Assembly (NCBI GenBank): GCA_016223105.1 | Contig: JACRPR010000040.1 | Span: forward strand, 18,940 to 82,939 | DNA length: 64,000 nucleotides | Origin: Chloroflexota bacterium | GTDB lineage: Bacteria > Chloroflexota > Anaerolineae > UBA4142 | Direction of reading: 5' to 3' | Shown here: piece after piece, positions 1 through 64,000 of the stretch | Position numbering within the stretch: the stretch's first letter is position 1 | Layout: each line of letters starts with the position of its first letter | Translations under genes and position numbers: made by a program | The notes under the pieces: generated by a model | Told to the model about the DNA's origin: nothing | Seen by the model: only the letters and a program-made list of their open reading frames with translations | The model's database searches: none

Positions 1-210
1 GTGTTGTGGGAATACCGCGTGCAAACGATTGGAAAATTTTACGGCACGCGCGATGAAGACATCGAAGCGACGCTTGATGCATGGGGCGCAGAGGGCTGGG
101 AAGCGGTCAGCGTGTACACGCCCGAAGGAAGCGGCAAAGTAACCATCGTTGCGAAACGCCCGATGACGGAAGAAGATCGGCGACGGCGCGCGCGCGGGCA
201 TTTAGAGTGA
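1..210 (+). CDS. DUF4177-like small protein
   Basis: 69-aa ORF starting with GTG at the window edge. 'WEYRV' and 'LDAWGAEGWEAVSV' fit the DUF4177 pattern. The true start could lie upstream of the window. Confidence 0.55.
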   Translation: MLWEYRVQTIGKFYGTRDEDIEATLDAWGAEGWEAVSVYTPEGSGKVTIVAKRPMTEEDRRRRARGHLE

Positions 211-228
211 ACGTGTGTTTTGAAATTC

Positions 229-278
229 GTGGCGCGGACTTTCGAGCCCGCATCGGCGGCTTGGAAAAGCCGCGCCAC
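229..278. repeat. Family-B palindromic element, core copy 1
   Basis: GTGGCGCGGACTTTCGAGCCCGCATCGGCGGCTTGGAAAAGCCGCGCCAC. The same ~50-nt core recurs at 9511-9561 and, inverted, at 55204-55260 and 60072-60121. Confidence 0.8.
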
Positions 279-293
279 ACTTGGGAGGCAACG

Positions 294-1133
294 ATGTTGT
301 ACTTTGGTTTGGGAATCGGCGGATTATTGATTCTGATCGGACTCGCGACTTATTTTCTCGCGCCGCGCGTTGGACCGAATCCGTTTTTCGGTGTGCGCGT
401 TGGTTACGCGTACGCGAGTCGCGCGGTGTGGGACAAGACGAATCGCGCGGGCGGCATTGCCTTTGCCGGTGTGGGATTGGGAATGATGTTGTTCGCGTTG
501 ATTTTGCAAATGCTCAACATCGCGCCGCGCGACGCGATTTCAGTTCTCACCGGCGCGATGCTGATCGCGCTTCTCGGCGCGACAGTGTGGCTCGTAATGT
601 ACGCGCGCCATCTCGCGCGCGATACCGCGCCGATGCGCGAACTCGCGCCGGTAAAATTTCGCTGGGCGTACCTCGCGCCGGTGCTGAGCACGTTCGCGCT
701 TCTAGTCGCGGTGATGATCTATTTTTATCCGGCATTACCCGCGCAGAAAATGGCGACGCATTTCAACATCACGGAGCAACCGGATGGCTGGATGCCGCGC
801 GATGCGTTCGTCGTTTCGTACCTGGGACTCGCCGCGCTGATCGCGGCGATCAACAGCGTCGTCGTGATCGTCGCGACGCGCGAGCCGTTGATCTCATTCG
901 GACGCTGGGGCGCGCGCTGGCGACTCGATCCCGAACGCGGTTTGATTTACGCCGGGTGCGCGTTCGCGTTCACGAATCTGATCTTTATCGTCGCCTTGCT
1001 CGATGTCGCGTGGTTCAACACGCGCGGCGCGCATTTGTTTTCGCTGGCGCTTTTTCTGTGGATGATCGTGCCGCTGATCACGATCCTGGTCGCGCTGTAC
1101 GTTTGGCTCGGCAGGCGCGCACCGCCGGCATAA
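294..1133 (+). CDS. SdpI/DUF1648 family integral membrane protein
   Basis: ATG at 294 inside ORF 81..1133; the upstream part of that ORF is Arg-rich and spans a repeat. Multiple hydrophobic helices. SdpI-like 'NPFFGVRVGYAYASRAVWDKTNRAGG' and DUF1648-like 'LPAQKMATHFNITEQPDGW'. Confidence 0.75.
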   Translation: MLYFGLGIGGLLILIGLATYFLAPRVGPNPFFGVRVGYAYASRAVWDKTNRAGGIAFAGVGLGMMLFALILQMLNIAPRDAISVLTGAMLIALLGATVWLVMYARHLARDTAPMRELAPVKFRWAYLAPVLSTFALLVAVMIYFYPALPAQKMATHFNITEQPDGWMPRDAFVVSYLGLAALIAAINSVVVIVATREPLISFGRWGARWRLDPERGLIYAGCAFAFTNLIFIVALLDVAWFNTRGAHLFSLALFLWMIVPLITILVALYVWLGRRAPPA

Positions 1134-1138
1134 CCGAT

Positions 1139-1182
1139 TAAAAAACTCGCCCCGACGCGCACGCGTCGGGGCGAGTTTTTTT
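1139..1182. terminator. Bidirectional rho-independent terminator
   Basis: An A-run, then GC-rich perfect inverted repeat CTCGCCCCGACGCG/CGCGTCGGGGCGAG, then a T-run. It sits between convergent genes ending at 1133 (+) and 1186 (-). Confidence 0.85.
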
Positions 1183-1185
1183 GCG

Positions 1186-1716
1186 CTATTTGAGTGTCAA
1201 CAAATACGCGATCAAATCTTCGATTTGTTCCGGCGTGAGAATCTGTGCGAACGTTTGATCCATCGCGCTCGTGCCATCTTTGTTGCGATACATATCGCTG
1301 TCCGGCACGATGTACACATTCGGTTCGAGAATAGATTCGCGCAGGTAGTCGGCGGCGGTTTTGGCTGTGCCGGTGTACGCCGCGGATTTGATGATGCGTT
1401 CGGCTTCCGTCGCAATGTTTCCTAAATTCGGCGCATACTCGCCGCCGGGCAATAGACGATCCGGGTAATGACATTCATTGCACGCGATTTTGGGCGCGGT
1501 AAAAACTTGCGCGCCGCGCGCGGGATCGCCTTTGCTGGTTGCGCGCGTCGCGGTCGTGACCAGCGCGGGCGTGTTCGTCGGTATGACGCGCGTTGCGACC
1601 GGCGGAACCTGGGTCGCGGTCGGCGGAACCGGCGTCGGCGTGGGCGGCGCGGCGCACGCGACCATCAGTGCGACCAACCCAATGCTAAAACCCAAAGGGG
1701 AAAAGATGCGAACCAC
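1186..1716 (-). CDS. c-type cytochrome, probable lipoprotein
   Basis: CNECH heme-binding motif (CXXCH). Signal peptide with lipobox-like LMVAC. Pro/Thr linker. A GTG start at 1716 is preceded by GGAGG; the ORF could alternatively start at ATG 1791. Confidence 0.7.
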   Translation of the reverse strand: MVRIFSPLGFSIGLVALMVACAAPPTPTPVPPTATQVPPVATRVIPTNTPALVTTATRATSKGDPARGAQVFTAPKIACNECHYPDRLLPGGEYAPNLGNIATEAERIIKSAAYTGTAKTAADYLRESILEPNVYIVPDSDMYRNKDGTSAMDQTFAQILTPEQIEDLIAYLLTLK

Positions 1717-1808
1717 ACTGCCTCCATCCAAACGAGAATGTTTCGTGCTGATAATGTAACGCAAAAAATTCGCGTTTGGTTTTATCTTCAAAACCGGGAA
1801 GGTCTGAT

Positions 1809-2078
1809 CTATAAAACGTACACCACTTGATCGTGCGCGCTCAATTCGCGATAGAGTGCGTCGAGTTGTTGCTGACTCTGCGCGAGGATCGTCGCGGTGA
1901 CCGCGAGATACTTGCCGCCGTTGCTCACGCGCGCGGTTACGGCATCCGCGCGCAAATCGGGCGCGTGGCGACGCACGATTTCGATCACGATCAATTCAAA
2001 GTCGCCGGTGTGTTTGCCGATGGCTTTGATTGGAAACCGCGCCGGAAATTCGAGCGCGGGCTGGGGCGGAGGTTTCAT
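1809..2078 (-). CDS. YbeD/DUF493 family protein
   Basis: 'LEFPARFPIKAIGK...IVRRHAP...LYRELS...VVYVL' is collinear with E. coli YbeD. ATG at 2078 is preceded by GGAG and overlaps the upstream stop (ATGA). Confidence 0.85.
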   Translation of the reverse strand: MKPPPQPALEFPARFPIKAIGKHTGDFELIVIEIVRRHAPDLRADAVTARVSNGGKYLAVTATILAQSQQQLDALYRELSAHDQVVYVL

Positions 2079-2635
2079 TGCGCGCTCCGCGATTTTTGCG
2101 GCGCGCTTAACGCGTCCGCGATCTGCACGAGCATTTTCGTCCACGCGATTTTCATTTGCGCGGCGGCGCGCGCATTCGCGAGTTTATTGTGCTGAATCAC
2201 GATTTGGCTTTTCAATTCACCTTTGGCGTAAAACGCGACATCTACGCGACTCGCGCCATTCTTCCACGCGCCGCGCACGGATTTGCGCGCGGTCGTTTTG
2301 CTCACCGCGAGATCGCGCGGCGCGCGCGCTTGCCACGCCGCGAATAATTTTGCAACCGGCACGTTCAACGTTTTGCTCACGCTGATTTGATAACCGTCGG
2401 GCATTTGATGTTGCGCGCGTTTGTGACGCGCCTGCTCATAACCGACCGTAACCATTTGTTGCCACCACGCGCCGACCTGGTGTTGCGCGCGCAAGTACGC
2501 GACGATTTCCGGGTGCGTCATTTTTTTCGCGCCGGCTTGATCGAGAAGCGCGATCCACTCCGCCCAGCCCTTGCCGGTTTTCGCGCGCACCGCGGCGGTG
2601 CCGACGTTGTTGATTTTATCGAATTGATCTTTCAT
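2075..2635 (-). CDS. DUF4287 domain protein
   Basis: ATG at 2635 with RBS GAGAGGAAA. 'TGKGWAEWIALLD...MTHPEIVAYL...GAWWQQMVTVGYEQA' is the DUF4287 signature. The rest of ORF 2075..3106 is antisense to the dehydrogenase gene. Confidence 0.7.
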   Translation of the reverse strand: MKDQFDKINNVGTAAVRAKTGKGWAEWIALLDQAGAKKMTHPEIVAYLRAQHQVGAWWQQMVTVGYEQARHKRAQHQMPDGYQISVSKTLNVPVAKLFAAWQARAPRDLAVSKTTARKSVRGAWKNGASRVDVAFYAKGELKSQIVIQHNKLANARAAAQMKIAWTKMLVQIADALSAPQKSRSAQ

Positions 2636-2745
2636 CGTTTCCTCTCTCGACCCTTGCAAAATTTTCCCACTGATGCAAAGGAACACGGATGAATAAAAAA
2701 TGTTATCCGCGTTCTCTTGTAGCTGTGGGAAAAATATCCGCGCGG

Positions 2746-3795
2746 CTATTGGGATTTTTCTAGTCGCTCTGCCGCGATTTGGCGCGCCGCGTTTTCCGTC
2801 GTGATCTGTTCCGCCGCCGCGATGGCAAACACGCGGCGCAGGACGCGTTGCACCGTGTCGCGCACGCGCTGTTCCGCCTCCGCGCGCGTCCACCCCAACG
2901 CTTCGATCCCGGTAATGCCCATCGCGCCGCCGATGTTGACGACGTAATCGGGCGCGTACAAAATTCCGCGCGCGCGCAAACGCTCTGCGTCGTGCATTTC
3001 CGCGAGTTGATTGTTCGCGCCGCCGACAATCGCGCGGCAATTCAAACGCGCAATCGTCTCGCGATTCAAAATGCCGCCGAGCGCGCACGGCGAAAAAATA
3101 TCGCACGCGGTTGCGTAAATTTTTTCCGGCGCGATCAATTCGATTCCAAGTTCAGCGCGAAAATGTTGGATCGCGCGCGCGTCCACATCGCTAAACAGCG
3201 CGACCGCGTCCGCCTCGCGCAAATGGTGAATCAGCGTGCCGCCAACACTGCCCGCGCCTTGCACAAGCACGCGGCGTCCGCGCAAATCGGACGAACCATA
3301 AAGTTGTTCGCACGCGACCTGGATGCCGGTGAACACACCAAGCGCGGTGATCGGTCCCGAATCACCCGCGCCGCCCGCGCCAGGCGTGCGTCCGAAAACG
3401 TACGGCGCGCCGGTTTCGGCGATCACATCCATATCGCTCGATGCTGTGCCGACATCGGGACCGGTGTAAAACGTTCCGCCGAGTTGATGCACGAGCGCGC
3501 CGTACCGGCGTAGTAAATTCGCGCGTTCACGCGCATCGAAATTTTGCGGAAGCGCGATTACCGCTTTGCCGCCGCCGAACGCGTGCTCCGTGACCGCGAA
3601 CTTGAGCGTCATCGCGCGCGCGAGATTCAACGCGTCTTGCAATGCCAGATCAAAACTGGGATACATTTTCATGCGCGTCCCGCCGCCCGCGGGACCGAGT
3701 CGCGTTGAATGAATCGCGATAATGATCCACGCGCCGGTCGCTTCATCGAATCGAATGACCACATGTTCGCCTTGCCAATGTTTCAACGGTTCCAT
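2746..3795 (-). CDS. Leu/Val/Phe dehydrogenase (Glu/Leu/Phe/Val dehydrogenase family)
   Basis: 'GPAGGGTRM', 'GGGKAVI' and Rossmann 'VLVQGAGSVGG' motifs are typical of leucine dehydrogenase-type enzymes. ATG at 3795 is preceded by TGGAG. Confidence 0.85.
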   Translation of the reverse strand: MEPLKHWQGEHVVIRFDEATGAWIIIAIHSTRLGPAGGGTRMKMYPSFDLALQDALNLARAMTLKFAVTEHAFGGGKAVIALPQNFDARERANLLRRYGALVHQLGGTFYTGPDVGTASSDMDVIAETGAPYVFGRTPGAGGAGDSGPITALGVFTGIQVACEQLYGSSDLRGRRVLVQGAGSVGGTLIHHLREADAVALFSDVDARAIQHFRAELGIELIAPEKIYATACDIFSPCALGGILNRETIARLNCRAIVGGANNQLAEMHDAERLRARGILYAPDYVVNIGGAMGITGIEALGWTRAEAEQRVRDTVQRVLRRVFAIAAAEQITTENAARQIAAERLEKSQ

Positions 3796-3860
3796 TGCAA
3801 CTCCAAATGTGGCGCGGGTGGCTCGCCCGCTTGACATTGCGGGCGAGCCGTCCGCGCGAC

Positions 3861-4496
3861 TTAGTGCGTCAATCCTGGGACGAGCGCGCGCAAGCCGGCG
3901 AAGAAAAATTCCACCGCCATCGCCATCACGATCAAGCCCATCAAACGCAACAACACCTTGTTGCCGCTGTTGCCGAGCCGCGCCATCACACGTTTCGCGC
4001 TAAACAAAAAAACGAACGTCAGCGCGAGCACCACCCCAATCGCGAGAAAAACCAGGATTTGTTTTTCGAGCGCGCGCGCATCGTTCATCAACAAAATCAC
4101 CGTCGTGATCGCGCCTGGTCCGGCGATGAGCGGAATCCCGAGCGGGGTGATCGCGACATCTTCGATATATTCCGCCATCGTCTCTTCGTCGAGTTTACTG
4201 CGCGAGAGGCGCGCCTGGAGCATTTCGTATCCCATAATGAAAAACACAATCCCGCCGACAATGCGAAGACTGTTGACCGAGATGCCGAAAAAATCGAACA
4301 CACTTCGCCCGGTCAGCGCGAACACGATCAGCACGATCAACGCGGTAATCGTCGCGCGCAACGCGACGCGGCGCGATTCGCGCGGCGTGAGATTCGCGGT
4401 CATTGAAATATAAATTGGCAGAGTGCCGAGCGGCTCGATCACCGCGAACAAGGAGACGAACGCGAACGCGCCAAATTGCAAAAGTGAAATGTCCAA
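3861..4496 (-). CDS. MarC family (UPF0056) integral membrane protein
   Basis: 211 aa with 6 hydrophobic segments. 'IEPLGTLPIY' and 'ITPLGIPLIAGPGAITT' are MarC signatures. Confidence 0.85.
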   Translation of the reverse strand: MDISLLQFGAFAFVSLFAVIEPLGTLPIYISMTANLTPRESRRVALRATITALIVLIVFALTGRSVFDFFGISVNSLRIVGGIVFFIMGYEMLQARLSRSKLDEETMAEYIEDVAITPLGIPLIAGPGAITTVILLMNDARALEKQILVFLAIGVVLALTFVFLFSAKRVMARLGNSGNKVLLRLMGLIVMAMAVEFFFAGLRALVPGLTH

Positions 4497-4500
4497 TGTT

Positions 4501-5313
4501 CTACCGCGCGCCGGCGCGTTCCAAAATCGCGATGATGTCCGCGTACCCGCGTTGGCGCGCGTGCGCGAGCGGCGTTACGCGCTGATTGTCCGCAAGATTC
4601 ACATCCGCGCCCGCGTTGACGAGCAAACGCACGACCTCCGTGTGCCGCGCACCGCCGTCGCCGAGAATGATCGCTTCGAGCAGAGCCGTCCAGCCCAGCC
4701 GATTGACGTGATTGATTTTGATCTCGGTCTTGAGCAATTCCTGGATCACCTCGACGTGCCCGCGATGCGCGGCGCGAATCAACCCAGTGCCGTTGTACGA
4801 ATCGGTGCGATGCACGTCCGCGCCGGCTTGCAAGGTGAGTTTCAACAACTCGACGTATCCTTCCGAAGTCGCGATCAGAAATGCGGATTGTTTGGTCGCG
4901 TCCTGAATGTTCACGTCCGCGCCCGCGGCGATCAACACGCGCGCGGTTTTGAGATGATTGCCATACGCGGCGGCGATCAACGCGGTGACGCCATCCGCAT
5001 CGTGCGCGTGCACGTTCGCGCCTTGCGCCAACAATTTTTTTACGACCATCACATCGCCGCGCCGCGCGTTTTCGATCAATGCCATTTCATTTTCTCTCGC
5101 GAGCACGGTCGGCGGCGAGAGCGGGGTTGGCTCCACTGTCGGCGCGACGATAGCCGGTTGCGCGCTGACGCACGCGGAAAGAAACGCGGCGGTCGCGATC
5201 CAAAAAATAATTTGCGCGATTTTGTCATTGCGCGCGAAGCGAAGCAAGCCCCCGCGCGGAGATTTCTCGCGACGCTCGAAATGACAATATTCAGAAATAA
5301 TTCGCGGTTGCAT
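4501..5313 (-). CDS. Ankyrin-repeat lipoprotein
   Basis: Several ANK repeats ('GANVHAHDADGVTALIAAAYGNHLKTARVLIAAGADVN...'). Hydrophobic signal with lipobox LSAC. ATG at 5313. The N-terminal region is encoded by a family-A repeat. Confidence 0.8.
   Translation of the reverse strand: MQPRIISEYCHFERREKSPRGGLLRFARNDKIAQIIFWIATAAFLSACVSAQPAIVAPTVEPTPLSPPTVLARENEMALIENARRGDVMVVKKLLAQGANVHAHDADGVTALIAAAYGNHLKTARVLIAAGADVNIQDATKQSAFLIATSEGYVELLKLTLQAGADVHRTDSYNGTGLIRAAHRGHVEVIQELLKTEIKINHVNRLGWTALLEAIILGDGGARHTEVVRLLVNAGADVNLADNQRVTPLAHARQRGYADIIAILERAGAR
5224..5285. repeat. Family-A palindromic element, copy 1 (degenerate)
   Basis: GTCATTGCGCGCGAAGCGAAGCAAGC...CTCGAAATGAC. It lies inside the 5' end of the ankyrin CDS and encodes 'CHFERREKSPRGGLLRFARND'. 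Confidence 0.75.
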
Positions 5314-5315
5314 CG

Positions 5316-5789
5316 TTACACCTGGCTCGGGATTTTCGCGAGTTCGTCCAGAAAAATTTTGCGATCCGCGTCTTGCTTGATCGCCGCGCCAAGTTCGCGC
5401 GCGCGTGTGTAGTGATGCGCGTGCAACGCCGCGTCGCGATTCACTGCCGCGGCGAATGCCATTTCTGCGTGCGCGAATGCAATGTCCCAATCCGCCGATT
5501 CGTTCTGCGTAAAAAAATCGAGCGACTGCCGCGCGGACTGCAATGCGTGTGCGCCGTCGCCGAGCAACGCGTACACATGCGCGAGCGCAACATCCGCGCG
5601 CGCGGTGTTGATCGGCGCGCCGATCTTTCCCCAATGATACGCCGCCGCGTGCGCGCTGTCGCGCATTTCGCGATCATCGTCCGGCGTGCGCGCGGTTTGC
5701 GCGGCGAGCGACCACGCGCGATTGTTGCACTCGATTGCAAACCAGCGATGCCATTGCGCGATTTGTTCTTGCGTCGGTTGATCTGCCAT
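5316..5789 (-). CDS. Hypothetical helical protein
   Basis: 157-aa ORF with good codon bias and a non-repetitive helical composition. Its stop lies 2 nt from the downstream start. No family recognised. Confidence 0.6.
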   Translation of the reverse strand: MADQPTQEQIAQWHRWFAIECNNRAWSLAAQTARTPDDDREMRDSAHAAAYHWGKIGAPINTARADVALAHVYALLGDGAHALQSARQSLDFFTQNESADWDIAFAHAEMAFAAAVNRDAALHAHHYTRARELGAAIKQDADRKIFLDELAKIPSQV

Positions 5790-5924
5790 TGCTGTACCTC
5801 AACTCAATCGGCGATTAAAAATCGCGGCAACCCAAAGCGAAATCGCCCTGCGGCGATTAATTCCAAATTCCAGCCGACGACGGTCGGCTTTGCCTTGCGT
5901 TGGCGCGAATTTGTTCGCCCGCTT

Positions 5925-6278
5925 TCAAAATGCCGCGACCGCATCGCGCCGATTGGAATGAATTTCCACGAACGATTCAAATCCGGCAATCGTCAGAATT
6001 TTGGAAATGTCCGGCGATGGATTCGCCAATTTCAAGTACGGCGATTTCATTTCATCGGACGCACCCAACATTTTGATCGCCGCGAGAATCACGCGCAAGC
6101 CCGCGCTCGTCAACGAGACCAGCCCGGCGAGATCGAGCAAAAAATAACGCGCGCCAATCGCGTGAGATTGTTTGATCTGATTGTCCAATTGTTCCGCCGT
6201 GCTGAGATTCAGCAATCCTTCCAATTGCAAAACGGTGATCGGCACACGCCCTTGTTCTTGCGCGATGATGATGTTCAT
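5925..6278 (-). CDS. STAS-domain anti-sigma-factor antagonist (SpoIIAA-like)
   Basis: 117 aa. 'LDLAGLVSLTSAGLRVIL' is a typical STAS core containing the phosphorylatable Ser region. Confidence 0.8.
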   Translation of the reverse strand: MNIIIAQEQGRVPITVLQLEGLLNLSTAEQLDNQIKQSHAIGARYFLLDLAGLVSLTSAGLRVILAAIKMLGASDEMKSPYLKLANPSPDISKILTIAGFESFVEIHSNRRDAVAAF

Positions 6279-6320
6279 TTTTCCTCCATAGAATTTTGGA
6301 TTCCAGATTGGTATTTTTGA

Positions 6321-6396
6321 TTGGACACTGATTCACACAGATCAACACAGATCATTCAAAAAAAATCAGTGCGAATCTGCGTGAATCCGTGTCCAA
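6321..6396. other. Imperfect 22-nt inverted repeat downstream of the dehydratase gene
   Basis: TTGGACACTGATTCACACAGAT ... ATCTGCGTGAATCCGTGTCCAA, with an A/T-rich loop. It starts 3 nt after the stop at 6399. Possible terminator or repeat. Confidence 0.4.
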
Positions 6397-6398
6397 TT

Positions 6399-7346
6399 TT
6401 AAATATCAGGTGGTAGGTTTTCGGCTTTGCTTTTCCACTGTTCCAATAAATCGCGAGTGACGCCCGCGCCGCCGCAAACGATGAACACGATCGGCGCGCG
6501 CTTGAGTAAGGGCGCGGCGCGATCATACCCGGCGGCGAGCGCGGCGCCGCACGCGGGTTCGACCAGGACGCGCTGATCGTCCGCGAAACGCAAGCACGCC
6601 TGCACTGCCGCGTGATCGCTGACGACGTGCGAAATGATCGGATGTGCGCGCGCGAGCTCGAGCGCGCGCGGCGCGACGCGGCGCGCGCCGAGCGTCGTCG
6701 CGAGCGAGGTGATGCGGTCGAGCGTTACGAGTTCTCCCGCGCGCAGTGCCGCGGCGAACGATGCCGCGCCTTGCGTCTCGACCGCGATCACCGGCACATC
6801 GCGCCAGTCCAGCGCGCGCATCCCCTCGACAACGCCGCACAACAATCCACCGCCGCCGACCGACAGCACAATCGCGCCCGGCACAATTCCCGCGTCCGCG
6901 ATTTCAGAAATCATCGTCGCGTGCCCGCGCCACACATTCGGATCGTCGAAGGGATGAATGTACGCGGCGCGCTGATCGCGCGCGCGTTCAAGCGCGAACG
7001 CGTGCGCGTCGTCCCAGGAAGCGCCATAGACGATCAACTCGGCGTCCTCGCCGCGAATCAAATCTTGCGCGCGCGGTGAAGTCGTTTGCGGCACGACAAT
7101 CGTCGCGGTCAGCGCCAATCGCCGCGCGGTGAAGGCGACCGCGTACCCGGCATTGCCGCCGGACGCGCAGACGACGCGCATCGCGCCCGCATCGCGCGCG
7201 GCGCGACACGCAAATTCCATCCCGCGCGCTTTGAACGAGCCGCACGGTTGCAATGCTTCCATTTTCAAAAACACCGGTGCGCCGAGCGTAGCGCTGAGCG
7301 CGCGCGATTCCCAAAGCGGCGTTGCATTGTAAATTGAGTTTAGCAT
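6399..7346 (-). CDS. PLP-dependent L-serine/L-threonine dehydratase (SDS/TdcB type)
   Basis: Collinear with eukaryote-type serine dehydratase: 'LKMEALQPCGSFKARG' (PLP lysine), 'SVGGGGLLCGVV' and 'VEPACGAALAA'. Homology begins at ATG 7346. Confidence 0.85.
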   Translation of the reverse strand: MLNSIYNATPLWESRALSATLGAPVFLKMEALQPCGSFKARGMEFACRAARDAGAMRVVCASGGNAGYAVAFTARRLALTATIVVPQTTSPRAQDLIRGEDAELIVYGASWDDAHAFALERARDQRAAYIHPFDDPNVWRGHATMISEIADAGIVPGAIVLSVGGGGLLCGVVEGMRALDWRDVPVIAVETQGAASFAAALRAGELVTLDRITSLATTLGARRVAPRALELARAHPIISHVVSDHAAVQACLRFADDQRVLVEPACGAALAAGYDRAAPLLKRAPIVFIVCGGAGVTRDLLEQWKSKAENLPPDI

Positions 7347-7360
7347 CGGGTGCGCCCACG

Positions 7361-7392
7361 AAAAAAGAGGCAGACGAATTTCTCTGCCTCTT
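7361..7392 (-). terminator. Intrinsic terminator hairpin in the dehydratase leader
   Basis: Minus strand reads AAGAGGCAGAGAAATTCGTCTGCCTCTTTTTT. It ends 15 nt upstream of the ATG at 7346. Confidence 0.7.
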
Positions 7393-7500
7393 GATGAATC
7401 AGTTTGCAATGTGGGTCAGCCAATCCGCGCGCATCGAATTGAAAGGACATTTTGAAATTTCCATTCCGCGTTGTTCGGGCAACGCGTCAAGTGTGGCGAG

Positions 7501-7528
7501 ATTGTACGTGATTTCCGGCAAGTGTCAA
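7501..7528 (-). promoter_or_regulatory. Near-consensus sigma-70 promoter (minus strand)
   Basis: Minus strand reads TTGACA-16 nt-TACAAT. It points toward the dehydratase gene, about 150 nt upstream of its ATG. Confidence 0.6.
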
Positions 7529-7700
7529 GAGGGGATTGCCGCGCGGCAGGGCTTGGTCAAAGTCAGTTCGGGCGAACCCTTGCACTGCCCGCAAGGGCAG
7601 GTGTAAATTCGCGGCAACACAAGGCAATGCCGACCTTCGTCGGCGGGGATCCAAGCGACGAAGGTCGCTTTCGCGATGGGTTGAAGCCGCGCGCCGCCAT

Positions 7701-7729
7701 TTGACACGGCGATAATTTATTACTATATT
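7701..7729 (+). promoter_or_regulatory. Near-consensus sigma-70 promoter for the IclR gene
   Basis: TTGACA-17 nt-TATATT in an AT-rich stretch about 70 nt upstream of the GTG at 7799. It overlaps the inverted repeat GATAAT..ATTATC. Confidence 0.6.
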
Positions 7730-7798
7730 ATCAAATAGAATACGCTATTATCGAACAAGTATTTGCGGCGGCGCGGCTACGCCAAACCAGGAGGTTGA

Positions 7799-8590
7799 GT
7801 GCCACAGCGGTCGAATCGCGAACGCAAAAAAATCGGCGCATTGCAACGCGCGTTCGATATTTTGAATTTGTTCGACGCGCAAACAAAAGAGCTCGGCAAC
7901 ACGGACATTGCACGCGCCGTGCAATTGCACCCGAGCACAGTCGCCGGGTTGATTCACACGCTCGAAGTGAACGGCTATCTCGCGCAAAATCCGGCGACGC
8001 GCAAATACCGGCTCGGACTCAAACTCGTCGAGCGCGCGGCGGTTGCGCTGAATCATCTCGATCTGCGCGAGATCGCGCAACCGTACCTGCGCGCCTTGCG
8101 CGATGAATGTAACGAGAGCGTCAACCTCGCGATCCAAGACGGCGCGGAGGTCGTGTATATCGAACAATTATTTGGCAGTCACGCGCTCGGCATTCGTTCC
8201 GAGATCGGCAAACGCGCGGCATTGCACAGCACCGCGCTCGGCAAAGCGATCCTGGCATGGCGCGCGCCCAAACCTACGCAAGAATTTCTCAAAACGTACA
8301 AACTCACTGCGATCACGCCAAAAACGATCACGCGCCGTGATCAATTTTTGCGCGAGTTGACCCGGACGCGCGCACACGGGTTTGCGCTTGACGACGAAGA
8401 AAATGAAATCGGCGGGCGCTGTATTGCCGCGCCGATATTCGACGCGCGCGGCGCGCCGATTGCGGCGGTCAGTATTGCGGTGCCGATTCAACGCTTCCCC
8501 GATAAAGTGGTGCCACGTCTCGGCGCGCGTGTACGTAAAGTCGCACACGCGATTTCGCAACAACTTGGTTATGCGCCCAAATCGTTTTAG
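7799..8590 (+). CDS. IclR family transcriptional regulator (KdgR-like by context)
   Basis: GTG start preceded by AGGAGG. N-terminal wHTH ('LQRAFDILNLF...ELGNTDIARAVQLHPSTVAGL') and a C-terminal IclR effector domain. It precedes the KDG operon. Confidence 0.9.
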   Translation: MPQRSNRERKKIGALQRAFDILNLFDAQTKELGNTDIARAVQLHPSTVAGLIHTLEVNGYLAQNPATRKYRLGLKLVERAAVALNHLDLREIAQPYLRALRDECNESVNLAIQDGAEVVYIEQLFGSHALGIRSEIGKRAALHSTALGKAILAWRAPKPTQEFLKTYKLTAITPKTITRRDQFLRELTRTRAHGFALDDEENEIGGRCIAAPIFDARGAPIAAVSIAVPIQRFPDKVVPRLGARVRKVAHAISQQLGYAPKSF

Positions 8591-8668
8591 AGATTGGAGA
8601 TTAGAGATTGGAGATTGGAAGGCAGAATCTAATTTCCAACATCCAATTTCCCAACCGAAGGAGAAGTA

Positions 8669-9484
8669 ATGACATACTTTGAATCCGTTCCGAACAAACC
8701 AGGATTGAATTCATTGTCATCGAACGCGTGCCAATTGCTCGATTTCAATTTGCTCGTGTTGGGCGATGGCAAAACGTATCAAGGCGCGAGCGGCAAGCGC
8801 GAAATCTGCGCGGTGATTCTTGGTGGGCGCGCGACGTTCGACATTGGCGACACGCGTTTTGAAAATGTCGGCGCGCGCGCGAATGTTTTTGCCGGCAAAC
8901 CGCACTCGGTTTACCTTCCCGCGCAATCGCAATTCGCGATCACCGCGCGCGGCAATGTCGAAATCGGTTTGTGTAGCGCGCCGAGCGATTTGTCCACCGC
9001 GCCGTACGTGATCGCGTCAGAGCGCGTCGCCAGCGGCGTGTGGGGCGCGGCGAATTTTTCGCGCAACTATCATCAAATCCTCACGCTCGCGAGCCAACCC
9101 GATTTGCCCGCGCAGAGACTCATCGTCGGCGAAACGTTTACGCCGTCCGGGAATTGGAGCACGTTCCCGCCACATCGTCACGAAAAAGATGATCTGCCGC
9201 GCGAAGCGTTTCACGAAGAAATGTATTTCTTTAAGGTTAGCCCCGCCGATGGTTTCGGCATCGCGCGTTATTACAACGACGAACTCGATACCGGCTACAT
9301 CATTCGCGACAACACAATTTTGATGGCACCGAAAGGTTTTCACACGGTCGTCAGCGCGCCAGGTTACACGACGTACTATTTGTGGTTTCTCGCCGGGAAT
9401 CATCGCACGCAAGCGGTCGCGGATGATCCGACGTACGCGTGGGTTGGCAAAACCGTTCCGATGTTGAAAGCGTTGGGACACTAG
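8669..9484 (+). CDS. iolB: 5-deoxy-glucuronate isomerase family protein (IolB-type cupin)
   Basis: Collinear with B. subtilis IolB: 'KREICAVILGG', 'TRFENVGARANVF' and 'GNWSTFPPHRHEKDDLPREAFHEE'. RBS GAAGGAGA. Confidence 0.8.
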   Translation: MTYFESVPNKPGLNSLSSNACQLLDFNLLVLGDGKTYQGASGKREICAVILGGRATFDIGDTRFENVGARANVFAGKPHSVYLPAQSQFAITARGNVEIGLCSAPSDLSTAPYVIASERVASGVWGAANFSRNYHQILTLASQPDLPAQRLIVGETFTPSGNWSTFPPHRHEKDDLPREAFHEEMYFFKVSPADGFGIARYYNDELDTGYIIRDNTILMAPKGFHTVVSAPGYTTYYLWFLAGNHRTQAVADDPTYAWVGKTVPMLKALGH

Positions 9485-9579
9485 ACTTTATCGGAAATAA
9501 ATGAATTGACGTGGCGCGGGCTTTCTAGCCCGCATCCGGCGGCTTGGAAAAGCCGCGCCACATTATTTCCGATAAAGTC
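9484..9579. repeat. Family-B element, full copy with terminal inverted repeats
   Basis: GACTTTATCGGAAATAA...core...TTATTTCCGATAAAGTC. The same ~100-nt unit is inverted at 55185-55287. Confidence 0.85.
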
Positions 9580-9587
9580 TACTGAAC

Positions 9588-9628
9588 CGTGATGCGTGAT
9601 GCGTGAATTTTCACGCATCACGCATCAC
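9588..9628. repeat. Family-E hairpin
   Basis: CGTGATGCGTGATGCGTGAATTTTCACGCATCACGCATCAC, a near-perfect hairpin just upstream of kduD. A related copy lies at 27701-27740 and a half copy at 21250-21265. Confidence 0.8.
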
Positions 9629-9648
9629 TCAAGAATGGAAATTACAAA

Positions 9649-10413
9649 ATGATCCTCGAACAATTCAATCTCACCGGCAAAGTCGCGCTTGTTACCGGCG
9701 CGGCGCAGGGGCTGGGACAAGGAATGGCGCTCGGTCTCGCGGAAGCGGGCGCGGACATTTGCGCGCTGGATCGTTGCAACAGCGACGAAACCGGCGATCT
9801 GGTTACGCAACGCGGGCGACGTTTCTCGCAGTTGTGCGTAGATTTGCGCGCCGGATCCGTCGCGGATTTGCAAGATGCGGTCGCAATGACCGTGCGCGCG
9901 TTGGGACGCGTGGATATTTTGGTGAACAATGCCGGGATCATTCGCCGCGCGCCCGCGCTCGAATTTTCCGAGCAAGACTGGGACGATGTGTTGCAGATCA
10001 ATTTGCGCGCGGTCTTTTTCCTGTCGCAAGCCGCGGCGCGCGAGATGATGAAACAAGGCGGCGGCAAAATCATCAACATCGCTTCGATGTTGTCCTTTCA
10101 AGGCGGCATCATCGTGCCGTCGTACACCGCGGCAAAGAGCGGCGTCGCCGGAATTACGCGCGCGCTCGCGAACGAGTGGGCGAAACACAACATCAACGTC
10201 AACGCGATCGCGCCTGGCTATATGGCAACCGAAAACACCGCGCCGATTCGCGCGGACGCGCAACGCAGTGAATCCATTCTCGCGCGCATTCCCGCCGGAC
10301 GCTGGGGCGAGCCGCGCGATCTGCAAGGCGTCGTTGTGTTCCTCGCGTCGCGCGCGTCCGATTATTTGCACGGCGCGATTGTGCCGGTGGATGGGGGATG
10401 GCTCGCGCGCTAG
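9649..10413 (+). CDS. kduD: 2-dehydro-3-deoxy-D-gluconate 5-dehydrogenase (SDR)
   Basis: 'LTGKVALVTGAAQGLG', 'NNAG' and 'YTAAKSGVAGITRALANEW' are SDR motifs with a KduD-like overall pattern. Operon context supports the call. Confidence 0.8.
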   Translation: MILEQFNLTGKVALVTGAAQGLGQGMALGLAEAGADICALDRCNSDETGDLVTQRGRRFSQLCVDLRAGSVADLQDAVAMTVRALGRVDILVNNAGIIRRAPALEFSEQDWDDVLQINLRAVFFLSQAAAREMMKQGGGKIINIASMLSFQGGIIVPSYTAAKSGVAGITRALANEWAKHNINVNAIAPGYMATENTAPIRADAQRSESILARIPAGRWGEPRDLQGVVVFLASRASDYLHGAIVPVDGGWLAR

Positions 10414-10414
10414 G

Positions 10415-10442
10415 GTAGGGCAAATTTGTAAATTTGCCTTAC
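10415..10442. repeat. Family-D hairpin, copy 1
   Basis: GTAGGGCAAATTTGTAAATTTGCCTTAC, directly after the kduD stop codon. Confidence 0.8.
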
Positions 10443-10459
10443 GAAAACAAAGGAGCACG

Positions 10460-11134
10460 ATGGCAAAGTATTCCCGACTCGAAACCTTGAACGCAATGGT
10501 AGACACCGGACTCGTCCCGGTTTTTTATCACGGCGATCTCGCGATCGCGAAAAAAATTGTCGCCGCATGCGCGCAGGGCGGTGCGCGGTGCATCGAGTTC
10601 ACCAATCGCGGCGACTTTGCGCCGTTCGTGTTCAAAGACCTCGCGGAATTTGTCGCGCGCGAAATTCCAAATGTGATCTTGGGTGTCGGTTCGATTGTGG
10701 ACGCGCCGACTGCATCGTTGTACATCGCGAGCGGCGCGCATTTCGTTGTGGGACCGGTCCTCAACCCGGAAGTTGCGCGCTTGTGCAATCGGCGCAAGAT
10801 TGCGTACGCGCCGGGATGCGCGACCGCGTCGGAAATTTCGCAAGCGGAAGAACTCGGCGTCGAGATCGTCAAAATTTTTCCGGGCGGACTCGTCGGCGGA
10901 CCGGAATTTGTAAAATCCATTCTCGCGCCGATGCCGTGGACGCGCATTATGCCGACCGGCGGCGTCGAGGCAACGCAAGCAAGTGTAACGGCGTGGATAC
11001 AAGCCGGGACTGCCGCGCTCGGCATCGGCTCGAATTTGATCACGAAAGAACGCATCGCGCAAAACAAGTGGGATGAAATCGCGCAAGCAACCGCGCAGGT
11101 GTTGATCTGGATTCGCGAAGCGCGTAGCAAATGA
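10460..11134 (+). CDS. eda: KDPG/KHG aldolase (Eda family)
   Basis: ATG at 10460 with RBS AAGGAG. Collinear with E. coli Eda, including the Schiff-base lysine context 'VKIFPG' and 'PTGGV'. Confidence 0.85.
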   Translation: MAKYSRLETLNAMVDTGLVPVFYHGDLAIAKKIVAACAQGGARCIEFTNRGDFAPFVFKDLAEFVAREIPNVILGVGSIVDAPTASLYIASGAHFVVGPVLNPEVARLCNRRKIAYAPGCATASEISQAEELGVEIVKIFPGGLVGGPEFVKSILAPMPWTRIMPTGGVEATQASVTAWIQAGTAALGIGSNLITKERIAQNKWDEIAQATAQVLIWIREARSK

Positions 11135-11209
11135 GTTTGTTAGTTGGATAGTTGCATAGTTGCCTGCAAACTATCCAACTATGCAACTATTCAACTTGGA
11201 GAAATGACG

Positions 11210-12355
11210 ATGGCTAAAGTTGTAACTTACAAAGAAATCAAACCGGCGGATCAATGTAAATATGACGGCGTCGCGCTCGGCGAAGTGATGATGCGGCTCG
11301 ATCCGTTCGATGTGCCGACCGCGCGCGCGCGCGCCCTGCGCGTGTTTCAAGGCGGCGGCGAAACGAATGTCGCGTGCGGACTCGCGTACACGTTCGGCTT
11401 GCGCGCGGCGATCATCACCGCGCTCGTGGACGACGACATTGGCAAAAACATTCGCAATCAATTGCGCGAATCGAATGTGGACACATCGAAAATAATTTGG
11501 TTCAACACAAAAAATGACGGCACGCGATTTTCGACCGATCAAAAAGGGATGCTGATGAACGGAATCAATTTCACGTTCGTCGGCAAGGGCGTGATTCCAT
11601 CGGACACGCTGTACTATCGCGCGCATACGCCGGTGCGCGAACTGCGCGCGGGCGATGTGAACTGGGACGCGTTGTTCGGCGCTGAAGGCGTGCGCGTGTT
11701 TAGCACTGGCGGAATTTACACTTTGCTTTCGCCAACCTCCGCCGAACTCGCGCGCGAAGCCGTGCAAACAGCGAACGCGTGCGGCACGTTCGTCGCCGCC
11801 GATTTGAATTATCGTTCCAAAGTCGAGCCGAATAAAAATCGCGCGCGCGAAATCAATCGGCAGATCACGCCGCACTTGGGATTTCTCGTCGGCAACGATA
11901 GCGATTTGAATGACGCGCTCGGATACGAAACGAAGGTGGACGCGGATGCGCCATACCAGGAATGGATCGCGGCGTATCAAGAAACAGTGCAACAAGTCGC
12001 GCGCGCTTTTCCAAATCTGTCGCTGATCGGAACGCAGTGGCGCGGTGCGACGAACGCCGACCTGGTTTCGTGGGGCGCGGTGGTGTACGACGCGCGCGAA
12101 AACAAAATGTATCACGCGCCTCTGCGCGAAGATGTGCCGATTGCCGATCGCACCGGCGGCGGCGATTCGTTCGCGTCGGGCGTGCTCGCGGCACTGCTCA
12201 AAGGCAAAGACCTCGCGACGGCAGTGCAGTGGGGCGCGGCGCACGGCATTCTCGTGCAAGAGACGCCGGGCGACACGACGCTGATCGAACAAAAATTAGT
12301 TGAAGCCGAAGTAAAACGCGCCGCGTCGAAAGGCGGCGTGCGCGCGACGCGCTAG
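11210..12355 (+). CDS. PfkB-family sugar kinase, probable 2-keto-3-deoxygluconate kinase
   Basis: ATG at 11210 with RBS GGAGA. 'GGGETNVA' and the C-terminal 'DRTGGGDSFASG' are PfkB signatures. Operon context supports the call. Confidence 0.75.
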   Translation: MAKVVTYKEIKPADQCKYDGVALGEVMMRLDPFDVPTARARALRVFQGGGETNVACGLAYTFGLRAAIITALVDDDIGKNIRNQLRESNVDTSKIIWFNTKNDGTRFSTDQKGMLMNGINFTFVGKGVIPSDTLYYRAHTPVRELRAGDVNWDALFGAEGVRVFSTGGIYTLLSPTSAELAREAVQTANACGTFVAADLNYRSKVEPNKNRAREINRQITPHLGFLVGNDSDLNDALGYETKVDADAPYQEWIAAYQETVQQVARAFPNLSLIGTQWRGATNADLVSWGAVVYDARENKMYHAPLREDVPIADRTGGGDSFASGVLAALLKGKDLATAVQWGAAHGILVQETPGDTTLIEQKLVEAEVKRAASKGGVRATR

Positions 12356-12370
12356 AAAAAACCGGCGCGA

Positions 12371-12414
12371 AAAAAACGCGGCGCGGGTCGTCCAACCCGC
12401 GCCGTGTTTTTTTT
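12371..12414. terminator. Bidirectional rho-independent terminator
   Basis: An A-run, the GC-rich hairpin ACGCGGCGCGGGT...ACCCGCGCCGTGT, then T8. It sits between convergent genes. Confidence 0.8.
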
Positions 12415-12463
12415 GCGCCCGACTTGCCCTCGTCGTACTAGCAGGGCGAAAAGACGCGACGCG

Positions 12464-13651
12464 TCATTCCGCCGGCGCGGACGCGACCACATGAAATTTT
12501 TCCGCATCGCCGTTGTGCACCGTCTCTTCGAACAACGGAAAGTAGCGACCGATCAATGTGTACACGACTGCCATCGCCGACAGCACGCCGAATTGAATCG
12601 CGATCTCCATCCAATGCGGAGTGTATTCGAATCCTGGCGCCGGCTTGAGCGCGAACCACGCCGCGTCAAACCGATTCAGGAAAATTCCAAACAGCACGAA
12701 CAGCGCGCCGATAAGCGTCCACACGCGATTGTGCCGCACCGTTTTCGACATGAACATTACGATGGGGATGGCGCATCCGATGATCAACTCGCTCCAGAAC
12801 AACACGCTGTAGAGATTGGCGGTAAGGAGCAAGCCGATTTCTTCGGCGATGAGCAGTTCGCCGAGTTTCATAATCGCGTAGAAACCGAGCACCCAGGGTA
12901 AGAACCAGCCGAAACTGCCGACGACTTTTTGCGGCAGACTTTGTTTGAACACCCAGTAACTGATCGTCGCGCCGCCGATAATCATCGCGAGTCCGGCGGC
13001 GACCGATGATACGAAAAAGAAAAACGGGATCAGCGGCGTGTACCACAACGGATGCAAGCGTTCCGACATCACGATGAACAGCGAGCCGAGCGACGATTGA
13101 TGCAAGGTCGAAAGTGTCGCGCCGATGATGACGAGCGGCACGGTGATTTTTTTAATCACATCGAGCACGCGTTGCCAACCCAGCCGTTGAAAAAAGACCG
13201 GGCTAAATTCCGAAATCAACACGGTCGTGTACAGCAAAATGCACCACGACACTTCGAACAATGCCGAATTGATATTCGGAAAAATCATAAAGTGATAGAA
13301 CCGATCCCAGCGTCCGAGATCCATCACGAGAATAATCAACACCGAAGCGTAGCCGAGCAAGCCGGTCAACACGGTCGGGCGCGTCGCCGCGTGAAACTCG
13401 TGCATCTGAAAAACATAGACGAGCGTCGCGAGCGTGAACGCGCCGCCGGAAAACGCGACGACGAACAAATCGAAACCGATCCACAAACCCCAGGGATAGC
13501 CGTGATTCAAATTCGTCGTCGTGCCGAGTCCGACCGCGAGCCGATACACGCCGACGCCGAGTCCGAACACGGTGAGCGCGATGAGCACCCACAGCCACGC
13601 CGGGAATGATTTGATTTCGCCGATGAATGTGCGCGCGATTTTTTGTGCCAT
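12464..13651 (-). CDS. NrfD/PsrC-type polytopic membrane anchor subunit
   Basis: 395 aa with about 10 hydrophobic helices. The N-terminal 'YPWGLWIGFDLFVVAFSGG' pattern is typical of NrfD/HybB-type quinone-interacting subunits. It is the last gene of the FDH operon. Confidence 0.75.
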   Translation of the reverse strand: MAQKIARTFIGEIKSFPAWLWVLIALTVFGLGVGVYRLAVGLGTTTNLNHGYPWGLWIGFDLFVVAFSGGAFTLATLVYVFQMHEFHAATRPTVLTGLLGYASVLIILVMDLGRWDRFYHFMIFPNINSALFEVSWCILLYTTVLISEFSPVFFQRLGWQRVLDVIKKITVPLVIIGATLSTLHQSSLGSLFIVMSERLHPLWYTPLIPFFFFVSSVAAGLAMIIGGATISYWVFKQSLPQKVVGSFGWFLPWVLGFYAIMKLGELLIAEEIGLLLTANLYSVLFWSELIIGCAIPIVMFMSKTVRHNRVWTLIGALFVLFGIFLNRFDAAWFALKPAPGFEYTPHWMEIAIQFGVLSAMAVVYTLIGRYFPLFEETVHNGDAEKFHVVASAPAE

Positions 13652-13670
13652 ATCATCCTTTCATTCGTTG

Positions 13671-14465
13671 TTATTTCTCGTGATTCTCCGCCGCGAGATA
13701 TTCGCGAATCACGTTGCGCCGTTTCACCATCCAGTACACACCGCTCAACGCCAACGCCATTCCGAGCGCGATCGTCGGCGTCGCGTGTAGAACCTTGTCG
13801 TTGAGATACACCGGCGTTTCTTTCGGCAGAGTCGGAAAGCCGATCTGCTCGAACGGCACGGACGACAAGTACATCCAACTCGTTCCGCCGACTTCTTCTT
13901 CGCCGTAAATGTGTTTGATGTACGGACTGTTTTTCGCGTACACGCGTTCGCGCGCGACGGTCAACAATTCTTCGCGATTGCCGAATTGAATCGCGCCTGC
14001 CGGACAAGTTTTCGCGCACGCTGGTTTCATTCCCGCGTCGACGCGATCAATGCACATCTCGCATTTTTTGATGAGCGCGAATGTTTGGTCCCACTCGAAC
14101 GTCGGCACGCCGAACGGACACGCGTACATACAATAGCGACAACCGATGCACCGGTTTTCATCGTACACGACCGGACCTTCCGCGCGTTTTTGCAGTGCGC
14201 CGACCGTGCACGCCGCGACACATCCCGGATGTTCGCAGTGCATACATTGACGTTTGACGAACACCCACGCGAGTTTATCTTTCAACTCGACTTCGCGAAA
14301 CTCGATGTTGGTCATTGTTTTCGATGTGAGGCGCGGCGGATTTTGGTACGTGCCGCGATTGCGCGTCAACTCCGCGGGCATATCGTTCCACTGCTTGCAC
14401 GCGACCTGGCATCCGCGACAGCCGATACATTTCGTTAGGTCTACTAACATTCCGTATTGATTCAT
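13671..14465 (-). CDS. Formate dehydrogenase 4Fe-4S iron-sulfur subunit (FdnH/HybA-like)
   Basis: Four Cys clusters: 'CIGCRGCQVACKQWN', 'CMHCEHPGCVAAC', 'CIGCRYCMYACP' and 'CEMC...C'. It has a C-terminal transmembrane helix. Confidence 0.85.
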   Translation of the reverse strand: MNQYGMLVDLTKCIGCRGCQVACKQWNDMPAELTRNRGTYQNPPRLTSKTMTNIEFREVELKDKLAWVFVKRQCMHCEHPGCVAACTVGALQKRAEGPVVYDENRCIGCRYCMYACPFGVPTFEWDQTFALIKKCEMCIDRVDAGMKPACAKTCPAGAIQFGNREELLTVARERVYAKNSPYIKHIYGEEEVGGTSWMYLSSVPFEQIGFPTLPKETPVYLNDKVLHATPTIALGMALALSGVYWMVKRRNVIREYLAAENHEK

Positions 14466-14494
14466 TAGTCACCTTCGGTGAGTGCACTATTGCA

Positions 14495-17400
14495 CTAGAT
14501 TTTCCTCACATCAACCAGAAACGCCTTGTATTCTGGAATCATCGTATTGCCATCGCCGACGTGCGGCGTGATGTCGTTCGCAATGTCGCCGGTCGCGAGA
14601 CCTTGCCAACCGTAATGCCAGGGCATTCCGATTTGCTGAATCGTTTTGCCGTTGATGACAACTGATTGCCAGCGCGCGGTTACATTCGCGATTGCGGTGA
14701 TTTCGCCGCGCGCGGATTGGATGACGACGCGGTCGCCGTTGTTAATGCCTTTTTGCGCCGCGAGTTCTTTGCCGATTTCGATGAACATTTCCGGGTGCGT
14801 TTCCGCGAGCCAGGGCAAGTTGCGACTCATCGCGCCGGCTTGCCAGTGTTCGGTCAAGCGATACGTTGTGCAAACGATGGGGAATTTTTCGAACGTGCCG
14901 ATGTTATCGCCAACGTCCTTGCCCGCGTCCGTCTTCCAAATTTTCACGACCGGATTATTTTGCGTTTTGGACAACGCGTTCGCAACCGGCGATTCAATCG
15001 GTTCGTAATGTTCCGGCAAAGGTCCTTCGTTCAAGCCCTTCGGCGCGAAGAGCCAGCCCTTGCCGTCCGCTTTCATAATGAACGGATCCGTCCCGGCTTG
15101 CGCCGCGAGTGCGGCTCCTGCCGGATCGGCTTTGGTGTTCGGCGCTTTGGTCGCGACGAAATCGGGCACGTCGTAACCGACCCAGGATTTTTTCTCCGCG
15201 TCCCACCAAATCAATTTTTTATTTTCCGCCCACGGCGTTCCATCCGGGCGCGCCGACGCGCGATTGTAGAGGACGTGCCGGTTCGCGGGCCATGCCCAAC
15301 CCCAGTACGGATACATTCCCAATCCGCCCGGGTCTTTTTGGCCGCGTCTCTGCGCCGCCGGTAAAATTTTTCCTTCACCGTCGTCAATCGGCGCGCGATA
15401 GCCGGAATAAATCCACACGCCGCACGCGATTTGATCCGGGTTCGCCGCGCTTGCAATCGTCGCGAAATTCGGAATGAGATTTCCTTTCGCGACAAGCACT
15501 TTGCCGATCGCGTCCTTGATGTCATCGAGCGCGAATCCGTTCATCTCGCGCGCGACGGCTTCGGCGGTCGGCGTGTCGCCGTAATCCCAAACCAGGTCGA
15601 GAATCGGGCGGTCTTTCGCGTCGCTCGAATTTTTGTAGAGCGATTTCAACGTCTTGGCGAGCCGGTCGAGTATCCACAAATCTTCGCGCGCATCGCCGGG
15701 TGCGCTCGCGATTTTTGGTCGCCACTGAATGCGGCGTCCGCTCGAAACGACACTGCCTTCTTTTTCGACCGCGTCCGCGGCGGGAAGCAAAAACACTTCG
15801 GTCTTGATGTCTGCCGAATTCACGCCCGGCGCTTTCCAAAAACTCGCGGTCTCGGTTTCGAACAAATCTATCGCGACGAGCCATTCGAGTTTTTCCAACG
15901 CCTTGCGTTCCATTCGCGAATTCGGACCCGCGACTGCCGGGTTTTGTCCCATGCACACGAGACCTTTGAGCTTGCCGGCGAACATCGTTTCAAAAAGTGA
16001 AATCCAGGAATAATTGCCGGAGGTTTTCGGCAAATAGTTGAACGCGTACTCGTTCTCTTTCGTCGCCGCGTTGCCGAACCACGCTTTCAAAAGCGAAACG
16101 AAAAATTTTGGACCGTTCGCCCAGTATGAAGTGGTATCGTACTTCGCGGTAAACGTCGCGAGGTCGGCTTGCTTGTCGGTCGGCAAACCCAGGTACGCCG
16201 GGAGCGCGTCGAACAGCAAGCCCATATCGGTCGAACCCTGCACGTTCGATTCGCCGCGCAACGCGTTGACGCCGCCGCCGGGCAAACCGATGTTGCCGAG
16301 GAGCAATTGCAAAATGCCCATCGAGCGCACGTTTTGCGTGCCGACGGTGTGTTGTGTTTGACCCATCGCGTACAAAATCGTGCCGGATTTGTCCACCGCG
16401 CCGGTCGCGCAAAATGCTTGTGCGACCGCGAGGAATTTTTCTTTCGGCGTGCCGGCAATTTTTCCGACGAGTTCCGGCGTATAGCGCGCGTAATGTTTTT
16501 TCAAAAGCGCGAACACGCAGTTCGCATCGTCGAGCGACGCGGCTTGCTTTGGCACGCTCACTTCTTTTTCGCCAACCTTGATTTTTTCGGTTTGATATTG
16601 CCACGACGCGTTGCCGTAACTCGCTTTTTCCGCGTCGAATCCGGAAAACAAACCGTCGAGGTCGGCGGGACCTTTGAACTCGGGCGCGATCAACGTGAGC
16701 GCGTTCGTGTACGCTTTGACGTACTCTTCGTTGTAGAGTTTATTTTGAATCGCGTAATTAATCAGTCCGCCGAGAAATACAATGTCCGTGCCGGGACGGA
16801 GCGGCGCGTAAATGTCCGCGCTCGCCGCGCTTCGCGACACGCGCGGATCCACGACGATTAATTTCGCGCCGTGTTCGCGCGCCTGGTTGATCCAAATAAA
16901 AGACGCGGGATGATTTTCCGCCGGGTTGCCGCCGATAATCAAAATCGCGTCGGCGTTTTTAATGTCCACCCAATCGTTCGTCATCGCGCCGCGGCCAAAT
17001 GTGGGGCTGAGACCAGCCACCGTCGCGCTGTGTCAGATCCGCGCCTGGTGTTCGAGATACACCAGCCCGAGCGCGCGCGTGAGTTTCGACGCCGCGTAAC
17101 AATCTTCGCTATTGTTCGCCGCGCCGCCGAGCCACGCAATCGCTTCCGCGCGATTCACCGCGACATTTTTATCGCCGACCTTGAATGTTTTCACGAACGA
17201 TTCATCGCGCGCTTTTTTCACGCGTTGCGCGATTTGTTCGATTGCCCAGTCCCAGGATTTTTCTTCCCACTGAGTCGCGCCGGGCGCGCGATAGCGCACC
17301 TTGCTCAAGCGCAGAGGGCTGTTCGAAAGTTGACGCACCGCGATGGATTTCGGGTCGAGCGCGCCGCGATTGACCGGATTGTCCGGGTCGCCTTCGACGT

Positions 17401-17602
17401 TCGTGATGTGTCCGTGCGCGTCGGTCGCGATGAGCAAGCCGCACCCGCACGAGCAGTACGGACAAATCGTCGCTTGTGAACCGACGGATTTGTGGAGCGG
17501 AGATTTTTCTCCACCGCTATCGGCATGCGTCGCGCCGGGAAGCATCAACGCGCCGCCGAGCGCGGCGGACGTTTGCAGGAACTGACGCCGGGAAAGTTTC
17601 AT
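14495..17602 (-). CDS. fdnG: Formate dehydrogenase alpha subunit, selenocysteine-containing, Tat-exported
   Basis: ORFs 17033..17602 and 14495..17020 are in one frame, joined by TGA at 17033-17035. The junction reads 'LEHQARI-U-HSATVAGLSPTFGRGAMTNDW', matching the FdnG 'ARVUHGPTVASLAPTFGRGAMTN' motif. Tat signal 'SRRQFLQ'. 'CPYCSCGCG' 4Fe-4S motif. Confidence 0.9.
17005..17035 (-). promoter_or_regulatory. UGA(Sec) codon plus candidate SECIS hairpin
   Basis: On the mRNA: UGA CAC AGC GCG ACG GUG GCUGGUCUCAGCC. A 5-bp stem GGCUG/CAGCC with loop GUCU begins about 14 nt after the UGA. Confidence 0.55.
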
Positions 17603-17644
17603 AACGATTCCTCCTGGGATGTGGGCGATTTTCTATGTGGCGAA

Positions 17645-17673
17645 ATTATAAATCGCGCGCGCGCGCATCTCAA
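17645..17673 (-). promoter_or_regulatory. Candidate sigma-70 promoter of the FDH operon
   Basis: Minus strand reads TTGAGA-17 nt-TATAAT, about 45 nt upstream of the AGGAGG RBS and ATG at 17602. Confidence 0.5.
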
Positions 17674-17682
17674 GCAAACGCA

Positions 17683-17711
17683 TACTCATTTTTGCGCGTG
17701 CGACTACTCAT
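17683..17711. promoter_or_regulatory. Two direct TACTCAT heptamers (NarL-type TACYYMT match)
   Basis: TACTCAT at 17683-17689 and 17705-17711, 22 bp apart. They lie just upstream of the candidate fdnG -35 and next to a NarL-family two-component system. Confidence 0.4.
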
Positions 17712-17842
17712 TGCGCGCATCGCGTTGACTACCCACTTGCAACCCGGCTAGGACACGATTTTGACTTGAGAATTTTTCAAAAACACTTGCCAAAAACCGG
17801 GTTATGAAGTATGCTTGAAATGGAAACGCAAAAGGAAATCCA

Positions 17843-18886
17843 ATGCACCGCTTGACGCGCGCGTGGCATCACGCGCCGATTTTCCAAAAAGTTTTTCTGG
17901 CAAACGCCGCGATTATTTTGATTGGCGCGATTGGCGGCACGTTCATCACGCAACAATTGTGGCTGTGGTCGGGTTCGCTGTTGGCATTGTTCTTTGCGAC
18001 CATCGGCACGACGTTGAGTCTCGTCGTCAATTATGTGATTCTTCGCAACGCGCTCAATCCTCTGCATCTCCTCGAACGCACACTCGACCAAATTGATCGC
18101 GGCGACACGACCGTGCGCGCGCCGGTCGAAGCGATTGGCGACCCGGAATTACTGCACCTCGCGCGCGCGCTCAACACGATGCTGGGACGCTTGGCGATTC
18201 ATACGCGGATGATTGAAAAACATCGCGCGCGTTTGCGCGAATTGTCCGGGCGCGTGCTCATCGCGCAAGAGGACGAGCGCAAACGCATCGCGCGCGAATT
18301 GCACGACGACACGAGCGGCGCGCTCGCGCGCGTTCTGCTCAATATCGAAATGTCCGAAGAATTGCTTCCCGCGGAACTGGTCGAACTGCGCGATAAAATT
18401 CAACACACGCGTTTGATTGCCGAGCAAGCGTTGGAAACGGTGCACAAACTCATTTTCGATTTGCGCCCCACGCTGTTGGACGACCTGGGACTCGTCGCGG
18501 CGGTGCGCTGGTACGCGAAAGAAAATTTCGACGCCGCCGGAATTCAATTGCAATTTCACGCGGCGGACGACCTGGGACGCGCCGCGCCGGCAATCGAAAT
18601 CGCGATGTATCGCATCGCGCAAGAAGCGGTAACGAACATCATTCGCCACGCGCGCGCGCGCCACGCGCGCATCGAACTCGCGCGCGCGCAATCGCGCTGG
18701 GTCTTGACGGTGCAAGACGACGGACACGGCTTTGACGCGGGCGACGCCACACACGAGCGCGACGAGGGCGCGCGCTGGGGTTTGTTCGGGATGCAAGAGC
18801 GCGTGCAACTCTTGGGCGGTGCGCTCAACATCACATCCCAGGTCGGCGGCGGCACAACACTTCGCGTCGAAATTCCGGTCGAGTGA
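17843..18886 (+). CDS. Sensor histidine kinase (NarX/DegS-type HisKA_3)
   Basis: Two N-terminal transmembrane helices, a HAMP-like linker, the H-box 'ERKRIARELHDDTSGAL', and HATPase_c motifs ('EAVTNIIRHA', 'DDGHGF', 'GLFGMQER'). Confidence 0.9.
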   Translation: MHRLTRAWHHAPIFQKVFLANAAIILIGAIGGTFITQQLWLWSGSLLALFFATIGTTLSLVVNYVILRNALNPLHLLERTLDQIDRGDTTVRAPVEAIGDPELLHLARALNTMLGRLAIHTRMIEKHRARLRELSGRVLIAQEDERKRIARELHDDTSGALARVLLNIEMSEELLPAELVELRDKIQHTRLIAEQALETVHKLIFDLRPTLLDDLGLVAAVRWYAKENFDAAGIQLQFHAADDLGRAAPAIEIAMYRIAQEAVTNIIRHARARHARIELARAQSRWVLTVQDDGHGFDAGDATHERDEGARWGLFGMQERVQLLGGALNITSQVGGGTTLRVEIPVE

Positions 18887-18936
18887 TTGCCGTCAGGAAA
18901 TCCAAAGTCTGAAATCTGAAATCTGAAATTATCGCG

Positions 18937-19608
18937 ATGTCAAAAATTCGTATTCTCATTTGCGACGACCACACGATTTTGCGCGACGGCATTCGCTTGT
19001 TGCTCGACGCGCAACCGGATATGGAAGTCATCGCCGAAGCCGCCGACGGGCGCGAGGCAGTCGAAAAAGCGCGCGCGCTCAAGCCGGACGTGATTTTGAT
19101 GGATATCGCGATGCCTCTGCTTAACGGCATCGAAGCGACCAAGCAAATTCGGCGCGAGCAACCGGACGCGCGCGTCCTGGTGCTGACGATGTACGAGAAC
19201 GACGAGTACATCGCGCAAATGCTCGAAGCCGGCGCGGCGGGGTACGTGTTGAAAAAAGTCGCGGGCAGTGAATTGGTGTACGCGATTCACGCGGTCGGGC
19301 ACGGCGAAACATTTTTGTATCCCTCGATTACGCGGCGACTCGTCGAAGATTATTTGCGCCGCGTCCAAGCCGGGCAAGAACGCGAAACGTTCGACGGTCT
19401 CACCGACCGCGAGCGCGAAATTTTGCAACTTATCGCGGAGGGACACGCGACGAAAAAAATCGCGGCACTGCTCAACGTGAGCGGGCGCACGGTGCAAAAT
19501 CATCGCGCGCACATTATGGAAAAATTGGGCATGCACAATCGCAGTGAACTGATTCGCTACGCGCTCGAAAAAGGCATCATCGAATTGCCGGTCAAACGCG
19601 CCGAGTAA
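18937..19608 (+). CDS. NarL/LuxR family response regulator
   Basis: REC domain ('ILICDDH', 'DVILMDIAMP') plus a LuxR HTH ('LTDREREILQLIAEGHATKKIAALLNVSGRTVQNHR'). Confidence 0.9.
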   Translation: MSKIRILICDDHTILRDGIRLLLDAQPDMEVIAEAADGREAVEKARALKPDVILMDIAMPLLNGIEATKQIRREQPDARVLVLTMYENDEYIAQMLEAGAAGYVLKKVAGSELVYAIHAVGHGETFLYPSITRRLVEDYLRRVQAGQERETFDGLTDREREILQLIAEGHATKKIAALLNVSGRTVQNHRAHIMEKLGMHNRSELIRYALEKGIIELPVKRAE

Positions 19609-19609
19609 T

Positions 19610-19686
19610 GTCATTTTGAGCGAAGCGACGCAAAGCGTCTCCACCGTCGCGCGCGAGACGCTTTGCGTCGCTTCGCTCGAAATGAC
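19610..19686. repeat. Family-A palindromic element, copy 2 (variant)
   Basis: GTCATTTTGAGCGAAGCGACGCAAAGCGTCTC...GAGACGCTTTGCGTCGCTTCGCTCGAAATGAC. It starts 2 nt after the response regulator stop. Confidence 0.8.
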
Positions 19687-19700
19687 AATTAGAATTATTT

Positions 19701-19734
19701 AGCCGAAGGACACATCGTCCTCCGGCTTTTTTAT
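19701..19734 (+). terminator. Rho-independent terminator
   Basis: AGCCGAAGGACACATCGTCCTCCGGCTTTTTT: a 9-bp stem with 1 mismatch followed by a T-run. Confidence 0.7.
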
Positions 19735-19853
19735 TTGCGCGCCGCGTGATACGTTTTTCGCCGCCGAATGAGTATCTCGTGCAAACGAAATGAATGAGAC
19801 GCCATATTTCAAAAATCGCGTACGCGCCGTAAACTGCAAGCGTCGGAGGAGAA

Positions 19854-20432
19854 ATGTTGGATTCGTCTCTCCGCGATTGGGTCAACCTTCAATCGCATCA
19901 AAACATCAACACCTGTTTCACCTGCGCGAAATGCACGGCGGGCTGTCCGGTCGCGTTCGCGATGGAGTTTGGTCCGCATCGCATTTTGCAAATGGTGCGC
20001 TTTGGAATGAACGACGCCGCGCTCGCGAGCCGCGATATTTGGTTGTGCGCGGGATGCGAAACCTGCGCGACGCGTTGCCCGAACGATGTGGACGTTGCCG
20101 CGCTGATGGACGCGTTGCGCCAAATTTCGCTTGCCAAAAAATCGCGCAACCCCGCGCGCGATATCGCCGACTTTCATCGCGCGTACTTGCTCCTCATCAA
20201 ATTGTTCGGACGCATGCACGAGGCATCGCTGATGATTCTGGTCAAACTGATCACGCGTGATCTGCTCGCGGATATGGGCGCGGGTGTGCAGTTGGTTTTG
20301 AAAGGAAAAATTCCGATTGTGCCGGAACGCATTCGTGGGACAGGTGAAGTGAGCAGAATGTTGAACGCGGAAAAACGTAATTCGCGCGAAGCGTTCGTAA
20401 TTCGTAATTCGCAATTCGGAAATCAAAAATGA
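19854..20432 (+). CDS. hdrC: Heterodisulfide reductase subunit C (HdrC-like)
   Basis: RBS GGAGGA. Two ferredoxin-like motifs, 'CFTCAKCTAGCP' and 'CAGCETCATRCP'. Its stop overlaps the hdrB start (ATGA). Confidence 0.85.
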   Translation: MLDSSLRDWVNLQSHQNINTCFTCAKCTAGCPVAFAMEFGPHRILQMVRFGMNDAALASRDIWLCAGCETCATRCPNDVDVAALMDALRQISLAKKSRNPARDIADFHRAYLLLIKLFGRMHEASLMILVKLITRDLLADMGAGVQLVLKGKIPIVPERIRGTGEVSRMLNAEKRNSREAFVIRNSQFGNQK

Positions 20433-21241
20433 AATTCGCCTATTACCCAGGATGCAGTTTGCACGCGACCGGGTTGGAGTACGACCAATCCACCCGCGCC
20501 GCGTTGTGCGCGCTCGATGTCGAACTCGACGAACTGCGCGATTGGAATTGTTGCGGCGCGTCGTCCGCACACGCACTCGATGCGAACGCCGCGATCCTTC
20601 TCGCCGCGCGCAATCTCGCGCTCGCGCAACGCGCGCATCGCGATGTGATCGCGCCGTGCGCCGCGTGTTTCAATCGGCTCAAAGTTGCGGAGCATATTCT
20701 CAAAACCGATTCGACGCGCCGCGTCGAAATCGAACGCGCGCTCGATTTTTATTACGCCGACGCGACCCAGATTCTCAATCCGATTGACCTGGTCGTGAAT
20801 CACATCGGTTTGCCACGCGTGCGCGCCGCCGTGAAAAATCCGCTCACCGATTTGCGCGTCGTCCCACACATCACGCAATTCGACGATCCCGAACATCCGC
20901 GCGCGCTCGATCAACTCCTCTCCGCCATTGGCGCACAGCCATGCGAGTGGGCGGATGCGACGCATTGTTGCGGCGGCTCGCTCTCGCTGACGCGCGCGAA
21001 CATCGTCATCAAACTCGTGGATGACCTGGTCGCGCACGCGCGCGATGTCAACGCGCAAGCCATCGTTACCGCGTGCCCGCTTTGCCAAATCAATCTCGAA
21101 ATGCGTCAGACGCGCGCGGACAAATTGCCGATTGTGTATTTCACCGAATTGATGGGACTCGCGTTCGGATTAAAAGAATCGCGCAAGTGGTGGGGCAAGC
21201 ATCTCATCAATCCGCGCGAATTGGTGAGCCGGTATCAGTGA
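20429..21241 (+). CDS. hdrB: Heterodisulfide reductase subunit B (HdrB-like, two CCG domains)
   Basis: 'YYPGCSL...NCCGAS...APCAACF' and '...HCCGGSL...TACPLCQ' are duplicated CCG (Cys-rich) motifs. Confidence 0.85.
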   Translation: MKFAYYPGCSLHATGLEYDQSTRAALCALDVELDELRDWNCCGASSAHALDANAAILLAARNLALAQRAHRDVIAPCAACFNRLKVAEHILKTDSTRRVEIERALDFYYADATQILNPIDLVVNHIGLPRVRAAVKNPLTDLRVVPHITQFDDPEHPRALDQLLSAIGAQPCEWADATHCCGGSLSLTRANIVIKLVDDLVAHARDVNAQAIVTACPLCQINLEMRQTRADKLPIVYFTELMGLAFGLKESRKWWGKHLINPRELVSRYQ

Positions 21242-21271
21242 AACGTAAAACGTGATGCGTGATGGGAGCAT

Positions 21272-21354
21272 GTCATTGCGAGGAGCGATTTTTGCGACGA
21301 AGCAATCTCCGAACGGTGCGTGGGGATTGCTTCGCACAGAACGCTCGCAATGAC
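21272..21354. repeat. Family-A palindromic element, copy 3
   Basis: GTCATTGCGAGGAGCGATTTTTGCGACGAAGCAATCTCC...GGGGATTGCTTCGCACAGAACGCTCGCAATGAC, between hdrB and the next gene. Confidence 0.85.
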
Positions 21355-21366
21355 AAGAGTCGCGAT

Positions 21367-22758
21367 ATGTTAAACGATTCAACTAACCAACTATCCAACC
21401 ATCCAACTAACCAACCAACCGGCGCAGTCCTGGTTGTCGGCGCGGGGATTGGCGGAATGCAAGCATCGCTCGATCTCGCGGACGCCGGTTTTAAGGTGTA
21501 CTTGCTCGACCGCGCGCCCGCGATTGGCGGACGAATGGCGCAACTCGACAAAACATTTCCGACGAACGATTGCGCGATGTGCATCATGTCGCCGAAACTC
21601 GTCGAGACCGGACGCCATCTCAACATCGAAATCATCACGACCGCCGATTTGGAAAAAGTTGAAGGCGAGCCGGGAAATTTCACCGCGACGATTCGCGAGC
21701 ATCCGCGTTACGTTGATCTTTCGAAATGCACCGGGTGCGGCGATTGCGCGGCGAAATGTCCGATCACTTTGCCGGATGAATTTAATACCGGGATGAGCGC
21801 GCGCAAAGCGATTTACAAATTGTATCCGCAAGCGATTCCGAACGCGTTCGCGATTGAAAAGCGCGGCATCGCGCCGTGTCGCGACGCGTGCCCCGCGCAT
21901 CAACGCGCGATGGGTTATATCGCGCTGATTCGCGAACGCCGGTTCGCCGACGCGTATCGCGTGATCAAAGAAGACAATCCGTTTCCCTCGATTTGCGGAC
22001 GCGTCTGCATCGCGAAATGCGAGACCGCGTGCAATCGCGCGCAGTTCGATGCGCCGGTTGCGATTCGCGATTTGAAACGTTTCGTCGCGGATTGGGCGTG
22101 GAATCAGTCAGCAGTCAACAGTCAACAGTCAACAGTCGTCAGTCAACAGTCGTCAGTCAATTCCCAATTACCACTTACCAATTACCAGGTCGCAATCATT
22201 GGCTCCGGTCCCGCCGGGATGACCTGCGCGGCAGACCTGGTGCGACAAGGTTATGGCGTTACCGTGTTCGAAGCGTTGCCGGTCGCGGGCGGAATGATGC
22301 GCGTCGGCGTGCCGAATTTTCGCTTGCCGTACGACCGCGTGCAAAAAGAGATTGACGACATTCTCGCGCTTGGCGTCGAACTAAAATTGAACACGCGCAT
22401 TGATGATGTCGAAAAACTTTTCGTGGATGGATTCGATGCGGTCTTCTTCGCGGCTGGTTCACATCGCGCGCGCAAACTGCCGATCCCCAACGCGAATCAT
22501 CCCGACGCGATCCTCTCGTTGGATTTGTTGCGCGATACGAGTTTGGGAATTTCAGAATCAGGGAATCCCCAATCTGAAATCTGCAATTTGAAATCTAAAG
22601 TTGCGAATCGCCGCGTCCTGGTTTTGGGCGGCGGCGCAGTCGCGGTGGACGCGGCGACGACCGCGCGACGACTCGGCGCGTTCAGCGTTGCGATGGCTTG
22701 CCTCGACGCGCGCGCGACAATGCCCGCGACAAAAGAGGATTTGGCGCAAGCTGACTAA
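21367..22758 (+). CDS. HdrL-like giant fusion, N-terminal part (QmoA-like HdrA FAD domain, ferredoxin, NfnB/GltD Fe-S and first Rossmann domain)
   Basis: ATG at 21367 lies after the repeat. 'VVGAGIGGMQASLDLADAGFKVYLLDR...GGRMAQLDKTFPTNDCAMCIMSPK' is HdrA-type. 'CTGCGDCAAKCP'. 'CRDACPA...NPFPSICGRVCIAKCETACNR' and 'VAIIGSGPAGMTCAADL' are GltD/NfnB-type. It ends at an in-frame TAA (22756-22758) in the middle of a conserved domain. Confidence 0.8.
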   Translation: MLNDSTNQLSNHPTNQPTGAVLVVGAGIGGMQASLDLADAGFKVYLLDRAPAIGGRMAQLDKTFPTNDCAMCIMSPKLVETGRHLNIEIITTADLEKVEGEPGNFTATIREHPRYVDLSKCTGCGDCAAKCPITLPDEFNTGMSARKAIYKLYPQAIPNAFAIEKRGIAPCRDACPAHQRAMGYIALIRERRFADAYRVIKEDNPFPSICGRVCIAKCETACNRAQFDAPVAIRDLKRFVADWAWNQSAVNSQQSTVVSQQSSVNSQLPLTNYQVAIIGSGPAGMTCAADLVRQGYGVTVFEALPVAGGMMRVGVPNFRLPYDRVQKEIDDILALGVELKLNTRIDDVEKLFVDGFDAVFFAAGSHRARKLPIPNANHPDAILSLDLLRDTSLGISESGNPQSEICNLKSKVANRRVLVLGGGAVAVDAATTARRLGAFSVAMACLDARATMPATKEDLAQAD

Positions 22759-23013
22759 GAGGGCATTGCGATTTATCCGTCGCGATCGTTCAAACGCGTC
22801 GTCGTCGAAAATGGAAAAATCACCGGCGTCGAATGTGTCAACGTCAAATCGTTCGCGTTCGATAAAGATGGACGACTTGCGCTCGAAACACATCCGAACA
22901 CCGAACACCTTCTCGAATGTGACACGGTAATTTTCGCGATTGGGCAAGGTCCCGATCTCGCGCCGATTCAAAATTCGCAAGGCGCGCAACAAACGCCGCG
23001 GCGCACGCTCGCG

Positions 23014-25968
23014 GTGAATCCCGAAACGCTTGCAACCGGGCGACCTGGTTTGTTCGCCGGCGGCGACGCGGTTACCGGCGTTGGTTTCATCATTGACGCG
23101 ATTGCCGCCGGACATCGCGCCGCAAATTCGATTCAGACATATCTCAGTCGTCGGTCAACAGTCAACAGTCAACAGTTACCAATTACCAATTCAGTCGTGA
23201 AATTATCGCGCGACGAAATCACCGCGCGCGTTGAAACCGGCAAGGTAACAAAACGCGAGCGTGTCGAACGGAAATGGATTGATGCCGGGACGCGCGTGCA
23301 CTCGTTCGAAGAATTTGCATTGCCGATGTCGGAAGAGGAAGCGGTCGCGGAGGCGCAACGCTGTCTCGAATGTGGTGTGTGTTCCGAGTGCCTCGAATGT
23401 GTGTACGCGTGTCGCGCTGGCGCGGTCAATCACGCGGCGATTGAAGCGACGCGTGAACTGCAAGTCGGCGCGGTGATTCTCACACCTGGTGTCGAGCCGA
23501 TTGATTTACGTGCCCCTTCGACTTCGCTCAGGGTGGGCTATCGTCCCGAGTACGGTTACGGGCGTTACCCGAACGTCGTTACGTCGCTCGAGTTCGAACG
23601 CTTTTTGTCCGCAACCGGTCCGACCCAGGGTGTTGTCGCGCGACCGAGCGATGGCGCGCATCCGAAAAAAATCGCGTGGATTCAATGCGTTGGTTCGCGC
23701 GATTGCGCGCGCGACCAGGGCTATTGCTCTTCGATTTGTTGTATGTACGCGACGAAAGAAGCGGTCATTGCGCGCGAGCATAGCGCGGAGATCGCGCCGA
23801 CAATTTTTTATCTCGACATTCGCGCGTACGGCAAAGAGTTCGACCGCTACATCGAGCGCGCGAAAAACCAGGGCGTCCGTTACATTCGCTCGATGGTCAG
23901 CGCGATTGAACCTGGTGCGAACGGAAATTTGAATGTGCGTTACGCGCTCGACGATGGACCCAAGACCGAAGAATTTGAAATGGTCGTGTTGTCGGTCGGC
24001 GTGAAACCGAGCGCGGAAACGCGCGCGCTCGCGCAACGCCTCGGCATCGCGTTGAATGAGTACGGTTTCACGGAATCCATTTCGTTCGCGCCAACCGCGA
24101 CCTCGCGACCTGGTATTTTTGTCGCGGGCACATTCCGCGAACCGAAAGATATTCCAGAGACGGTCATCGAAGCATCCGCCGCCGCCGCGTGCGCGTCGCA
24201 ATTGCTCGCGTCCGCGCGTGGAACGCTCGCGCGCGTCAAAACGTATCCGCCCGAACGCGACGTGGCGGAAGAAGAACCGCGCGTCGGCGTGTTCGTGTGT
24301 CATTGCGGCATCAACATTGGCGGAGTCGTGCGCGTGCCGGAAGTCGTCGAGTTTGCAAAGACGTTGCCGGGTGTCGTGTACGCGGAACACAATCTCTACA
24401 CCTGTTCGCAAGATACGCAAGCGCGTATCAAGGCGCGCATCGAAGAAAATCATCTGAATCGCGTCGTCGTCGCGAGTTGCACGCCGCGCACGCACGAGCC
24501 CTTGTTCCAGGATACATTGCGCGAAGCGGGATTGAACCCTCACCTGTTCGAACTCGCGAATATCCGCGAGCAAGACGCGTGGGTGCATCGCGGCGATCGC
24601 GACGCGGCGACGCGCAAAGCGCAAGACCTGGTCGCGATGATGGTCGCGCGCGCGCAACACGACTCGCCGTTGTATCGCCTCGTGTTCGACATCAATCCGC
24701 GCGCGCTCGTGATCGGCGGCGGATTTGCCGGAATGACTGCGGCGTTGACGATTGCGGAACAGGGGCACGATGTTTTCCTGGTCGAGCGCGACGCCGAGCT
24801 GGGCGGACACGCGCGGCACATTCAGTTTGCAGTGAACGGTGAACAGTCAACAGTCAACTGTGTGGATGTGCAAGCAATGTTGCACGACACGATTGCGCGT
24901 GTGATGGAACATCCGCGCGTGCACGTTTACACGCGCGCAGAAATCAATGATGTTGCCGGTTATGTCGGACGATTTGTTTCGCGGATTCACCTCGCGGATG
25001 AAGACGCGAACATCGCGCTCGATCACGGCGCAATCGTCGTCGCGACCGGCGCGCGCGCCGCGACGCCGCGCGAGTATTTGTATGGCATGGACAACCGCGT
25101 GATCACTCAGCAAGATTTGGAATCGCTGATCATCAATCGAAAATCAGAAATCGAAAATCAAAAATCAATCGTGATGATTCAATGCGTCGGCTCACGCGAC
25201 GAATCGCGCGCGTACTGCTCGCGCATTTGCTGTCAACAGGCAATCAAGAACGCGCTCAAGTTGAAGGAACTGAATCCGCAAACGCAAATCGTCGTGTTGT
25301 ATCGCGACCTGCGCGCGTACGGCTTCAAAGAAGATTTGTATCGCCGCGCGCGCGAGCAAGGTGTTTTGTTTCTGCCGTACGAATTGGATGCCAAGCCGAA
25401 CGTCGCAATCGCGAATGACAAACTGCGCGTTACTGCGCGCGCCGCGTTCGCTCCGAATGGAAAAATCGAACTCGAACCCGACCTGGTTGTGTTGAGCGCG
25501 GGCATCGAGCCGAACGATAACGCGCCGCTCGCGCAACTCTTAAAAGTGCCGCTGACCCAGGATGGATTTTTTCTCGAAGCGCACGCGAAACTGCGCCCGC
25601 TCGATTTCGCCGCCGATGGAATTTTTCTCGCCGGACTCGCGCACTCGCCGCGCGCGCTCGACGAATCGATCGCGCAAGCGCAAGGCGCGGCGATTCGCGC
25701 CGTCGCGCTCTTGTCACAAAAACAACGCGAAGCCGTCGCGACCGTCGCGACCGTGAACGAACGCCTGTGCGCGGGATGCGGCTTGTGTGTCGAGATGTGT
25801 CCGTACGGCGCGCGCGCGCTCGACGCGGACGCGCACATCGCGCAAGTGAACGCGGCGCTGTGCCAGGGTTGCGGCGCGTGCGTAACCGCGTGTCCGAACG
25901 GCGCATCGCAACAACGCGCGTTCGAAATGCCGCAAGTGTTTGCGATGATTGAAAACGCAGTCGCGTAA
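23014..25968 (+). CDS. HdrL-like giant fusion, C-terminal part (end of NfnB/GltD domain, HdrA middle region, complete second HdrA)
   Basis: Same frame as 21367..22758. Homology is continuous from codon 22759 ('EGIAIYP...DTVIFAIGQ...GLFAGGDAVTG'). No ATG/GTG/TTG occurs in frame before the GTG at 23014. 'QCVGSRD...YCSSICCMY', 'VFVCHCGINI', 'ASCTPRTHE', and a terminal 2x[4Fe-4S] ('CAGCGLCVEMCP', 'CQGCGACVTACP'). Confidence 0.8.
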   Translation: MNPETLATGRPGLFAGGDAVTGVGFIIDAIAAGHRAANSIQTYLSRRSTVNSQQLPITNSVVKLSRDEITARVETGKVTKRERVERKWIDAGTRVHSFEEFALPMSEEEAVAEAQRCLECGVCSECLECVYACRAGAVNHAAIEATRELQVGAVILTPGVEPIDLRAPSTSLRVGYRPEYGYGRYPNVVTSLEFERFLSATGPTQGVVARPSDGAHPKKIAWIQCVGSRDCARDQGYCSSICCMYATKEAVIAREHSAEIAPTIFYLDIRAYGKEFDRYIERAKNQGVRYIRSMVSAIEPGANGNLNVRYALDDGPKTEEFEMVVLSVGVKPSAETRALAQRLGIALNEYGFTESISFAPTATSRPGIFVAGTFREPKDIPETVIEASAAAACASQLLASARGTLARVKTYPPERDVAEEEPRVGVFVCHCGINIGGVVRVPEVVEFAKTLPGVVYAEHNLYTCSQDTQARIKARIEENHLNRVVVASCTPRTHEPLFQDTLREAGLNPHLFELANIREQDAWVHRGDRDAATRKAQDLVAMMVARAQHDSPLYRLVFDINPRALVIGGGFAGMTAALTIAEQGHDVFLVERDAELGGHARHIQFAVNGEQSTVNCVDVQAMLHDTIARVMEHPRVHVYTRAEINDVAGYVGRFVSRIHLADEDANIALDHGAIVVATGARAATPREYLYGMDNRVITQQDLESLIINRKSEIENQKSIVMIQCVGSRDESRAYCSRICCQQAIKNALKLKELNPQTQIVVLYRDLRAYGFKEDLYRRAREQGVLFLPYELDAKPNVAIANDKLRVTARAAFAPNGKIELEPDLVVLSAGIEPNDNAPLAQLLKVPLTQDGFFLEAHAKLRPLDFAADGIFLAGLAHSPRALDESIAQAQGAAIRAVALLSQKQREAVATVATVNERLCAGCGLCVEMCPYGARALDADAHIAQVNAALCQGCGACVTACPNGASQQRAFEMPQVFAMIENAVA

Positions 25969-25988
25969 AACGTAAAATGGAGTACGCA

Positions 25989-26405
25989 ATGTCGGACAAT
26001 AATCACGAACCTCGCATCGTCGCGTTTCTGTGTAATTGGTGCACGTACACCGGCGCGGATTTAGCCGGCACATCGCGTCTGCAATATCCGCCGAACGTTC
26101 GCATCATTCGATTGATGTGTAGTGGCGCGGTGGATCCGGTGTATGTGTTAAAGCCACTGCTCGACGGCGCGGATGGCGTGTTGATTGGCGGCTGTCATCC
26201 CGGCGATTGTCATTATCAATCCGGGAATTACAAAGCGCGCCGGCGTTTCGCGGTTTTGCAAGAAACGCTCGACGAACTGGGTTTCGATAAAGACCGTGTG
26301 TGGTTGCGCTGGATTAGCGCGAGCGAAGGCGCGCAATTCGCGGACACAATTCGAGAAATGACCGCGATGTTGAAAAGCAAGTTGGATAGTGCGATAGTTG
26401 GTTAG
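25989..26405 (+). CDS. MvhD/FlpD-like (methyl-viologen-reducing hydrogenase delta subunit family)
   Basis: 'EPRIVAFLCNWCTYTGADLAG...IRLMCSGAVDP...GADGVLIGGCHPGDCHY' is the MvhD signature. ATG at 25989 is preceded by GGAG; the alternative ATG is at 25977. Confidence 0.85.
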   Translation: MSDNNHEPRIVAFLCNWCTYTGADLAGTSRLQYPPNVRIIRLMCSGAVDPVYVLKPLLDGADGVLIGGCHPGDCHYQSGNYKARRRFAVLQETLDELGFDKDRVWLRWISASEGAQFADTIREMTAMLKSKLDSAIVG

Positions 26406-26483
26406 TTGGTTAGTTGCCTAGTCGCGATTGATGGCAACTATCAAACTATCAAACCATACAACTATTCAACTAGGAAACAAACG

Positions 26484-26969
26484 ATGCCAGGGCTGAATCA
26501 AGTTGATGTTAAACACATCGAAAGAATTTTGAATATCGTGTTGGACGACGCGCGTCCGCCGGTGGGACGGTGTCGTTTGCTGTCGAGCGGATTCGCGCCG
26601 TATCACACTTTGCAACTCGCGGAAAATGTTTCTGGATTCAAAGGATGTATCGGTTGCGGCAATTGCATTGACGCGTGCCCAATGCTCGCGCGCGAACCGC
26701 GTCGCCGCGCGCGCACGCCGCAACGCACCTCGTTCGCGCTCGAAGCGTTGGTCGCGGACGATTGCGACCGGTGCGATAACTGTGTCCTGGTTTGTCCGCA
26801 AGTGGACACGACCATCAAACAGTACATCGTCAATACCAGGATGGTCGAGGGGATGGCGCGACTCGTAAAAAATTTAGAGCGCGAAGAATTTTTGATTTTC
26901 GATTTCTGGTTTACAAATTCTGGAGTCGAGCGTTTACGCGGTTATTCGCCCGGACCAACAACCCGCTAA
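26484..26969 (+). CDS. 4Fe-4S dicluster ferredoxin-domain protein
   Basis: 'CIGCGNCIDACP' and 'CDRCDNCVLVCP'. ATG at 26484. The last ~15 codons are supplied by a family-C repeat. Confidence 0.65.
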   Translation: MPGLNQVDVKHIERILNIVLDDARPPVGRCRLLSSGFAPYHTLQLAENVSGFKGCIGCGNCIDACPMLAREPRRRARTPQRTSFALEALVADDCDRCDNCVLVCPQVDTTIKQYIVNTRMVEGMARLVKNLEREEFLIFDFWFTNSGVERLRGYSPGPTTR

Positions 26970-26981
26970 AGCGTCGAGTCC
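26922..26981. repeat. Family-C element, single unit
   Basis: GGAGTCGAGCGTTTACGCGGTT...CAACAACCCGCTAAAGCGTCGAGTCC. Confidence 0.85.
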
Positions 26982-27017
26982 AAGAATCGTAAATCGAAAA
27001 TCGAAAATGGAGTTGTG

Positions 27018-27698
27018 ATGGACGACCAGAAATTCATCAACATTTTCATAATGGACAAACACTATCGCGTCCCGGCATCGCTGACGATTATGCGCGCGTT
27101 CGAGTACGCCGGGTACAAGATGATTCGCGGCGTGGGTTGTCGCGGCGGATTTTGCGGCGCGTGCGCGACGGTCTATCGAATGAGCGGCGATAGCAAATTG
27201 TCCGTCGCGCTCGCATGCCAAACCGTCGCGCAAGACGGGATGCGGCTCGCGCAAATTCCATCGTTCCCCGCGAACAAGATGCGGTACGATTTCGCGTCGC
27301 TCGATGCGGACGGCGCGCGCTTGCTGGAAATTTATCCCGAACTGGAATTGTGTAAAGGATGCAACACTTGCACCAAAGCATGTCCCCAGGAATTGCAAGT
27401 GATGGAATATGTCGCGGCAGGTTTGCGCGGCGACATCGCGCAAATGGCGGATTTGAGTTTCGATTGTATCGTGTGCGGATTGTGCACCGTGCGTTGTCCC
27501 GGCGAACTCGCGCCGTACAACATCGCACTGCTCGCGCGGCGCATTTACGGCGCGCGCCTCGCGCCACGCGCGCGGCATCTTGAATCGCGCGTCGCCGAAA
27601 TTCGCGCGGGCAAATGGGATGCGGCAGTGCGCGAGTTGAAAACGTTGCCGCTGGATGAGTTGAAGCGGCGGTACAACGAACGCGAGATTGAAACGTAA
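27018..27698 (+). CDS. SdhB/FrdB-like iron-sulfur protein (2Fe-2S plus two 4Fe-4S-type motifs)
   Basis: 'GCRGGFCGACATV' resembles the SdhB 2Fe-2S motif. 'CKGCNTCTKACP' and 'CIVCGLCTVRCP'. GGAG lies 5 nt upstream of the ATG at 27018. Confidence 0.7.
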   Translation: MDDQKFINIFIMDKHYRVPASLTIMRAFEYAGYKMIRGVGCRGGFCGACATVYRMSGDSKLSVALACQTVAQDGMRLAQIPSFPANKMRYDFASLDADGARLLEIYPELELCKGCNTCTKACPQELQVMEYVAAGLRGDIAQMADLSFDCIVCGLCTVRCPGELAPYNIALLARRIYGARLAPRARHLESRVAEIRAGKWDAAVRELKTLPLDELKRRYNEREIET

Positions 27699-27700
27699 AA

Positions 27701-27740
27701 CGTGATGCGTGATACGTGAATTTCACGCATCACGTATCAC
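27701..27740. repeat. Family-E hairpin, copy 2
   Basis: CGTGATGCGTGATACGTGAATTTCACGCATCACGTATCAC. Confidence 0.8.
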
Positions 27741-27754
27741 TGTCAAGGTGTACG

Positions 27755-28807
27755 ATGGACTTTACTTTGTCCGAAGAACTGCAAATGATTCGCGACATGG
27801 CGCGCGATTTTGTAATGAACGAGTTACTGCCGATTGAGCGCGAGGTGCTCGTGCGCGACGCGCAACCGGGCGGCGCGCGTCCTGAGCAAAGTCGAAGGAT
27901 GCCGATTCCGCGTGAGAAAATGGTCGCGCTGAAAACGAAAGCGGTCGAGCAAGGGTTGTGGGCGATGAACGCGCCGGAGGAATTTGGCGGCGGCGGGTTG
28001 AGCGCGCTGGGCGGATGTTTGGTCGCGGAAGAACTTGGCAAGTCGTTTGTGGATTTCGATTTTGGTGATGTGCCGCCGCAATTGTTCGACGCGAACGCCG
28101 AGCAACGCGAGAAATTTTTGAAACCGATAATTGCCGGTGAAAAAGAAATTGCATTTGCCGCGCGCGAACCGGACGGCGATGAAATCACCACGCGCGCGAC
28201 GCACGATGCCGAGGGCTGGGAATTGAACGGCATAAAAATCGCGGTGCAAGCCGATCTGTTTTTGGTCATCGCGCAAACGGACGCGGGCGCGACGTGCTTT
28301 ATCGTCGAACACCAAGTTACCCAAGACGGAAAATTGGTTTTGCAAAAAACGCGCGTGCCCGATTCAAACGTGCTGGGCGAAATCGGTGGCGCGTTCGCGC
28401 TCGGCAAAAAATATCGGAACGCAAATTTGGTGCGCGCAGGGGCGCGCAAGGTTGGCGTTGCATCGCGCTTGTTGGAACTGAGCGCGCAGTACGCGCGCGA
28501 TTGGAAAGCGTTGGGACAATCGCTCGCGGTGCGCCCCGCCGTGCAACGCTGGCTCGCGGAAATGGCAATCGAAATTGACGCGGCGCGCTGGCTCATTTAT
28601 CGCGCGGCAGTCGCGAATGATGCGAACCAGGACGCCAAAGCCGACGCGATGCGCGCGCACTTGTTCGCCTCCGAAACCGCGCAACGCGCGCACGACCGCA
28701 CGATTGAAATTTACGGCGGACCCGCGCCAATGATGCCGCGCGTCAATCGCGATGAACAAATTTTAGAACTCGAACGATTTCAAATTGCGAATAGTTTGAT
28801 GCAATAA
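27755..28807 (+). CDS. Acyl-CoA dehydrogenase family protein (short, divergent)
   Basis: 'FTLSEELQMIRDMARDFVMNELLP', 'GLWAMNAPEEFGGGGL' and 'RWLIYRAA' follow the ACAD N-terminal, middle and C-terminal pattern. 350 aa. Confidence 0.75.
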   Translation: MDFTLSEELQMIRDMARDFVMNELLPIEREVLVRDAQPGGARPEQSRRMPIPREKMVALKTKAVEQGLWAMNAPEEFGGGGLSALGGCLVAEELGKSFVDFDFGDVPPQLFDANAEQREKFLKPIIAGEKEIAFAAREPDGDEITTRATHDAEGWELNGIKIAVQADLFLVIAQTDAGATCFIVEHQVTQDGKLVLQKTRVPDSNVLGEIGGAFALGKKYRNANLVRAGARKVGVASRLLELSAQYARDWKALGQSLAVRPAVQRWLAEMAIEIDAARWLIYRAAVANDANQDAKADAMRAHLFASETAQRAHDRTIEIYGGPAPMMPRVNRDEQILELERFQIANSLMQ

Positions 28808-28875
28808 TTTTCGATTGCCGATTTTCAATTTTCGATTCTGAAAAACGCAAATCGAAAATAACCCGGAGGTGTGCG

Positions 28876-29964
28876 ATGACAACTCGAATGATGTTGAATG
28901 TGAAAAACAATGACACACTCGACACGGTGCGCGATTTTTTGAAATCGCTGTTGGAATTGCGCGTTGTGGAAATGTTGCTCGTGCCGCTCGAAGTGCCGAC
29001 CGCCGACCGCGTAACGCCGATTCTGGTGCAAGACCCGCAAGACCTGAACACGGCGAACCCGCTCGCGCCGGTGATGCGCGTCAACACCGCGGCGGTCATT
29101 GCGCGTTTGCAACGCGGCGACGGCGCGCATCGCATCGGCGCGGTTCTGCGTCCGTGCGAATTGCGCGCGACGATTGAACTCGCCAAGTACGGGCGCGTCA
29201 ATCTCGACCGGCTGATGCTCATCGGCATTGATTGTATGGGCACGTACGAGTCGAACGATTACGCGCAAATCGCGCGCGCCTCCACGCGCAATCAATCGCC
29301 GACCGATGAAATGTTGCGCTGGACGCGGCAAGGTCCGATCGCGCCGTATCGTTTGCGAAACGCGTGCCAAATGTGCGAACAGTTCATCCCCGAAAATGCC
29401 GACATCGCGATTGACCTGGTCGGCATGAATGTGCGCGAGCGTTTGATGATCGAAGCGCGCGATGATCTCGCGGAAAATTTGCATTTGCCGGTCGGCGATG
29501 TGAGCGGACGCGATAAAGCGGTGGCGCGTTTGCATTTGATTCGCCATCATCGCCGCGAAAAAGCGACGACCGACGCGATGCAAATGTTGAAAGATATTCC
29601 GGCATTGCTGGGTCTCATCGCGCCGTGCACGGCGTGCGCGGAATGTGTCGAGTCGTGCCCGTTCTGCGATACAAACGCGTTCACGCCCAAGCCCGCGCAA
29701 GAAGCGCACACCGATCGTCTGCGCGATTGGCCCTCGGGCGAAACCTGGTCGGCGCGTGGACACGCGCTTGGACCGATTGGCGATTTGATCGCGTGGGGAC
29801 GCCGCGCCGCGTCGTGCGTGCAATGCGGAATGTGCGAATCGGCTTGCCCGCGCGATGTGCCGCTCACCGCGTTGCAAAGCGTCCTGGGTCGGCGCGTGCA
29901 AGAAGAATTTCATTACATCCCAGGTCGAAGCGTTACCGAAAAATTGCCGTGGGCGGTGGCATAA
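28876..29964 (+). CDS. FrhB/FdhB-family (F420 hydrogenase/dehydrogenase beta-like) Fe-S protein, paralog 1
   Basis: 'RPCELRATIEL...LIGIDCMGT', 'C..C..FIPENADIAIDLVG', and C-terminal 'CTACAECVESCP...CVQCGMCESACP'. RBS GGAGG. Confidence 0.55.
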   Translation: MTTRMMLNVKNNDTLDTVRDFLKSLLELRVVEMLLVPLEVPTADRVTPILVQDPQDLNTANPLAPVMRVNTAAVIARLQRGDGAHRIGAVLRPCELRATIELAKYGRVNLDRLMLIGIDCMGTYESNDYAQIARASTRNQSPTDEMLRWTRQGPIAPYRLRNACQMCEQFIPENADIAIDLVGMNVRERLMIEARDDLAENLHLPVGDVSGRDKAVARLHLIRHHRREKATTDAMQMLKDIPALLGLIAPCTACAECVESCPFCDTNAFTPKPAQEAHTDRLRDWPSGETWSARGHALGPIGDLIAWGRRAASCVQCGMCESACPRDVPLTALQSVLGRRVQEEFHYIPGRSVTEKLPWAVA

Positions 29965-30054
29965 ATTCGTAATTCTTAATTCTAAATTCGTAATTCAAAA
30001 TCGCGCGAATTGAATTGCGAATTCCGAATTCCGAATTAAGAATTTGAGGTCGCT

Positions 30055-31173
30055 ATGACAACTCGCGGTTTGTGGCAAGTCAACAACAACGACCCGCTCG
30101 GCGCGACGCGCGATTTTCTGCGCGCGTTGCTCGACCAAAAAATTGTGGCGGCGTTGCTCGTGCCGATGCACGGCGCGCGCGATGCGGTGATGCCCGCGCT
30201 CGTCAAACATTCGTCGCGGCTCGACCGCGCGGATCCGTTCGCGCCGGTGATGGCGTTCAATTCCGCGCGCCTCGTCGCGATGCTCACGCGCGAGAGCATC
30301 AATGTAAAAATTGGCGTTGTGCTCCGCGCGTGTGAAATTCGCGCGCTGATCGAACTCGTGAAATTTCATCAAGCGAAACTCGACAACACGGTGATAATCG
30401 GCGTGGATTGTTTTGGCACGCTCGATTTTGCGAAATACCAGGACGCGCGCGATGCAATGCCGGATTTGCCCGCGCGATTTTTCGCGCAAGCGCGCAACGG
30501 CAACGTCGCGGGACTCGCGTGGCGCGACGCGTGCGCGACGTGCGAATATCCGACGCCAGCGCACGCGGATATCGCGATCGGTTTTATCGGCATAGACAAT
30601 TCGCAAATGCTCGTTATCGAAACGCGTCCAGAGATCGCGGAGCAACTCGATCTGCACGCGGATTCGACCGGCGCGGAAGCGCGCAACGCGGTGCTGGCGA
30701 ATTTGATCACCCTGCGAACCACCGCGCGCGATGAAACGATCAAGCAATTTCACGATGCGATGCGCGCGAACGGTGGCGCGGCGAGTTATTTCGCCAACTG
30801 TCTTGAATGTACCAATTGCATGAACGCGTGTCCGATTTGTTATTGCAAAGAATGTTTCTTTCGCACCGCGAACGCGGAACACGCGCCGCGCGAATTATTG
30901 CGCTCCGCCGAACGGCACGGCGCGCTCACGATGCCACCCGACGCGGTGTTGTTTCAACTCACGCGCCTCAATCACATGGCGACGAGTTGCGTCGGATGCG
31001 GAATGTGCCAAGCCGCGTGTCCGCAAAACATTCCACTCACCGCGCTGTTTCGCGCGGTCGGCGCGCGCGCGCAGAAAATTTTTGATTACGCACCAGGTCG
31101 CGATGTGAATGAGAAACCGCCGTTTATGGAATTTCGGCGGGACGAGTTGTTGCAGATTGGGGAAAGCCGGTAA
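30055..31173 (+). CDS. FrhB/FdhB-family Fe-S protein, paralog 2
   Basis: Collinear with 28876..29964: 'MTTRxxxxVxNNDxL', 'RACEIRALIEL...IIGVDCFGT', 'ADIAIGFIG' and 'CLECTNCMNACPICYC...CVGCGMCQAACP'. Confidence 0.55.
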   Translation: MTTRGLWQVNNNDPLGATRDFLRALLDQKIVAALLVPMHGARDAVMPALVKHSSRLDRADPFAPVMAFNSARLVAMLTRESINVKIGVVLRACEIRALIELVKFHQAKLDNTVIIGVDCFGTLDFAKYQDARDAMPDLPARFFAQARNGNVAGLAWRDACATCEYPTPAHADIAIGFIGIDNSQMLVIETRPEIAEQLDLHADSTGAEARNAVLANLITLRTTARDETIKQFHDAMRANGGAASYFANCLECTNCMNACPICYCKECFFRTANAEHAPRELLRSAERHGALTMPPDAVLFQLTRLNHMATSCVGCGMCQAACPQNIPLTALFRAVGARAQKIFDYAPGRDVNEKPPFMEFRRDELLQIGESR

Positions 31174-31217
31174 ATGATTTTCGATTTTTGATTTTAGATT
31201 TGACGATTGTGCGAGAC

Positions 31218-31278
31218 CTGGATTCGACGCTTTAGCGGGTTGTTCGCTTGCGATCGAACCGCGTAAACGCTCGACTCC
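31218..31278. repeat. Family-C element, single unit (inverted)
   Basis: CTGGATTCGACGCTTTAGCGGGTTGTTCG...CCGCGTAAACGCTCGACTCC. Confidence 0.85.
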
Positions 31279-31338
31279 AATATTCCCGAACAGTGTGATC
31301 GTTAAATCGAAAATCAAAAATCGGCAATTGGATGAACT

Positions 31339-32682
31339 ATGCCAAACAGCGCACTCGTAATCGGCGGCGGTATCGCCGGAATTCAAACCGCGCTCGATAT
31401 CGCGGATGCCGGGTTTCATGTGTATCTCGTCGAAAAAGAACCGAGCGTCGGCGGGCGAATGGCGCAACTCGACAAAACATTTCCGACGCTCGATTGTTCC
31501 GCGTGCATCCTCACGCCGAAAATGGTGGATGTCGCGCGCCATCCCAACATCGAACTCATTACGTACTCTGAAGTTTGCAATATCACAAATGGCGCAAGTG
31601 ACTTTTACGCGACAATCAAAAAGAAACCGCGTTACGTTGACACCAACAAATGTACCGGTTGCGGCAGTTGTGCGGAGGCGTGTCGTTTGAAGGGACGCGT
31701 GACCGATACGTTCAACGCGGGGATGGGCAAACGTTCCGCGATCTATGTTCCGTTTCCGCAAGCCGTTCCGCTCAAGTACACCGTGGATCCGACGCAATGC
31801 GTTTATCTCACGCGCGGCGTGTGCGGCAAAACGTTTTTGTGCAAAGACGCGTGCAAAGCGGACGCGATTGATTTCACGCAAAAAGAAGAAATCGTCGAGT
31901 TGAATGTCGGCGCGATTGTCGTCGCGACCGGGTTCGATCCGTTCGACGCCGCACTCAAACCGGAACTGGGTTACGGAATTTATCCGAACGTCATCACGTC
32001 TCTGCAATTTGAACGCTTGTCGTCCGCGTCTGGTCCGACTGCCGGAAAAATTTTGTTGAACGGCAAAGAACCGCGCGAGGTCGTGTTCGTGCAATGCGTC
32101 GGCTCGCGCGATGTGACGACCGGCAATCTGTATTGCTCGCGCGTTTGCTGTATGATTACCGCGAAGCACGCGCACCTGGTCAAAGATAAAATTCATGACG
32201 CGAACGTTACGATTTTTTACGCGGACATGCGCGCGTTCGGCAAAGGGTTTGAAGAATTTTACGACCGCGTGCGCGCGGAAGGCGTCAACTATCGGCGCGG
32301 ATACGTTTCCGAAATTTACGCCGCCGGCGGGCAGACGCCCAAACGCGATGGCAAACTTGTCGTGCGTTCCGAAGACACGCTCATCGGCAAGCCCATCGAA
32401 ACGACTGCCGATCTGGTCGTGTTGAGCGTCGGTCTCGTGCCGCGCGTCGAAACGAACACGCTCGCGCAGATTTTACAGCTCACAAATTCTAGCGACGGTT
32501 TTCTGGCGGAGGCGCATCCGAAAATGTTGCCGGTGGACACAAAAATAAACGGTGTTTACCTCGCGGGCGTCGCGCAAGGGCCGAAAGATATTCCCGACGC
32601 GGTCGCGCACGCGAAGGCGGCGGCGAGCGCGGCGATTGTGCGCTTACGCAGTCGTCAGTCGTCAGTCGCCAGTCAACAGTGA
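31339..32682 (+). CDS. QmoA-like short HdrA (FAD domain only)
   Basis: 'VIGGGIAGIQTALDIADAGFHVYLVEKEPSVGGRMAQLDKTFPTLDCSACILTPKM', 'CTGCGSCAEAC' and 'VQCVGSRD...YCSRVCCM'. It lacks the N-terminal CHCG domain and the C-terminal ferredoxin. Confidence 0.85.
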   Translation: MPNSALVIGGGIAGIQTALDIADAGFHVYLVEKEPSVGGRMAQLDKTFPTLDCSACILTPKMVDVARHPNIELITYSEVCNITNGASDFYATIKKKPRYVDTNKCTGCGSCAEACRLKGRVTDTFNAGMGKRSAIYVPFPQAVPLKYTVDPTQCVYLTRGVCGKTFLCKDACKADAIDFTQKEEIVELNVGAIVVATGFDPFDAALKPELGYGIYPNVITSLQFERLSSASGPTAGKILLNGKEPREVVFVQCVGSRDVTTGNLYCSRVCCMITAKHAHLVKDKIHDANVTIFYADMRAFGKGFEEFYDRVRAEGVNYRRGYVSEIYAAGGQTPKRDGKLVVRSEDTLIGKPIETTADLVVLSVGLVPRVETNTLAQILQLTNSSDGFLAEAHPKMLPVDTKINGVYLAGVAQGPKDIPDAVAHAKAAASAAIVRLRSRQSSVASQQ

Positions 32683-32716
32683 ACAGTGAACTGTTGACTG
32701 ACTACTTGGAGTTAAA

Positions 32717-33835
32717 ATGTTCGACACGGAATCACTCGTCCAACAATACGAACTGACCGCATGTATTCAATGCGGCAAATGCACCGGCGGTTGTCCGATC
32801 GCGCTCAAGAGCGCGTTGAATCCGCGCGCACTCGTCTATCAAATGTTACGCGGCGAAGAATTTGAACTCGTGTCGCGCGGCGAGTTGTGGGATTGCACGA
32901 CGTGCGCGACGTGCGGCTTGCGTTGTCCCAAAGGCGTCAAAGCGGTTGACCTGATTATCGCGTTGCGCGCGCAGTGGATCGAAAGCGGAAAAATTCCGAC
33001 GACGCTTCGCGCACCGCTCACCGCGACGTTGAACCAGGGCAACCCGCTCGTCTTGCCACGCGAAGATCGCTCGCTGTGGGCGGATGGCTTGAACGTCAAA
33101 AATGTCGCGGATGGCGCGGGGATCGCAATGTTCACTTGTTGCGAAAACGCGTACGACCCGCGCGTGCAAGCGATGCCGCGCGCGCTCGTGAATTTGTTAC
33201 GCGCGGCGAACCAGGATTTCGGTACGCTCGGTCTCGACGAGCAATGTTGCGGCAGTGAAGTGCGGCGCATCGGCGAAGCCGGTTTGTTCGAATACTTGCG
33301 CGACGACAACCTCGAAAAATTTCGCGCCGCGCGCGTATCGAAAATGGTAACAACTTCGCCGCATTGTTTCAACGTTTTCAAAAACGAGTACGGCAAACAC
33401 GCAATCCCGGTTGAACATTACACGCAAACGCTCGCGCATTTGATCGCGGACGGCGCGCTGAAATTTTCAAAAAAGTTTCAAGCGACGATCACGTACCAAG
33501 ACCCGTGCTTTCTCGGCAAGCAAAATGGAATTTACGATGAGCCGCGCGCGATTTTGAAAGCGATCCCCGGCGCAAAGTTTGTCGAGATGGATCGCTCGCG
33601 CGAACGAAGCGTATGTTGCGAGGGCGGCGGCGGGCGAATGTGGCTCGAAGGCACGAATAGCCAAGTCCGACTCGCGAACGATCGCATCGCGCACGCGCTC
33701 GACACCGGCGCGAACATTCTCGCGACCGCGTGCCCGTTCTGTTTTCTTACCTTGAGCGACGCGGTGATCGCGACCGGCAACGAAGAAAAAATCAAGGTGA
33801 TGGATATTCTCCAAATTGCGAATGCGGCAATCTGA
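32717..33835 (+). CDS. HdrD-like Fe-S protein (fused HdrC-like ferredoxin plus two CCG domains)
   Basis: 'CIQCGKCTGGCP', 'CTTCATCGLRCP', then 'FTCCENAY...CCGSE' and 'DPCFLG...VCCEGGGG...TACPFC'. Confidence 0.8.
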   Translation: MFDTESLVQQYELTACIQCGKCTGGCPIALKSALNPRALVYQMLRGEEFELVSRGELWDCTTCATCGLRCPKGVKAVDLIIALRAQWIESGKIPTTLRAPLTATLNQGNPLVLPREDRSLWADGLNVKNVADGAGIAMFTCCENAYDPRVQAMPRALVNLLRAANQDFGTLGLDEQCCGSEVRRIGEAGLFEYLRDDNLEKFRAARVSKMVTTSPHCFNVFKNEYGKHAIPVEHYTQTLAHLIADGALKFSKKFQATITYQDPCFLGKQNGIYDEPRAILKAIPGAKFVEMDRSRERSVCCEGGGGRMWLEGTNSQVRLANDRIAHALDTGANILATACPFCFLTLSDAVIATGNEEKIKVMDILQIANAAI

Positions 33836-33854
33836 ATTATGATTTAGGATTGTG

Positions 33855-33915
33855 TTGGATTCGACGCTTTAGCGGGTTGTTGGTCAAGCGAGTAACCGCG
33901 TAAACGCTCGACTCC
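33855..33915. repeat. Family-C element, single unit (inverted)
   Basis: TTGGATTCGACGCTTTAGCGGGTTGTTGG...CCGCGTAAACGCTCGACTCC. Confidence 0.85.
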
Positions 33916-33983
33916 ATCACTTGCGTTCCGCATAATCGGATTTTGCGCGCACACCAAATCATAAATCGAAAATCGAAAATGCT

Positions 33984-35915
33984 ATGAAATCCCAAATCGG
34001 CGTTTACATTTGTCATTGCGGTTTGAATATCGCGAACACGGTGGACGTGGAGCAGGTGCGCGAGTTTGCGCGCATCTTGCCGAACGTCGCGATCGCGCGC
34101 AACTATACGTATATGTGCTCCGACCCAGGTCAAGCGTTGATCACGAACGACATTCGCGACCTGGGATTGACGCACGTCGTCGTCGCGTCGTGTTCGCCGC
34201 GGATGCACGAGCCAACTTTTCGCGCGACGATCCATAAAGCCGGGTTGAATCCGTACGTGTTAGAGATGGCGAACATTCGCGAGCAATGTTCCTGGGTTCA
34301 TTCGGATCGCACGCTCGCGACACTCAAGGCGATGGATTTGATCGCGTCGGCGGTTGCGAAGGTCGCTCTGCTCGTGCCATTGCAAGAGCGCGAGGTCAAG
34401 GTCACTCAATCTGCGCTCGTGATCGGCGGCGGTATCGCGGGAATGACTGCCACGCTCGATATTGCGAACGCCGGCTTCCAGGTTTGTCTCGTCGAAAAGC
34501 AAACACACCTCGGCGGACGCGTCGCGCAACTCGACACAACATTCCCAACCCAGGAACGCGTCGCCGATTTGCTCGCGCCCGTGTTGCGCGCGATAACGAC
34601 GCATCCCAACATTCGCGTCATTACGAACGCGGACGTTGAAAAAGTGGATGGGTTCATCGGCAATTTTCGCGCGACGATTCGCGCGCGCCCGACGTTCGTT
34701 GACGCGATGAAATGCGACGCGTGCGGGAAATGCGTGGACGCGTGCCCGGTGAATGTGCCGGACGCGTTCGACGCGAATCTCACGACGCGCCGCGCGATCT
34801 ATCGCGCGCCGGATGCGCGATTCGTGATCGACGCGCGCGCGTGTTCGTTTGTGCAGGATCGCGTCTGCCGATCCGATCCACGTTGCGCGGCGGTGTGTGA
34901 TCGCAACGCGATTGATTTTTCGCAAACCGAAAATCTGGTCGAGATCAACATCGGCGCGATCATCGTCGCGACCGGTGCGGCAACTTTCGACGCGACGAAA
35001 AAACCGGAACTGGGATTCGGCACGTACTCGAACGTGATCACCTCGTTGCAATTCGAGCGGCTTGCCGCGCGCCAGGAATTGCAATCGGTGAAGGATGTCG
35101 TGTTCGTCTCCTGCGTCGGCTCGCGCGATGCGACGACCGGCAATACCTATTGCTCGCGCGTCTGTTGTATGGTCAACGCGAAACAAGCGCGGCGCATCCA
35201 GGAAAAATTTCCCGACGCGCGCGTAACTGTGTTTTACGCGGACGTGCGCGCGTTCGGCAAAGGGCACGAAGAATTTTACGACGCGGTTCGCAAAACCGGC
35301 GTGCGCTATCGGCGCGGGTACGTGTCCGAAATTTTCGCCGCAGGCGGGCAGACGCCCAAACGCGATCAAAAATTGATCGTGCGCGCGGAAGACACGCTGA
35401 TTCAAAAACCAATCGAAGTTTCTGCCGACCTGGTTGTGCTGGGAATCGGAATGACGCCGCGCGCGGAGACGAACGAAATCGCGAATGTGCTGGGCTTGCC
35501 GCGTTCGGGCGATGGATTTTTGTTGGAGATTCATCCGAAACTGCGCCCGGTCGAAACCGCGGTGGATGGAGTTTTTCTCGCGGGCGCGTGCCAGGGACCA
35601 AAAGACATCGTGGACACGATCGCGCAAGCGCGCGCGGCGGCATCGTCCGCGTTCGCGTCGTTGTGTCGCGGGCAAGTGAAAATCGAATCCGCGACCGCGC
35701 GCGTGGATGAAGAGGTGTGCGCGGGTTGCGGCTTGTGCGTCGCGACGTGTCCGTACGGCGCGCCCGCATTGATCGCGCGCACGGGCACTGCGCGCGTAAA
35801 CCAGGTCTTGTGTAAAGGATGCGGCGCGTGCGAAGCCGCGTGTCCATCGAAAGCGATCCAGGTGATGCAATGCACACCGCGCCAAGTGCTTGCCCAGATC
35901 GCGGTGTTGGCGTAG
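33984..35915 (+). CDS. hdrA: Full-length HdrA-like flavoprotein (N-terminal CHCG domain, FAD domain, C-terminal 2x[4Fe-4S])
   Basis: 'GVYICHCGLNI', 'ASCSPRMHE', 'LVIGGGIAGMTATLDIANAG', 'SCVGSRD...YCSRVCCM', 'CAGCGLCVATCP' and 'CKGCGACEAACP'. The usual 'DKTFPTxDCxxC' site reads 'DTTFPTQERVADLL'. Confidence 0.85.
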   Translation: MKSQIGVYICHCGLNIANTVDVEQVREFARILPNVAIARNYTYMCSDPGQALITNDIRDLGLTHVVVASCSPRMHEPTFRATIHKAGLNPYVLEMANIREQCSWVHSDRTLATLKAMDLIASAVAKVALLVPLQEREVKVTQSALVIGGGIAGMTATLDIANAGFQVCLVEKQTHLGGRVAQLDTTFPTQERVADLLAPVLRAITTHPNIRVITNADVEKVDGFIGNFRATIRARPTFVDAMKCDACGKCVDACPVNVPDAFDANLTTRRAIYRAPDARFVIDARACSFVQDRVCRSDPRCAAVCDRNAIDFSQTENLVEINIGAIIVATGAATFDATKKPELGFGTYSNVITSLQFERLAARQELQSVKDVVFVSCVGSRDATTGNTYCSRVCCMVNAKQARRIQEKFPDARVTVFYADVRAFGKGHEEFYDAVRKTGVRYRRGYVSEIFAAGGQTPKRDQKLIVRAEDTLIQKPIEVSADLVVLGIGMTPRAETNEIANVLGLPRSGDGFLLEIHPKLRPVETAVDGVFLAGACQGPKDIVDTIAQARAAASSAFASLCRGQVKIESATARVDEEVCAGCGLCVATCPYGAPALIARTGTARVNQVLCKGCGACEAACPSKAIQVMQCTPRQVLAQIAVLA

Positions 35916-35936
35916 GGCAAATTTCCAATTTGCCAC
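35912..35936. repeat. Family-D hairpin, copy 2
   Basis: GTAGGGCAAATTTCCAATTTGCCAC. The TAG inside it is the hdrA stop codon. Confidence 0.8.
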
Positions 35937-35952
35937 ACAGACAGGAGTCAAA

Positions 35953-36171
35953 ATGGTTTGCCTCGAATTAACGGTGCGCGAAGCGGAATTGATGCATCGC
36001 ATTGTGAACAACCATCTCGCGGAAGTGCGCGCGGAAATTACCGCCGGCAAAATTGTGGATCTCGATGATCTGCTCACGTTTGAAGAGACCGCGCTCGCAC
36101 ACATTTTGGATGTGCTTTCCAAACAAGGCACGGGTTGTTGCGCCGAGCAGTACGGCGGCTATCCCGAATGA
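35953..36171 (+). CDS. Small hypothetical protein (72 aa), tandem paralog 1
   Basis: ATG at 35953 with RBS CAGGAG. Helical. 'LELTVREAELMHRIVNNHLAEVRAEI'. Confidence 0.55.
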   Translation: MVCLELTVREAELMHRIVNNHLAEVRAEITAGKIVDLDDLLTFEETALAHILDVLSKQGTGCCAEQYGGYPE

Positions 36172-36184
36172 AAGGACGTGCAAG

Positions 36185-36400
36185 ATGTTCAATCTCGAAT
36201 TGAGTCCGCGCCAAGCCGCGGTGCTTCACAAAATTCTGCAATCGTATCATTCCGATTTGCAATTGGAAATTTCGGATATGGACATTGAGGGTTTGAGTGA
36301 AGTGCTCATCGCCGAAGAAAACGCGGTCAATCAAATTCTCGCAGAGTTGGACGCGGCAGGTTTCGCGTTGACGATGGAAACCGGCGAATACGCGGGTTGA
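36185..36400 (+). CDS. Small hypothetical protein (71 aa), tandem paralog 2
   Basis: ATG at 36185 with RBS AAGGA. 'LELSPRQAAVLHKILQSYHSDLQLEI' aligns with the preceding ORF. Confidence 0.55.
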   Translation: MFNLELSPRQAAVLHKILQSYHSDLQLEISDMDIEGLSEVLIAEENAVNQILAELDAAGFALTMETGEYAG

Positions 36401-36406
36401 ATCGCG

Positions 36407-36865
36407 ATGGAAAATTCCGCGCGCAAAATTCTCGCGGTGCTCGGCGGACTCGGCACGCTTGTTCACGCGGAGCACACCGCCGAACTCGCGTGCCATTTGT
36501 GCGAAGGGCGCAGAGCCGACCTGGTTTTGGGTTACCCGATTATCGTCCCGCTCACCGCCGCGCTCGATGCGCGCTTGCCGACCCAGGAACGCGCGGCGCA
36601 GGACGCGATTGAATGTGGCTTGCGCGCGGTCGCGCAACGCAATTGTCGCGCGACAATCCATGTCGTGCGTCATCGCGATCCGGCGGAGGCGATCCTCGAA
36701 CTCGCGCGCGATGAACGCGCGGATGTCATTGTGCTGGGCATTCACGTCAATCCGAACGTCCCGCGCGATTATGATCGCGCTGAAACCGCCGAGGACGAAA
36801 TTTTGCGCCGCGCCGAATGTGAAGTGATTATAGACCGCGAACCGTTGTTAATTTCAGATGTATGA
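36407..36865 (+). CDS. Universal stress protein (UspA family)
   Basis: 152 aa. 'ILAV...', 'AILELARDERADVIVLG' and a C-terminal 'ILRRAECEVI' Usp-like pattern. Confidence 0.7.
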   Translation: MENSARKILAVLGGLGTLVHAEHTAELACHLCEGRRADLVLGYPIIVPLTAALDARLPTQERAAQDAIECGLRAVAQRNCRATIHVVRHRDPAEAILELARDERADVIVLGIHVNPNVPRDYDRAETAEDEILRRAECEVIIDREPLLISDV

Positions 36866-36887
36866 TTTCAGATTCCAAATTTTTACC

Positions 36888-36961
36888 GTCATTGCGAGCG
36901 AAGCGAAGCAATCCCCAATTTGCTACGCGGAGATTGCTTCGCATAAACCGCTCGCAATGAC
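36888..36961. repeat. Family-A palindromic element, copy 4
   Basis: GTCATTGCGAGCGAAGCGAAGCAATCCCCAA...GGAGATTGCTTCGCATAAACCGCTCGCAATGAC. Confidence 0.9.
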
Positions 36962-36987
36962 ACACTGAAATCTGAAATGGAGTTGCA

Positions 36988-38595
36988 ATGTACACACCAG
37001 AAATGCGCGAATCCATCGCGAAGGTGGAAGCGAGCCGCGCGCGCCGAATGAGCGAACGGCATCCCAGTCTCGCGCCGGACGAACGCCAGGACATTCTCAA
37101 AAAATTTCATCCCGATTTTATCGCGGACGCATTTCGCGCGCTCCGCGTCGGCGCGAATCGCGGCGACAAAACGCCGAACGAACTCGCGGACGTGCTCGAA
37201 GCGCGTTCGCCGATTGACTCGCCCGCGTTCGACTTGAATCGCGTGGACATCGAAACCGATGTGTTGATTATCGGCGGCGGCGGCGCAGGCGCGTGCGCGG
37301 CTCTGCTCGCGCAACAAGCCGGTGCGCGCGTTCTGCTCGCGACCAAATTGCGTTTCGGCGACGCGAACACGATGATGGCGCAAGGCGGCATCCAAGCCGC
37401 CGACAAGGAAAACGATTCGCCCGCGCAACATTATCTCGATGTGATCGGCGGCGGCGGATTCGCGAACGATCCCGACCTGGTGGATGCGCTCGTGAGCGAC
37501 GCGCCGATGGTGATCGCGTGGCTCGAATCGCTTGGCGTGATGTTCGAGAAAACGCGCGACGGCGAAATGGTAACGATTCACGGCGGCGGCACATCGCGCA
37601 AACGGATGCACTTTAGCCGCGATTATTCCGGCGCGGAAATTATGCGCGTCCTGCGCGATGAAGTCCGCAATCGCGATTCGATTCGCGTAATTGAATTTGC
37701 GCCGGCAATCGAACTCGTACTCAACTCGCGCGGACAGTGCGCGGGTGCGATTTTGCAAAACATCGAAACCGGCGAGCATTTGCTCGCGCGCGCGAAAACG
37801 ACAATCATCGCGACCGGCGGATCGGGGCGTTTGCATTATCAAAATTTTCCAACGACGAATCATTACGGCGCGACCGCCGATGGACTCGTGCTGGCGTATC
37901 GCGCCGGCGCGAAACTCGCGTTCATTGACACGATGCAATATCATCCGACCGGCGCGGCGTATCCCGAACAAATCCTGGGACAACTCGTTACCGAAAAAGT
38001 GCGCGGACTCGGCGCGCAAGTGTGCAATGCGGATGGCGAACAATTTGTCTATCCGCTCGAAACGCGCGATGTCGAATCCGCCGCATTCATTCGCGAATGT
38101 CGCGAACGCGGGCGCGGCATCAAAACGCCGACCGGACAATTCGGTGTGTGGCTCGACGCGCCGTTGATTGATCGGTTGCGCGGCGTGGGCACCATCGCGA
38201 AAGAATTACCGGCAATGGTGCGCCAATACAAACGTTTTGGAATTGACCTGGTCAAAGAACCGATCCTGGTTTATCCGACTCTGCATTATCAAAACGGCGG
38301 CGTCGCGATCAAACCGGATGGCGCGACGAGCGTGCCGAATTTATTTGTCGCCGGCGAAGCATCGGGCGGCGTGCATGGGCGCAATCGTTTGATGGGCAAC
38401 AGTTTGCTCGATGTGTGTGTGTTCGGTCGCCGCGCCGGGATCGCGGCGGCGGAACGCGCGCGTGAATACCAGGATGGCGCCGCGCTCACGTTCGATCATC
38501 TCGCGCGCTGGGAACGCGCGCGCGCGGACGCCGGTTTGAACGATGGCATCGTCGCGCCGATCCTGTTGCCGGATTACACGCGGCACGGGCGCTGA
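36988..38595 (+). CDS. FAD-dependent succinate dehydrogenase/fumarate reductase flavoprotein-like oxidoreductase (TfrA/NadB-like)
   Basis: 'DVLIIGGGGAGACAAL', 'ANTMMAQGGIQAA', 'HPTG' and 'GLFVAGEASGGVHGRNRLMGNSLLD' are SdhA/FrdA-family motifs. RBS GGAG. Confidence 0.8.
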   Translation: MYTPEMRESIAKVEASRARRMSERHPSLAPDERQDILKKFHPDFIADAFRALRVGANRGDKTPNELADVLEARSPIDSPAFDLNRVDIETDVLIIGGGGAGACAALLAQQAGARVLLATKLRFGDANTMMAQGGIQAADKENDSPAQHYLDVIGGGGFANDPDLVDALVSDAPMVIAWLESLGVMFEKTRDGEMVTIHGGGTSRKRMHFSRDYSGAEIMRVLRDEVRNRDSIRVIEFAPAIELVLNSRGQCAGAILQNIETGEHLLARAKTTIIATGGSGRLHYQNFPTTNHYGATADGLVLAYRAGAKLAFIDTMQYHPTGAAYPEQILGQLVTEKVRGLGAQVCNADGEQFVYPLETRDVESAAFIRECRERGRGIKTPTGQFGVWLDAPLIDRLRGVGTIAKELPAMVRQYKRFGIDLVKEPILVYPTLHYQNGGVAIKPDGATSVPNLFVAGEASGGVHGRNRLMGNSLLDVCVFGRRAGIAAAERAREYQDGAALTFDHLARWERARADAGLNDGIVAPILLPDYTRHGR

Positions 38596-38597
38596 AC

Positions 38598-38623
38598 GTA
38601 GGGCAAATTTCTAATTTGCCCGG
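38598..38623. repeat. Family-D hairpin, copy 3
   Basis: GTAGGGCAAATTTCTAATTTGCCCGG, 3 nt after the flavoprotein stop. Confidence 0.8.
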
Positions 38624-38633
38624 ACGTGAGAAA

Positions 38634-38966
38634 ATGATTATGCCAGACGTAAATCCGCTCGTCGCGATTCGCGACCAGGAACGCGCACTCGCGCAAAAAA
38701 TTCGCGCGGCGCAAGAACGCGCCACTGCGCGCATTGCCGACGCGCGCGCGCGCGCGGACGCGCTCAAACAAACTGCGGAACGCGAAGGAGTGCGCGATGC
38801 GGACGCGCTCTATCAAGCCGGTTTGGAACGCGCGCGGGCACAAGCCGGTGAAATCGAAAAAAATGGTCAAGCGCAATCCGTCGCGCGCGCGGACGCGGGG
38901 CGCGCGCATTTAGCACGCGCGGTCGAATCCATCATCGCATTTGTTTTGCCGCGCGTTGAAAAATGA
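38634..38966 (+). CDS. V/A-type ATPase peripheral-stalk subunit (G/H-like)
   Basis: About 110-aa Ala/Arg/Glu-rich coiled coil ('AQKIRAAQERATARIADARARADALKQTAERE'). It is the first gene of the V-ATPase operon, as in the Thermus atpG position. Confidence 0.55.
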   Translation: MIMPDVNPLVAIRDQERALAQKIRAAQERATARIADARARADALKQTAEREGVRDADALYQAGLERARAQAGEIEKNGQAQSVARADAGRAHLARAVESIIAFVLPRVEK

Positions 38967-38995
38967 ATCAACCATTTGTCATTTGAGAATTTACG

Positions 38996-40873
38996 ATGAT
39001 TGTCCCAATGTCCAAAATCCAAATCATCGGCACGCGCGCCGAACTCGATGCGACGGTGCGCGTCTTGCACGATGCGGGGGTCGTGCAGATCGAAGAAAAA
39101 CCGGCGGCGGTCGACGCGTTGATCCTGGATGCGCGCGCGGCGCATCAACGCGACGGAATCACCGCGCTCGTTACGCGGCTCGATGCGTTGCTCGCGCTAT
39201 TGCCCGTGGTCGCGCCAACGCAAATCGCGCGCCGCGATGATGTGGACGTGTTGATCGGACAAGTGAAAGCCGCGCTCGCACAACTCGACGCGCCCGCGCA
39301 AAACCTGGCGCGGCGACGCGATGATCTCGAAGCCGATCGCGTTACGTTGCCGCGTTATGCCAAGACGATGCGCCAACTGATGCCGCTGTCGGCTGAACTT
39401 GCGCTAATGCAAAATTACGAAACGGTCGCGCTATTGGTGGATCGCAAATTTAGCGCGGTGATCGAAATGGTGCGCGCGGAATTGCCCGCGCTGACGAACG
39501 ATGAATTTGAAATGGTGTCGCGTGAAGTGGATCGCGACACGACCGCCGCGCTCTTAGTTTTTCCGCGCGCACACTCGACTGCGATCCACACCTTGCTCGG
39601 TCGCGAAAGTATTACGCAAGTGCGTTTGCCGGATGAGTTGGTCAATGTTCCTTTCAAAGAAGCGTTGGCGACGATTCAAGCGCGGCTCGCCGCGATTCCG
39701 GCGGAAGCGGAAAAAATTCAACACGAATTGCACGCGCTCGCGCGTGAGTGGCGCGCGCGGCTCGCCGCGTGGCGCGCGGTTCTGCGCGATCGCTTGCGTG
39801 AGATCGAGGTGCGCGAAAAATTCGGCGCGACCGAGTACGCGTTTGTCGCCGTCGGTTGGATGCCGCAAAAAAATGTTTCGGCGTTGCGCGATGCGTTGGC
39901 GCGCGCGGTCGGCGAAAATGTTTTGCTCGACGAATTGCCGCTCACCGCGCACGAACGCGAACACGCCCCGGTCGTGCTGGACAATCCGCGCGTCGCGCGA
40001 CCGTTCGAGTTTTTGGTGCGCTTGATGGCACTGCCGCGTTACGGCACGATTGACCCGACGCCGATCATGGCGATCTTTTTACCGATTTTTTTCGGAATGA
40101 TTTTGGGCGATGTCGCGTACGGCGCGCTCGTGCTCGGCGGCGTGATCTATTTTTTGCGGAAACCAAAATCGGACGGCATGCGAAATTTGCTCACGATCAT
40201 GCTCTATTGCGCGTTGTGGTCAATCGCGTTTGGATTTGTGTACGGCGAATTTTTCGGCGAACTGGGCGAGCACATCGGACTGCATCCGTACTTTCCGCGC
40301 GGCGAAGCGGTTGTTCCGCTTTTTGCATTTTCGATTGCGTTCGGCATCGTGCAAATCGCGCTCGGGTTCGCGCTCGGAATTTATCAAGCGATCAAATTGC
40401 ATCAACGCAACGAACTGCTCGACCGCATCGCCAAAGTGATCGCGCTGATCGCGATTTTAGCAATGGTCGCCGCGTCGTCTGGCGCGTTGCCGAAAGAAAT
40501 GTTCACGCCCGCGCTCGCGCTGTTGATCGTCGGCACAGTGTTGTTGATGTACACGCTCGGTTGGATCGGTCTCTTGCTCGCGCCGATTGAAATTCTCGGC
40601 GTGGTCGGCAACATTTTGTCGTACTTGCGGCTCGCCGCGATTGGATTGTCGTCGGTGTATCTCGCAATGGTCGCGAACAAACTCGCCGGCATTTTCGGCA
40701 ATGTGATCATCGGCGGCATCGTCGCCGGCTTGTTTCACGCGCTCAATCTCGCGCTCGGAATTTTGAGTCCGACGATTCAATCACTGCGTTTGCATTACGT
40801 TGAATTTTTTGGAAAATTTTTTGAAGGCGGCGGCGTGGAGTTTAAACCATTTCGACGCGAAGGAATTGGATGA
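38996..40873 (+). CDS. atpI: V/A-type ATPase subunit I (a-subunit)
   Basis: 625 aa. Soluble N-terminal half plus a polytopic C-terminal half with 'LSYLRLAAIGLSSVYLA' (conserved Arg) and 'LRLHYVEFFGKFF'. Confidence 0.9.
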   Translation: MIVPMSKIQIIGTRAELDATVRVLHDAGVVQIEEKPAAVDALILDARAAHQRDGITALVTRLDALLALLPVVAPTQIARRDDVDVLIGQVKAALAQLDAPAQNLARRRDDLEADRVTLPRYAKTMRQLMPLSAELALMQNYETVALLVDRKFSAVIEMVRAELPALTNDEFEMVSREVDRDTTAALLVFPRAHSTAIHTLLGRESITQVRLPDELVNVPFKEALATIQARLAAIPAEAEKIQHELHALAREWRARLAAWRAVLRDRLREIEVREKFGATEYAFVAVGWMPQKNVSALRDALARAVGENVLLDELPLTAHEREHAPVVLDNPRVARPFEFLVRLMALPRYGTIDPTPIMAIFLPIFFGMILGDVAYGALVLGGVIYFLRKPKSDGMRNLLTIMLYCALWSIAFGFVYGEFFGELGEHIGLHPYFPRGEAVVPLFAFSIAFGIVQIALGFALGIYQAIKLHQRNELLDRIAKVIALIAILAMVAASSGALPKEMFTPALALLIVGTVLLMYTLGWIGLLLAPIEILGVVGNILSYLRLAAIGLSSVYLAMVANKLAGIFGNVIIGGIVAGLFHALNLALGILSPTIQSLRLHYVEFFGKFFEGGGVEFKPFRREGIG

Positions 40874-40874
40874 T

Positions 40875-40944
40875 GTCATTGCGAGCGAAGCGAAGCAATC
40901 CCCGCGCGACGGATTGGAGATTGCTTCACTTCGCTCGCAATGAC
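40875..40944. repeat. Family-A palindromic element, copy 5
   Basis: GTCATTGCGAGCGAAGCGAAGCAATCCCCGCG...GGAGATTGCTTCACTTCGCTCGCAATGAC, immediately after the atpI stop. Confidence 0.9.
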
Positions 40945-40962
40945 AGTGCGAAGGAGGTTACG

Positions 40963-41178
40963 ATGATGCAGGATCCGCAAGCACAATTGGTGCAAATGTA
41001 CATCGAAGAATTTTTGCGCGAAAAAAATCACACCTGGGACAGCGTGTGTCATCTCGCGGACAAAGCCGAGGCGAAACGCTTGATGATCGAGGCGTCCACC
41101 TACGCGGCGATCAAAGCCGCAGAGGTCGGCGCGCGCGCGAACGTCATTCACGAATTGCACGGCACGGTGCAGATGTAG
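40963..41178 (+). CDS. Orphan small protein (71 aa) inside the V-ATPase operon
   Basis: ATG at 40963 is preceded by a strong RBS, AAGGAGG. Non-repetitive helical sequence 'MMQDPQAQLVQMYIEEFLREKNHTWDSVCHLADKAEAKRL...'. No family recognised. Confidence 0.5.
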   Translation: MMQDPQAQLVQMYIEEFLREKNHTWDSVCHLADKAEAKRLMIEASTYAAIKAAEVGARANVIHELHGTVQM

Positions 41179-41203
41179 GGCAAATTTATAAATTTGCCTG
41201 ACG
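41175..41203. repeat. Family-D hairpin, copy 4
   Basis: GTAGGGCAAATTTATAAATTTGCCTGAC. The TAG inside it is the stop of the orphan ORF. Confidence 0.8.
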
Positions 41204-41217
41204 ACCTGGGAGGCGAT

Positions 41218-41433
41218 ATGGAAACAGGTTTGCTCGCGATTGGCGCGGGACTCGCAGTGGGCTTGGCGGCGATTGGCACCGGACTCGCGCAAGGGCGCAT
41301 CGGTTCGGCGGGCGCGGGCGCGATTGCCGAAAAGCCGGAACTCGTCGGCACGATGATCATTTTGCTCGCGATTCCCGAAACGATGATCATCCTGGGATTC
41401 GCGGTCGCCGCGATCATTTTGCTCGTCAAGTAA
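41218..41433 (+). CDS. atpK: V/A-type ATPase proteolipid subunit K (single hairpin, 71 aa)
   Basis: RBS GGGAGG. Two Gly/Ala-rich helices. 'GLAQGRIG' in helix 1 and the carboxylate motif 'AIPETMIILG' in helix 2. Confidence 0.85.
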   Translation: METGLLAIGAGLAVGLAAIGTGLAQGRIGSAGAGAIAEKPELVGTMIILLAIPETMIILGFAVAAIILLVK

Positions 41434-41510
41434 TTTCAAATTTCATATTTCAAATTGCAAATTAACAATCTGAAATTTGAAATTTGAAATCTGAAATTGT
41501 TGGAGGATGC

Positions 41511-42101
41511 GTGCCTCTCGCAAATATCCTGCGCGCGATGCAAACGCAAGCCGATGCGGAGATCGCGCGCATCACGGACGCGGCGGAGTGCGAAGCGGAG
41601 CAGTTGATCGCCGAAGCCGAAACACAGGCGACCGCGATTCGCGCGCGGCATCGCGCGCGTGTCGAGCCACTGCTCGCGACGGAAGCCGCGGCGATTTTGA
41701 ATCGCGCGAAACTCGGCGCGTTGCGCGAGTTGGCGAACGCGCGCGAACACTTGTTGAACGACGCGTTCGCGCAGGCGCACGCGCAACTCGCGTCCATGCG
41801 CGGGTCGAACCACTACGCCGCGATTTTTCGCGCGCTCGCGCGCGAGGCGATTCAGAATTTGAACGGCGATCTCGTCGCGCGCGTCGATCCGCGCGATGTC
41901 GCGCTCGCGCACGCGACCTTGACCGCGCTCAACGCGAATGTCGCGATTGAGACCGCGCCGATTCCGCTCGGCGGACTCGAACTGCACACGCGCGACGGGC
42001 GCATCGTGATCGTCAACACGTTGTCCGCGCGGCTCGAACGCGCGCGCGAAACGTTGCGCGGTCCGGTCGCGCGGATTCTGGTGGGAGAGATTGAGAGATA
42101 A
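41511..42101 (+). CDS. atpE: V/A-type ATPase subunit E
   Basis: GTG at 41511 follows GGAGG. N-terminal long helix ('AEIARITDAAECEAEQLIAEAETQA') and a C-terminal globular part. Operon position supports the call. Confidence 0.75.
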   Translation: MPLANILRAMQTQADAEIARITDAAECEAEQLIAEAETQATAIRARHRARVEPLLATEAAAILNRAKLGALRELANAREHLLNDAFAQAHAQLASMRGSNHYAAIFRALAREAIQNLNGDLVARVDPRDVALAHATLTALNANVAIETAPIPLGGLELHTRDGRIVIVNTLSARLERARETLRGPVARILVGEIER

Positions 42102-42144
42102 AGAGATTCGCAGAGCGTCTCTCAATCTCTTAATCTCTTGAATT

Positions 42145-43227
42145 ATGGATACCGACTACGATTACCCCAACGCGCGTCTGCGCGCGATGAAAAGTCGTCT
42201 GCTCACGCGCGCGCAGTACGCGGAATTATTGGAAGCCGCGAACGTCGAAGCGGTCGTCGCGCAACTCGCGCACACCGCGTATCAGGACGCGATTAACGCC
42301 GCGCTCGTCAAGGCGAGCGGCTGGGACTGTTTGTCCCAAGCCCTACGTCGCGATTTCGCGGACACGCTCGCGCGCATCACGACATTTTTTCGCGACACGC
42401 CGCAACACTTGTGGAAAATTTTGATCGCGCGCTGGGAAATTTTTAACATCAAAACAATTTTGCGCGGACAACAACATCACATTCCGGCGGACCAAGTTTT
42501 AGCCGCGCTGATTCCCGCGGGCGATTTGCGCGAATCCGATTTTCACCGGCTCGCGCAACAAACGTCCGTGCGCGCGGTGGTGGATTTGCTCGCGACCTGG
42601 AATCACGCGTGCGCGCGCGCCTTGCTCGACGCGATGCCGCGTTACGCGGAACACACCGATCTCGCGGAACTCGAACTCGCGCTCGACCGCGCGCGGTACA
42701 ATATCGCGTTCAAAGAACTCGCGCCGCTGGACGACGCGAACGCGGAAATCGTGCGCGCGGTTCTGCGCGATGAAATTGACGCGACGAACATTCTGACGAC
42801 TTTGCGTTTGAGCGCGGCGAGCAGTGCGCGATTGGTCGAACGGTACGGCAACGCGTCGCCCGCGCCGTTGCTGATCGCCGGCGGCGGAAGCGCGGCGCAA
42901 TTTTTAATCGCGCAAAAAGAAATTCCGAGCGTCGAGCAAATCGCGCGCGCGTTGCGCGACACACTGTTTGGCGATGCGCTCGCGCGCGCGGCGACGCGCT
43001 ACGAAACGACGCGCGCTCTCGCCGCGTTTGAAGACGAACTCGAAACGCAACTCGCGCGGCAACAAATCGCGTTCTTCAAACGCGATCCGCTTTCGATTGG
43101 GATCGCGATCGCGTATCTCGCCGCGCGTGTCAACGAAATTCGCAATCTGCGCGTGATCGGGCGCGGCAAAGCCGGCGAGTGGACGCGCGACGCGATTGAA
43201 AAGGAATTGTTGCTGTGGCACGATTGA
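42145..43227 (+). CDS. atpC: V/A-type ATPase subunit C (d-subunit family)
   Basis: 360 aa. 'YPNARLRAMKSRLL', 'WEIFNIKTILRG' and 'EIRNLRVI' are typical of the V0 d/C subunit. Confidence 0.85.
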   Translation: MDTDYDYPNARLRAMKSRLLTRAQYAELLEAANVEAVVAQLAHTAYQDAINAALVKASGWDCLSQALRRDFADTLARITTFFRDTPQHLWKILIARWEIFNIKTILRGQQHHIPADQVLAALIPAGDLRESDFHRLAQQTSVRAVVDLLATWNHACARALLDAMPRYAEHTDLAELELALDRARYNIAFKELAPLDDANAEIVRAVLRDEIDATNILTTLRLSAASSARLVERYGNASPAPLLIAGGGSAAQFLIAQKEIPSVEQIARALRDTLFGDALARAATRYETTRALAAFEDELETQLARQQIAFFKRDPLSIGIAIAYLAARVNEIRNLRVIGRGKAGEWTRDAIEKELLLWHD

Positions 43228-43553
43228 CGATCATCACGAATCCAACGCTCGCGCCCGGCTTTGCGCTCGCCGGTGTCCAAGTGATCGCCGCGGAGAGCGA
43301 TGCGGTCGCGCGGCGCGCGCTCGCGCGGTTGCTCGACGAAGGTGAAGCCGGGATCATTGCGCTCGACGCGCCGTACTTGGCTTCGCTCGATTACGCGACC
43401 GCGCGGCGGATTGATGAACTCGTCAAGCCGGTCGTCGTCGCTCTGCCGGTCGGCGCGCACGTTTTGCCGGAGCAACGGCGCAGTCGCCAAATCGCGGAAC
43501 TGATTCGCCGCGCGATTGGAATTCGGATGACGTTTCGGGAGAATGAACAGTGA
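43215..43553 (+). CDS. atpF: V/A-type ATPase subunit F
   Basis: 112 aa with a GTG start overlapping the atpC end. 'GFALAGV' pattern and operon position support the call. Confidence 0.75.
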   Translation: MARLTIITNPTLAPGFALAGVQVIAAESDAVARRALARLLDEGEAGIIALDAPYLASLDYATARRIDELVKPVVVALPVGAHVLPEQRRSRQIAELIRRAIGIRMTFRENEQ

Positions 43554-43618
43554 ACAGTGGGCAGTGAACAGTGAACCGTTGACTGACGACTGTTGACTGT
43601 TCACTGCAATGAGGGAAT

Positions 43619-45535
43619 ATGCGCGGAGCAATCACTCGCGTCGCCGGTCCGGTTGTCGTCGCGGAAAATTTGATCGGCGCGCAGATGTATGAAGTCGTGC
43701 GCGTCGGCGCGCTCGGTTTGATCGGCGAAGTGATTCGCATCGAAGGCGACGGCGCGACGATCCAGGTGTACGAAGACACCGCGGGTTTGCGCGTCGGCGA
43801 TCCGGTCGCGGCGAGCGGCGCGCCACTGCAAGTCGAACTCGCGCCCGGTTTGTTGGGATCGATCTTCGATGGAATCCAACGTCCGCTCCCGGTTTTGCGC
43901 GATCAGACCGGCGATTTTATCGCGCGTGGCGTAACCGCGCCCGCGTTGGATCGCGCGGTCAAATGGCAATTCACACCGATCGCGCGCGCAGGCGATGTAC
44001 TCGAACCGGGTGATCTGATCGGCAGTGTGCCGGAGACCGCGCAGATCGCGCATCGCGTCCTGGTTCCGCCGAATACGCGCGGCACGCTCATCGAAATCAA
44101 CGCGGGCGCGTTTTCGATTGACGAGCCAATCGGAATTTTGCAGAACGACGGCGCGCGGATCGAAATCAAACTCGCGCAGAAATGGGCGGTGCGAAGTGCG
44201 CGACCGTACGCGCGCAAACTCGATCCCGATACGCCGCTCATCACCGGGCAACGCGTGATTGATTCATTTTTTCCGGTAACGAAAGGCGGCACCGCGATCA
44301 TTCCCGGCGGATTCGGTTCCGGCAAAACGGTCGCGGAGCAAACGCTCGCGAAATGGGCGGACGCGGACATTGTGATTTACGTTGGATGCGGCGAGCGCGG
44401 CAACGAGATGACCGACGTGCTCGAAGAATTTCCGCAGTTGATCGACGCGCGCACGAACGAGCCGTTGATGCGCCGGACAATTTTGATCGCGAACACTTCG
44501 AATATGCCGGTTGCCGCGCGCGAAGCATCCATCTACACCGGCATCACGCTTGCGGAATTTTATCGCGATATGGGGTACGATGTCGCGTTGATGGCGGACT
44601 CGACTTCGCGCTGGGGCGAAGCATTGCGCGAAATTTCCGGACGACTCGAAGAAATGCCGGGCGAGGAAGGTTATCCCGCGTATCTCGCGACGCGGCTCGC
44701 GGATTTTTACGAACGCGCCGGACGCGTGATCGCGCTCGGCAAAGATGCGCGCGTCGGATCGGTTACGGTGATCGGCGCGGTCTCGCCGCCGGGCGGAGAT
44801 TTTTCGGAACCGATGACGCAAAATAGTTTGCGCGTCGCCGGCGCGTTTTGGGGACTCGATACCGGGCTGGCGCGGCGGCGGCATTTTCCGGCGATCAATT
44901 GGATCACGAGTTATTCGCTGTACGATTTACGCAAATGGTTTGTCGAAAATGTCGCGAGCGATTGGGAAGCGCAGACCGGCGAAGCGATGGCGTTGTTGCA
45001 AGAAGAAACCAAGTTGATGGAAATTGTGCAACTCGTTGGAAGCGACGCGCTCGCGGAAGATCAAAAAGCGTTACTGCAATCTGCGCGGATGGTGCGCGAA
45101 GATTATTTGCAACAATTCGCGTTTCACGAGATTGACGCGTTTTGTCCGCCGCACAAACAGTACTGGATGTTGCGCGTGATTCTCGCGTTTCAGCGCGAGT
45201 TGATGCGCGCGATCAAACGGAGCGCGTTGCTCGACCGCGTGATCAAAACGGAAACGCCGGTCGCGCCGCCGAATAATGAAAACGGCGCGAGTCGCGCGCA
45301 AGAGCCGGTGCCGAGCAAAGCGCAAGAACAAATCGCGGGCGAGTTCGCGCAATCGCTCGCGCCGGGCGGCGTGCCGATGACCTCAACGGATCACGGCGCG
45401 CTTTTGGAACGCGCGCTCGCGTTGCCGATCGTCGCGGAAATTGCGCGGATGAAAGAGTGGAAGCACGCGGAAGCCGAATCGCGCGCGCGCGCGTTGATCG
45501 AGCAAATCGAACGCGAGGTTGGCGCGTTGCGTTGA
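43619..45535 (+). CDS. atpA: V/A-type ATPase catalytic subunit A
   Basis: Walker A 'GGFGSGKTV', 'VYVGCGERGNEM' and 'ALMADSTSRWAEALREIS'-type motifs. It has an extended Ala/Pro-rich insertion near the C-terminus. Confidence 0.95.
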   Translation: MRGAITRVAGPVVVAENLIGAQMYEVVRVGALGLIGEVIRIEGDGATIQVYEDTAGLRVGDPVAASGAPLQVELAPGLLGSIFDGIQRPLPVLRDQTGDFIARGVTAPALDRAVKWQFTPIARAGDVLEPGDLIGSVPETAQIAHRVLVPPNTRGTLIEINAGAFSIDEPIGILQNDGARIEIKLAQKWAVRSARPYARKLDPDTPLITGQRVIDSFFPVTKGGTAIIPGGFGSGKTVAEQTLAKWADADIVIYVGCGERGNEMTDVLEEFPQLIDARTNEPLMRRTILIANTSNMPVAAREASIYTGITLAEFYRDMGYDVALMADSTSRWGEALREISGRLEEMPGEEGYPAYLATRLADFYERAGRVIALGKDARVGSVTVIGAVSPPGGDFSEPMTQNSLRVAGAFWGLDTGLARRRHFPAINWITSYSLYDLRKWFVENVASDWEAQTGEAMALLQEETKLMEIVQLVGSDALAEDQKALLQSARMVREDYLQQFAFHEIDAFCPPHKQYWMLRVILAFQRELMRAIKRSALLDRVIKTETPVAPPNNENGASRAQEPVPSKAQEQIAGEFAQSLAPGGVPMTSTDHGALLERALALPIVAEIARMKEWKHAEAESRARALIEQIEREVGALR

Positions 45536-45606
45536 TTTATGATTGCTGATTTATGATTTATGATTTCAGCGTGCGCGCCGCGTGTTTCAGAATGGAACTT
45601 GCGAAA

Positions 45607-45746
45607 GGAATCGAGCGTTTACGCGGTTGTTCACTGATACACGCAACCCGCTAATGAGTTTTGATTTTCAAATTCGGTAGTCATTTAGAGTCGAGCGTTT
45701 ACGCGGTTGTTCGATTGGACAAACAACCCGCTGAAGCGTCGAATCC
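45607..45746. repeat. Family-C element, tandem double unit
   Basis: Two C units are joined by the spacer CTAATGAGTTTTGATTTTCAAATTCGGTAGTCAT. A near-identical ~140-nt copy lies at 63524-63663. Confidence 0.9.
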
Positions 45747-45822
45747 AGCAATCGGATTTATGATTTTGAAACGCGCACAGTTCAAATCAGAAATCATAAA
45801 TCAGAAATCCTAAATCTGAAAT

Positions 45823-47220
45823 ATGGATACGCAAACTTCTCTTCTCACGAAGCATTACCGCACGCTCTCGTACATTTCCGGTCCGCTCGTGTTTGTCGAG
45901 CGCGTCGCGAATGTGGGGTACGGCGAAATCGTTACGATCACCGGCGCGGATGGCGCGCCGCGCGCGGGGCAAGTGCTCGAAGTGAATCGCGAGCGCGCGG
46001 TCGTCCAGGTTTTCACCGGCACGCGCGGACTCGACGCGGACACGACGCGCGCGCATTTCACCGGCAACGTCGCGCGGCTCGGCGTCGCGATGGAAATGCT
46101 GGGACGCACGCTCAACGGCGCGGGGCAACCGCTCGACGGCGGACCCGCGGTGATCCCGGAAAAATTTTTGGATATTCACGGCGAACCGATCAATCCGTAC
46201 GCGCGCGATCATCCTTCCGAATTTATTCAAACCGGGATTTCCGCGATTGATGGATTGAACACGCTCGTGCGCGGACAAAAACTGCCAATCTTTTCCGGTT
46301 ATGGTTTACCCGCGAACGAAATCGCCGCGCAAATCGCGATGCACGCGCGCGTGCTGGGCACATCCGAAAAATTCGCGGTCGTGTTCGCCGCGCTCGGCAT
46401 CACGCATCGCGAAGCATCGTTTTTCATCCAGCGTTTCGAGACGAGCGGCGCGCTCGACCGCACCGTGTTGTTTTTGAATCTCGCGGACGATCCGACGATT
46501 GAACGACTCATCACGCCGCGCGCCGCGCTGACGACTGCCGAGTATCTCGCATTTGATCAAGGTTTGCATGTGCTGGTGATCATTACCGATATGACGAATT
46601 ATTGCGAGGCATTGCGCGAGGTCGCAAACGCGCGCGAGCAAGTGCCGGGGCGGCGCGGTTATCCCGGCGATCTCTACACCGATCTCGCGACGATCTACGA
46701 ACGCGCGGGACGGATCAAAGACAAACCCGGTTCGATCACGCAGTTGATCATTTTGAATATGCCGGACGACGACATCACGCATCCGATTCCTGATCTCACC
46801 GGGTACATCACCGAAGGGCAAATCGTCTTGTCGCGCGATTTGCACCGGCGCGGCATTTATCCGCCGATTGATCCTCTGCCGTGTTTGTCGCGCTTGATGA
46901 ACGCGGGCATCGGCGCGGGTAAAACGCGCGCGGATCATCGCGGCGTCGCGGATCAACTCTATTCGTTTTACGCGCAAGGGCGCGATCTGCGCCGGCTCGT
47001 CGCGATCATCGGCGAAGCCGGGTTGGGCGCGGCGGATCGCAAGTATCTCGCGTTCGCGGATCGGTTCGAACAAGAATTTATCGGGCAGGGCGACACGAAT
47101 CGCGCGATTGAAGACACGTTGAACCTGGGTTGGGAATTATTGCGCGCGTTTCCGGCGAATGAGTTGAAGCGGATTAAGCGGGAACATATCGTAAAGTATG
47201 GGAAGGGAGAGAGGGGATGA
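45823..47220 (+). CDS. atpB: V/A-type ATPase subunit B
   Basis: 465 aa. 'GQKLPIFSG', '[12 protein letters not shown]' and '[21 protein letters not shown]' are B-subunit motifs. Confidence 0.95.
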
Positions 47221-47452
47221 GAGGGCGTAGAGGGTAGAGAAGGTAGAGAGGGTAAAGAGGGCTTGCGCCTTTTTCGCCTTCTCTGCCTTTTATCACTTCT
47301 CATGCCTTCTACGCCTTCTTCACCCTTCTGGGTTTTGGTTCTTTGGGAATGATTGGGGTAGCATAGCCCCTTGTGGGCGTAGGAATCGGAAAAGACGCGC
47401 ACAAGGCGCTATGCTACACGACCAACCCCACTCAAAACTAAAGAACCTGGGT
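47221..47452. repeat. Two long imperfect hairpins filling the atpB-atpD spacer
   Basis: A purine-rich arm GAGGGCGTAGAGGGTAGAGAAGGTAGAGAGGG faces a pyrimidine-rich arm (47221-47330). A second hairpin pairs GGTTCTTTGGGAATGATTGGGGTAGCATAGC with GCTATGCTACACGACCAACCCCACTCAAAACTAAAGAACC (47337-47450). Confidence 0.7.
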
Positions 47453-47458
47453 TTTCAA

Positions 47459-48103
47459 ATGGAAAACACAAGCCCGACGCGCATGGAATTGCTCGCGGTC
47501 AAAGCGCAAATCGGTTTGGCGGAACAAGGGCGCGATCTGCTGAAAGAAAAACGCAACGCGCTGATGAAAGAATTTTTAAAGATCGCGGATGCCGTGATGC
47601 GCGATAGCGATGAGTTGGAGCAAGCGGTCGCGGATGCGCGGCACGCGCTCGCGCGCGCGGAGGCGTTGGATGGCGCGGAAGCGGTGCGCTCCGCATCGTT
47701 CGCCGCGCGGCACGAATTGGCGCTCACGGTCGAGGGCGCGTTCGTGATGGGTGTGCCGGTGCCAATCATCGAAACGACGAGCGCGGCGCGCGGCGCATTG
47801 GATCGCGGGTACAGTTTGCCGGGAACGTCCGCGCGGATTGACCTGGTTGCGGAACGGTTTGAAGAAGCGGTGGATGTGCTGATCGAACTCGCGGCGAGCG
47901 AATTGCGTTTGCGGCGTTTGGCGAACGAGATTCAAAAAACGAGTCGGCGTGTGAACGCGTTGGAAAATATCCTACTGCCGCGTTTGTCCACGCGCCGCGC
48001 GTACATCGAAATGGTGTTGGAAGAACGCGCGCGCGAAGATTTGTTTCGCTTGAAAACGGTCAAGCGCGCGATTCAGCGCAAGCGAACAACAAACGCCACC
48101 TGA
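47459..48103 (+). CDS. atpD: V/A-type ATPase subunit D
   Basis: 'PTRMELLAVKAQIGLAEQGRDLLKEKRNAL' and the C-terminal 'LENILLPRL...ERAREDLFRLK' are typical of subunit D. ATG at 47459. Confidence 0.9.
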   Translation: MENTSPTRMELLAVKAQIGLAEQGRDLLKEKRNALMKEFLKIADAVMRDSDELEQAVADARHALARAEALDGAEAVRSASFAARHELALTVEGAFVMGVPVPIIETTSAARGALDRGYSLPGTSARIDLVAERFEEAVDVLIELAASELRLRRLANEIQKTSRRVNALENILLPRLSTRRAYIEMVLEERAREDLFRLKTVKRAIQRKRTTNAT

Positions 48104-48131
48104 GCGAAACCGGTCAGGTGGCGTTCGTTTT
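48091..48131. terminator. Hairpin terminator after the ATPase operon
   Basis: AACGCCACCTGA...TCAGGTGGCGTT (12-bp stem that includes the atpD stop) followed by CGTTTTC. It sits between convergent genes. Confidence 0.6.
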
Positions 48132-48277
48132 CACGCCAGCAACAGCGCGAGCGCGATGATGATTCCGATGATCGCGACAATCGCGAGCACGATCAGCGCA
48201 CAGCCCTTGACGCCGTACTTTTCGTACAGTTCGCCAATGTCCATAATCGTGTCGAGCAAATCTCCGAGTGCGCCCAT
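48131..48277 (-). CDS. Small membrane protein (48 aa), uncertain
   Basis: ATG at 48277 with strong RBS AAGGAGA. The C-terminal hydrophobic helix is 'ALIVLAIVAIIGIIIALALLLA'. It overlaps the 3' end of ORF 48193..48651 in another frame. Confidence 0.45.
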   Translation of the reverse strand: MGALGDLLDTIMDIGELYEKYGVKGCALIVLAIVAIIGIIIALALLLA

Positions 48278-48651
48278 TGAATCTCCTTTTTGGCGTTGAC
48301 GAGCAGAACGAGTTTCTGATTTCCTTTGGTCACATAAAGCAAACACTGAATCACATCGTCGGGGCGAATGGCTTGCGCCGCCTTAGTCTCCAACAACAAA
48401 CGATCTTTTTTATCCCAGCACACAAAATCGACGCGGCGTTTGGTAACCGTGACCCCGTCATACACAATTGGAATCTGAACCTCGCGCTCGAACTCGACGC
48501 CGAACTTGGGCAACGCGATTTCCAGCGCGCGCTGGTAATCCACTTCCATACAATAAATGCCCAATTGCCGCTGAACGTCAATGCACGCGCCGATCACTTG
48601 GTACGAGAGCGGTTCAAACTGGTGTTTCTTGCCTTGAATCCGTGGTTCCAC
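48193..48651 (-). CDS. GxxExxY-family protein (PD-(D/E)XK-like)
   Basis: GTG start. 'LSYQVIGACIDVQRQLG...EVDYQRALEIALPKFGVEFEREVQIPIVYDG...RRVDFVCWD...LLETKA' follows the GxxExxY family pattern. The last ~30 codons look non-homologous. Confidence 0.7.
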   Translation of the reverse strand: MEPRIQGKKHQFEPLSYQVIGACIDVQRQLGIYCMEVDYQRALEIALPKFGVEFEREVQIPIVYDGVTVTKRRVDFVCWDKKDRLLLETKAAQAIRPDDVIQCLLYVTKGNQKLVLLVNAKKEIQWAHSEICSTRLWTLANCTKSTASRAVR

Positions 48652-48700
48652 ATTTCCCCCTTTCGCGGTTTTCGTGTTTTCGCGTTTTCGTGTTTCGCGG

Positions 48701-51700
48701 TTATCGCGTCTTTTCGTGAGTTTCGTGATCCAAGATTTTGATCTCCTCCTCGGTCAACCCGTACAACCGATACACCAACTCGTCAATCTCGCGTTCCATT
48801 GCCGACGTGTCCGCTTCGGGATTGCGTTTCTTTGCGGACAGGATGCGGTCAACGCGCGCGATGATGGGGGCTTGCTGATCTGGATATTCAATTACGCTCT
48901 TGGGAATTGGTATTTGTGTGACATAGTAATCAATAAAGTGCATTGTTCTGATGGCGCGGTTATAAACGAAATTGTAGGCATACCAATTTGTGAAGACAGA
49001 ATGGAAATATGCCATTACAAATTTGGGCGTCAGGCGTTTATCGTTTATTTTGATTTCCACGCAAGTATCGTTGAACAAACGTCCTTGTTCATCAAGAAAC
49101 ATTGCAATGATAATGTGCGGTTGGGGATTTTGAACGTGAGCAATGATTTCTTGCGCGATTAGTTTCTCGTGACCATAATCATCAATAAATTTTCTCGCCA
49201 CACTGCGTTTGAGATAACGCAAGTTGGGTTTCAATGCATAGCGGACAATATCTACGCCTTTTACACACGGATGATTGCCTTCCGATTCAAAAGTCAAATG
49301 TGATGTGATATTAGAAATACCAATCTCTGCCCGTATAAAGGCAGAAGTATTTTCAACTGAACGACGTTTGATTTTTTCAATTAGCGGTTGCGAATAAAGT
49401 CCTTTGTAAATTTGCGCGTTTCTTAAATCCTCCGTGAAAATTGAGGGCAAAGCAAACTTACCAAAGACGCGGATCGAATTGCCTCGATTGTCCAAACATC
49501 CAATCGCAATTTCGCGCTCTGGTGTGGTTTTGCTTTTGACAACACTAAACGCAACTTGTTCCAAAAGCACTTTTTCAAATGCTTGGCTAGCATCCATTAA
49601 AAAAGCAAGCGCGTTTTGGAGCCAAAGTTTCCGAACATTCGTCCACGATTCGCCATACAACGATTTTTTCGGAATGATGAAGGTTAGCGCGCCTTGAGAG
49701 TGTACTAATTTGCCAAACGAGACCACGATAAAAACTTCTGCCACATCACCCGACGGAAATTCAATTCCGCGCTCCTTGCGGAAATATTTTTTCTCCTCTG
49801 GCGTCAGAACATTTCGGAAACCGTATGGCGGATTCCCAATGACAACATCAAATCCCTGTTTTCGGTGAAACACTTCGGAAAATAAAATTTCGAAATCGAA
49901 AAGGTGTTTGCCGTTCGTCAGGTCGTCAATCAATTCTTCAATCTCGCGTTTGTACGCGTCTTTTTTCGACTTGTCCGTCGCGTCAAAAAAGAGCGGCTTG
50001 AGTTCTTCCAATCGTTTGAACAAACGATGATTGAATAGATTTTTTTCCACGCCCAACAGCGAATTGCCCGCGACAATTTTGTAATCCAAATTCGGCAAGG
50101 GCTTGATTTCCCGCACATCCTCTTCGTCCACCACGAGCGAAAGCCACAAACGCAGTTTCGCAATCTCCACCGCGCCCGCATCAATGTCCACGCCGTACAA
50201 ACAATTCTGAATCGCGTGGCGTTTGAAATGGTACGAGACCCTAAAGGTTTCCGAAACCTTTAGGGTCTGGTCTTGCAAGTACGGCGTCAACGCATTCCGC
50301 GCGCGCACGATCTCAGTCATCATTCCGACCGGGAACGCGCCCGAACCGACGGCGGGATCGCACACCGCGATATTTGCCAACGCCTCATCAATCGCTTGCG
50401 CGTTCGGCTCAATGCTCTTGGGCATTTTGATTTTGTATTCCGCCGGCACGGATTCGTAATGCGAAATCTGTTCGCCCAAATGCACAAACGTTTCGAGGTC
50501 GGCGCGGCTGACTGTCATTGCGAGCGGTTTTTGCGAAGCAATCTCCGCGTCGCTAGTTGGGGATTGCTTCGCTTCGCTCGCAATGACAGTCGCCAGATAA
50601 TTGATCAAACTTTCCTGACACATGTACGCGACGATTTCGCGCGGCGTGTAGAACGCGCCCAGCCCCTTGCGCCGATTGTCCTCGATCAAATTTTCAAACA
50701 CCTTGCCCAGCATTTCGGGATCAATCGCCACTTCTTTTTCGAGCGGCTCGGCTTCGTTCACCGTAAAGTTGTAACGATCAAACACATCGAGAATGCCGGT
50801 GCCGCTGATCATTTCGTCCACCCGTTTGGTGTTAAAAAACAAATCGTTCGGAATCACGATTTCGGTTGCGCGCCAATCGTAATCGCCGATCGGTTCGAAC
50901 AAGCCGCCGTTGAGAAACGGGATGCGGCAGTTGAACCGCTGGCACCAATCGTCCGCGTCGCGCTTGACCGCGAGCGATTCGTAAAACAGCGGTTCGAGAA
51001 CATCGTTGAAAAAATTGGCGTGCGCGCCGAATTCACCGCGCGCGAGTCGCCGCATAAAATCGCGCGGACCCGCGCCCCAGTTCTGTCCGCGTTGCACACC
51101 CAGCCAACCCTTTTTCTGGACGAAATACAAAAAGACGATTTGCCCCAGCAATTTCTTGGCGAAATCCACCGGGCTGATATTTTTCGCAGTGAACTCGTCG
51201 CGCACGCGCTTGTCCTGGTTCACCAACTTGGCGAGATATTTGGAAATCGCGTCGAACAATTCGACATAGCGCGCGAAAAATTCTTTCGTGACCGCTTCGA
51301 CGCTGAACGCGTCCTCGATCTGCGCGAGCGTGGGATCGTTCGCGGTGTCCTGGAGCAAATCGAGAAAACGCATTTGCGCGGTGTGGCACGCTTCGCCCGC
51401 GCCGACGATGTACGAAAAGCGGCGCGCCGGCGTCAACCGGGTTTCGACGCCGATTTTGCCCGCGGCGGTTGCGGTCATCGCGTATTCCATTTTGACGTAC
51501 GAAAAGCGCCACTGCGTTTCGCTCGGCGACACGAACGCGACGAGCGCGGCGTCCTTGTCGTCGCGTTCCTTGAGATGATCGGCGACGAAATTGCGAATCG
51601 CGGTGCGCGCGCGTTCGAGTTTGGAATCGCGCGTGAGATGCACGATCAACACGTCGAGCGTTTCTTGTTCCGGCGAAGTGTACGTGCCGAGTCGCTCAAA

Positions 51701-51871
51701 GCGCGCGACGTGTTCCTTGAACGCGTCTTTGACGTATTGGCTGTTGTGCGCGAACGCTTTCGATTCGTCGAGACGATTGAGCAATTCGCGCGTCAGTTGC
51801 AAGAAACGCGCGCGATCAAACGCGGCGGTAAATGTTTCGCGGACGATGGCTTGGGCTTGGGTGCGGTTCAT
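48701..51871 (-). CDS. Eco57I/PglX-like N6-adenine DNA methyltransferase with C-terminal specificity domain
   Basis: 1056 aa with RBS GAGGAGA. 'FLYFVQKKGWLG', 'IPFLNGGLFE', SAM motif 'LGAFYTPREIVAYM...DPAVGSGAF' and catalytic 'VIGNPPYG'. The C-terminal third (48.7-49.9 kb) is AT-rich. Two palindromic repeats are inserted in frame. Confidence 0.85.
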   Translation of the reverse strand: MNRTQAQAIVRETFTAAFDRARFLQLTRELLNRLDESKAFAHNSQYVKDAFKEHVARFERLGTYTSPEQETLDVLIVHLTRDSKLERARTAIRNFVADHLKERDDKDAALVAFVSPSETQWRFSYVKMEYAMTATAAGKIGVETRLTPARRFSYIVGAGEACHTAQMRFLDLLQDTANDPTLAQIEDAFSVEAVTKEFFARYVELFDAISKYLAKLVNQDKRVRDEFTAKNISPVDFAKKLLGQIVFLYFVQKKGWLGVQRGQNWGAGPRDFMRRLARGEFGAHANFFNDVLEPLFYESLAVKRDADDWCQRFNCRIPFLNGGLFEPIGDYDWRATEIVIPNDLFFNTKRVDEMISGTGILDVFDRYNFTVNEAEPLEKEVAIDPEMLGKVFENLIEDNRRKGLGAFYTPREIVAYMCQESLINYLATVIASEAKQSPTSDAEIASQKPLAMTVSRADLETFVHLGEQISHYESVPAEYKIKMPKSIEPNAQAIDEALANIAVCDPAVGSGAFPVGMMTEIVRARNALTPYLQDQTLKVSETFRVSYHFKRHAIQNCLYGVDIDAGAVEIAKLRLWLSLVVDEEDVREIKPLPNLDYKIVAGNSLLGVEKNLFNHRLFKRLEELKPLFFDATDKSKKDAYKREIEELIDDLTNGKHLFDFEILFSEVFHRKQGFDVVIGNPPYGFRNVLTPEEKKYFRKERGIEFPSGDVAEVFIVVSFGKLVHSQGALTFIIPKKSLYGESWTNVRKLWLQNALAFLMDASQAFEKVLLEQVAFSVVKSKTTPEREIAIGCLDNRGNSIRVFGKFALPSIFTEDLRNAQIYKGLYSQPLIEKIKRRSVENTSAFIRAEIGISNITSHLTFESEGNHPCVKGVDIVRYALKPNLRYLKRSVARKFIDDYGHEKLIAQEIIAHVQNPQPHIIIAMFLDEQGRLFNDTCVEIKINDKRLTPKFVMAYFHSVFTNWYAYNFVYNRAIRTMHFIDYYVTQIPIPKSVIEYPDQQAPIIARVDRILSAKKRNPEADTSAMEREIDELVYRLYGLTEEEIKILDHETHEKTR
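50236..50268. repeat. Perfect 15+15 palindrome inside the methyltransferase CDS
   Basis: GACCCTAAAGGTTTC-C-GAAACCTTTAGGGTC encodes 'TLKVSETFRVS'. Half-sites of the same word flank the helicase-MTase spacer (51891-51905 and 51970-51984). Confidence 0.85.
50514..50587. repeat. Family-A palindromic element, copy 6, in-frame inside the methyltransferase CDS
   Basis: GTCATTGCGAGCGGTTTTTGCGAAGCAATCTCC...GGGGATTGCTTCGCTTCGCTCGCAATGAC encodes 'VIASEAKQSPTSDAEIASQKPLAMT'. Confidence 0.9.
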
Positions 51872-51890
51872 TGGGTCTCCTCATTCGAAA

Positions 51891-51984
51891 GACCCTAAGG
51901 GTTTCTTTGGTAGAGAATTCGACTGACCGGGCAAGGCACTTTGGTTGACAAGGTGGCCGGTCAGGCAAGGAAACCCTTAGGGTC
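51891..51984. repeat. Split inverted repeat in the helicase-MTase spacer
   Basis: GACCCTAAGGGTTTC (51891-51905) and GAAACCCTTAGGGTC (51970-51984) bracket an inner CTGACCGG/CCGGTCAG inverted repeat. Confidence 0.75.
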
Positions 51985-54900
51985 TGCTTCTACACCAAAT
52001 ACGACGACAGAATCACCTGCCGCGCGCCGAGCGATTGCGCGGCTTGTTGCGCGCGCGCCTGCTGCAACTGGCTGCGCAGACGCTCCGCCGCCTCGGCGAG
52101 ACGCGCTTCGCTCGTCGGATCGTCGACGGTCGTCGGCGGTGAAACCGTGATAGCGGCGAAGCTCGCGCGCCTTGAGTCGTTTGAGAATGTACGCGTCGTT
52201 CGCGCCGCCGCGCGTTTTCGGCGTCGCGTCGTCTTGCTCCGTGCTGGTCGCCTGTTCGAACGCGTGTTTGTTCTTGGCAAGCAAATCGTAAAAATCCGGC
52301 GGAATGATTGCGCGCTTTTCATTCTGATCAGCGGGGCGCAATAATTTTGCCGCCGCGAAAAAATCCAACTCGCTCGGTTCGTCCACGCCCGGCGTCGCAA
52401 GATAAAATTTATCGAGCCGACCTTGACGGAGGTACGAAAGTAGCGCGGGCGGCTCGCCCGCTGGCAGGCGAGCCGCCTGCGCTACGTGCCGCGTTGATCG
52501 CGCCTTGAGCGGCAAACGTTTGATGCGCTTGAACAATTCCGCCTGCGTGTCGCGCACCGCGCGAATTTCGGTGAGATATTCCAGTTCGCTTTCTTCTGCG
52601 CCGTCTTCGCCGGTGAGCGTCTTTTTGGAATTGAGTTTCGCAAACAGGTCGAACGATTTGATCTCTTCGCCGTCGGTGAGCAGGCGCGCGTCCGCGCCCA
52701 GCATTTCGATGAACGATTCGATTTTCGCTTCCGCCGATTCTTTCAACTTGATTTGATTGTTGCTCTCTTCGGTCGGGAAAAAGTTGTACGTGTGAATCGT
52801 GTCAAAGGTCGTGTCCACGCGATTGACGCGCCCGACGCGTTGAATGAGCCGCGTCGGATTCCACGGAATGTCGTAATTGACGACGATGTTCGAGCGATGC
52901 AAGTTGACGCCTTCCGCCAACACTTCGGTCGCGACGAGAATGCGAAAATCGTCGCGCGGATGAAACGCGCGCGCGTCGAAATTGGCGATCACTTGTTTAC
53001 GCACCGCTTCATCCGAACTGCCGGTGTACAACAGCGTCTTGGGTTCGACCTCTTTGATCAAGCGTCCCGCGAGATAGTCCGCCGTCTCTTGCGATTCGGT
53101 AAAGATAATCACCTTGCCTTTTTTCAACGGCTTGCCGCGCGCGAACAATTCGCAAAACGCTTCCCATTTGGGATCGCGTTGGATCGGCGTCCACAGTGTT
53201 TCGATGCGGCGCAATAATTTCAGGTCGGCTTGCAAATCGCGAATGAACTCGGGCGCGAAATCGCGCGCGGCGAAACGTTCTGCTTTGCCCTCCGCCAAAA
53301 GATTTTCGACGGCTTGCTCGTCGCCTTGCTCCAGCCAATCGAAAAGTTTGTTCGCGTGTTTCTCGCTGATGTACACGTTGCCCTGGCGATACGCGGCGAT
53401 CACGCGCGCGTACGATTGGATAAAGCGCGCCAACGTTTTGCGAAATGCAAAGAAACTGCTCTCTAAACGTTTGACGATCAAAATCTTCATGAACTTGGCG
53501 AGGTTGCGCTGATGTTGCACCGCGCGCGCATCCTGGCGACCTTGATAGTACGCCATCGGTTGATAACGCGCGTAGGAAAATTTTTGCGTGAGCAGTTCGA
53601 TCGTTTCGTCGAACACGGCGTTCTCGGTCGGATTGAATTTATAGTACAACGCGATGGGATCGGCGACCTCCGGAAATTGCAAACCCTGTGCGCGCAAATC
53701 GGCGCCATAGTATGTGACGATCTCACTCCGCGTGCGGCGAATCATCAGATATTTCAGCACGCGCTCGCGCGTGAGCCGCGCGTTGTCTTGCACGGTTTGA
53801 AAATAGCGCGCGCGGTCGTGTTGGCGATCCAACCCTTTGAGCGCGCCGGCGAGTCCGCCGAAAAATCCTTGCAGGTTGCGAACGTTTGGAATCGTGCTGG
53901 TCTTGCTGTTCTGAAATAATTTGATCTGGCTCAAAATATCTTGGGGTGAATTGTTGAGCGGCGTCGCCGAAACCAGGATCACGCGCTTGCCGCGACAGAT
54001 CTGCGCGAGCATTTCGTACGATTGCGTGGACTCGGTGCGAAAGCGATGCGACTCGTCAATGAACACGTTCGCGTACTTGGCGGTGTCGCGTGCGAGCAGG
54101 TCGGACAATTTGCCGATGGATTCAAAATCGGTGTGCGGCACGCGAAAATCGCCGAACACGTTGACCCAAGAACCGCGATTGTCTTTGTCCAAAAGATGCG
54201 GCGGCGCGATCACGAGCGAGCGTCCATCGAGTTGTTGCGCGAGCAATGCCGCCATATATGTCTTGCCCAAGCCGACGACATCCGCGAGAAACACGCCGCC
54301 GTACTCTTCGAGAACTTTGCGCGCGCTCAACACGGCTTCTTCCTGGTATTTCAATCGCTTGAATCCGTCGGGGACGTACAAACCTTCCAACTCGGCGGGG
54401 CGATTCAACTCGCCGCGAAAATATTCGTACAGAAATTTCAAGTAGAGTTCGTACGGGGTGAAATGCGCGTACGGCGAACGCTGGTTGATCGTATCGGCGT
54501 ACGGTTTGCTCACGTCCACGGCGGTCGCCCACAGTTCGTTGAATTTCGCCAGCGCGAAATCATAATCCGCGCGCTGTTTCAACTCGACGTTAAATTCGAG
54601 CTGGTCTTGCAAGCCGGCTTGCGTGAGATTGCTCGACCCGGTAATAACGCGCCCGGCATCGCGGTCGCCTTCATTAAACGTCATAATGTACACTTTGGCG
54701 TGAAGGTTATGTTCGGGGATCGCTTTGATTTCGAGTTTGCCGTCGCGTAGCCACTCGACAAATTTGAGGACGCCGGTTTCAAGCGCGGCAGTGTCCGGCG
54801 CGTTCTCCAATTCGGCAAGCGCGGCGCGCGCGATCTGTTCTTGCGTCGCCGCGTGCGAGGCGAACGGCAATTCGCGTTGCGCGTTCTGGATCAAATCGTG

Positions 54901-55101
54901 CACGGAGCGATCGGTTTGCAAGCCAACCAAAATGCGAATCTTGGCGACGTTTTCCAACGACGGGTAGAGTTTGTAGAAACCGCTGATAAAAAAATACCCG
55001 ACAAGACAATCGAATTGGCGCGTGTCGGCGCGGAGCAAATCCGCGAACCGTTCGCGCAAGGTCTTGCCGGGTTCGTTCGTGAGAAAGGTGAGATCGGACA
55101 T
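51961..55101 (-). CDS. PLD-nuclease-domain / SNF2-family helicase fusion protein
   Basis: The N-terminal HKD motif is 'HAKVYIM...GSSNLTQAGL'. Helicase motifs are 'LADVVGLGKT', 'FIDESHRFR', 'LVSATPLNN', 'ATEVLAEGVNL' and 'WNPTRLIQRVGRVNR'. RBS AAGGA. The last ~55 codons look out of frame; the alternative frame ends at 51990. Confidence 0.85.
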   Translation of the reverse strand: MSDLTFLTNEPGKTLRERFADLLRADTRQFDCLVGYFFISGFYKLYPSLENVAKIRILVGLQTDRSVHDLIQNAQRELPFASHAATQEQIARAALAELENAPDTAALETGVLKFVEWLRDGKLEIKAIPEHNLHAKVYIMTFNEGDRDAGRVITGSSNLTQAGLQDQLEFNVELKQRADYDFALAKFNELWATAVDVSKPYADTINQRSPYAHFTPYELYLKFLYEYFRGELNRPAELEGLYVPDGFKRLKYQEEAVLSARKVLEEYGGVFLADVVGLGKTYMAALLAQQLDGRSLVIAPPHLLDKDNRGSWVNVFGDFRVPHTDFESIGKLSDLLARDTAKYANVFIDESHRFRTESTQSYEMLAQICRGKRVILVSATPLNNSPQDILSQIKLFQNSKTSTIPNVRNLQGFFGGLAGALKGLDRQHDRARYFQTVQDNARLTRERVLKYLMIRRTRSEIVTYYGADLRAQGLQFPEVADPIALYYKFNPTENAVFDETIELLTQKFSYARYQPMAYYQGRQDARAVQHQRNLAKFMKILIVKRLESSFFAFRKTLARFIQSYARVIAAYRQGNVYISEKHANKLFDWLEQGDEQAVENLLAEGKAERFAARDFAPEFIRDLQADLKLLRRIETLWTPIQRDPKWEAFCELFARGKPLKKGKVIIFTESQETADYLAGRLIKEVEPKTLLYTGSSDEAVRKQVIANFDARAFHPRDDFRILVATEVLAEGVNLHRSNIVVNYDIPWNPTRLIQRVGRVNRVDTTFDTIHTYNFFPTEESNNQIKLKESAEAKIESFIEMLGADARLLTDGEEIKSFDLFAKLNSKKTLTGEDGAEESELEYLTEIRAVRDTQAELFKRIKRLPLKARSTRHVAQAARLPAGEPPALLSYLRQGRLDKFYLATPGVDEPSELDFFAAAKLLRPADQNEKRAIIPPDFYDLLAKNKHAFEQATSTEQDDATPKTRGGANDAYILKRLKARELRRYHGFTADDRRRSDERSASRRGGGASAQPVAAGARATSRAIARRAAGDSVVVFGVEADPKGFLA

Positions 55102-55184
55102 TTGCGATTTCCTTTTTGAAAAAACAAAAACCCGCTCTGGTGTTATACCAACGCGGGCGATACGATTTCCGCGCTCGATTCATT

Positions 55185-55287
55185 AGACATTATCGGAAAT
55201 AACGTGGCGCGGCTTTTCCAAGCCGCCGAATGCGGACTACGCTCTGCGAGCCCGCGCCACATCAATTCATTTATTTCCGATAAAGTC
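55185..55287. repeat. Family-B element, full copy with terminal inverted repeats (inverted)
   Basis: AGACATTATCGGAAATAA...core...TTATTTCCGATAAAGTC, 84 nt upstream of the helicase start. Confidence 0.85.
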
Positions 55288-55482
55288 TATTTTACAATAG
55301 AATCACGCGAGCGCAAAATGTCGAAATCCATATTTCTCGTAGAAACCTGGATTTTTACGCGCACCGCACCTCTTTATCAAATCCCGGCTCCCCAAAAATT
55401 TTTCCGTCAGCGACAACCGCGCGCCGCGCGCGCGACCATATCCGCAAACGCGTTTCAGCGTCATACAAATTGAGGGCGTATT

Positions 55483-56763
55483 ATGCGGATGGATGATTTG
55501 CCGGATTCGTTTGATCCCGATCTGGAAAAAATTCTGGGGCGTCTCGACGCGGTCCCTGCGCGCGATCCGCAAGCCGTCGCGCGCGGCAGAGCCGGTTTTC
55601 TCGCGCGCGCCGAACGCTTGCGCCCGCGCCCGCGTCCCAAAAATTTTTGGATGGCGTTAGGACACTGGCAATTTGCCGCGCTGAAAGTTGCGTGCGTCAT
55701 CCTGGGAATTATGTGTAGCGCGAGCGCGGCAAGCGTGTATGCCGCGCAAGATGCATTGCCCGACGAGCCGCTCTACGCGGTGAAAATTTGGAGCGAGGAT
55801 TTTCAACTCGCGCTGAGCGGCGATGTCGAAGCGCGCGCGAATTTATTTTTGGAACTCGCGAATCGGCGCGCGCGCGAAATGTCCGCGTTGAGCGCGCGCG
55901 GCGACGCGCCGACCGACGCGGTGCTGGCGCGTCGCCAAACGCAAATCGAACGCGCCTTGCAACTCGCCGCCGAGATGGACGAGCCGAGAATGACGCGCGT
56001 GTTGACGCACGCGCATCAAGCGCTCGCGCAACAATTGCAAACACTCGACGACGCGTCATCGCCGCCGCTTGAACGCGCGCGCGCGACGATTTCCCAGGAA
56101 TTAACCTTGACCGAACAGGGCTTGGATAATCTCGCGGGCTTTCGAACCTGGACGCGCGAGTGGCTCAAGCCGGGCGCGCCGTCGGTGTTGGATTGCGCGG
56201 CGGGCGATTTGGCTTGCCCAACGTTGCCGCCGATTCCAACACGCGTACTGACCAGCACCGCGATCCCGCGCGCAACCGATGCGCCGACACCGCGCATTAT
56301 TCCGGCGACGCAACCGCCCACACTCATACCGCCGCCGCCAACTAGCGTAACGCGTCAGACGCCGGAACCGGCGGCAACGCCTTCGCCGGTTCCGCCGCCG
56401 ACCGCGATTCCGACAACAATTTTGCCGACCGCGTCGCGCGTGCCGACTGCGCGCGTTTCACCCACCGCGCCAACTTTTCCGACGATGCCGGTGTTCCCAA
56501 CAATGCCGGTTTTTCCAACTCCGCCGACTTTTCCAACGATGCCGGTCTTTCCGACTCCGCCAATTTTTCCAACAATGCCGGTCTTTCCAACCGCGCCAAA
56601 CATTCCTACTGTTCCGAACGTTCGAACTGTTTTGCCAAACCCGACCGCAATTCAACTTCCGCAATGGACGCCGCCGCCACCACCGCCGATTCCACAGCCG
56701 CCCAAATTCACGACGCCGCCGGTCATTCCAACTCCTCCAACATTCGCGACCCCGCGCCGATAA
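55483..56763 (+). CDS. DUF5667-type membrane protein with Pro-rich repetitive C-terminus (anti-sigma-like)
   Basis: One transmembrane helix. 'DEPLYAVKIWSEDFQLAL' is a DUF5667-like helical region. The C-terminal half contains PT/PP repeats including 'PTMPVFPT' x4. Confidence 0.65.
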   Translation: MRMDDLPDSFDPDLEKILGRLDAVPARDPQAVARGRAGFLARAERLRPRPRPKNFWMALGHWQFAALKVACVILGIMCSASAASVYAAQDALPDEPLYAVKIWSEDFQLALSGDVEARANLFLELANRRAREMSALSARGDAPTDAVLARRQTQIERALQLAAEMDEPRMTRVLTHAHQALAQQLQTLDDASSPPLERARATISQELTLTEQGLDNLAGFRTWTREWLKPGAPSVLDCAAGDLACPTLPPIPTRVLTSTAIPRATDAPTPRIIPATQPPTLIPPPPTSVTRQTPEPAATPSPVPPPTAIPTTILPTASRVPTARVSPTAPTFPTMPVFPTMPVFPTPPTFPTMPVFPTPPIFPTMPVFPTAPNIPTVPNVRTVLPNPTAIQLPQWTPPPPPPIPQPPKFTTPPVIPTPPTFATPRR

Positions 56764-56800
56764 AATCGTAACGCGAAAAAAATCGGTGACTGTTCAATCT

Positions 56801-56860
56801 GTCATGCTGAGCGAAGCGAAGCATCGCGCGCGGTCGCGCGCGAGACCCTTCGCTTCGCGC
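56801..56860. repeat. Family-A element, copy 7 (variant, truncated)
   Basis: GTCATGCTGAGCGAAGCGAAGCATCGCGCG...GAGACCCTTCGCTTCGCGC. The right terminus is missing. Confidence 0.6.
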
Positions 56861-56885
56861 GCCACGTTGAATCGCGTTGCGCGCG

Positions 56886-56921
56886 AAAAAACAGAGGGAT
56901 GGTTCTTCAACCATCCCTCTG
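56886..56921 (-). terminator. Rho-independent terminator
   Basis: Minus strand reads CAGAGGGATGGTTGAAGAACCATCCCTCTGTTTTTT, 40 nt downstream of the stop at 56961. Confidence 0.85.
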
Positions 56922-56960
56922 CAAACATATCGCTGGCACTGTTACCGCAACACCTGGGAA

Positions 56961-58034
56961 TTATTTCCCTCCCATCGCGCCGGATTGTCCGAACGGCGCG
57001 TTGCTATTTCCGCTCGTTCCGCGGATGACGATCTGCGCCGCGGTGATGCTTCCATTCGTTTGCAAATACCCTTTCACTTCGACGATGGAACCCACGCGCG
57101 CAGGACCATTCACGATTTGGGTTTGCAGGGTAACATTCACTTGGCGTCCACTCACGATCCACGTTCCGACCGTACCCGAACCGGGCAACGTTTGGACGAC
57201 GCCGTAGAATTTGATGTACTTGTTCGTGGGCGGCGGCGGCGGCGCGGCGCGCACAATGATTTCGGTTGCATTCACCGAGCCGTTCGTTTGCAGTACGCCT
57301 TTCACTTGAACGAACGCGCCGACCTGGGCTGTTGCGCGACTCTCATCAACTGTGGTCGCGGCAGAAACGTTCACCTTGATTCCACTCACATTCCACTCGC
57401 CAATCAAACCACCGCTCGGCAAACTTTCAATCTTGCCCATAAACGTTACCGGTTTGCCGACGCCTTGCGGAATGAATACGACGCTCACCAGAGTCGCGTC
57501 AACCGAGTTGTCACTTTTGAGTGTGCCTTCGACTTTGATGAACGCGCCGACGACGACCTTGCCTTTGGTTTCGTCAATCGTCGTGGTGCTGGCAACGTGA
57601 ATCGTTACCACTTGATTCACCGGCACTTGGACGGTCCAATCGCCGACCAGGTTTGCGGAACCCGGCAACGTTTTCACAACGCCAAAAAGTTTCACCTTGT
57701 CGCCGACGCCCGCGACGACATCAATGTACGTCCCGTCCACTGAACCGTCCGCGAGGGGCCACCCTTGCACGGCAACGAGCGCGCCGACCGCGACCGCGCC
57801 GCGCGCTTGATTGATGAATGTGCCCGCCGTAACGTGAACAATCGTATTGTTCACGCGCCAATCGCCGATAAAGCCGGGCGTGTTCGGCAATGTGTTGATG
57901 ACGCCAAAGAAATAAGTGCCGACGCGCCACTCGTCATCCGCCACGGCGACTTGAGTTGGAGCCGCACCGAACGCGATCGCGCACAGGAGCAAAAGCATCA
58001 CGCTCAACCAGCGAATGTTTAAAAATGTTTTCAT
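56961..58034 (-). CDS. Secreted protein with about 5 tandem DUF5666-like repeats
   Basis: It has a signal peptide. A ~70-aa unit recurs about 5 times: 'G.V..LP....G.W.V.G..V.V...T.I.......G..V.V.G.....GS..A..I'. RBS GAGGAGG. Confidence 0.75.
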   Translation of the reverse strand: MKTFLNIRWLSVMLLLLCAIAFGAAPTQVAVADDEWRVGTYFFGVINTLPNTPGFIGDWRVNNTIVHVTAGTFINQARGAVAVGALVAVQGWPLADGSVDGTYIDVVAGVGDKVKLFGVVKTLPGSANLVGDWTVQVPVNQVVTIHVASTTTIDETKGKVVVGAFIKVEGTLKSDNSVDATLVSVVFIPQGVGKPVTFMGKIESLPSGGLIGEWNVSGIKVNVSAATTVDESRATAQVGAFVQVKGVLQTNGSVNATEIIVRAAPPPPPTNKYIKFYGVVQTLPGSGTVGTWIVSGRQVNVTLQTQIVNGPARVGSIVEVKGYLQTNGSITAAQIVIRGTSGNSNAPFGQSGAMGGK

Positions 58035-58125
58035 CGCTCAACCTCCTCTTGAAACCAGACCACGCGCGCAAGCGCATCTACTCACTTGTTATGACGCCAA
58101 AGCATGCGCTTGGATACGCGGCGTT

Positions 58126-58851
58126 TTATTGAACGCTGAACCGGATCGCGTGTTGCAGAATGTTATTCGTAAAAATGTCCACGCGATACAAACCGGCAAT
58201 TGGAATCGGACCGTGCGTGAAATCCACGAACACTTCGCCGGCTTCGGTGATCCATTCGATTGGGGTCGCGAGCAGGGTGTTGGGTGGTGCGGCAGTGCCA
58301 ACGTCAACCGTGAACCACGCGGCTTTGAGGATGGTTTGCGCCGGCGCATTTTGCAATGCCACAATCGCGTGCACAACCGCGTTGCGCGAAAATGTTGTCG
58401 TCGGATTGATCGGCGCGCCGGTGCCCAAGTCCACGCCGATTGCGGTAACAACATTTTTGATCACGCTCGGCGGTTTCGTCGCGGATGCAGTTGGGGTTGG
58501 TGTTGGCGCAAGACGCGTGGCAGTTGGCGTCGTGGTGCGCGTCGCGGTTGGATTTGGGCGCGGCGTGAGCGTTGCCGTGCGCGTGGCAATCGGCGTCCCG
58601 GTTTTCGTCGGCGTGTTCGATGCTCGCGGCGTTGCGGTGCTTGCGCGCGCAATCGTCGCGCCAGGTTGCGTTGGCGGAACCAACGTGCTGGTCGCGATCA
58701 ACGCGATGGCAGTTGGCGCCGCGGTGATGGTCTCCGCTTCAGCCGGCTCCTCTACGATTTCTTCCGGCGCGATGTCGCCACGCGCGAACGTTTGACACGA
58801 TAGCGCGAGAATGATCAATCCAATGAGCGGCAGATAGGATCCGCGGCGCAT
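58126..58851 (-). CDS. Lipoprotein with Thr/Pro-rich linker and C-terminal beta-rich domain
   Basis: ATG at 58851. Signal with lipobox 'LALSC'. Linker of the form 'TATPRASNTPTKTGTPIATRTATLTPRPNPTATRTTTPT'. Confidence 0.65.
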   Translation of the reverse strand: MRRGSYLPLIGLIILALSCQTFARGDIAPEEIVEEPAEAETITAAPTAIALIATSTLVPPTQPGATIARASTATPRASNTPTKTGTPIATRTATLTPRPNPTATRTTTPTATRLAPTPTPTASATKPPSVIKNVVTAIGVDLGTGAPINPTTTFSRNAVVHAIVALQNAPAQTILKAAWFTVDVGTAAPPNTLLATPIEWITEAGEVFVDFTHGPIPIAGLYRVDIFTNNILQHAIRFSVQ

Positions 58852-58868
58852 AACATTCCCCCAACTGA

Positions 58869-60038
58869 TTAATAACACGCGATGACGTTCACATCGTCAA
58901 TAAAGAAACTGGTTTCATCGCTTCCATCAGTGGTCGCGGAAAAAACAATGCGAATCGTTTGTCCGGCAAAAGCCGGTGAAACTGGGATCACCAATTCCGC
59001 CCACGCCGAATTCACATCGCCATCGTAGAAGGTGTATAACGTTTGAAGCACGGTTCCATTCGCATCGGTGATCTGCACATCGAGCCAGTCGTTGATGAAC
59101 GGCATACTCTCGCTCGTGGTCACGCGCCACCAAAAGCGCACTTGCAAACTCCACGCGCTTGCCGGCACGGTGAACGTTTGCCACACACTTTCTTGCACAA
59201 CATTGTCGCCGCCGAGCCACGCTTTCCACGAGCCGCTGTGCGCGGGCGTCGGAAATGGAATCGCCGAGTTGTCGAGAATTTCGCTGAACTTGTTACTGCT
59301 CGTTTGCCAATACGCGTTCGGTAAACCGGCTTCGAAACTACTGTCGCTAATCAGTTGAATCGGACTACAAATCGGTGTATTGGTCGGCGTCGGTGTATTC
59401 GTCGGCGTGTGCGTCGCAGTGCTTGTGGATGTTGGTGTATTCGTCGGCGTGTGCGTCGCGGTGTTTGTGGATGTTGGTGTGTGCGTTGGCGTGTGAGTCG
59501 CGGTGTTTGTGGATGTCGGTGTATTTGTTGGCGTGTGCGTCGCGGTGTTTGTGGATGTTGGTGTATTTGTTGGCGTGTGCGTCGCGGTGCTTGTGGATGT
59601 CGGTGTATTTGTTGGCGTGTGCGTCGCGGTGTTTGTGGATGTCGGTGTGTGTGTTAGCGTGATCGTTCCAGTGCTCGTAGATGTTGGTGTGTTGGTTGCT
59701 GTGCTTGTCGCGGTATTTGTTGATGTTGATGTATTCGTCGCGGTATTTGTTGATGTTGATGTATTCGTCGCGGTACTTGTTGATGTTGATGTATTCGTCG
59801 CCGTACTCGTTGGTGTGCGCGTGGATGTCGCGGTGCTTGTCCGGGTTGGTGATGGCGTGGGTGAGACGGTGGGTTGAGAAATGAGCGTTACGTTCACCTG
59901 GATCGCGGGAAGGAAAATGAGATAGGTAGGTTCTGCCGCGTGCGCGATTTGAATCGGGGCGCGAAGCGATTGCAGGATCAATCCAGCGATGGATAAAGTG
60001 ACGTAAATAAAAATCAGATACCAGAAGAAACGACGCAT
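58869..60038 (-). CDS. Membrane-anchored or secreted protein with long Thr/Pro/Asn tandem repeats and a C-terminal jelly-roll-like domain
   Basis: N-terminal hydrophobic helix. About 190 aa of '[14 protein letters not shown]'-type repeats. A non-repetitive C-terminal domain of about 165 aa follows. Confidence 0.7.
59380..59870. repeat. Coding tandem repeat (about 42-bp period, degenerating to shorter periods)
   Basis: The plus strand repeats GTGGATGTTGGTGTATTCGTCGGCGTGTGCGTCGC(A/G)GTG(C/T)TT many times. This corresponds to the Thr/Pro/Asn repeats of CDS 58869..60038. Confidence 0.9.
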
Positions 60039-60054
60039 GGTTTCTCCTTAGAAA

Positions 60055-60135
60055 GTGTTTTGAAATTGACTGTGGTGCGGCTTTTCCAAGCCGCCGATGC
60101 GGGCTGGAAAGCCCGCGCCACGAATTTCAAAACAC
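60055..60135. repeat. Family-B element with a different pair of terminal inverted repeats
   Basis: GTGTTTTGAAATT...core...GAATTTCAAAACAC. The left-arm word GTTTTGAAATTC also precedes copy 1 at 216-228. Confidence 0.8.
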
Positions 60136-60176
60136 TCTCTTTCGACTGGTCAGGTCGTAAGCGTTCAGCCCCATCC

Positions 60177-60275
60177 GTCATTGCGAGCGGTTTTTGCGAA
60201 GCAATCCCCGACTTGGTCGATCCGGACTTGCAACGCGGAGATTGCTTCGTCGCAAAAACCGCTCCTCGCAATGAC
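60177..60275. repeat. Family-A palindromic element, copy 8 (long form)
   Basis: GTCATTGCGAGCGGTTTTTGCGAAGCAATCCCC...GGAGATTGCTTCGTCGCAAAAACCGCTCCTCGCAATGAC. Confidence 0.9.
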
Positions 60276-60296
60276 ACCTGAACGGTTACGTCAGGT

Positions 60297-60854
60297 CTAA
60301 TGTTCTTGCAACATCTTTCGCAGAGCGATCACGGCGCGATGTTGCAACGCCTTGATCGCGCCGGGCGGTTTGTCCAATGCCAGCGCGATTTCGTTCGTCT
60401 CCCAGCCCTCGTAAAAACGCAATAGCACCACTTGACGCTGATCGCTCGTCAAGTGCATCAACGCGTTTCGCACTAACGTTTGGTCATCGTGATCGGCGAT
60501 CACTTGATCGAGATCGAGCGCGGCTTCATCCGCGCGCGCGGCGTCCAGCGCGAGGCACGGCGGCGTCGGTCGTCGCCAGCGATCGGTGATCCAATTGTGC
60601 GCGACCCGGTAAAGATAGGCGCGTAAATGATCGTGTGGTCCTCCGCCGTTATGCACCACACACAACAAACGATTGAACACTTCGGCGACACATTCTTCCG
60701 CTTGATCGGCATTGCCTAACAAGCGCCTGGCATAGCGGTACAATTCCAAATTGTAGTGATCATAGATTTCCGCCAGGGCTTGCCGATCAAATTGACGCGC
60801 CCGTCGCATAATCTCCTGTTCAGAATTCACTGCCGCTGTCCATTCGCGAGCCAT
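60297..60854 (-). CDS. ECF-type RNA polymerase sigma-70 factor
   Basis: Region 2 ('ALAEIYDHYNLELYRYARRLL...AEECVAEVF') and region 4 ('LTSDQRQVVLLRFYEGWETNEIALALDKPPGAIKALQHRA'). Confidence 0.85.
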   Translation of the reverse strand: MAREWTAAVNSEQEIMRRARQFDRQALAEIYDHYNLELYRYARRLLGNADQAEECVAEVFNRLLCVVHNGGGPHDHLRAYLYRVAHNWITDRWRRPTPPCLALDAARADEAALDLDQVIADHDDQTLVRNALMHLTSDQRQVVLLRFYEGWETNEIALALDKPPGAIKALQHRAVIALRKMLQEH

Positions 60855-61012
60855 TCATCCGAACGACTCGCCTCCACCTCGCCCGCGCGGTCGAACAAGC
60901 CAGTCCAAGCGCGCGCGCGTTCATCGCGTCGAAACGTGAACTGGCTGGTCGAATTTTTGTTCGCGCCCCGCGCGATGATGTAGCCGACGGACGCCGTTCT
61001 GTCGGGATCGGA

Positions 61013-61912
61013 TTAGCGCGCGGGTTCATCCCGGCGTCGGATGAAAATCACAACGCCAAACCACAATACCATCGCGACCATCGCCAATGTCAAGATCAAT
61101 GGTTGGCGATTCCCGGCATTGTCATTTGCCGATTGAAAACTCGATAGCGTAACGCGCGTCGGCACGCCGCCGGCAACGTTGAACACCTGGAGCGGAGTGG
61201 TTTGATCAACGAATGTGATTGTGACCGGATTCCATGGGAGAGTTGGGATGATGACGTGGGAAATGGCGAAGCGGATGTCAACCAACCCGCGACAATTGTT
61301 GGTGTCCATATCATCCGGCGGCAGTTCGTTGACCGGCACGCCCCACTCGACAAACGCGGTCGAGCCGACGCGTTCGCCAAATTCCGGTCCCGGCGAGCCA
61401 GTCCCGGGCAAGATAAAACACTGACCACTTGCGGGGTAAGTGCCTTGACAAACCAGCGTCTGATCGTTTGGACCATTGGAGCGGTTGCTGAGCGAGTAAG
61501 AAATTTTTCGATCATGCACTTCGTTGTCTAGCCCATCGCGATCGCAATCAATGATCGCGGTTACCGCGCGGGTTGAGTTGCTCGGCAGGTTCAACGCCGG
61601 CGCGGTGCGCGTCTCGATCATAAAGTTGAGTGACGACGCGGTTGTTGTTACCGCGCTCGTTGCCACCCACGCGTTGATAATGTCTTCCGTCCCGGTAATC
61701 ACATCGCTTGCCGGATCGGTTTGAAACACCGGGACACCGCTCCAATCCGCGGTCGAGTTGTCGTCGGTGTTGATCGGATAGAACGCCGCCAATACGACCG
61801 AGACGGTTGCCAACACTGCGAACAGCACGTTGAGCGTGATGAAACTGATTCGCAATGCGCGTTTGAAATCGTGCGTTTGAGAAAACATTGCAACCTCCTT
61901 TGGTTGATCCAT
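61013..61912 (-). CDS. Hypothetical exported protein with N-terminal anchor and C-terminal TM-plus-RRR tail
   Basis: 299 aa. Hydrophobic segments at both ends ('LILTLAMVAMVLWFGVVIFIRRRDE'). It lies upstream of, and on the same strand as, the ECF sigma gene. The start may be ATG 61888. Confidence 0.55.
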   Translation of the reverse strand: MDQPKEVAMFSQTHDFKRALRISFITLNVLFAVLATVSVVLAAFYPINTDDNSTADWSGVPVFQTDPASDVITGTEDIINAWVATSAVTTTASSLNFMIETRTAPALNLPSNSTRAVTAIIDCDRDGLDNEVHDRKISYSLSNRSNGPNDQTLVCQGTYPASGQCFILPGTGSPGPEFGERVGSTAFVEWGVPVNELPPDDMDTNNCRGLVDIRFAISHVIIPTLPWNPVTITFVDQTTPLQVFNVAGGVPTRVTLSSFQSANDNAGNRQPLILTLAMVAMVLWFGVVIFIRRRDEPAR

Positions 61913-61968
61913 TTGTTTGTGCGTTGATCGGTTCCACTTTCATCTTCGATTGACTTACCTCCTGGTTT

Positions 61969-62721
61969 TCAACTCGTGTGTGTTTGCCATTCCCACTTTT
62001 CGATTTGACAGTCATTTCCTTCGATGGCGAGCGTCGCCGCGAAATCCGGCGCGGGCGATAAATCGTACAGCGACCAATCCCGCGCGGCATCGGGATCGCC
62101 GTTCACGCGCAGGAGCATCGCCGCCATTCCCGGCATCAGCGACACATCGAACGCGTTCAACGGCAAGCTCAAACCCAGCCCGCGCGCTTTGACGAACGCT
62201 TCTTTGCGCGTCCAGCAATTGAAAAATGCTGGAACTTGCAACGCGCGCGGCAGGGCGCGCAAAATCGCCACTTCGGTCGGCGAAAAAAACCGTTCGGCAA
62301 TCGCCATCTCTGCGCGCGCCGGGTTGATCCATTCGAGATCAATTCCAATCGCGCGCGCGCGGGTGATCGCGTACAACGCGAGTCCGTTTGAATGAGACAA
62401 GTTAAATTCAATCGCCGCATCGTCCTGGTTTTGCCCTAGTGCCGGTTTGCCGTACGCGTTGTAGTCGAACCGCAATTGCGCCGGATCGCAATCAAGATAG
62501 CGACTGAGAATGATTCGCAAAATGCCGCGCGTCGCGATGAACCAATCGCGATCCCGCGCAAAGCAAAACCGCGCGGCGCGTGCCCGTTCGTCCTCCGTCA
62601 ACACGCGGAAACAATTTTGCAACTCGGCGCGCGCTAAATCCAAGCGCGCGCGCCACACCTGCGCCTGGTCGCGCTCAAGGCGCAACACAGCCGGCGGCTT
62701 GCACCACATCGGCAATTCCAT
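61969..62721 (-). CDS. Sfp-type 4'-phosphopantetheinyl transferase
   Basis: 'FNLSHSNGLALYA', 'IGIDLE' and 'WTRKEAFVKARG' are PPTase motifs. ATG at 62721 overlaps the upstream gene end. Confidence 0.85.
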   Translation of the reverse strand: MELPMWCKPPAVLRLERDQAQVWRARLDLARAELQNCFRVLTEDERARAARFCFARDRDWFIATRGILRIILSRYLDCDPAQLRFDYNAYGKPALGQNQDDAAIEFNLSHSNGLALYAITRARAIGIDLEWINPARAEMAIAERFFSPTEVAILRALPRALQVPAFFNCWTRKEAFVKARGLGLSLPLNAFDVSLMPGMAAMLLRVNGDPDAARDWSLYDLSPAPDFAATLAIEGNDCQIEKWEWQTHTS

Positions 62722-63502
62722 TCGCGGGGTTGACCGCGTGATTTCGCAACACGGGTTCCAATTCTTGCGCGAGCGCGTGCAACAGCGCGGCGCGCGTCGT
62801 GTTGATGAAAAAATGATCGCCGGGCAATAAACGCGCGCTGAAGGTCGCGTTTGTCTGCGCGCGCCACGCGACGAGTTCTGCGCGACTGACGTACGCATCC
62901 GCGACGCCGCCGAACGCGCTGATCGGACAAGCGAGCGGCGCGCGCGGTTCGTAGCGGTACGTTTCGCAAATCGCAAAATCCGCGCGCAGAACCGGCAAAA
63001 TAATTTCGAGCAATTCGGGGTTGTCGAGAACCTGGGACGGCGTGCCATTAAACTCGCGCAATTTCGCGATGAACTCGGCGTGTGGCAACGCGTGGATCGG
63101 TGGATTGCGATCCGGCAACTGCGGCGCGCCGTGTCCCGAAACGATCAGATGCGCCGGGCTGATCTGAAAATGTTCGCGCAAATAACGCGCGAGTTCAAAA
63201 CTCAACAGCGCGCCCATACTGTGCCCAAAGAACGCGAACGGTTGATCGAAATAATCATAGAGCGCGGACGCGACCGCGCGCACAAGCGGCGCAAGTTGCG
63301 TGAACGGCGGCTCGGCAAGCCGCGCGCCGCGCCCGGGCAATTGCACCGGGCAAACCGCGATCTCCGCCGGCAACTCGGCTTGCCACGCGTGAAACAGCGC
63401 GGCGTTACCGCCCGAGTACGGAAAACAAAACAAGCGCAGACGCGCGCGCGGCGCGGCGCGCGTAATCTGAAGCCAGGGATTGGCGGTGAAAAAATTTTGC
63501 AT
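62675..63502 (-). CDS. Type II thioesterase (alpha/beta hydrolase)
   Basis: 'LFCFPYSGGNAALF', 'GHSMGALLSFELA' (GxSxG) and 'GDHFF'. ATG at 63502. Confidence 0.85.
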   Translation of the reverse strand: MQNFFTANPWLQITRAAPRARLRLFCFPYSGGNAALFHAWQAELPAEIAVCPVQLPGRGARLAEPPFTQLAPLVRAVASALYDYFDQPFAFFGHSMGALLSFELARYLREHFQISPAHLIVSGHGAPQLPDRNPPIHALPHAEFIAKLREFNGTPSQVLDNPELLEIILPVLRADFAICETYRYEPRAPLACPISAFGGVADAYVSRAELVAWRAQTNATFSARLLPGDHFFINTTRAALLHALAQELEPVLRNHAVNPANGIADVVQAAGCVAP

Positions 63503-63523
63503 TGTGCAGTCCTTGTTTATGAA

Positions 63524-63663
63524 TGGCGTCGAGCGTTTACGCGGTGGCTGGTTGGCGCGACCACCCGCTAATGAGTTTTGCTTTTCAAATTCGGTAATCA
63601 TCTGGAATCGAGCGTTTACGCGGTTGTTCGGTCGGACAAACAACCCGCTAAAGCGTCGAATCC
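63524..63663. repeat. Family-C element, tandem double unit, copy 2
   Basis: Near-identical to 45607-45746, including the spacer CTAATGAGTTTTGCTTTTCAAATTCGGTAATCAT. Confidence 0.9.
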
Positions 63664-63678
63664 AGCAATCGCGAAAAA

Positions 63679-64000
63679 TCATTGCCGATTTTGACTTTCA
63701 ATCGCCGATGCTTCGCGCAGTGCCGGCGCGTCCTGGTTTTCAAACGCGAGAAACATTCGAAACTCGCGGCGCATCGCGATCAACAGCGAGAGCGCGAATA
63801 AAATCGCGCCGCAACTTGCATAAATCAGCGGAATGTTTTGATCGAGCGCGTCCGCGACGATGCCGGTCAAGCCCATCGCGATTGGGGTGATGCTTCCGGC
63901 AATCGTCGCGAGAAATCCAAACACGCGTCCACGAATTTCGCCCGGCGTCGTGATTTGCAACAGCGTCGTAATGAGAATGCCGACCAAGCCGCCCACGCCG
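63679..64000 (-). CDS. MFS transporter, C-terminal fragment (continues beyond the window)
   Basis: The frame stays open to the window end. Hydrophobic helices ('GRVFGFLATIAGSITPIAMGLTGIVADAL') resemble EntS/MFS_3-type exporters. Confidence 0.6.
   Translation of the reverse strand, partial: GVGGLVGILITTLLQITTPGEIRGRVFGFLATIAGSITPIAMGLTGIVADALDQNIPLIYASCGAILFALSLLIAMRREFRMFLAFENQDAPALREASAIESQNRQ

Follow-up and report, generated by a model that had tools for sequence, protein, structure and literature searches.

According to Mrazek and co-workers (2007), as relayed in PMC4679880 and PMC4692102, heptanucleotides are the most abundant class of long SSRs in many prokaryote genomes; polymerase slippage was proposed as their cause, they are biased to non-coding DNA, and coding regions are avoided by units with a length not divisible by three. 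In marine Beggiatoaceae, TAACTGA direct repeats are mostly intergenic and upstream of start codons, with a minority overlapping ORF ends (MacGregor 2015, PMC4679880). A VNTR of 5'-AAGACTC-3' lies within the coding sequence for NeuO, the O-acetyltransferase of E. coli K1, and changes by strand slippage (PMC13001214), and Rickettsia palindromic elements (RPE) and intragenic MITEs lie in frame inside conserved proteins at fold-compatible positions (reviewed in PMC10969869). Here we analysed a 64-kb window, the whole stretch of Chloroflexota DNA under study, in which five stretches of one conserved redox gene are 7-nt tandem arrays. We propose that they are heptanucleotide microsatellites of the STRR/LSSR type, which turn over in permissive loops by a slippage-like process under selection on the enzyme, and we put the probability of this reading at about 0.68.

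Heptanucleotide arrays in the host gene and in the window

The host gene (Table 1) was identified by its translation, Pfam, PDB matches to HdrA 5odc and to NfnB/GltD-type chains, and full-length homologues, while every NCBIfam match stayed under its curated cutoff. It is flanked by hdrC- and hdrB-like genes (19854-21241) on one side and an mvhD-like gene (25977-26405) on the other. The fusion architecture of ~1,500 aa is common to all 120 homologue matches listed and was also found in 80 genome loci of Chloroflexota, Syntrophales/Thermodesulfobacteriota, Acidobacteriota, Bacillota and Thermoplasmatota, the majority lacking heptamer arrays; the HdrA/NfnB-like/HdrA fusion is ancient. The in-frame TAA reported by the first-pass annotation was confirmed. 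Six close relatives have CAA or CAG (Gln) at its position and distant relatives have Glu, dN/dS downstream of it (0.10-0.14) equals that between intact relatives, and the homologue in the nearest relative, L087, has its own TAA 7 codons upstream of this position. Given the TAA, the full-length host protein is putative.

The arrays were called with Tandem Repeats Finder (TRF), and the units of the five are CAGTCAA, CAATTAC/TTACCAA, AATCTGA and AAATCRA, with a periodicity at the DNA level of 7 nt, not 21 nt. Most in-gene arrays are short and imperfect (75-94% matches). All five segments were found where the first-pass annotation had placed them, in frame 1 and with exactly the peptides it quoted, apart from a start for site 1 (22103) that was one base off the codon boundary, a trivial difference. 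The FAD/NAD(P) part of the NfnB-like module is indeed enclosed by sites 1 and 3, as judged from Pfam Pyr_redox_2, which begins at residue 273 of the protein, and from the last helix of the module, AGHRAANSIQTYL. The rare unit TTACCAA follows CAGTCAA at both of these sites and is present nowhere else in the 64 kb, possibly through intragenic copying. The N-terminal tails of close relatives, which correspond to a sixth array, are alike and variable in length.

Table 1 Coordinates of the host gene, its arrays and comparator repeats in the window
Feature	Position	Strand	Description
Host gene	21367-25968	+	HdrA-like / NfnB(GltD)-like / second HdrA-like fusion; 1,533 codons, one in-frame TAA
Sixth array	21380-21420	+	Octamer (CAACTAAC)x5 (TRF); encodes N-terminal tail STNQLSNHPTNQPT
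Site 1	22105-22187	+	(CAGTCAA)x8 at 22105-22160, then (CAATTAC)x4.3 at 22158-22187 (TRF); linker from Fer4_20 domain helix to first Rossmann strand VAIIGSGPAG
Site 2	22545-22600	+	Degenerate (GGGAATY)/(AATCTGA), with (AATCTGA)x3.7 at 22571-22596 (TRF); loop before NADPH Rossmann strand RVLVLGGG
TAA codon	22756-22758	+	In frame, within FAD/NAD(P) stretch of NfnB-like module
Site 3	23152-23191	+	(CAGTCAA)x3.3, as (GTCAACA)x3.3 at 23154-23176, then (TTACCAA)x2.3 at 23176-23191 (TRF); immediately after last helix of NfnB-like module
Site 4	24830-24862	+	(CAGTGAA/CAGTCAA)x4.7 (TRF); loop of second HdrA-like module, DKTFPTNDCSMC in canonical HdrA
Site 5	25135-25168	+	(AATCRAA)x4.9 (TRF); loop preceding strand IVMIQCVGSRD
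Comparator hairpin	8590-8660	+	Intergenic (GAGATTG)n...(CAATYTC)n; -23 kcal/mol, z = -3.6
Comparator array	26985-27008	+	Intergenic (AATCGAA)n, end 6 nt upstream of start codon
Arrays similar to 26985-27008	33963-33980, 31304-31322, 45784-45822		
Comparator array	32649-32700	+	(CAGTCGT)(CAGTGAA)...CTGTTGACTG; intergenic/gene-end, same family as CAGTCAA
Comparator inverted pair	43544-43606	+	Intergenic (CAGTGAA)n/(GTTGACT)n hairpin; -32 kcal/mol, z = -6.1
MITE-like element	within ORF 48701-51871		GTCATTGCGAG...CTCGCAATGAC; also in frame at sites 2 and 3 of relative L082

Every coding array is oriented so that its cyclic peptide is free of stops (QSTVNSQ, QLPITNY, NQKSKIK), and the reverse strand would yield stops; at site 2, the sole unit whose TGA phase is in frame reads TGC. 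Three 7-nt units encode an identical heptapeptide in every frame.

Two-unit words with at most 2 mismatches were counted in the window against a dinucleotide-shuffle expectation, and all four unit families far exceeded it: 21 observed against 0.17 expected for CAGTCAA, 6 against 0.11 for TTACCAA, 17 against 0.7 for TGAAATC, and 19 against 3.1 for AAATCGA. Three of the four in-gene families recur in the intercistronic spacers of the window, far above chance. The statement that these words otherwise occur only between genes requires qualification. Other copies are intergenic or form C-terminal tails at ORF ends (the array at 32649-32700 provides the tail and stop codon of gene 31339-32682), but TTACCAA has no intergenic copy in the window, the nearest sequence being a related (TTCGTAA)n at 20394-20418. 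The window has 23 low-GC period-7 arrays. Of these, 16 lie between genes or run across an ORF end and 1 is close to an ORF end; the remaining 6, located >90 nt within an ORF, all belong to the host gene. Both array orientations are present between genes.

Loop variability and array turnover

In a 68-sequence alignment, no segments vary more in length than these five sites. Conservation was scored in 38 non-Chloroflexi orthologues, all but one of which (L056) are without in-gene arrays; the mean was 0.258 for array-encoded residues versus 0.634 for the whole protein, a value that 20,000 random placements never matched or undercut for the arrays. Site 1 measures 31 aa from anchor to anchor against a median of 19 in these orthologues, site 2 measures 26 aa against 12, and site 4 is about 7 aa longer than in the family and 6 aa longer than in the paralogue. 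Site 3 showed no net gain (75 aa versus medians of 72-79), and the site 5 loop of 17 aa lies within or near the medians of all groups (17-18.5). The site 5 segment had been described as absent from the paralogous HdrA at 33984; BLASTP aligned the loop there with a gap of only 2 residues. Net insertions are thus limited to sites 1, 2 and 4, and at sites 3 and 5 the array takes the place of a loop of ordinary length. In addition, some residues of sites 2 and 5 (NLKSKI, IxNxKS) align with similar ones in loci for which TRF called no arrays, so that the term insertion fits only in part.

Four of the five sites were predicted as coil, with low or moderate confidence. In the AF2 models, site 1 is coil at residues 252-273 (pLDDT <50 at 254-263), and sites 3 and 4 are coil with pLDDT <50 at residues 133-142 and 696-700 of the C-terminal model. 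Site 2 (pLDDT 65-73) is partly helical and site 5 is a short loop at ~79.

In relatives with 76-80% aa identity, the sites are occupied by different units, such as GAGATTG/CAATCTC, GCAGCAG, GCAATCT and CGCAACA, and at site 5 they have other heptamer units. The L087 gene is 88.4% identical to the window gene at the nucleotide level, with a dN/dS of 0.098 for codons outside the linkers, which indicates purifying selection there. Between these two genes, the 8 orthologous units of site 1 have changed in concert (CAGTCAA versus CAGTCGT) and a 39-nt in-frame array indel is present, L087 having a (CAATCTC)n block that is absent in the window; at site 2, a 21-nt in-frame indel accompanies a switch of unit family with the register kept. 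Such a pattern fits slippage-type turnover under a reading-frame filter, and the evidence from which copy-number slippage is deduced consists of differences between species. The (CAGTCAA)3 of site 3 is also present at the same place in L082 and L085, with 23 nt identical between the window gene and L085 at a third-position identity of only 0.56. Shared words of 17-40 nt are common along the entire gene, and the site 3 identity is therefore not exceptional. Most lineages with in-gene arrays have arrays of this type in the flanks as well, the exceptions being L083 and L064, which have none in their flanks; none were found among the Acidobacteriota, Syntrophales or archaeal loci examined.

In the mechanism that we propose, the arrays would belong with the 7-8-nt arrays that occur throughout the genome of this Chloroflexota lineage and occupy its intercistronic spacers. 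They would persist only in five loops or linkers of the fusion that tolerate any length and sequence, where they would be translated as polar peptides with a 7-aa period. Rapid turnover, through gain and loss of units and the spreading of unit variants along an array, would amount to slippage-like concerted evolution, while selection on the enzyme would admit only total length changes that are a multiple of 3, a sense strand free of stops in all three phases, and a hydrophilic peptide. That slippage drives the process, that the peptides are nearly neutral and how a loop was first seeded are inferences.

Alternative origins and roles of the arrays

The first-pass annotation had offered two readings, of which the first held that separate hdrA-like and nfnB-like genes fused through spacers that survive as the arrays. 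The position of sites 1 and 3 on either side of the FAD/NAD(P) part and the sharing of unit families with spacers are as that reading would have it. It was nevertheless contradicted, since the fusion occurs with the same order and length in all homologues listed, more than 100 from several phyla, most of them without repeats and including phyla that are repeat-free. Sites 2, 4 and 5 lie within domains and not at a fusion joint, site 1 lies inside the NfnB-like module past its Fer4_20 domain, close relatives differ in units at the same site, and no split relatives with these words in the spacer were seen among the homologues and loci examined. We regard such an origin as extremely improbable; the arrays did not create the fusion, nor do they mark its joints. 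The second reading, that repeats actively insert and are tolerated as linkers, was largely supported in its latter half, by the variable loops, the coil predictions, the stop-free orientation, the unit replacement in relatives and the in-frame array indels. Active insertion agrees less well; the window-L087 changes resemble in-situ slippage and sites 3 and 5 are replacements. A related possibility is that pre-formed modules (heptamer-array hairpins, MITE-like palindromes) are mobile or copied by recombination and insert selfishly into permissive loops, slippage following later. The (GAGATTG)n...(CAATYTC)n module of 8590-8660 is read in frame at site 1 of L082 and L086 as whole inverted-array hairpins (-35 kcal/mol, z = -7.6, and -56 kcal/mol, z = -6.1), and site 5 of L085 holds another in-frame hairpin; in design, the modules of all three relatives are identical to intergenic ones. 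The MITE-like element, in frame in L082 and found within a window ORF, has a further copy at 21272-21354 that is missing from the same spacer in L087. In-frame modules of these kinds are not made by simple slippage, which suggests that modules already formed were inserted or copied; the composite of CAGTCAA and TTACCAA at two sites in one gene and the 39-nt block specific to L087 would also agree. On the other hand, the five arrays of the window gene are direct and without significant fold (z = -0.9 at site 1, -1.4 at site 3), no target-site duplications, terminal signatures or linked transposase were seen around them, and the register-keeping changes at sites 1 and 2 resemble turnover in situ. 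As the source of the arrays, pre-formed modules are a rather unlikely possibility.

Two functional explanations were also weighed. If the arrays were kept for a function of their own, as tunable flexible tethers between redox modules or as mRNA pause, processing or protein-binding sites aiding cofactor insertion between domains, one could point to the occupation of the same five sites in many Chloroflexota lineages, to the 23-nt identity at site 3, and to identical units just upstream of start codons in the operon, a position for which a regulatory role of repeats has been proposed in Nostoc (bioRxiv 10.1101/2022.06.06.494920) and Beggiatoaceae (PMC4679880). Yet even between genes with 88% nt identity a site keeps neither its unit sequence, its length nor its fold, orthologues in other phyla function with short loops free of repeats, and shared words of the site 3 kind are common gene-wide, which makes a function of this sort improbable. 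We consider it more improbable still that the arrays are contingency loci in which adding or removing a single 7-nt unit would shift the frame and turn the enzyme off or on, as in NeuO, where full-length translation needs a repeat number divisible by 3 (PMC13001214). The eight near-perfect units of site 1 inside an ORF and the length variation of arrays between relatives would suit such a switch. What argues against it is that five internal arrays lie in a core energy-metabolism enzyme rather than one 5'-proximal array in a surface-modification gene, that the length differences observed between relatives are all in frame (39 nt, 21 nt), and that no off-phase allele was seen in ~170 loci; most arrays are also short and imperfect, so slippage would be damped.

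Comparison with known repeat systems

CAGTCAA is the unit of a ~16-copy intergenic array in Calothrix, annotated there as a spurious 78-aa ORF. In another register it reads CAACAGT, which we take to be STRR3. The STRR of Calothrix and Nostoc/Anabaena resemble the arrays described here in being head-to-tail arrays of 7-nt units that occur at many loci, lie mostly outside coding DNA and are often near start codons or gene ends. The present arrays differ from them in their host, a Chloroflexota lineage that is Anaerolineae-like to judge from the sources named for its homologues, in being short (2-10 units) and of many unit families, in often forming hairpins as inverted pairs, and in lying in frame at internal sites of a conserved enzyme. 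The TAACTGA heptamers of Beggiatoaceae are likewise mostly intergenic with some at ORF ends, but they have a single dominant unit, one orientation of which has stops in every frame, and copies inside coding sequences are almost absent, whereas the present locus has many units and five internal in-frame sites in one gene, with comparative evidence of turnover there.

NeuO shares a 7-nt tandem array translated in frame, its product being full-length only if the added length is divisible by 3. It carries one long 5'-proximal array (3-53 units) that acts as an on/off switch in a phage-borne surface-modification gene, unlike the five short, imperfect internal arrays of a housekeeping redox enzyme. 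The RPE are also genome-wide repeats, normally between genes, that occur in frame in conserved proteins, and the MITE-like element of the window behaves just as RPE and intragenic MITEs do; RPE, however, are palindromic elements of ~150 bp with a conserved peptide in many unrelated genes, while the five segments here are microsatellite arrays without a palindrome and were found in a single gene of the 64 kb. As in the long-SSR surveys, the 7-nt units are biased to non-coding DNA; unlike in those surveys, the host gene shows heptamers persisting in coding DNA through a frame-independent heptapeptide and a stop-free orientation. The host gene clearly illustrates how simple repeats found across a genome can reshape the linkers of a protein, a phenomenon that has precedents.

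Heptamer arrays inside and outside the giant gene

The giant gene is a 1,533-codon HdrA/NfnB-like/HdrA fusion (21367-25968, plus strand), and translation of frame 1 showed that the five repeat segments named in the first-pass annotation were all present, in frame, and read as quoted there. Tandem Repeats Finder (TRF) detected period 7 at all five (sites 1-5), with 2.3-8 copies and 78-100% matches, and a sixth array, of an octamer, encodes the N-terminal tail of the product. All arrays of the gene are read through in frame 1, and SQQSTVVSQQSSVNSQLPLTNYQ is an example of a peptide spanning them. Two-unit words with at most two mismatches were counted against dinucleotide-preserving shuffles of the window, giving 21 observed vs 0.17 expected for CAGTCAA, 6 vs 0.11 for TTACCAA, 19 vs 3.1 for AAATCGA and 17 vs 0.7 for TGAAATC. 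An assembly artefact was rejected, since a read is longer than any of these arrays and independent assemblies contain their orthologues.

Repeat features, with positions in the window except where L086, a relative's locus, is named
Feature	Position	Unit and copies (TRF)	Units at the same site in relatives L081-L086	Anchor-to-anchor length, window	Length in other orthologues
Site 1	22105-22187	(CAGTCAA)x8 + (CAATTAC)x4.3	CAACTTC; (GAGATTG)n+(CAATCTC)n; CAACCAT; (GGGATTG)n+(CAATCCC)n	31 aa	median 19 outside Chloroflexota
Site 2	22545-22600	(AATCTGA)x3.7		26 aa	median 12 outside Chloroflexota
Site 3	23152-23191	(GTCAACA)x3.3 + (TTACCAA)x2.3		75 aa	medians 72-79
Site 4	24830-24862	(CAGTGAA/CAGTCAA)x4.7	GCAGCAG; CAGTCGC	about +7 aa relative to family (from alignments, not regex anchors)	
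Site 5	25135-25168	(AATCRAA)x4.9	CGCAACA; GCAATCT; (AAATTCA)n+(AATTTGG)n	17 aa	medians 17-18.5
Sixth array, N-terminal tail	21380-21420	octamer (CAACTAAC)x5			
Inverted-array spacers	8590-8660, 9588-9628, 11141-11196, 26380-26472, 29964-30044, 41432-41498, 42085-42139, 43544-43606, 47204-47319	7-, 8- or 9-nt units			
3'-end arrays, overlapping gene ends	32649-32691, 20394-20418, 41432-41498				
MITE-like element, five copies	21272-21354, 36888-36961, 40875-40944, 50514-50587, 60177-60275				
MITE-like element in L086	10147-10314				

Low-GC period-7 arrays in the window are mainly non-coding: 17 of the 23 lie between genes or at ORF ends (16 intergenic or overlapping an end, one near an end). 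The arrays at 26985, 33963 and 45784 stand a short way upstream of start codons, and others run into the ends of ORFs 31339-32682, 19854-20432 and 41436-42125 (minus strand), where they supply a C-terminal tail and the stop (...RSRQSSVASQQ in the first of these, ...NNFRFQISNFRLLICNLKYEI in the third, each followed by the stop). Low-GC period-7 TRF rows more than 90 nt inside any window ORF numbered six, all in the giant gene; deep in-ORF heptamer arrays belong to this gene only in the 64 kb, and in relatives almost only to its orthologues. As the gene makes up about 8% of window coding DNA, the chance of five independent sites landing there is, by our own arithmetic, about 3e-6. The units had been described as otherwise seen only between genes. 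Three of them do recur in spacers and also at ORF ends; the description failed for TTACCAA, which has no intergenic copy within the 64-kb window, recurs there only inside the giant gene, and was found in linkers of the relatives L087 and L102.

Outside the giant gene the arrays are typically inverted pairs folding as hairpins. Both of the two inverted-array spacers that were folded gave strong hairpins (43540-43610, -32 kcal/mol, z = -6.1; 8586-8662, -23 kcal/mol, z = -3.6), and possible roles of such spacers are in termination, mRNA stabilisation or processing. Orthologous intercistronic spacers of relatives carry heptamer hairpins too, from different units. For window sites 1 and 3, folding energies did not stand out from those of shuffled sequences (z = -0.9 and -1.4 respectively), and an Rfam search of all 64 kb gave no match at the gathering threshold.

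A MITE-like palindrome of 70-100 nt, with terminal inverted repeats GTCATTGCGAG...CTCGCAATGAC, is also dispersed in the window. L087 lacks, in the corresponding spacer, the copy that directly precedes the giant gene. A 1,057-aa restriction-modification/methyltransferase-like ORF includes the copy at 50514-50587 in frame, as VIASEAKQSPTSDAEIASQKPLAMT. A literature search for the terminal repeats returned unrelated papers only. Over that ORF (48701-51871, minus strand), GC falls to 0.46 at 48000-50000 vs 0.55-0.61 elsewhere, and this region is possibly foreign DNA. Two long-period repeats were also observed, at 59392-59840 inside ORF 58869-60038 (minus strand; 42-nt period, 8.3 copies, with 30- and 60-nt sub-repeats) and at 56468-56599 inside ORF 55483-56763 (18/36/54-nt periods); they are triplet-compatible protein repeats, of a kind other than the heptamers.

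A widespread fusion and its variable loops

Based on Pfam, PDB matches and NCBIfam, the product consists of an HdrA-type flavin domain, a GltD/NfnB-like module (a Fer4_20 domain, then FAD and NAD(P) Rossmann folds), the remainder of the first HdrA-like unit, and a nearly complete second HdrA-like unit with two C-terminal ferredoxin clusters. The PDB matches were HdrA (5odc/8rvu) and NfnB/GltD-type chains, and the NCBIfam matches all fell below their curated cutoffs. With hdrC- and hdrB-like genes on one side and an mvhD-like gene on the other, the surrounding gene content is that of an Hdr/Mvh-type anaerobic cluster.

A search of 5.8 billion proteins gave 7,992 matches to the product. The best 120 were nearly all 1,449-1,591 aa long with 94-100% coverage, at 73-78% identity in 14 and 57-61% in the rest, and the closest named full-length homologues among the matches listed came from Chloroflexota/Anaerolineae MAGs. 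The closest relatives in the genome and metagenome scans were L001 (76%, C-terminal query) and L087 (83%, N-terminal query). The fused architecture was found in all of the best 120 of the 7,992 homologues and in all 80 genome loci, and the scan of species-representative genomes placed it in Chloroflexota, Syntrophales/Thermodesulfobacteriota, Acidobacteriota, Bacillota, Thermoplasmatota and others. Loci outside Chloroflexota had no in-gene arrays except one (L056), and only a few had arrays in the flanks. Judged from this distribution, the fusion is old. It had been proposed that separate genes were fused through retained intergenic spacers; among the same 120 homologues and 80 loci, split hdrA-like and nfnB-like genes joined by heptamer words were not found, and sites 2, 4 and 5 are not fusion joints, being intradomain loops of the NADPH-binding domain and of the second HdrA-like flavin domain. 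Given an old fusion present across phyla, no split relative and these three sites, the proposal was rejected.

In a 68-sequence alignment, length varied most in five segments of the protein, and these were exactly sites 1-5. Conservation was scored with the 38 non-Chloroflexi orthologues only, which avoids circularity because in-gene arrays are absent from all of them but L056, and averaged 0.258 for array-encoded residues vs 0.634 over the whole protein; when five segments of equal length were placed at random 20,000 times, so low a value was never reached. Opposite gaps stood 28 of the 86 array-encoded residues, and the remainder stood opposite poorly conserved ones. The lengths relative to the family showed that sites 1, 2 and 4 are net insertions and that sites 3 and 5 replace loops of ordinary length. 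Site 5 had been reported as absent from the paralogous HdrA at 33984; the loop is present there and only 2 residues shorter. For parts of sites 2 and 5, similar residues (NIKSKIANKR, LKNLKN) also exist in orthologues where TRF detected no array, so that at these two sites the homologous residues named in advance as evidence against repeat insertion were partly found. AlphaFold2 models built from 63-row alignments predicted coil at sites 1, 3 and 4, where pLDDT was <50 (at site 1, over residues 254-263). Site 2 had a pLDDT of 65-73 and included a short helix, and site 5 was modelled as a short loop (pLDDT about 79).

Reading frame 1 runs from the ATG at 21367 as far as a TAA at 25966-25968 and is broken once, by an in-frame TAA at 22756-22758 where six relatives have a Gln codon (CAA/CAG). 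The dN/dS was 0.10-0.14 downstream of this internal TAA, as between intact relatives, and 0.10 upstream, and no canonical in-frame start follows it before a GTG at 23014. L087 has a sense codon at this position and its own in-frame TAA seven codons upstream (about L087 1735-1740). Judging from these comparisons, it is unlikely to be a coincidence that a gene under purifying selection has distinct stops, no more than eight codons apart, in two close relatives; the pair could be a tolerated split, a readthrough site, or two recent nonsense mutations marking decay. Reassignment of TAA was rejected, since TAA also terminates the giant gene and the remaining window ORFs are of normal length. In another relative, L082, the giant gene stops about 70 codons early, and the C-terminal ferredoxin part is a separate 77-aa ORF 4 bases downstream (L082 12091-12329).

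Array turnover and a probable reading-frame filter

Codon alignments of the window's copy with six syntenic relatives (L081-L086, 76-80% amino acid identity) showed that other heptamer units occupy the same sites, while (CAGTCAA)3 at site 3 is common to the window, L082 and L085. Among more distant, metagenomic Chloroflexota, a heptamer-periodic stretch of at least 21 nt was found in 9 of 61 at site 1 and 14 of 63 at site 2, with varied units. L087 was the nearest relative found, at 88.4% nucleotide identity across codons 1-463; with the linkers set aside, the proteins are 93% identical (dS 0.35, dN/dS 0.098). At site 1 each has eight CAGTCNN units with the register kept, the first units having changed together, to give CAGTCAA in the window vs CAGTCGT in L087, which has an additional 39-nt (CAATCTC)-type block. 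At site 2, L087 lacks 21 nt relative to the window, and the remaining units are CAAT[A/T]AC vs [C/A]AATCTG in the window, again with the register kept. These differences indicated that the arrays change by unit-wise homogenisation and in-frame indels in an enzyme under strong purifying selection, and the pattern is what microsatellite slippage or unequal exchange under reading-frame selection would be expected to leave. Nucleotide-level selection at site 3 was also considered for a 23-nt identity between the window and L085, and was weakened by shared words of at least 17 nt being common along the gene and by the arrays diverging faster than their flanks between the window and L087.

Three copies of a 7-nt unit span 21 nt and encode the identical heptapeptide in all three frames, so an array is tolerable only if no phase contains a stop. 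The coding arrays were all in the stop-free orientation (QSTVNSQ, QLPITNY, NQKSKIK/KSKIENR), and the opposite orientation would carry stops (LTVDC(stop)L, VIGNW(stop)L, FDF(stop)FLI); between genes, both orientations were found. TGA is part of one unit at site 2 (AATCTGA) and one at site 4 (CAGTGAA), and the arrays there are so short or imperfect that they escape an in-frame stop; at site 2, the only unit with the TGA phase in frame reads TGC. The encoded peptides are polar.

The reading we favour, with a probability of roughly 0.68, is microsatellite-type turnover of genome-wide heptamer arrays, with selection restricting them to five permissive loops. Arrays throughout the genome would turn over by slippage or unequal exchange, and reading-frame selection would filter their coding versions. 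The earlier alternative that repeats enter coding DNA and are tolerated as linkers was supported in substance by the variable loops, the stop-free orientation and the unit turnover. A contribution of pre-formed repeat modules by insertion or conversion is possible, and several observations keep it in consideration. Complete inverted-array hairpins, which simple slippage would not account for, lie in frame at site 1 of L082 (-35 kcal/mol, z = -7.6) and L086 (-56 kcal/mol, z = -6.1) and at site 5 of L085 (-25 kcal/mol, z = -2.5), with the design of the intergenic module 8590-8660, and the L082 gene carries the MITE-like palindrome in frame twice (sites 2 and 3). TTACCAA follows CAGTCAA at both sites 1 and 3 in the window, and CAATCTC ends both in L085; such paired unit orders hint at copying between the two linkers. 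A further view takes the array hairpins as a self-propagating class of filamentous lineages (cyanobacteria, Beggiatoaceae and Anaerolineae-type Chloroflexota), colonising spacers and permissive protein loops as entire blocks and, in large multidomain enzymes, generating linker-length diversity or frameshift switching, instead of being passive slippage debris; we consider this improbable.

A phase-variation switch of the NeuO type would also involve 7-nt arrays read in frame, which are present here, as are indels of 39 and 21 nt relative to L087. However, the single long 5' array of such a switch is absent, the gene having five internal arrays of 2-8 units and the N-terminal octamer, and no off-phase allele was found among the relatives examined. 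The CAGTCAA/TTACCAA composites of sites 1 and 3 were also considered as recombination sites for excising the NfnB-like module. They do share an in-frame register, at a spacing of 1,047 nt, but the idea was rejected since all of the best 120 homologues and the genome loci retain that module.

Significance and relation to known repeat systems

The giant gene offers a clear comparative view of how simple repeats of non-triplet length persist inside a conserved, strongly constrained enzyme: they do so only where a few loops tolerate any sequence, only when oriented free of stops, and only with net length changes in multiples of three. The arrays account for much of the linker hypervariability of this widespread Hdr/Nfn-type fusion in Chloroflexota, and existing knowledge of Hdr biochemistry is unchanged. 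For annotation, array segments should be taken neither as fusion scars nor as domain boundaries. A (QSTVNSQ)n query retrieved 'hypothetical proteins' of 40-86 aa, mostly from Calothrix, Microcoleus, Nostoc and Tychonema; such small QSTVNSQ-type entries, many of them in public databases from filamentous cyanobacteria, are translated (CAGTCAA)n repeats.

The main unit of the window, CAGTCAA, also builds long arrays between genes in filamentous cyanobacteria, Calothrix among them, as in the (CAGTCAA)~16 array at 349-460 of a Calothrix locus (L167, GCA_014696435.1), and the work extends STRR-like heptamer arrays to another phylum. In another register the unit reads CAACAGT, which we take to be STRR3; a literature search on three STRR unit sequences gave unrelated papers only. 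STRR in the strict sense belong to a (heterocystous or filamentous) cyanobacterial host, whereas the closest named full-length homologues listed for the present gene are from Chloroflexota/Anaerolineae. A limited literature search found no paper on heptamer arrays in Chloroflexi.

Heptanucleotide units are the most abundant class of long SSRs in many bacteria, and polymerase slippage has been proposed for them (PMC4679880, PMC4692102). The cyanobacterial STRR and the TAACTGA repeats of Beggiatoaceae are mostly intergenic, seldom occur at ORF margins and are limited there by stop codons, and MacGregor explicitly foresaw repeat tolerance between the modules of modular proteins (PMC4679880). The coding heptanucleotide array of NeuO can be translated and act as a slippage switch (PMC13001214); it is a single long array near the 5' end, in contrast to the five short internal arrays here. 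Rickettsia palindromic elements are a precedent for the in-frame fixation of intergenic-type repeats within conserved proteins (PMC10969869). They are palindromic, a property shared by the modules of L082, L086 and L085 and by the MITE-like element, but not by window sites 1 and 3, which have no significant fold. They also occur in frame in several unrelated genes; the window's heptamer arrays lie deep in the giant gene only, although its MITE-like element does sit in the unrelated restriction-modification-like ORF. Like those insertions in fold-compatible surface loops, sites 1-5 fall in predicted loops and in the residues least conserved in non-Chloroflexi orthologues. The ingredients are known, and what is new here is the host phylum and the configuration, namely several internal sites of one conserved enzyme with evidence of turnover.

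Follow-up and report, generated by a model that had tools for sequence, protein, structure and literature searches.

Complementary HdrA modules, in tandem and fused, in a Chloroflexota gene cluster

The 64,000-nucleotide stretch of Chloroflexota DNA analysed here, referred to as the window, carries a cluster of Hdr-related genes on its forward (+) strand, in which two types of HdrA module, I and II, each occur twice, once as separate genes and once within a fused frame. The standalone type I gene (31339..32682) encodes a flavin core of 447 aa with the Cys194/Cys197 pair, which aligns solely with residues 145-567 of M. wolfeii HdrA (5ODC_A; E 5e-148), the N-terminal and C-terminal domains being absent from the protein. 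The equivalents of Cys194 and Cys197 lie in the motif DCSAC (31492-31506); the inserted ferredoxin follows at 31651-31854, and the HA4 cysteines are encoded at 32095-32151. A protein with 100% identity occurs in a Chloroflexi MAG. The standalone type II gene (33984..35915; 643 aa) encodes both end domains and no Cys pair, and its product spans residues 5-644 of 5ODC_A (E 9e-198). It carries the N-terminal domain motifs CHCGLNI (34011-34031) and CSPRMHE (34191-34211) and has an inserted ferredoxin as well as the HA4 cysteines (35112-35168); a further ferredoxin, of 2x[4Fe-4S] type, lies at its C-terminal end (35718-35846). In place of DCxxC it reads QERVAD (34551-34568), with R/D at the positions of residues 194/197. 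The two standalone proteins share 60% core identity and are each other's closest paralogs.

The fused HdrA starts with the ATG at 21367, in a frame opened by a GTG at 21259. An in-frame TAA (22756-22758) terminates its first piece (21367..22758), which comprises the N-terminal part of a type I' flavin core, with the Cys pair in DCAMC (21568-21582) and the first inserted-ferredoxin cluster. The continuation in the same frame (22759..24282) holds the rest of an NfnB-like insertion and the C-terminal part of the type I' core, including the second inserted-ferredoxin cluster and the HA4 cysteines (23686-23742). The NfnB/GltD-like insertion itself (about 21862-23350; Pfam Fer4_20 and Pyr_redox_2) separates the two CxxCxxCxxxC motifs of the type I' module. 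The type II' module (24283..25968) follows with the N-terminal domain (CHCGINI...CTPR), a pair-less flavin core, the HA4 cysteines and a retained C-terminal 2x[4Fe-4S] ferredoxin; the inserted ferredoxin domain is wholly absent. At the site of the pair (24817-24873), residues 194/197 are S/A, and a heptanucleotide tandem repeat (24830-24862) encodes a six-residue insertion with a lone Cys ('...GEQSTVNC'), which is not found in the homolog of survey locus L004; judged from this comparison, the lone Cys is not a conserved ligand. The sequence-only reading had treated the fused gene as one giant open frame, which the TAA contradicts. The uninterrupted L004 homolog has Glu at this position and is 58% identical on either side of it, homology being undiminished past the stop. 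Selenocysteine can be ruled out here, since the codon is TAA rather than TGA and the homolog has Glu.

Upstream of the fused gene lie an HdrC-like 2x[4Fe-4S] subunit (19854..20432; Pfam Fer4_17/Fer4_8) and, directly 3' of it, an HdrB-like CCG-domain subunit (20429..21241; Pfam CCG 5e-22) that matches the NCBIfam model CoB_CoM_SS_B at 8e-36, under its cut-off. Downstream follows a gene for MvhD of the [2Fe-2S] FlpD family (25977..26405; Pfam FlpD 7e-54; E 1e-49 to 5ODC_D), which retains the equivalents of Cys16, His68 and Asp71 ('NWC', 'GGCHPGDCHY') and is the probable arm-bound electron-input subunit. It is the single MvhD of the cluster, 5 kb upstream of the standalone pair, which has no MvhD gene of its own. 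An FrhB/FdhB-like iron-sulfur flavoprotein (30055..31173; Pfam FrhB_FdhB_C and Fer4), a candidate electron donor module, precedes the standalone type I gene and is a conserved neighbour of it. Between the standalone partners lies a gene for an HdrD/TfrB-like subunit with 2x[4Fe-4S] and two CCG domains (32717..33835; Pfam CCG 3e-27, Fer4_8), whose top NCBIfam match is TfrB (3e-47, under its cut-off) and which is conserved at this place in many loci. Each I/II pair of the window is accompanied by one HdrBC or HdrD module. Further downstream, a TfrA/fumarate-reductase-like flavoprotein (36988..38595; Pfam FAD_binding_2 8e-70; top NCBIfam match TfrA, 1e-102, under its cut-off) is encoded; genes of this kind recur beside Hdr clusters in many loci, and this synteny makes the protein a possible acceptor module. 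Acyl-CoA-dehydrogenase-like genes are also part of the cluster context.

Using M. wolfeii HdrA (5ODC) as reference, we mapped its cysteines onto all four modules, Cys202/205 being equated with Cys194/197 by an offset in the 5ODC_A alignment. The DCxxC pair is present in the type I modules only. Both of these show C/C at 194/197, the HA4 cysteines 386/399/403/404 and the inserted ferredoxin, and both have lost the whole N-terminal domain. Both type II modules keep Cys11/13/46/71 of that domain, all HA4 cysteines and the eight cysteines of the C-terminal ferredoxin, these two end domains being confined to type II. Residues 386/399/403/404 of the thioredoxin-reductase-like FAD core are C/C/C/C and the GxGxxG fingerprint is found in four of four modules; both type I modules and the standalone type II protein possess the inserted ferredoxin, with an altered spacing of the second motif. 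Taken together, type I and type II contain every domain and every cluster-binding cysteine of canonical HdrA. The alignment bears out the sequence-only reading of two complementary architectures, each present twice, as well as its statement that type II is devoid of the Cys pair, which holds for 20 of 20 type II relatives. As the type II core retains the FAD-binding fingerprint, the HA4 cysteines and, in the standalone copy, the inserted ferredoxin, it is not obviously dead.

The partition is conserved. For Cys11/13/46/71, the HA4 ligands and the eight C-terminal cysteines, conservation is 100% in 20 type II proteins, none of which has Cys at 194/197, compared with 100% Cys in 14 type I proteins. 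Replacement cysteines in type II, which had been named beforehand as an observation that would speak against the proposal, were not seen: among the 20 proteins no compensating cysteine is conserved, and the sole extra Cys position in the N-terminal domain is Cys in 55% of the sequences. In 11 bacterial loci the codon for residue 197 is TGA (selenocysteine), which argues for a redox-active role of this position.

We surveyed 80 genome loci and 65 metagenome loci, in which types I and II are nearly always adjacent or fused and canonical HdrA stands alone. In the forward test, a type I module occurs in 12 genome loci and has an adjacent or fused type II in 11 of them, the lone exception being a 2.7 kb contig that ends just past type I. 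Each of the 13 genome loci in which a pair-less module is present has a Cys-pair module without C-terminal ferredoxin as well, and in 11 of these the N-terminal domain is also fully missing from the latter. A pair-less module is absent from the 67 loci in which every HdrA bears the Cys pair, in nearly all cases along with both end domains. Because the genome scan was seeded with patterns containing the Cys pair, it cannot alone test whether type II is always partnered; a reverse, type II-seeded scan of metagenomes was therefore carried out. Here, type I or its 3' end lies upstream in 21 of 23 informative loci, as counted by reading through the locus listing. In loci L116 and L119 the neighbour of type II is EtfBA, and type I is absent from the surrounding 6 kb or so. 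The co-occurrence that the sequence-only reading had proposed is seen in nearly all surveyed loci that contain type I or type II; that reading had listed three observations that would count against it, including a failure of I and II to co-occur in other genomes, and none of the three was made.

Natural I-II fusions are found in the window and in L001, L004, L065, L102, L109, L122 and L137. In L001 a standalone type I lies directly upstream of a fused I'-II', giving two Cys-pair cores and one visible arm. The entire block HdrC-HdrB-fused(I'-II')-MvhD-FrhB-like-I-HdrD-II is syntenic in L102, L109 and L122, including the HdrC-HdrB genes upstream of the fused HdrA, and the order MvhD-FrhB-like-type I-HdrD-type II is kept in L101-L103, L109, L111, L122, L129 and L133. 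Desulfobacterota loci (L009, L011, L020, L021) have the standalone I-II pair and no fused copy. The feature in the window is real, and the complementary pattern is not a matter of chance, as dozens of independent loci show it too. Far from being limited to ANME archaea, the partition is common among bacteria, Chloroflexota and Desulfobacterota included.

To follow the history of the split, neighbour-joining (NJ) trees were calculated from 336 core columns, and a subset of 65 sequences was bootstrapped 100 times. The standalone II and fused II' lineages group together in 0 of 100 replicates and each fused clade is recovered in 100 of 100; type I monophyly receives a support of only 8 of 100. 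NJ, the only tree method used and one in which long-branch effects on the fused clades are possible, indicates that the I/II split arose at least twice. In a single, unreplicated NJ tree the standalone I and II clades form broadly parallel groupings. In 23 of 23 pairs the type II core is further from canonical HdrA than the core of its type I partner, and this faster divergence fits a working core in type I.

A comparable arrangement is QmoA/QmoB of sulfate reducers, two HdrA-related flavoproteins, one short and one long, which are encoded together and which we take to form one unit; types I and II can be likened to them. An identity of types I and II with QmoA/QmoB or with sHdrA is unsupported by the NCBIfam and PDB matches. 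A Qmo family model is not among the listed NCBIfam matches of type I, nor among the best 25 of 37 for type II, and type II has the HdrA N-terminal domain and not a C-terminal MvhD-like domain. A qmoC model matches the ferredoxin part of the HdrD-like protein weakly (2e-12, under cut-off); among the cluster genes scanned with Pfam there is neither a QmoC-type membrane subunit nor an apr or sat gene.

The idea of an HdrA heteromer has already been published, having been arrived at independently, and the window pairs would be bacterial instances of it. From ANME archaea and Moorella, Chadwick et al. (2022; PMC9012536) described HdrA proteins, tandem or fused, that complement each other in Cys197 and the N-terminal domain. 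They proposed for the tandem ANME paralogs a heterodimer that breaks the two-fold symmetry, and in their reading Cys197 ligates the N-terminal cluster of the partner in trans. The same complementarity is seen in the window, where arm-bearing, pair-less modules (33984-35915, 24283-25968) stand beside pair-bearing ones (31339-32682, 21367-24282), either in tandem with one HdrD-like gene in between or fused in one frame with a TAA. As in ANME HdrA5/6 and HdrA12/13 (PMC9012536), the tandem paralogs are complementary and the C-terminal ferredoxin likewise. Unlike these, the window is bacterial (Chloroflexi/Anaerolineae), has an HdrD/TfrB-like gene between the partners, and provides a context of MvhD, FrhB-like, acyl-CoA-dehydrogenase-like and TfrA-like genes that is not of the methanogenesis type. 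CoM and CoB are presumably absent from the host. The fused ANME HdrA3/4 and the HdrA of the Moorella thermoacetica MetFV-HdrABC-MvhD complex, each proposed to be its own heterodimeric partner (PMC9012536), resemble the fused window protein in combining two modules with complementary loss of Cys197 and N-terminal domain in one polypeptide. Compared to HdrA3/4, the order is reversed in the window, the Cys-pair module without N-terminal domain coming first and the arm-bearing one second; compared to both, the first module of the window carries an NfnB-like insertion and the frame is broken by the TAA. An insertion of this kind (about 500 aa, GltD/NfnB-like, Fer4_20 and Pyr_redox_2) also interrupts the inserted ferredoxin domain of ANME-1 HdrA9-11, whereas in the window the type I module bearing it is further fused to a type II module.

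Canonical (HdrABC-MvhAGD)2 and the Fdh/Elp-Hdr enzymes (5ODC, 7BKB, 8RVU, 9SW2) have MvhD and HdrB/C-like partners alongside, as does the window, but the canonical enzyme, as a symmetric homodimer, has both its arm and its working core in duplicate; each window chain has only one of these two elements, so that a dimer would contain at most one complete route. According to a 2026 cryo-EM study (PMC13580544), the two end domains together make up a mobile arm, which acts on the partner's cysteine pair, FAD and inserted ferredoxin, and the pair binds an unidentified ligand between the MvhD [2Fe-2S] cluster and the partner-side FAD; the same study calls the entry step via the pair mechanistically unknown. 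The two published readings disagree on whether the pair is an Fe-S ligand at all.

We consider it probable (roughly 70%) that types I and II are the halves of an asymmetric HdrA dimer retaining one of the two mirror-image bifurcation routes. Hereof, 31339/33984 would be a heterodimer and the fused copy an intramolecular pseudo-dimer. Type II would act as the arm, with the N-terminal domain, the C-terminal ferredoxin and the docking site for MvhD, and type I as the working core with Cys pair, FAD, HA4 and inserted ferredoxin. In the solved dimers the arm of one protomer acts on its partner, carrying the MvhD [2Fe-2S] cluster to the partner's Cys pair and FAD' and then moving the low-potential electron from FAD' to the inserted-ferredoxin clusters HA5'/HA6' of the partner, and HA4' hands the high-potential electron to HdrBC. 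High-potential electrons would be taken up by one HdrBC or HdrD/TfrB-like module per pair; FrhB-like proteins and, via the NfnB-like insert, NAD(P)H are candidate donors, and the TfrA-like flavoprotein is a candidate acceptor. As type I has no arm, the type II core itself could not be fed, which would explain why the Cys pair is always and the inserted ferredoxin often lost from type II. Several observations speak against the asymmetric dimer: a type II core that is not obviously dead, type II without nearby type I in L116 and L119, two Cys-pair cores for a single visible arm in L001, a standalone pair lacking an MvhD gene of its own, the TAA in the fused frame, the diverging readings of the Cys pair, and PDB matches to homodimeric HdrA structures only. 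The division of domains and cysteines, its conservation, the co-occurrence, the fusions and the separate origins are direct results, and from them we infer the physical pairing, the single route, the donors and the acceptors; that types I and II work as one heteromeric HdrA unit is well supported by the comparative evidence. To this extent the heteromeric unit of the sequence-only reading is supported by the comparative evidence and the fusions. Its wording of redistributed Fe-S ligands has to be dropped: no ligand has moved, one of two symmetric sets being simply missing from each chain.

It is unlikely that the two types instead form separate I2 and II2 homodimers, acting in series or in different complexes, with adjacency reflecting no more than a shared pathway. 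I2 would then resemble sHdrA or QmoA, as a small flavin/FeS oxidoreductase, and II2 would be an arm-bearing, pair-less HdrA. Truncated HdrA can indeed homodimerise, sHdrA (6TJR) being among the PDB matches, and the matches to types I and II comprise homodimeric HdrA structures only, with no heterodimeric HdrA among them; moreover, FAD and HA4 motifs are still present in type II, and L116 and L119 have type II without adjacent type I. Against this stand the repeated natural fusions of I and II in one polypeptide, the independent origin of the same partition in separate lineages, the single HdrBC or HdrD module per pair, and the strictly reciprocal nature of the losses, which affect precisely those elements that work in trans in the solved dimers.

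A single larger supercomplex, in which I does not pair with II of its own set but, for instance, standalone I with fused II', or in which one MvhD arm serves several cores, would account for the presence of two sets with one MvhD in a single co-oriented cluster, for the synteny of the whole two-set block in L102, L109 and L122 and for the standalone type I immediately 5' of the fused I'-II' in L001. We nevertheless regard it as quite improbable, since the four Desulfobacterota loci manage with a standalone I-II pair and no fused copy, and since the standalone I and II proteins, as closest paralogs with a core identity of 60%, form broadly parallel clades in the single NJ tree. It is hardly credible that each pair contains one duplicate in decay that has no function of its own: full-length open frames are kept across phyla, the remaining cluster ligands are 100% conserved in the 20 type II and 14 type I proteins, and homology is undiminished past the TAA, even though the TAA itself, the heptamer-repeat insertion filling the former DCxxC loop of fused type II and the faster divergence of the type II core would fit decay.

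With the asymmetric dimer as the preferred reading, the loss pattern bears on how electrons reach the bifurcating flavin of heterodisulfide reductase. The wide spread of the partition, its repeated evolution and the faster drift of the arm partner's core argue for a functional link between arm and cysteine pair that crosses the dimer interface. Electron entry would also be easier to dissect in such a pair than in the symmetric dimer, as each mutation would hit one route only. Tentatively, and with more doubt than confidence, the pairs might be seen as natural 'half-of-sites' Hdr enzymes with at least two independent origins, in bacteria and archaea, whose reciprocal losses would be genetic evidence for Cys/Sec194-197 as the trans entry point for the partner's mobile arm; the Chloroflexi engine may then be a so far uncharacterised bifurcating enzyme, coupled to FrhB-like proteins or NAD(P)H on the donor side and to a TfrAB-like, fumarate-reductase-like acceptor. 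For annotation, 'HdrA' calls of about 445 aa and pair-less ones of about 640 aa are best taken as two subunits of one enzyme and not as redundant paralogs. In the window, the two proteins match HdrA2 (NF040770) with 559.6 bits for type I and 744.2 bits for type II, both below the curated cut-off of 1100.

The window belongs to a Chloroflexi (Anaerolineae-type) metagenome-assembled genome, and its interval from 17.8 to 38.6 kb is a single co-oriented gene cluster with a histidine kinase and a LuxR-type response regulator at its head. These are followed by an HdrC-like gene (19854), an HdrB-like gene (20429), a very long HdrA reading frame (21367-25968) in which two modules, I' and II', are fused, and an MvhD gene (25977). 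Two ferredoxins (one at 27015-27698), an acyl-CoA-dehydrogenase-like gene and two FrhB-like genes separate MvhD from the standalone type I HdrA (31339-32682). The 447-aa product of the latter is 100% identical to an NCBI HdrA-family protein from "MAG: Chloroflexi bacterium". An HdrD-like gene (32717-33835) lies between type I and the standalone type II HdrA (33984-35915); then come a Usp gene, a fumarate-reductase-like flavoprotein (FAD_binding_2; 36988-38595) and a V/A-type ATPase operon.

Type II matches the solved HdrA of M. wolfeii end to end (5ODC_A residues 5-644, E 9e-198), whereas the match of type I is confined to residues 145-567 (E 5e-148). We rebuilt the 5ODC_A reference sequence from the type II alignment and mapped each of its cysteines onto the four HdrA modules. 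By this mapping, both type I modules carry Cys194 and Cys197 (the DCxxC pair; M. wolfeii numbering), the four cysteines of the cluster site HA4 and the inserted ferredoxin, and both are devoid of the N-terminal domain and the C-terminal ferredoxin. Both type II modules possess Cys11, Cys13, Cys46 and Cys71, the HA4 cysteines and all eight cysteines of the C-terminal ferredoxin; their residues 194/197 are R/D or S/A. The complementary partition of HdrA features proposed from sequence alone thus holds in all four modules, but the Fe-S ligands are not redistributed, as had also been suggested: each chain has merely lost one of two symmetric sets. Apart from this, the fused type II lacks the whole inserted ferredoxin, and in the fused type I an NfnB/GltD-like insertion of about 500 aa separates the two cluster motifs of that domain. 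Neither the type I nor the type II protein reaches the NCBIfam HdrA cut-offs; an identity as Qmo or sHdrA is not supported, as neither resembles those proteins and no Qmo model was among the NCBIfam matches listed (for type II, the best 25 of 37).

The fused HdrA, previously described as one giant ORF, is not a single open frame. An in-frame TAA at 22756-22758 interrupts it inside the NfnB-like insertion, at a site where the uninterrupted homolog of surveyed locus L004 has Glu, so that a single change (GAA to TAA) suffices. Homology to L004 extends on both sides of the stop, with 58% identity overall. The TAA could reflect an assembly or strain error, or a very recent inactivation or split. 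The single Cys in the "GEQSTVNC" segment of the fused type II falls in a six-residue insertion which is absent from L004 and stems from a heptanucleotide tandem repeat. Short arrays of such units (CAGTCAA, AATCAAA, AAATCAG and others) recur at many places in the window, within genes and between them. They are found at 22105-22187, 23154-23191, 24830-24862, 25135-25168 and 32649-32691, with intergenic examples at 41432-41498, 45533-45566 and 45784-45822. The intragenic arrays encode "QSTVNSQ"-type peptide inserts; these sit in linkers, at the C-terminal end of type I and, in the fused type II, where the DCxxC loop used to be. The arrays resemble the STRR heptamer repeats of cyanobacteria.

To evaluate how general the partition is, one genome per species was surveyed with type I as seed, which yielded 80 loci from many phyla, and all HdrA modules were typed for their domains and residues 194/197. 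A module that lacks the pair and bears both end domains (together the arm, which binds MvhD) occurs in 13 loci. In every one of them it is accompanied by a Cys-pair module without C-terminal ferredoxin, which in 11 of the 13 is also fully devoid of the N-terminal domain. In these 11 loci, the partner adjoins the pair-less module in L003, L004, L009, L011, L013, L020, L021 and L025, and is fused to it in one polypeptide in L001, L004, L024 and L065. The other 67 loci contain only Cys-pair-bearing HdrA, nearly always with both end domains, and typing of their modules found no pair-less one. Because this survey is biased toward Cys-pair sequences, metagenome contigs were scanned in reverse with type II as seed, giving 65 further loci. 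By our reading, type II is preceded by type I, or by the 3' end of type I, in 21 of the 23 informative loci, usually in the order type I, HdrD, type II. In the two exceptions, L116 and L119, EtfB/EtfA lie between HdrD and type II (4640-6396 in L116), and no type I is present within about 6 kb. This sub-lineage, with Etf genes in the place of type I, may represent a different partnership, that of a pair-less, arm-bearing HdrA with Etf.

Residues 194/197 are both Cys in 14 of 14 type I proteins and never Cys in 20 type II proteins, in which the other ligands are 95-100% conserved and no new conserved cysteine column appears. Given this conservation, none of the three outcomes named in the sequence-only reading as contradicting an obligate I/II unit (a pair without ligand role, substitute cysteines in type II, types that do not co-occur) was found in the type II cysteine columns (n = 20), the type I proteins (n = 14) or the locus surveys.

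The partition can be compared with the mobile-arm model of HdrA. In its state 1, the arm carries the MvhD [2Fe-2S] cluster close to FAD' and Cys202'/Cys205', all three of which belong to the partner protomer (primed); after rotation, FAD' passes its high-potential electron via HA4' to HdrBC, and the shuttle cluster HA3 of the arm takes up the low-potential one and delivers it to HA5'/HA6' of the partner's inserted ferredoxin (PMC13580544). By an alignment offset of eight residues, Cys202/205 of M. marburgensis correspond to Cys194/197 of M. wolfeii. Judged from sequence and the published structures, the I/II partition matches the division between arm and partner core exactly. Type II would be an arm plus scaffold core and type I an arm-less working core, and their dimer would retain one complete bifurcation route and lose the mirror route. 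Such a one-route dimer would explain why the cysteine pair is invariably absent from type II, and often the inserted ferredoxin as well, and why there is one HdrBC or HdrD gene per I/II pair. The MvhD of the window retains the equivalents of Cys16, His68 and Asp71, which reportedly point toward the cysteine pair; no heterodimeric HdrA was found among PDB structures. As to the pair itself, in the reading of Chadwick et al. 2022 Cys197 ligates, in trans, the N-terminal cluster of the partner (PMC9012536), and in a 2026 cryo-EM paper the pair instead holds an unidentified ligand (PMC13580544). Under either reading it acts across the dimer.

The same authors described complementary content of Cys197, N-terminal domain and C-terminal ferredoxin in HdrA of ANME archaea, both in the tandem pairs HdrA5/6 and HdrA12/13 and in the HdrA3/4 fusion. 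They put forward a heterodimer that breaks the symmetry, and pointed out that the HdrA of Moorella MetFV-Hdr is arranged alike; NfnB insertions are known from HdrA9-11 (PMC9012536). Since pattern and heterodimer are already contained in that work, the heteromeric I/II hypothesis is a rediscovery: the feature exists and is coherent in its functional logic, but it is a bacterial member of a published kind. The window shares the complementary partition with the ANME pairs and differs in its bacterial host, its gene context, the HdrD/TfrB-like gene between the partners, the reversed module order of the fusion (core module first) and the presence of both a fusion and an NfnB insertion within a single frame. 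The present analysis adds that the pattern is broad, that it has independent origins and that it fits the mobile-arm model.

Within the window, the closest paralogs are the standalone type I and type II (60% identity over the flavin core); standalone and fused modules share 30-45%. In a bootstrapped NJ tree, the fused I' and II' clades are each supported in 100 of 100 replicates, standalone type II is monophyletic in 72, and both standalone types group with one canonical HdrA in 66. Standalone II and fused II' never group (0/100), which implies at least two origins of the partition; the "SETFPTLDCSQC" lineage (L067) probably represents a third. In each of the 23 pairs examined, similarity to canonical HdrA is lower for the type II core than for the type I partner, by 3 to 14 percentage points. 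In L008 and L125, the NfnB-like insertion is also found in HdrA of otherwise canonical build, which has the two end domains as well as the Cys (or Sec) pair, so that insertion and partition are independent modifications. Eleven bacterial loci with otherwise canonical HdrA ("DCSAxILT") have TGA at codon 197 with homology continuing on both sides (L022, L028, L030, L031, L032, L039, L040, L047, L098, L125, L127), likely selenocysteine HdrA of Chloroflexota, Syntrophomonadaceae and other lineages.

TfrA and TfrB are the subunits of thiol:fumarate reductase. They are the best-matching families, both below cut-off, for the 36988-38595 flavoprotein (TfrA) and the HdrD-like product of 32717-33835 (TfrB). 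Many loci of Clostridia, Acidobacteriota and Chloroflexi have, next to HdrABC-MvhD-FrhB-like clusters, a ferredoxin gene followed by a gene for a TfrA-like flavoprotein. Together, these matches and this recurring gene pair tentatively suggest an Hdr-linked fumarate-reductase-like enzyme. Anaerolineae share a conserved block of HdrC, HdrB, fused I'-II', MvhD, FrhB-like, type I, HdrD, type II, ferredoxin and TfrA-like genes; in Desulfobacterota, the I/II pair lies among acyl-CoA-dehydrogenase-like genes. As context differs between lineages, the I/II unit looks, tentatively, like a portable bifurcation engine attached to differing donors and acceptors.

Elsewhere in the window, GC drops to 0.46 at 48001-50000 from about 0.57, at the 3' end of a 1056-aa ORF (48701-51871, minus strand) which adjoins a second ORF of 1046 aa. 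Two ORFs encode repeat-containing proteins: 58869-60038 on the minus strand has long in-frame tandem repeats at 59392-59840 (units of 42 and 30 nt), and 55483-56763 on the plus strand has them at 56468-56599 (units of 18/36/54 nt).

Follow-up and report, generated by a model that had tools for sequence, protein, structure and literature searches.

The described systems closest to the locus analysed here are families of dispersed palindromic repeats, among them the REPIN-RAYT systems, which Bertels and Rainey reportedly described in 2011, and bacterial MITEs such as Correia/NEMIS, ERIC and Nezha. In-frame insertion is best exemplified by the RPEs, elements of about 100-150 bp that are confined to Rickettsia and are found in frame in unrelated genes, including essential ones (Ogata et al. 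2000, summarised in PMC10969869). Some REPs are also located inside ORFs, for instance those of tRNA synthetases and repair genes, and different REPs have been observed at about the same site of recB (Di Nocera et al. 2013, PMC3733652).

The locus considered here lies in a stretch of 64,000 nucleotides of Chloroflexota DNA (the window, meaning the whole stretch that was analysed), where two elements that belong to dispersed palindromic repeat families are found inside one methyltransferase gene. We consider it probable (roughly 75%) that both are non-autonomous, selfish palindromic repeats of the REP or MITE kind, similar in their behaviour to the RPEs of Rickettsia, and that they persist only in permissive loops of the methyltransferase. 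The methyltransferase, its partner gene and the elements in and between them are as follows.

48701-51871, minus strand: host gene, a gamma-class N6-adenine DNA methyltransferase of the Eco57I/MmeI type with a TaqI-like specificity domain (1056 aa, type IIG/IIL-like architecture).
50513-50588, minus strand: family-A palindromic element, in frame, replacing the native linker between motif X and motif I (76 nt; residues 429-453, VIASEAKQSPTSDAEIASQKPLAMT).
50236-50268, unstranded: short form of family B, a perfect palindrome, in frame (33 nt; Q535-S546; net gain of 7 codons).
51890-51985, unstranded: long form of family B, in the spacer that separates the stop codon of the helicase gene from the methyltransferase gene (about 96 nt, 18 nt upstream of the ATG).
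51961-55101, minus strand: partner gene, a PLD(HKD)-SNF2 helicase (called ORF of 1046 aa).
51990-52150, minus strand: out-of-frame remnant of the true helicase C-terminus (ending in QQARAQQAAQSLGARQVILSSYLV and a stop; upstream limit approximate).
52440-52485, unstranded: family-C palindrome, GTAG-tagged, in frame in the helicase gene (22-nt arms at 91%; encodes HVAQAARLPAGEPPALL).

The core of the family-A element, GTCATTGCGAGC...GCTCGCAATGAC, occupies positions 50514-50587 in frame, as the sequence-only reading had it, while the alignment of the copies places the true ends at 50513-50588, and the inverted repeat of the methyltransferase copy continues to 50510-50591. In the mRNA sense, this copy folds with -49.9 kcal/mol (z -10.8). 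The closest relatives (P0008 and P0049) have a native linker of about 36 aa that is gone from the window protein, with family A in its stead, and a codon alignment with three homologous loci (L001, L002 and L003) has colinear flanks in frame, a missing native linker and 7 additional codons at the second site. Judging from these alignments, family A is a replacement at the linker between motifs X and I rather than a pure insertion. The possibility that the native linker was itself an old hairpin element was ruled out by its folding (z -0.03, -1.0 and +0.3).

The second element, AGACCCTAAAGGTTTC-C-GAAACCTTTAGGGTCT, is indeed a perfect palindrome, although its arms are 16+1+16 nt and not 15+15 as first read; no dinucleotide-preserving shuffle matched it, and its arms reach 19 nt at 95% identity (50233-50271). 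Translation of the minus strand yields Q535-TLKVSETFRV-S546, bearing out the peptide TLKVSETFRVS that had been read in frame, and the AGG codon of the palindrome occupies the position of the near-invariant Arg544. Its fold is of -23.6 kcal/mol (z -5.4). The order of features in the protein, FYTPREIV (motif X), family A, DPAVGSGAF (motif I), palindrome and NPPYG (motif IV), is also as previously described. In an AF2 model built from 120 sequences (mean pLDDT 80, while a version with 24 sequences reached only 62), residues 436-455 at the family-A insert are predicted as low-confidence coil between helices, with 437-450 below a pLDDT of 50, and residues 532-545 at the palindrome likewise as low-confidence coil, between helices 512-531 and 546-556, in the loop that joins the helix after motif I to the helix leading to motif II. 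The earlier suggestion that both may be tolerated as loops is in keeping with the predicted structure.

Other elements of the same families are distributed along the window.

36887-36962, unstranded: family-A copy, intergenic, in the opposite orientation (the closest copy, 94% matched to that of the methyltransferase, with the match covering 36885-36962).
40874-40945, unstranded: family-A copy directly after the end of the ORF at 38996-40873.
21271-21355, unstranded: family-A copy at a gene boundary.
60176-60276, unstranded: family-A copy, intergenic, with an enlarged loop.
19609-19687, unstranded: divergent family-A variant (TGTCATTTTGAGCG...), intergenic.
3809-3860, unstranded: second copy of the family-C palindrome, between ORFs.

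Family A is therefore present in 6 copies in the window, and the 11-mer GTCATTGCGAG occurs 16 times with at most one mismatch, versus 2.1 expected. The idea that the elements are otherwise intergenic holds for the remaining family-A copies, which lie at gene boundaries; the palindrome, which represents family B reduced to its termini, occurs just once in its short form, and its sole relative in the window is the long form at 51890-51985, with inverted termini of 16-20 nt, an interior of 56-64 nt and a fold of -43.9 kcal/mol (z -6.8). Across the elements, fold z-scores range from -5.4 to -12.2. Rfam has no family for the family-A element or for the 33-nt palindrome, and the family-C palindrome gave only chance miRNA-like matches.

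Both families extend far beyond the window. An exact family-A 26-mer was found in at least 120 metagenome contigs, and a metagenome scan recovered 135 copies, 99 of them with recognisable ends and 11 in long open frames. Ten of these 11 candidates were examined and none was verified as a genic copy (nine were in frames with no Pfam domain and in one the element was upstream of the domain), which suggests that genic family-A copies are rare. The doubled 25-aa family-A peptide, used as a protein query, recovered no more than 19 hypothetical ORFs, all short, and not the methyltransferases known to carry the element, so this search was uninformative.

The termini of family B (AGACCCTAARGGTTTC) were found at more than 118 genome loci, nearly all from Chloroflexota, and among the elements obtained in this way 43 are short (32-37 nt) and 50 are longer, mostly of 94-98 nt. 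The form of 33-35 nt is common to many Chloroflexota MAGs, and dozens of other Chloroflexota genomes have the identical 33-nt form and near-identical termini. In the long form, inverted 16-nt termini, which singly are not palindromes themselves, enclose a spacer of 62-66 nt that is constant in length and variable in sequence, and these interiors are conserved within one genome only. Family B is also found in frame in other proteins. In L042 it separates the catalytic domain of a ValRS from the anticodon domain, in L052 it separates the N domain of a heparinase II/III-like protein from the C domain, and further in-frame copies are located in an M20 peptidase (L062) and in RecJ (L007). In addition, Y1_Tnp-like ORFs were detected in 4 of the approximately 118 motif-selected family-B loci (L062, L092, L113 and L116), where elements adjoin these ORFs or lie within them; their Pfam scores are at the threshold (about 23 bits).

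The elements resemble RPEs in being dispersed palindromes that lie in frame, would be translated as an extra peptide at sites that the fold probably tolerates and are not found in close orthologues. They differ from them in length (33, 76 and about 96 nt), in their unrelated sequences, in their free-living Chloroflexota hosts and in the replacement of a linker by family A. With REPs and REPIN-RAYT systems they share the nature of short, high-copy palindromes that are mostly just downstream of genes and sometimes within ORFs, as well as, for family B, a possible association with Y1 transposase genes; family B also occurs both as a hairpin and in a longer form that may correspond to a doublet. 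However, the GTAG/CGTC tag is missing from families A and B, whose ends are TGTCATTGCGAG and AGACCCTAA, respectively, and GTAG is present in family C alone (52440-52485); the 16-nt termini of family B are conserved across several Chloroflexota lineages and not merely within one species; and the link of family B to a transposase is statistical (the 4 loci above), with no transposase gene in the window. Bacterial MITEs are also similar in their terminal inverted repeats, non-coding nature and size (roughly 70-100 nt), in the proliferation of lineage-specific variants within a genome and in their occasional in-frame fusion with host ORFs. By contrast, no target-site duplication was found at either methyltransferase element and no direct duplication flanks the copies examined, none of the fetched loci showed a parent insertion sequence that shares these ends, and the 33-nt form is shorter than any MITE.

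The host protein has the motif order X-I-IV and the Eco57I/MmeI methyltransferase and TaqI-like specificity domains of MmeI and BpuSI (type IIG/IIL), BREX PglX/BrxX and CamA, a group that provides its best sequence and fold matches. Its assignment to the gamma class comes from the succession YTPxxIV (X), DPAxGSG (I) and NPPY (IV) together with the TaqI-like domain, as observed with Pfam, alignments, a PDB sequence search and Foldseek. Pfam detected Eco57I (8.5e-29), N6_Mtase, MmeI_Mtase and TaqI_C, and PADLOC detected REase_MTase_IIG (4.5e-225) with a model that spans residues 1-761; these domains flank both elements on either side, and the ORF is free of stops through both of them. Foldseek matched CamA, BrxX/PglX, M.BseCI, MmeI and BpuSI, with identities of only 12-14% to the solved structures. 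An NCBI protein from a Chloroflexi MAG is 100% identical to the window methyltransferase. In contrast to these relatives, the gene does not stand alone but forms a conserved two-gene operon with that of a PLD-SNF2 helicase. The partner matches PLDc_2, SNF2-rel_dom and Helicase_C in Pfam and HKD+Snf2 (DrmD-like) in PADLOC, the operon is conserved in five homologous loci (L122, L124, L125, L002 and L003), and the nuclease for the methyltransferase module may be supplied in trans by this partner.

How the two sites came to be occupied can be followed in the homologues (about 8000 overall), for which a set of 120 proteins, 119 besides that of the window, was used. On either side of each element, the sequence remains colinear and in frame with this protein family, at 65-79% identity, which largely refutes the possibility, raised in the sequence-only reading, that the ORF call was wrong. 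According to the codon alignment and the nearest-relative analysis, the proteins at about 70-79% identity (P0008, P0049, P0045 and P0002) have neither element. At the two sites, orthologues have unrelated native residues or nothing, and homologous residues, which would have spoken against insertion, were not encountered there. Insertion was consequently only part of the answer: the closest relatives lack both elements, as that view expects, but family A takes the place of a linker and the palindrome adds a net 7 codons.

The same sites are occupied in other lineages. Family A is present at the same linker in 5 of the 119 other homologues (P0044, P0052, P0099 and P0106/P0116), and the nearest relatives of each carrier are without it; these carriers would represent at least four further acquisitions. 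A different palindrome, 'TSEV', is found at this linker in 4 of the 119 (P0070, P0079, P0100 and P0101), and the linker inserts of L122-L125 are full DNA hairpins. About ten of the 119 have extra residues at the second site, including P0019, P0052, P0055 and P0030/31/35; these were confirmed as hairpin repeats at the DNA level in one homologue, P0052, whose insert consists of two tandem hairpin repeats, part of which recurs in an unrelated contig. In the protein family, both sites vary in length and lie in predicted loops, several lineages carry other repeats there, and the native linker is hypervariable in length (82-131 residues from motif X to motif I). Wherever family A is inserted in these methyltransferases, its orientation and frame are the same, which fits selection for a Cys-free hydrophilic reading; it could also reflect the recombinational exchange of linkers between homologues.

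Considering these observations, repeat copies would insert more or less anywhere, and those that break a protein would be removed by selection. Consequently, the surviving copies would be those that keep the frame, have no stops, are hydrophilic and lie in permissive loops. In the window, the survivors would be translated as a replacement linker of 25 aa (family A) and a loop extension of 7 aa (palindrome). The elements would be passengers, as nothing suggests a regulatory role, and family B would probably be moved by a Y1 transposase of the IS200-like (RAYT-like) kind, whose gene would be located elsewhere in genomes of this type. That two inserts should both keep the frame and lack stops by pure chance is unlikely but possible (roughly 5-10%).

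Rather unlikely, in our opinion, is that a restriction-modification-like module is being inactivated, in which case the inserts would be neutral scars and the open frame a recent coincidence. The 3′ end of the helicase is frameshifted and about 100 nt shorter than in homologues, whose conserved tail (ending in TRAQQSAQTISARQVILSSYLM and a stop) was matched by three-frame translation only in a frame other than that of the called ORF. Furthermore, the long form of family B splits two genes that overlap or abut in homologous operons, and four palindromic elements are concentrated inside 6.4 kb. Because of this 3′ deletion and frameshift, and of the repeat that separates the genes, decay of the module is conceivable and selection may already be relaxed. 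However, the out-of-frame tail is still well conserved, so the frameshift must be very recent or an error of the MAG, and homologues whose operons are intact have inserts of this kind at these two sites as well. Moreover, the methyltransferase has an unbroken ORF of 1056 codons, in which motifs X, I and IV, invariant columns in the homologue alignments, are preserved, and it departs from the consensus at 3 of the 311 columns conserved at 90% or more, fewer than most homologues (median 6 over the 120). From this conservation, the enzyme probably still methylates DNA. The frameshifted region was also considered as a degraded element, which was ruled out by local alignment scores within or barely above the shuffle range.

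A more speculative proposal, to which we attach a low probability, is that the two loops of PLD-SNF2-associated methyltransferases are preferred sites of landing or retention for unrelated hairpin repeats, which there comprise family A, 'TSEV' palindromes, 'GEG'-type hairpins and other unclassified inserts. Insertion machinery could be drawn to the DNA of the loops, or a changed surface loop could be advantageous, for example to escape from Ocr-type phage inhibitors, which bind BrxX/PglX. If the latter were true, selfish repeats would supply defence proteins with ready variation in their loops.

It is very unlikely that the hairpins or peptides were themselves selected, be it for the diversity of a surface loop, for an effect on mRNA stability or translation, or for switching by excision. 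The repeated capture of unrelated repeats by the same two loops in several lineages would agree with this, as would the very stable mRNA hairpins and the apparent rarity of genic family-A copies in a random metagenome sample (no gene-interior copy verified among 10 candidates examined, with 99 complete copies). Nevertheless, permissive loops and purifying selection predict the same pattern, the native linker is itself hypervariable, and excision of family A would not bring back that linker. Terminator and promoter prediction at both inserts found no signal. No closer allele is present among 5.8 billion proteins (the 90% cluster has 1 member and the next match is about 79% identical), and an exact 24-mer from between the two sites had no match in metagenome contigs. 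The phase-variable defence or DNA-level switching that had been suggested at first thus has no support, with no simple-sequence tract, invertible arrangement, terminator-like site or pair of alleles with and without the inserts having been found.

An artefact (a wrong ORF call, misassembly at the repeats or local template switching that generated the palindrome) is extremely improbable, since, even if this is a MAG contig in which chimeric joins at repeats are possible and no other short copy of the palindrome occurs in the window, the flanks remain colinear and in frame with the same family, an ordinary short read (the read length is not known) could span elements of only 33-76 nt, and template switching is ruled out because the same 33-nt sequence is dispersed in other Chloroflexota genomes.

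Understood as selfish repeats in permissive loops, the methyltransferase inserts reveal no new defence mechanism or switch. They add free-living Chloroflexota to Rickettsia and the few Proteobacteria in which selfish DNA is known within protein-coding genes, and they offer a natural experiment in which two loops of one conserved enzyme family would have been colonised independently by several unrelated repeat families. The two loops mark positions tolerant to insertion, which could be useful for engineering MmeI/BrxX-like enzymes. A Chloroflexota-wide repeat is also defined, whose 16-nt termini are conserved and for which a Y1 transposase is a candidate. For annotation, it is of note that peptides derived from repeats, such as '...SEAKQS...LAMT', 'TLKVSETFRV' and 'DPKGF..KPLGS', can truly belong to a protein. 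Finally, the helicase homologue of L122 carries a family-A-like insert at the site that family C occupies in the window.

The methyltransferase that holds both palindromic elements matches the Pfam families Eco57I (8.5e-29), N6_Mtase, MmeI_Mtase and TaqI_C, and the PADLOC model PDLC03596 (REase_MTase_IIG) covers its residues 1-761 (4.5e-225). An NCBI record from a 98,679-nt contig of a Chloroflexi MAG has the same protein (100% identity), and the top fold matches are CamA, BrxX/PglX, M.BseCI, MmeI, BpuSI and M.TaqI, with a concordant PDB sequence search. A helicase gene lies directly upstream and, because the pair recurs in five other loci (L122, L124, L125, L002 and L003), the two genes form a conserved module; in homologues they overlap or abut.

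Features of the window around the module
48701-51871, minus strand: methyltransferase ORF, 1056 aa, ATG start, holding both elements
50514-50587: family-A core, GTCATTGCGAGC...GCTCGCAATGAC, in the methyltransferase
51890-51985: family-B long form, between the helicase and methyltransferase genes
51961-55101, minus strand: PLD(HKD)-SNF2 helicase ORF (Pfam, PADLOC)
52440-52485: family-C palindrome, GTAG-tagged, 22-nt arms, in frame in the helicase
3809-3860: second family-C copy, intergenic

The presence of two palindromic elements in the methyltransferase ORF, noticed in the sequence-only reading, was borne out by their repeat structure and in-frame flanks (shuffles, folding and alignments). 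The palindrome at 50236-50268 is perfect (16+1+16), shuffled sequences giving 0 matches, and folds with -23.6 kcal/mol (z -5.4 against shuffled sequence). For the family-A hairpin, alignment of the window copies sets the ends, TGTCATTGCGAG...CTCGCAATGACA, at 50513-50588 (76 nt), and the fold in the mRNA sense reaches -49.9 kcal/mol (z -10.8, likewise against shuffled sequence). The most similar copy, at 36885-36962 in the opposite orientation, matches it at 94%, which suggests a recent common origin; the remaining window copies are located at gene boundaries. Neither element is matched by any Rfam family, and no terminator-like or promoter-like sites are predicted at either.

Insertion was assessed in an alignment of 24 sequences and in a codon alignment that included DNA from three close homologues. 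The flanks of both elements are colinear and in frame with the homologues. Site 1 is the linker between motifs X and I. Here P0008 and P0049, as the closest relatives, carry after LINYL(D/A)T a native segment of about 36 aa (AINTRDESVVPQKPQ...TLTMTTHNEI), which is wholly missing from the window protein and is substituted by 25 element-encoded residues (429-453). Family A is a replacement here, and across the protein family this linker is hypervariable: the span between the two motifs varies between 82 and 131 residues among 116 homologues. At site 2, the loop after motif I, the window has 7 additional codons between ...PYLQD and R-x-x-YHFKRH, and the near-invariant Arg544 position is filled by an AGG codon of the palindrome. 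In the AlphaFold2 model (120 sequences; mean pLDDT 80, pTM 0.64), helices 410-435 and 456-473 are joined by coil at residues 436-455 (pLDDT below 50 at 437-450), and helices 512-531 and 546-556 by coil at residues 532-545. The proposal of in-frame inserts tolerated as loops is supported, with the correction that family A replaces the linker and is not a pure insertion.

Recurrence was examined in 120 sequences, the window protein and 119 homologues. The family-A peptide (VIASEAKQS...EIASSQ..LLAMT) occupies site 1 in the window protein, P0044, P0052, P0099 and P0106/P0116, with junctions that vary between carriers, and an unrelated "TSEV..TSEV" palindrome is found in the same linker of P0070, P0079, P0100 and P0101. 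In the DNA of L122-L125, the site-1 inserts are complete hairpins. By conserved-core identity, the nearest relatives of every family-A carrier are without family A (for instance, P0058, at 92% identity to P0044, retains the native linker), which implies about five acquisitions; P0044 and P0099 may share one. All carriers have a common orientation and frame; 3 or 4 of the six frames of the element are open, and the one used is hydrophilic and cysteine-free. Alternatively, family A may have spread at site 1 through recombination between homologues. About 10 other homologues, including P0019, P0038, P0052, P0055, P0115 and P0030/31/35, have site-2 inserts, which measure roughly 1-40 residues. The insert of P0052 (L122:5627-5740) consists of two tandem "CCCTCCCC...GGGGAGGG" hairpin repeats, a 23-nt part of which is found again in an unrelated contig (L195). 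Among randomly sampled metagenome copies of family A (135 listed, 99 with recognisable ends), by contrast, none was a verified genic copy. Additionally, P0059, P0112, P0060 and P0019 have odd low-complexity site-1 linkers, known from protein sequence.

The elements are, in our reading, selfish palindromic repeats that persist in a conserved methyltransferase where its loops are permissive. Their closest analogues, the Rickettsia palindromic elements and intragenic REPs, have already been described (PMC10969869, PMC3733652). The sole feature beyond the ordinary is that unrelated repeat families have repeatedly colonised the same two loops.

The palindrome belongs to family B. In a scan of species-representative genomes, AGACCCTAARGGTTTC was matched at more than 118 loci, a minimum count. 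Among the matches listed, those with a partner arm are all from Chloroflexota (including Anaerolineae, Caldilineaceae, Herpetosiphon and Ardenticatenaceae), except for one MAG labelled Bacteroidota and one labelled "bacterium", and isolated single-arm matches in other phyla look like chance. The listed matches comprise 43 short hairpins (32-37 nt) and 50 longer forms, mostly of 94-98 nt, whose 16-nt termini are the same everywhere and whose interiors are alike only within one genome. A putative IS200-like Y1 transposase gene is found on 4 of the listed motif-selected loci, and none is present in the window. In three of these genes (L092, L113 and L116), a long form of about 95 nt lies in frame between the HUH and Tyr regions, with conserved termini and a diverged interior. 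Four further genes also have family-B elements across which the frame stays open; the one in valyl-tRNA synthetase lies between the catalytic and anticodon-binding domains.

Family-B elements in or adjoining other genes
L092:6491-7195, L113:3496-4368, L116:5789-6496, L062:4243-4767: adjoining Y1 (RAYT-like) transposase ORFs
L042:1986-4958, minus strand: valyl-tRNA synthetase ORF, 991 codons; hairpin at 2823-2856 encodes EDPKGFQKPLGS
L062: M20 peptidase, element in frame
L052: heparinase II/III-like protein, element in frame between N and C domains
L007: RecJ, element in frame, C-terminal part

A less likely explanation is that the module is being inactivated and the inserts are neutral scars. 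The 3' end of the helicase is about 100 nt short of its homologues, with a frameshift after ...RRYHGFTADD (window 51990-52200); the conserved tail ...ARQVILSSYLV* persists in a different frame, and the called ORF continues into, and ends within, the family-B long form. This frameshift may reflect recent pseudogenisation or a misassembly of the MAG, and it keeps that explanation alive. The methyltransferase itself differs at 3 of the 311 columns conserved at 90% or more (homologue median, 6). The family-C copy in the helicase begins with GTAG and equals the native segment in length, and at exactly the same position the helicase of L122 carries a family-A-like insert. The earlier suggestion of phase-variable defence found no support.

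Other repeats were noticed as well. The helicase-methyltransferase spacers of L125 and L122 also contain unrelated palindromes (e.g., GACCTGACAGGTTTTAGAAACCTGTCAGGTC in L125), and L146:3908-4975 is a tandem array (8.8 copies, 121-nt period, 97% identical) whose unit is made of halves of family-A elements. In the window, a further dispersed repeat with core GAGTCGAGCGTTTACGCGGTT...AACCCGCTAAAGCGT, not related to family A, B or C, occurs in both orientations; a 42-nt-period tandem repeat at 59288-59851 (about 10 or more copies, 61-100% identity) overlaps the ORF 58869-60038 (minus strand), and units of 7-8 nt (CAGTCAA, AAATCTG and CAACTAT types) form short runs at many intergenic sites.

Other window repeats
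26881-26989, 31211-31244, 33853-33923, 45606-45754, 63523-63672: GAGTCGAGCGTTTACGCGGTT...AACCCGCTAAAGCGT copies
22090-22164, 32634-32708, 43533-43607; 41437-41497, 45776-45836; 11167-11208, 21371-21420, 26434-26483: runs of 7-8-nt units
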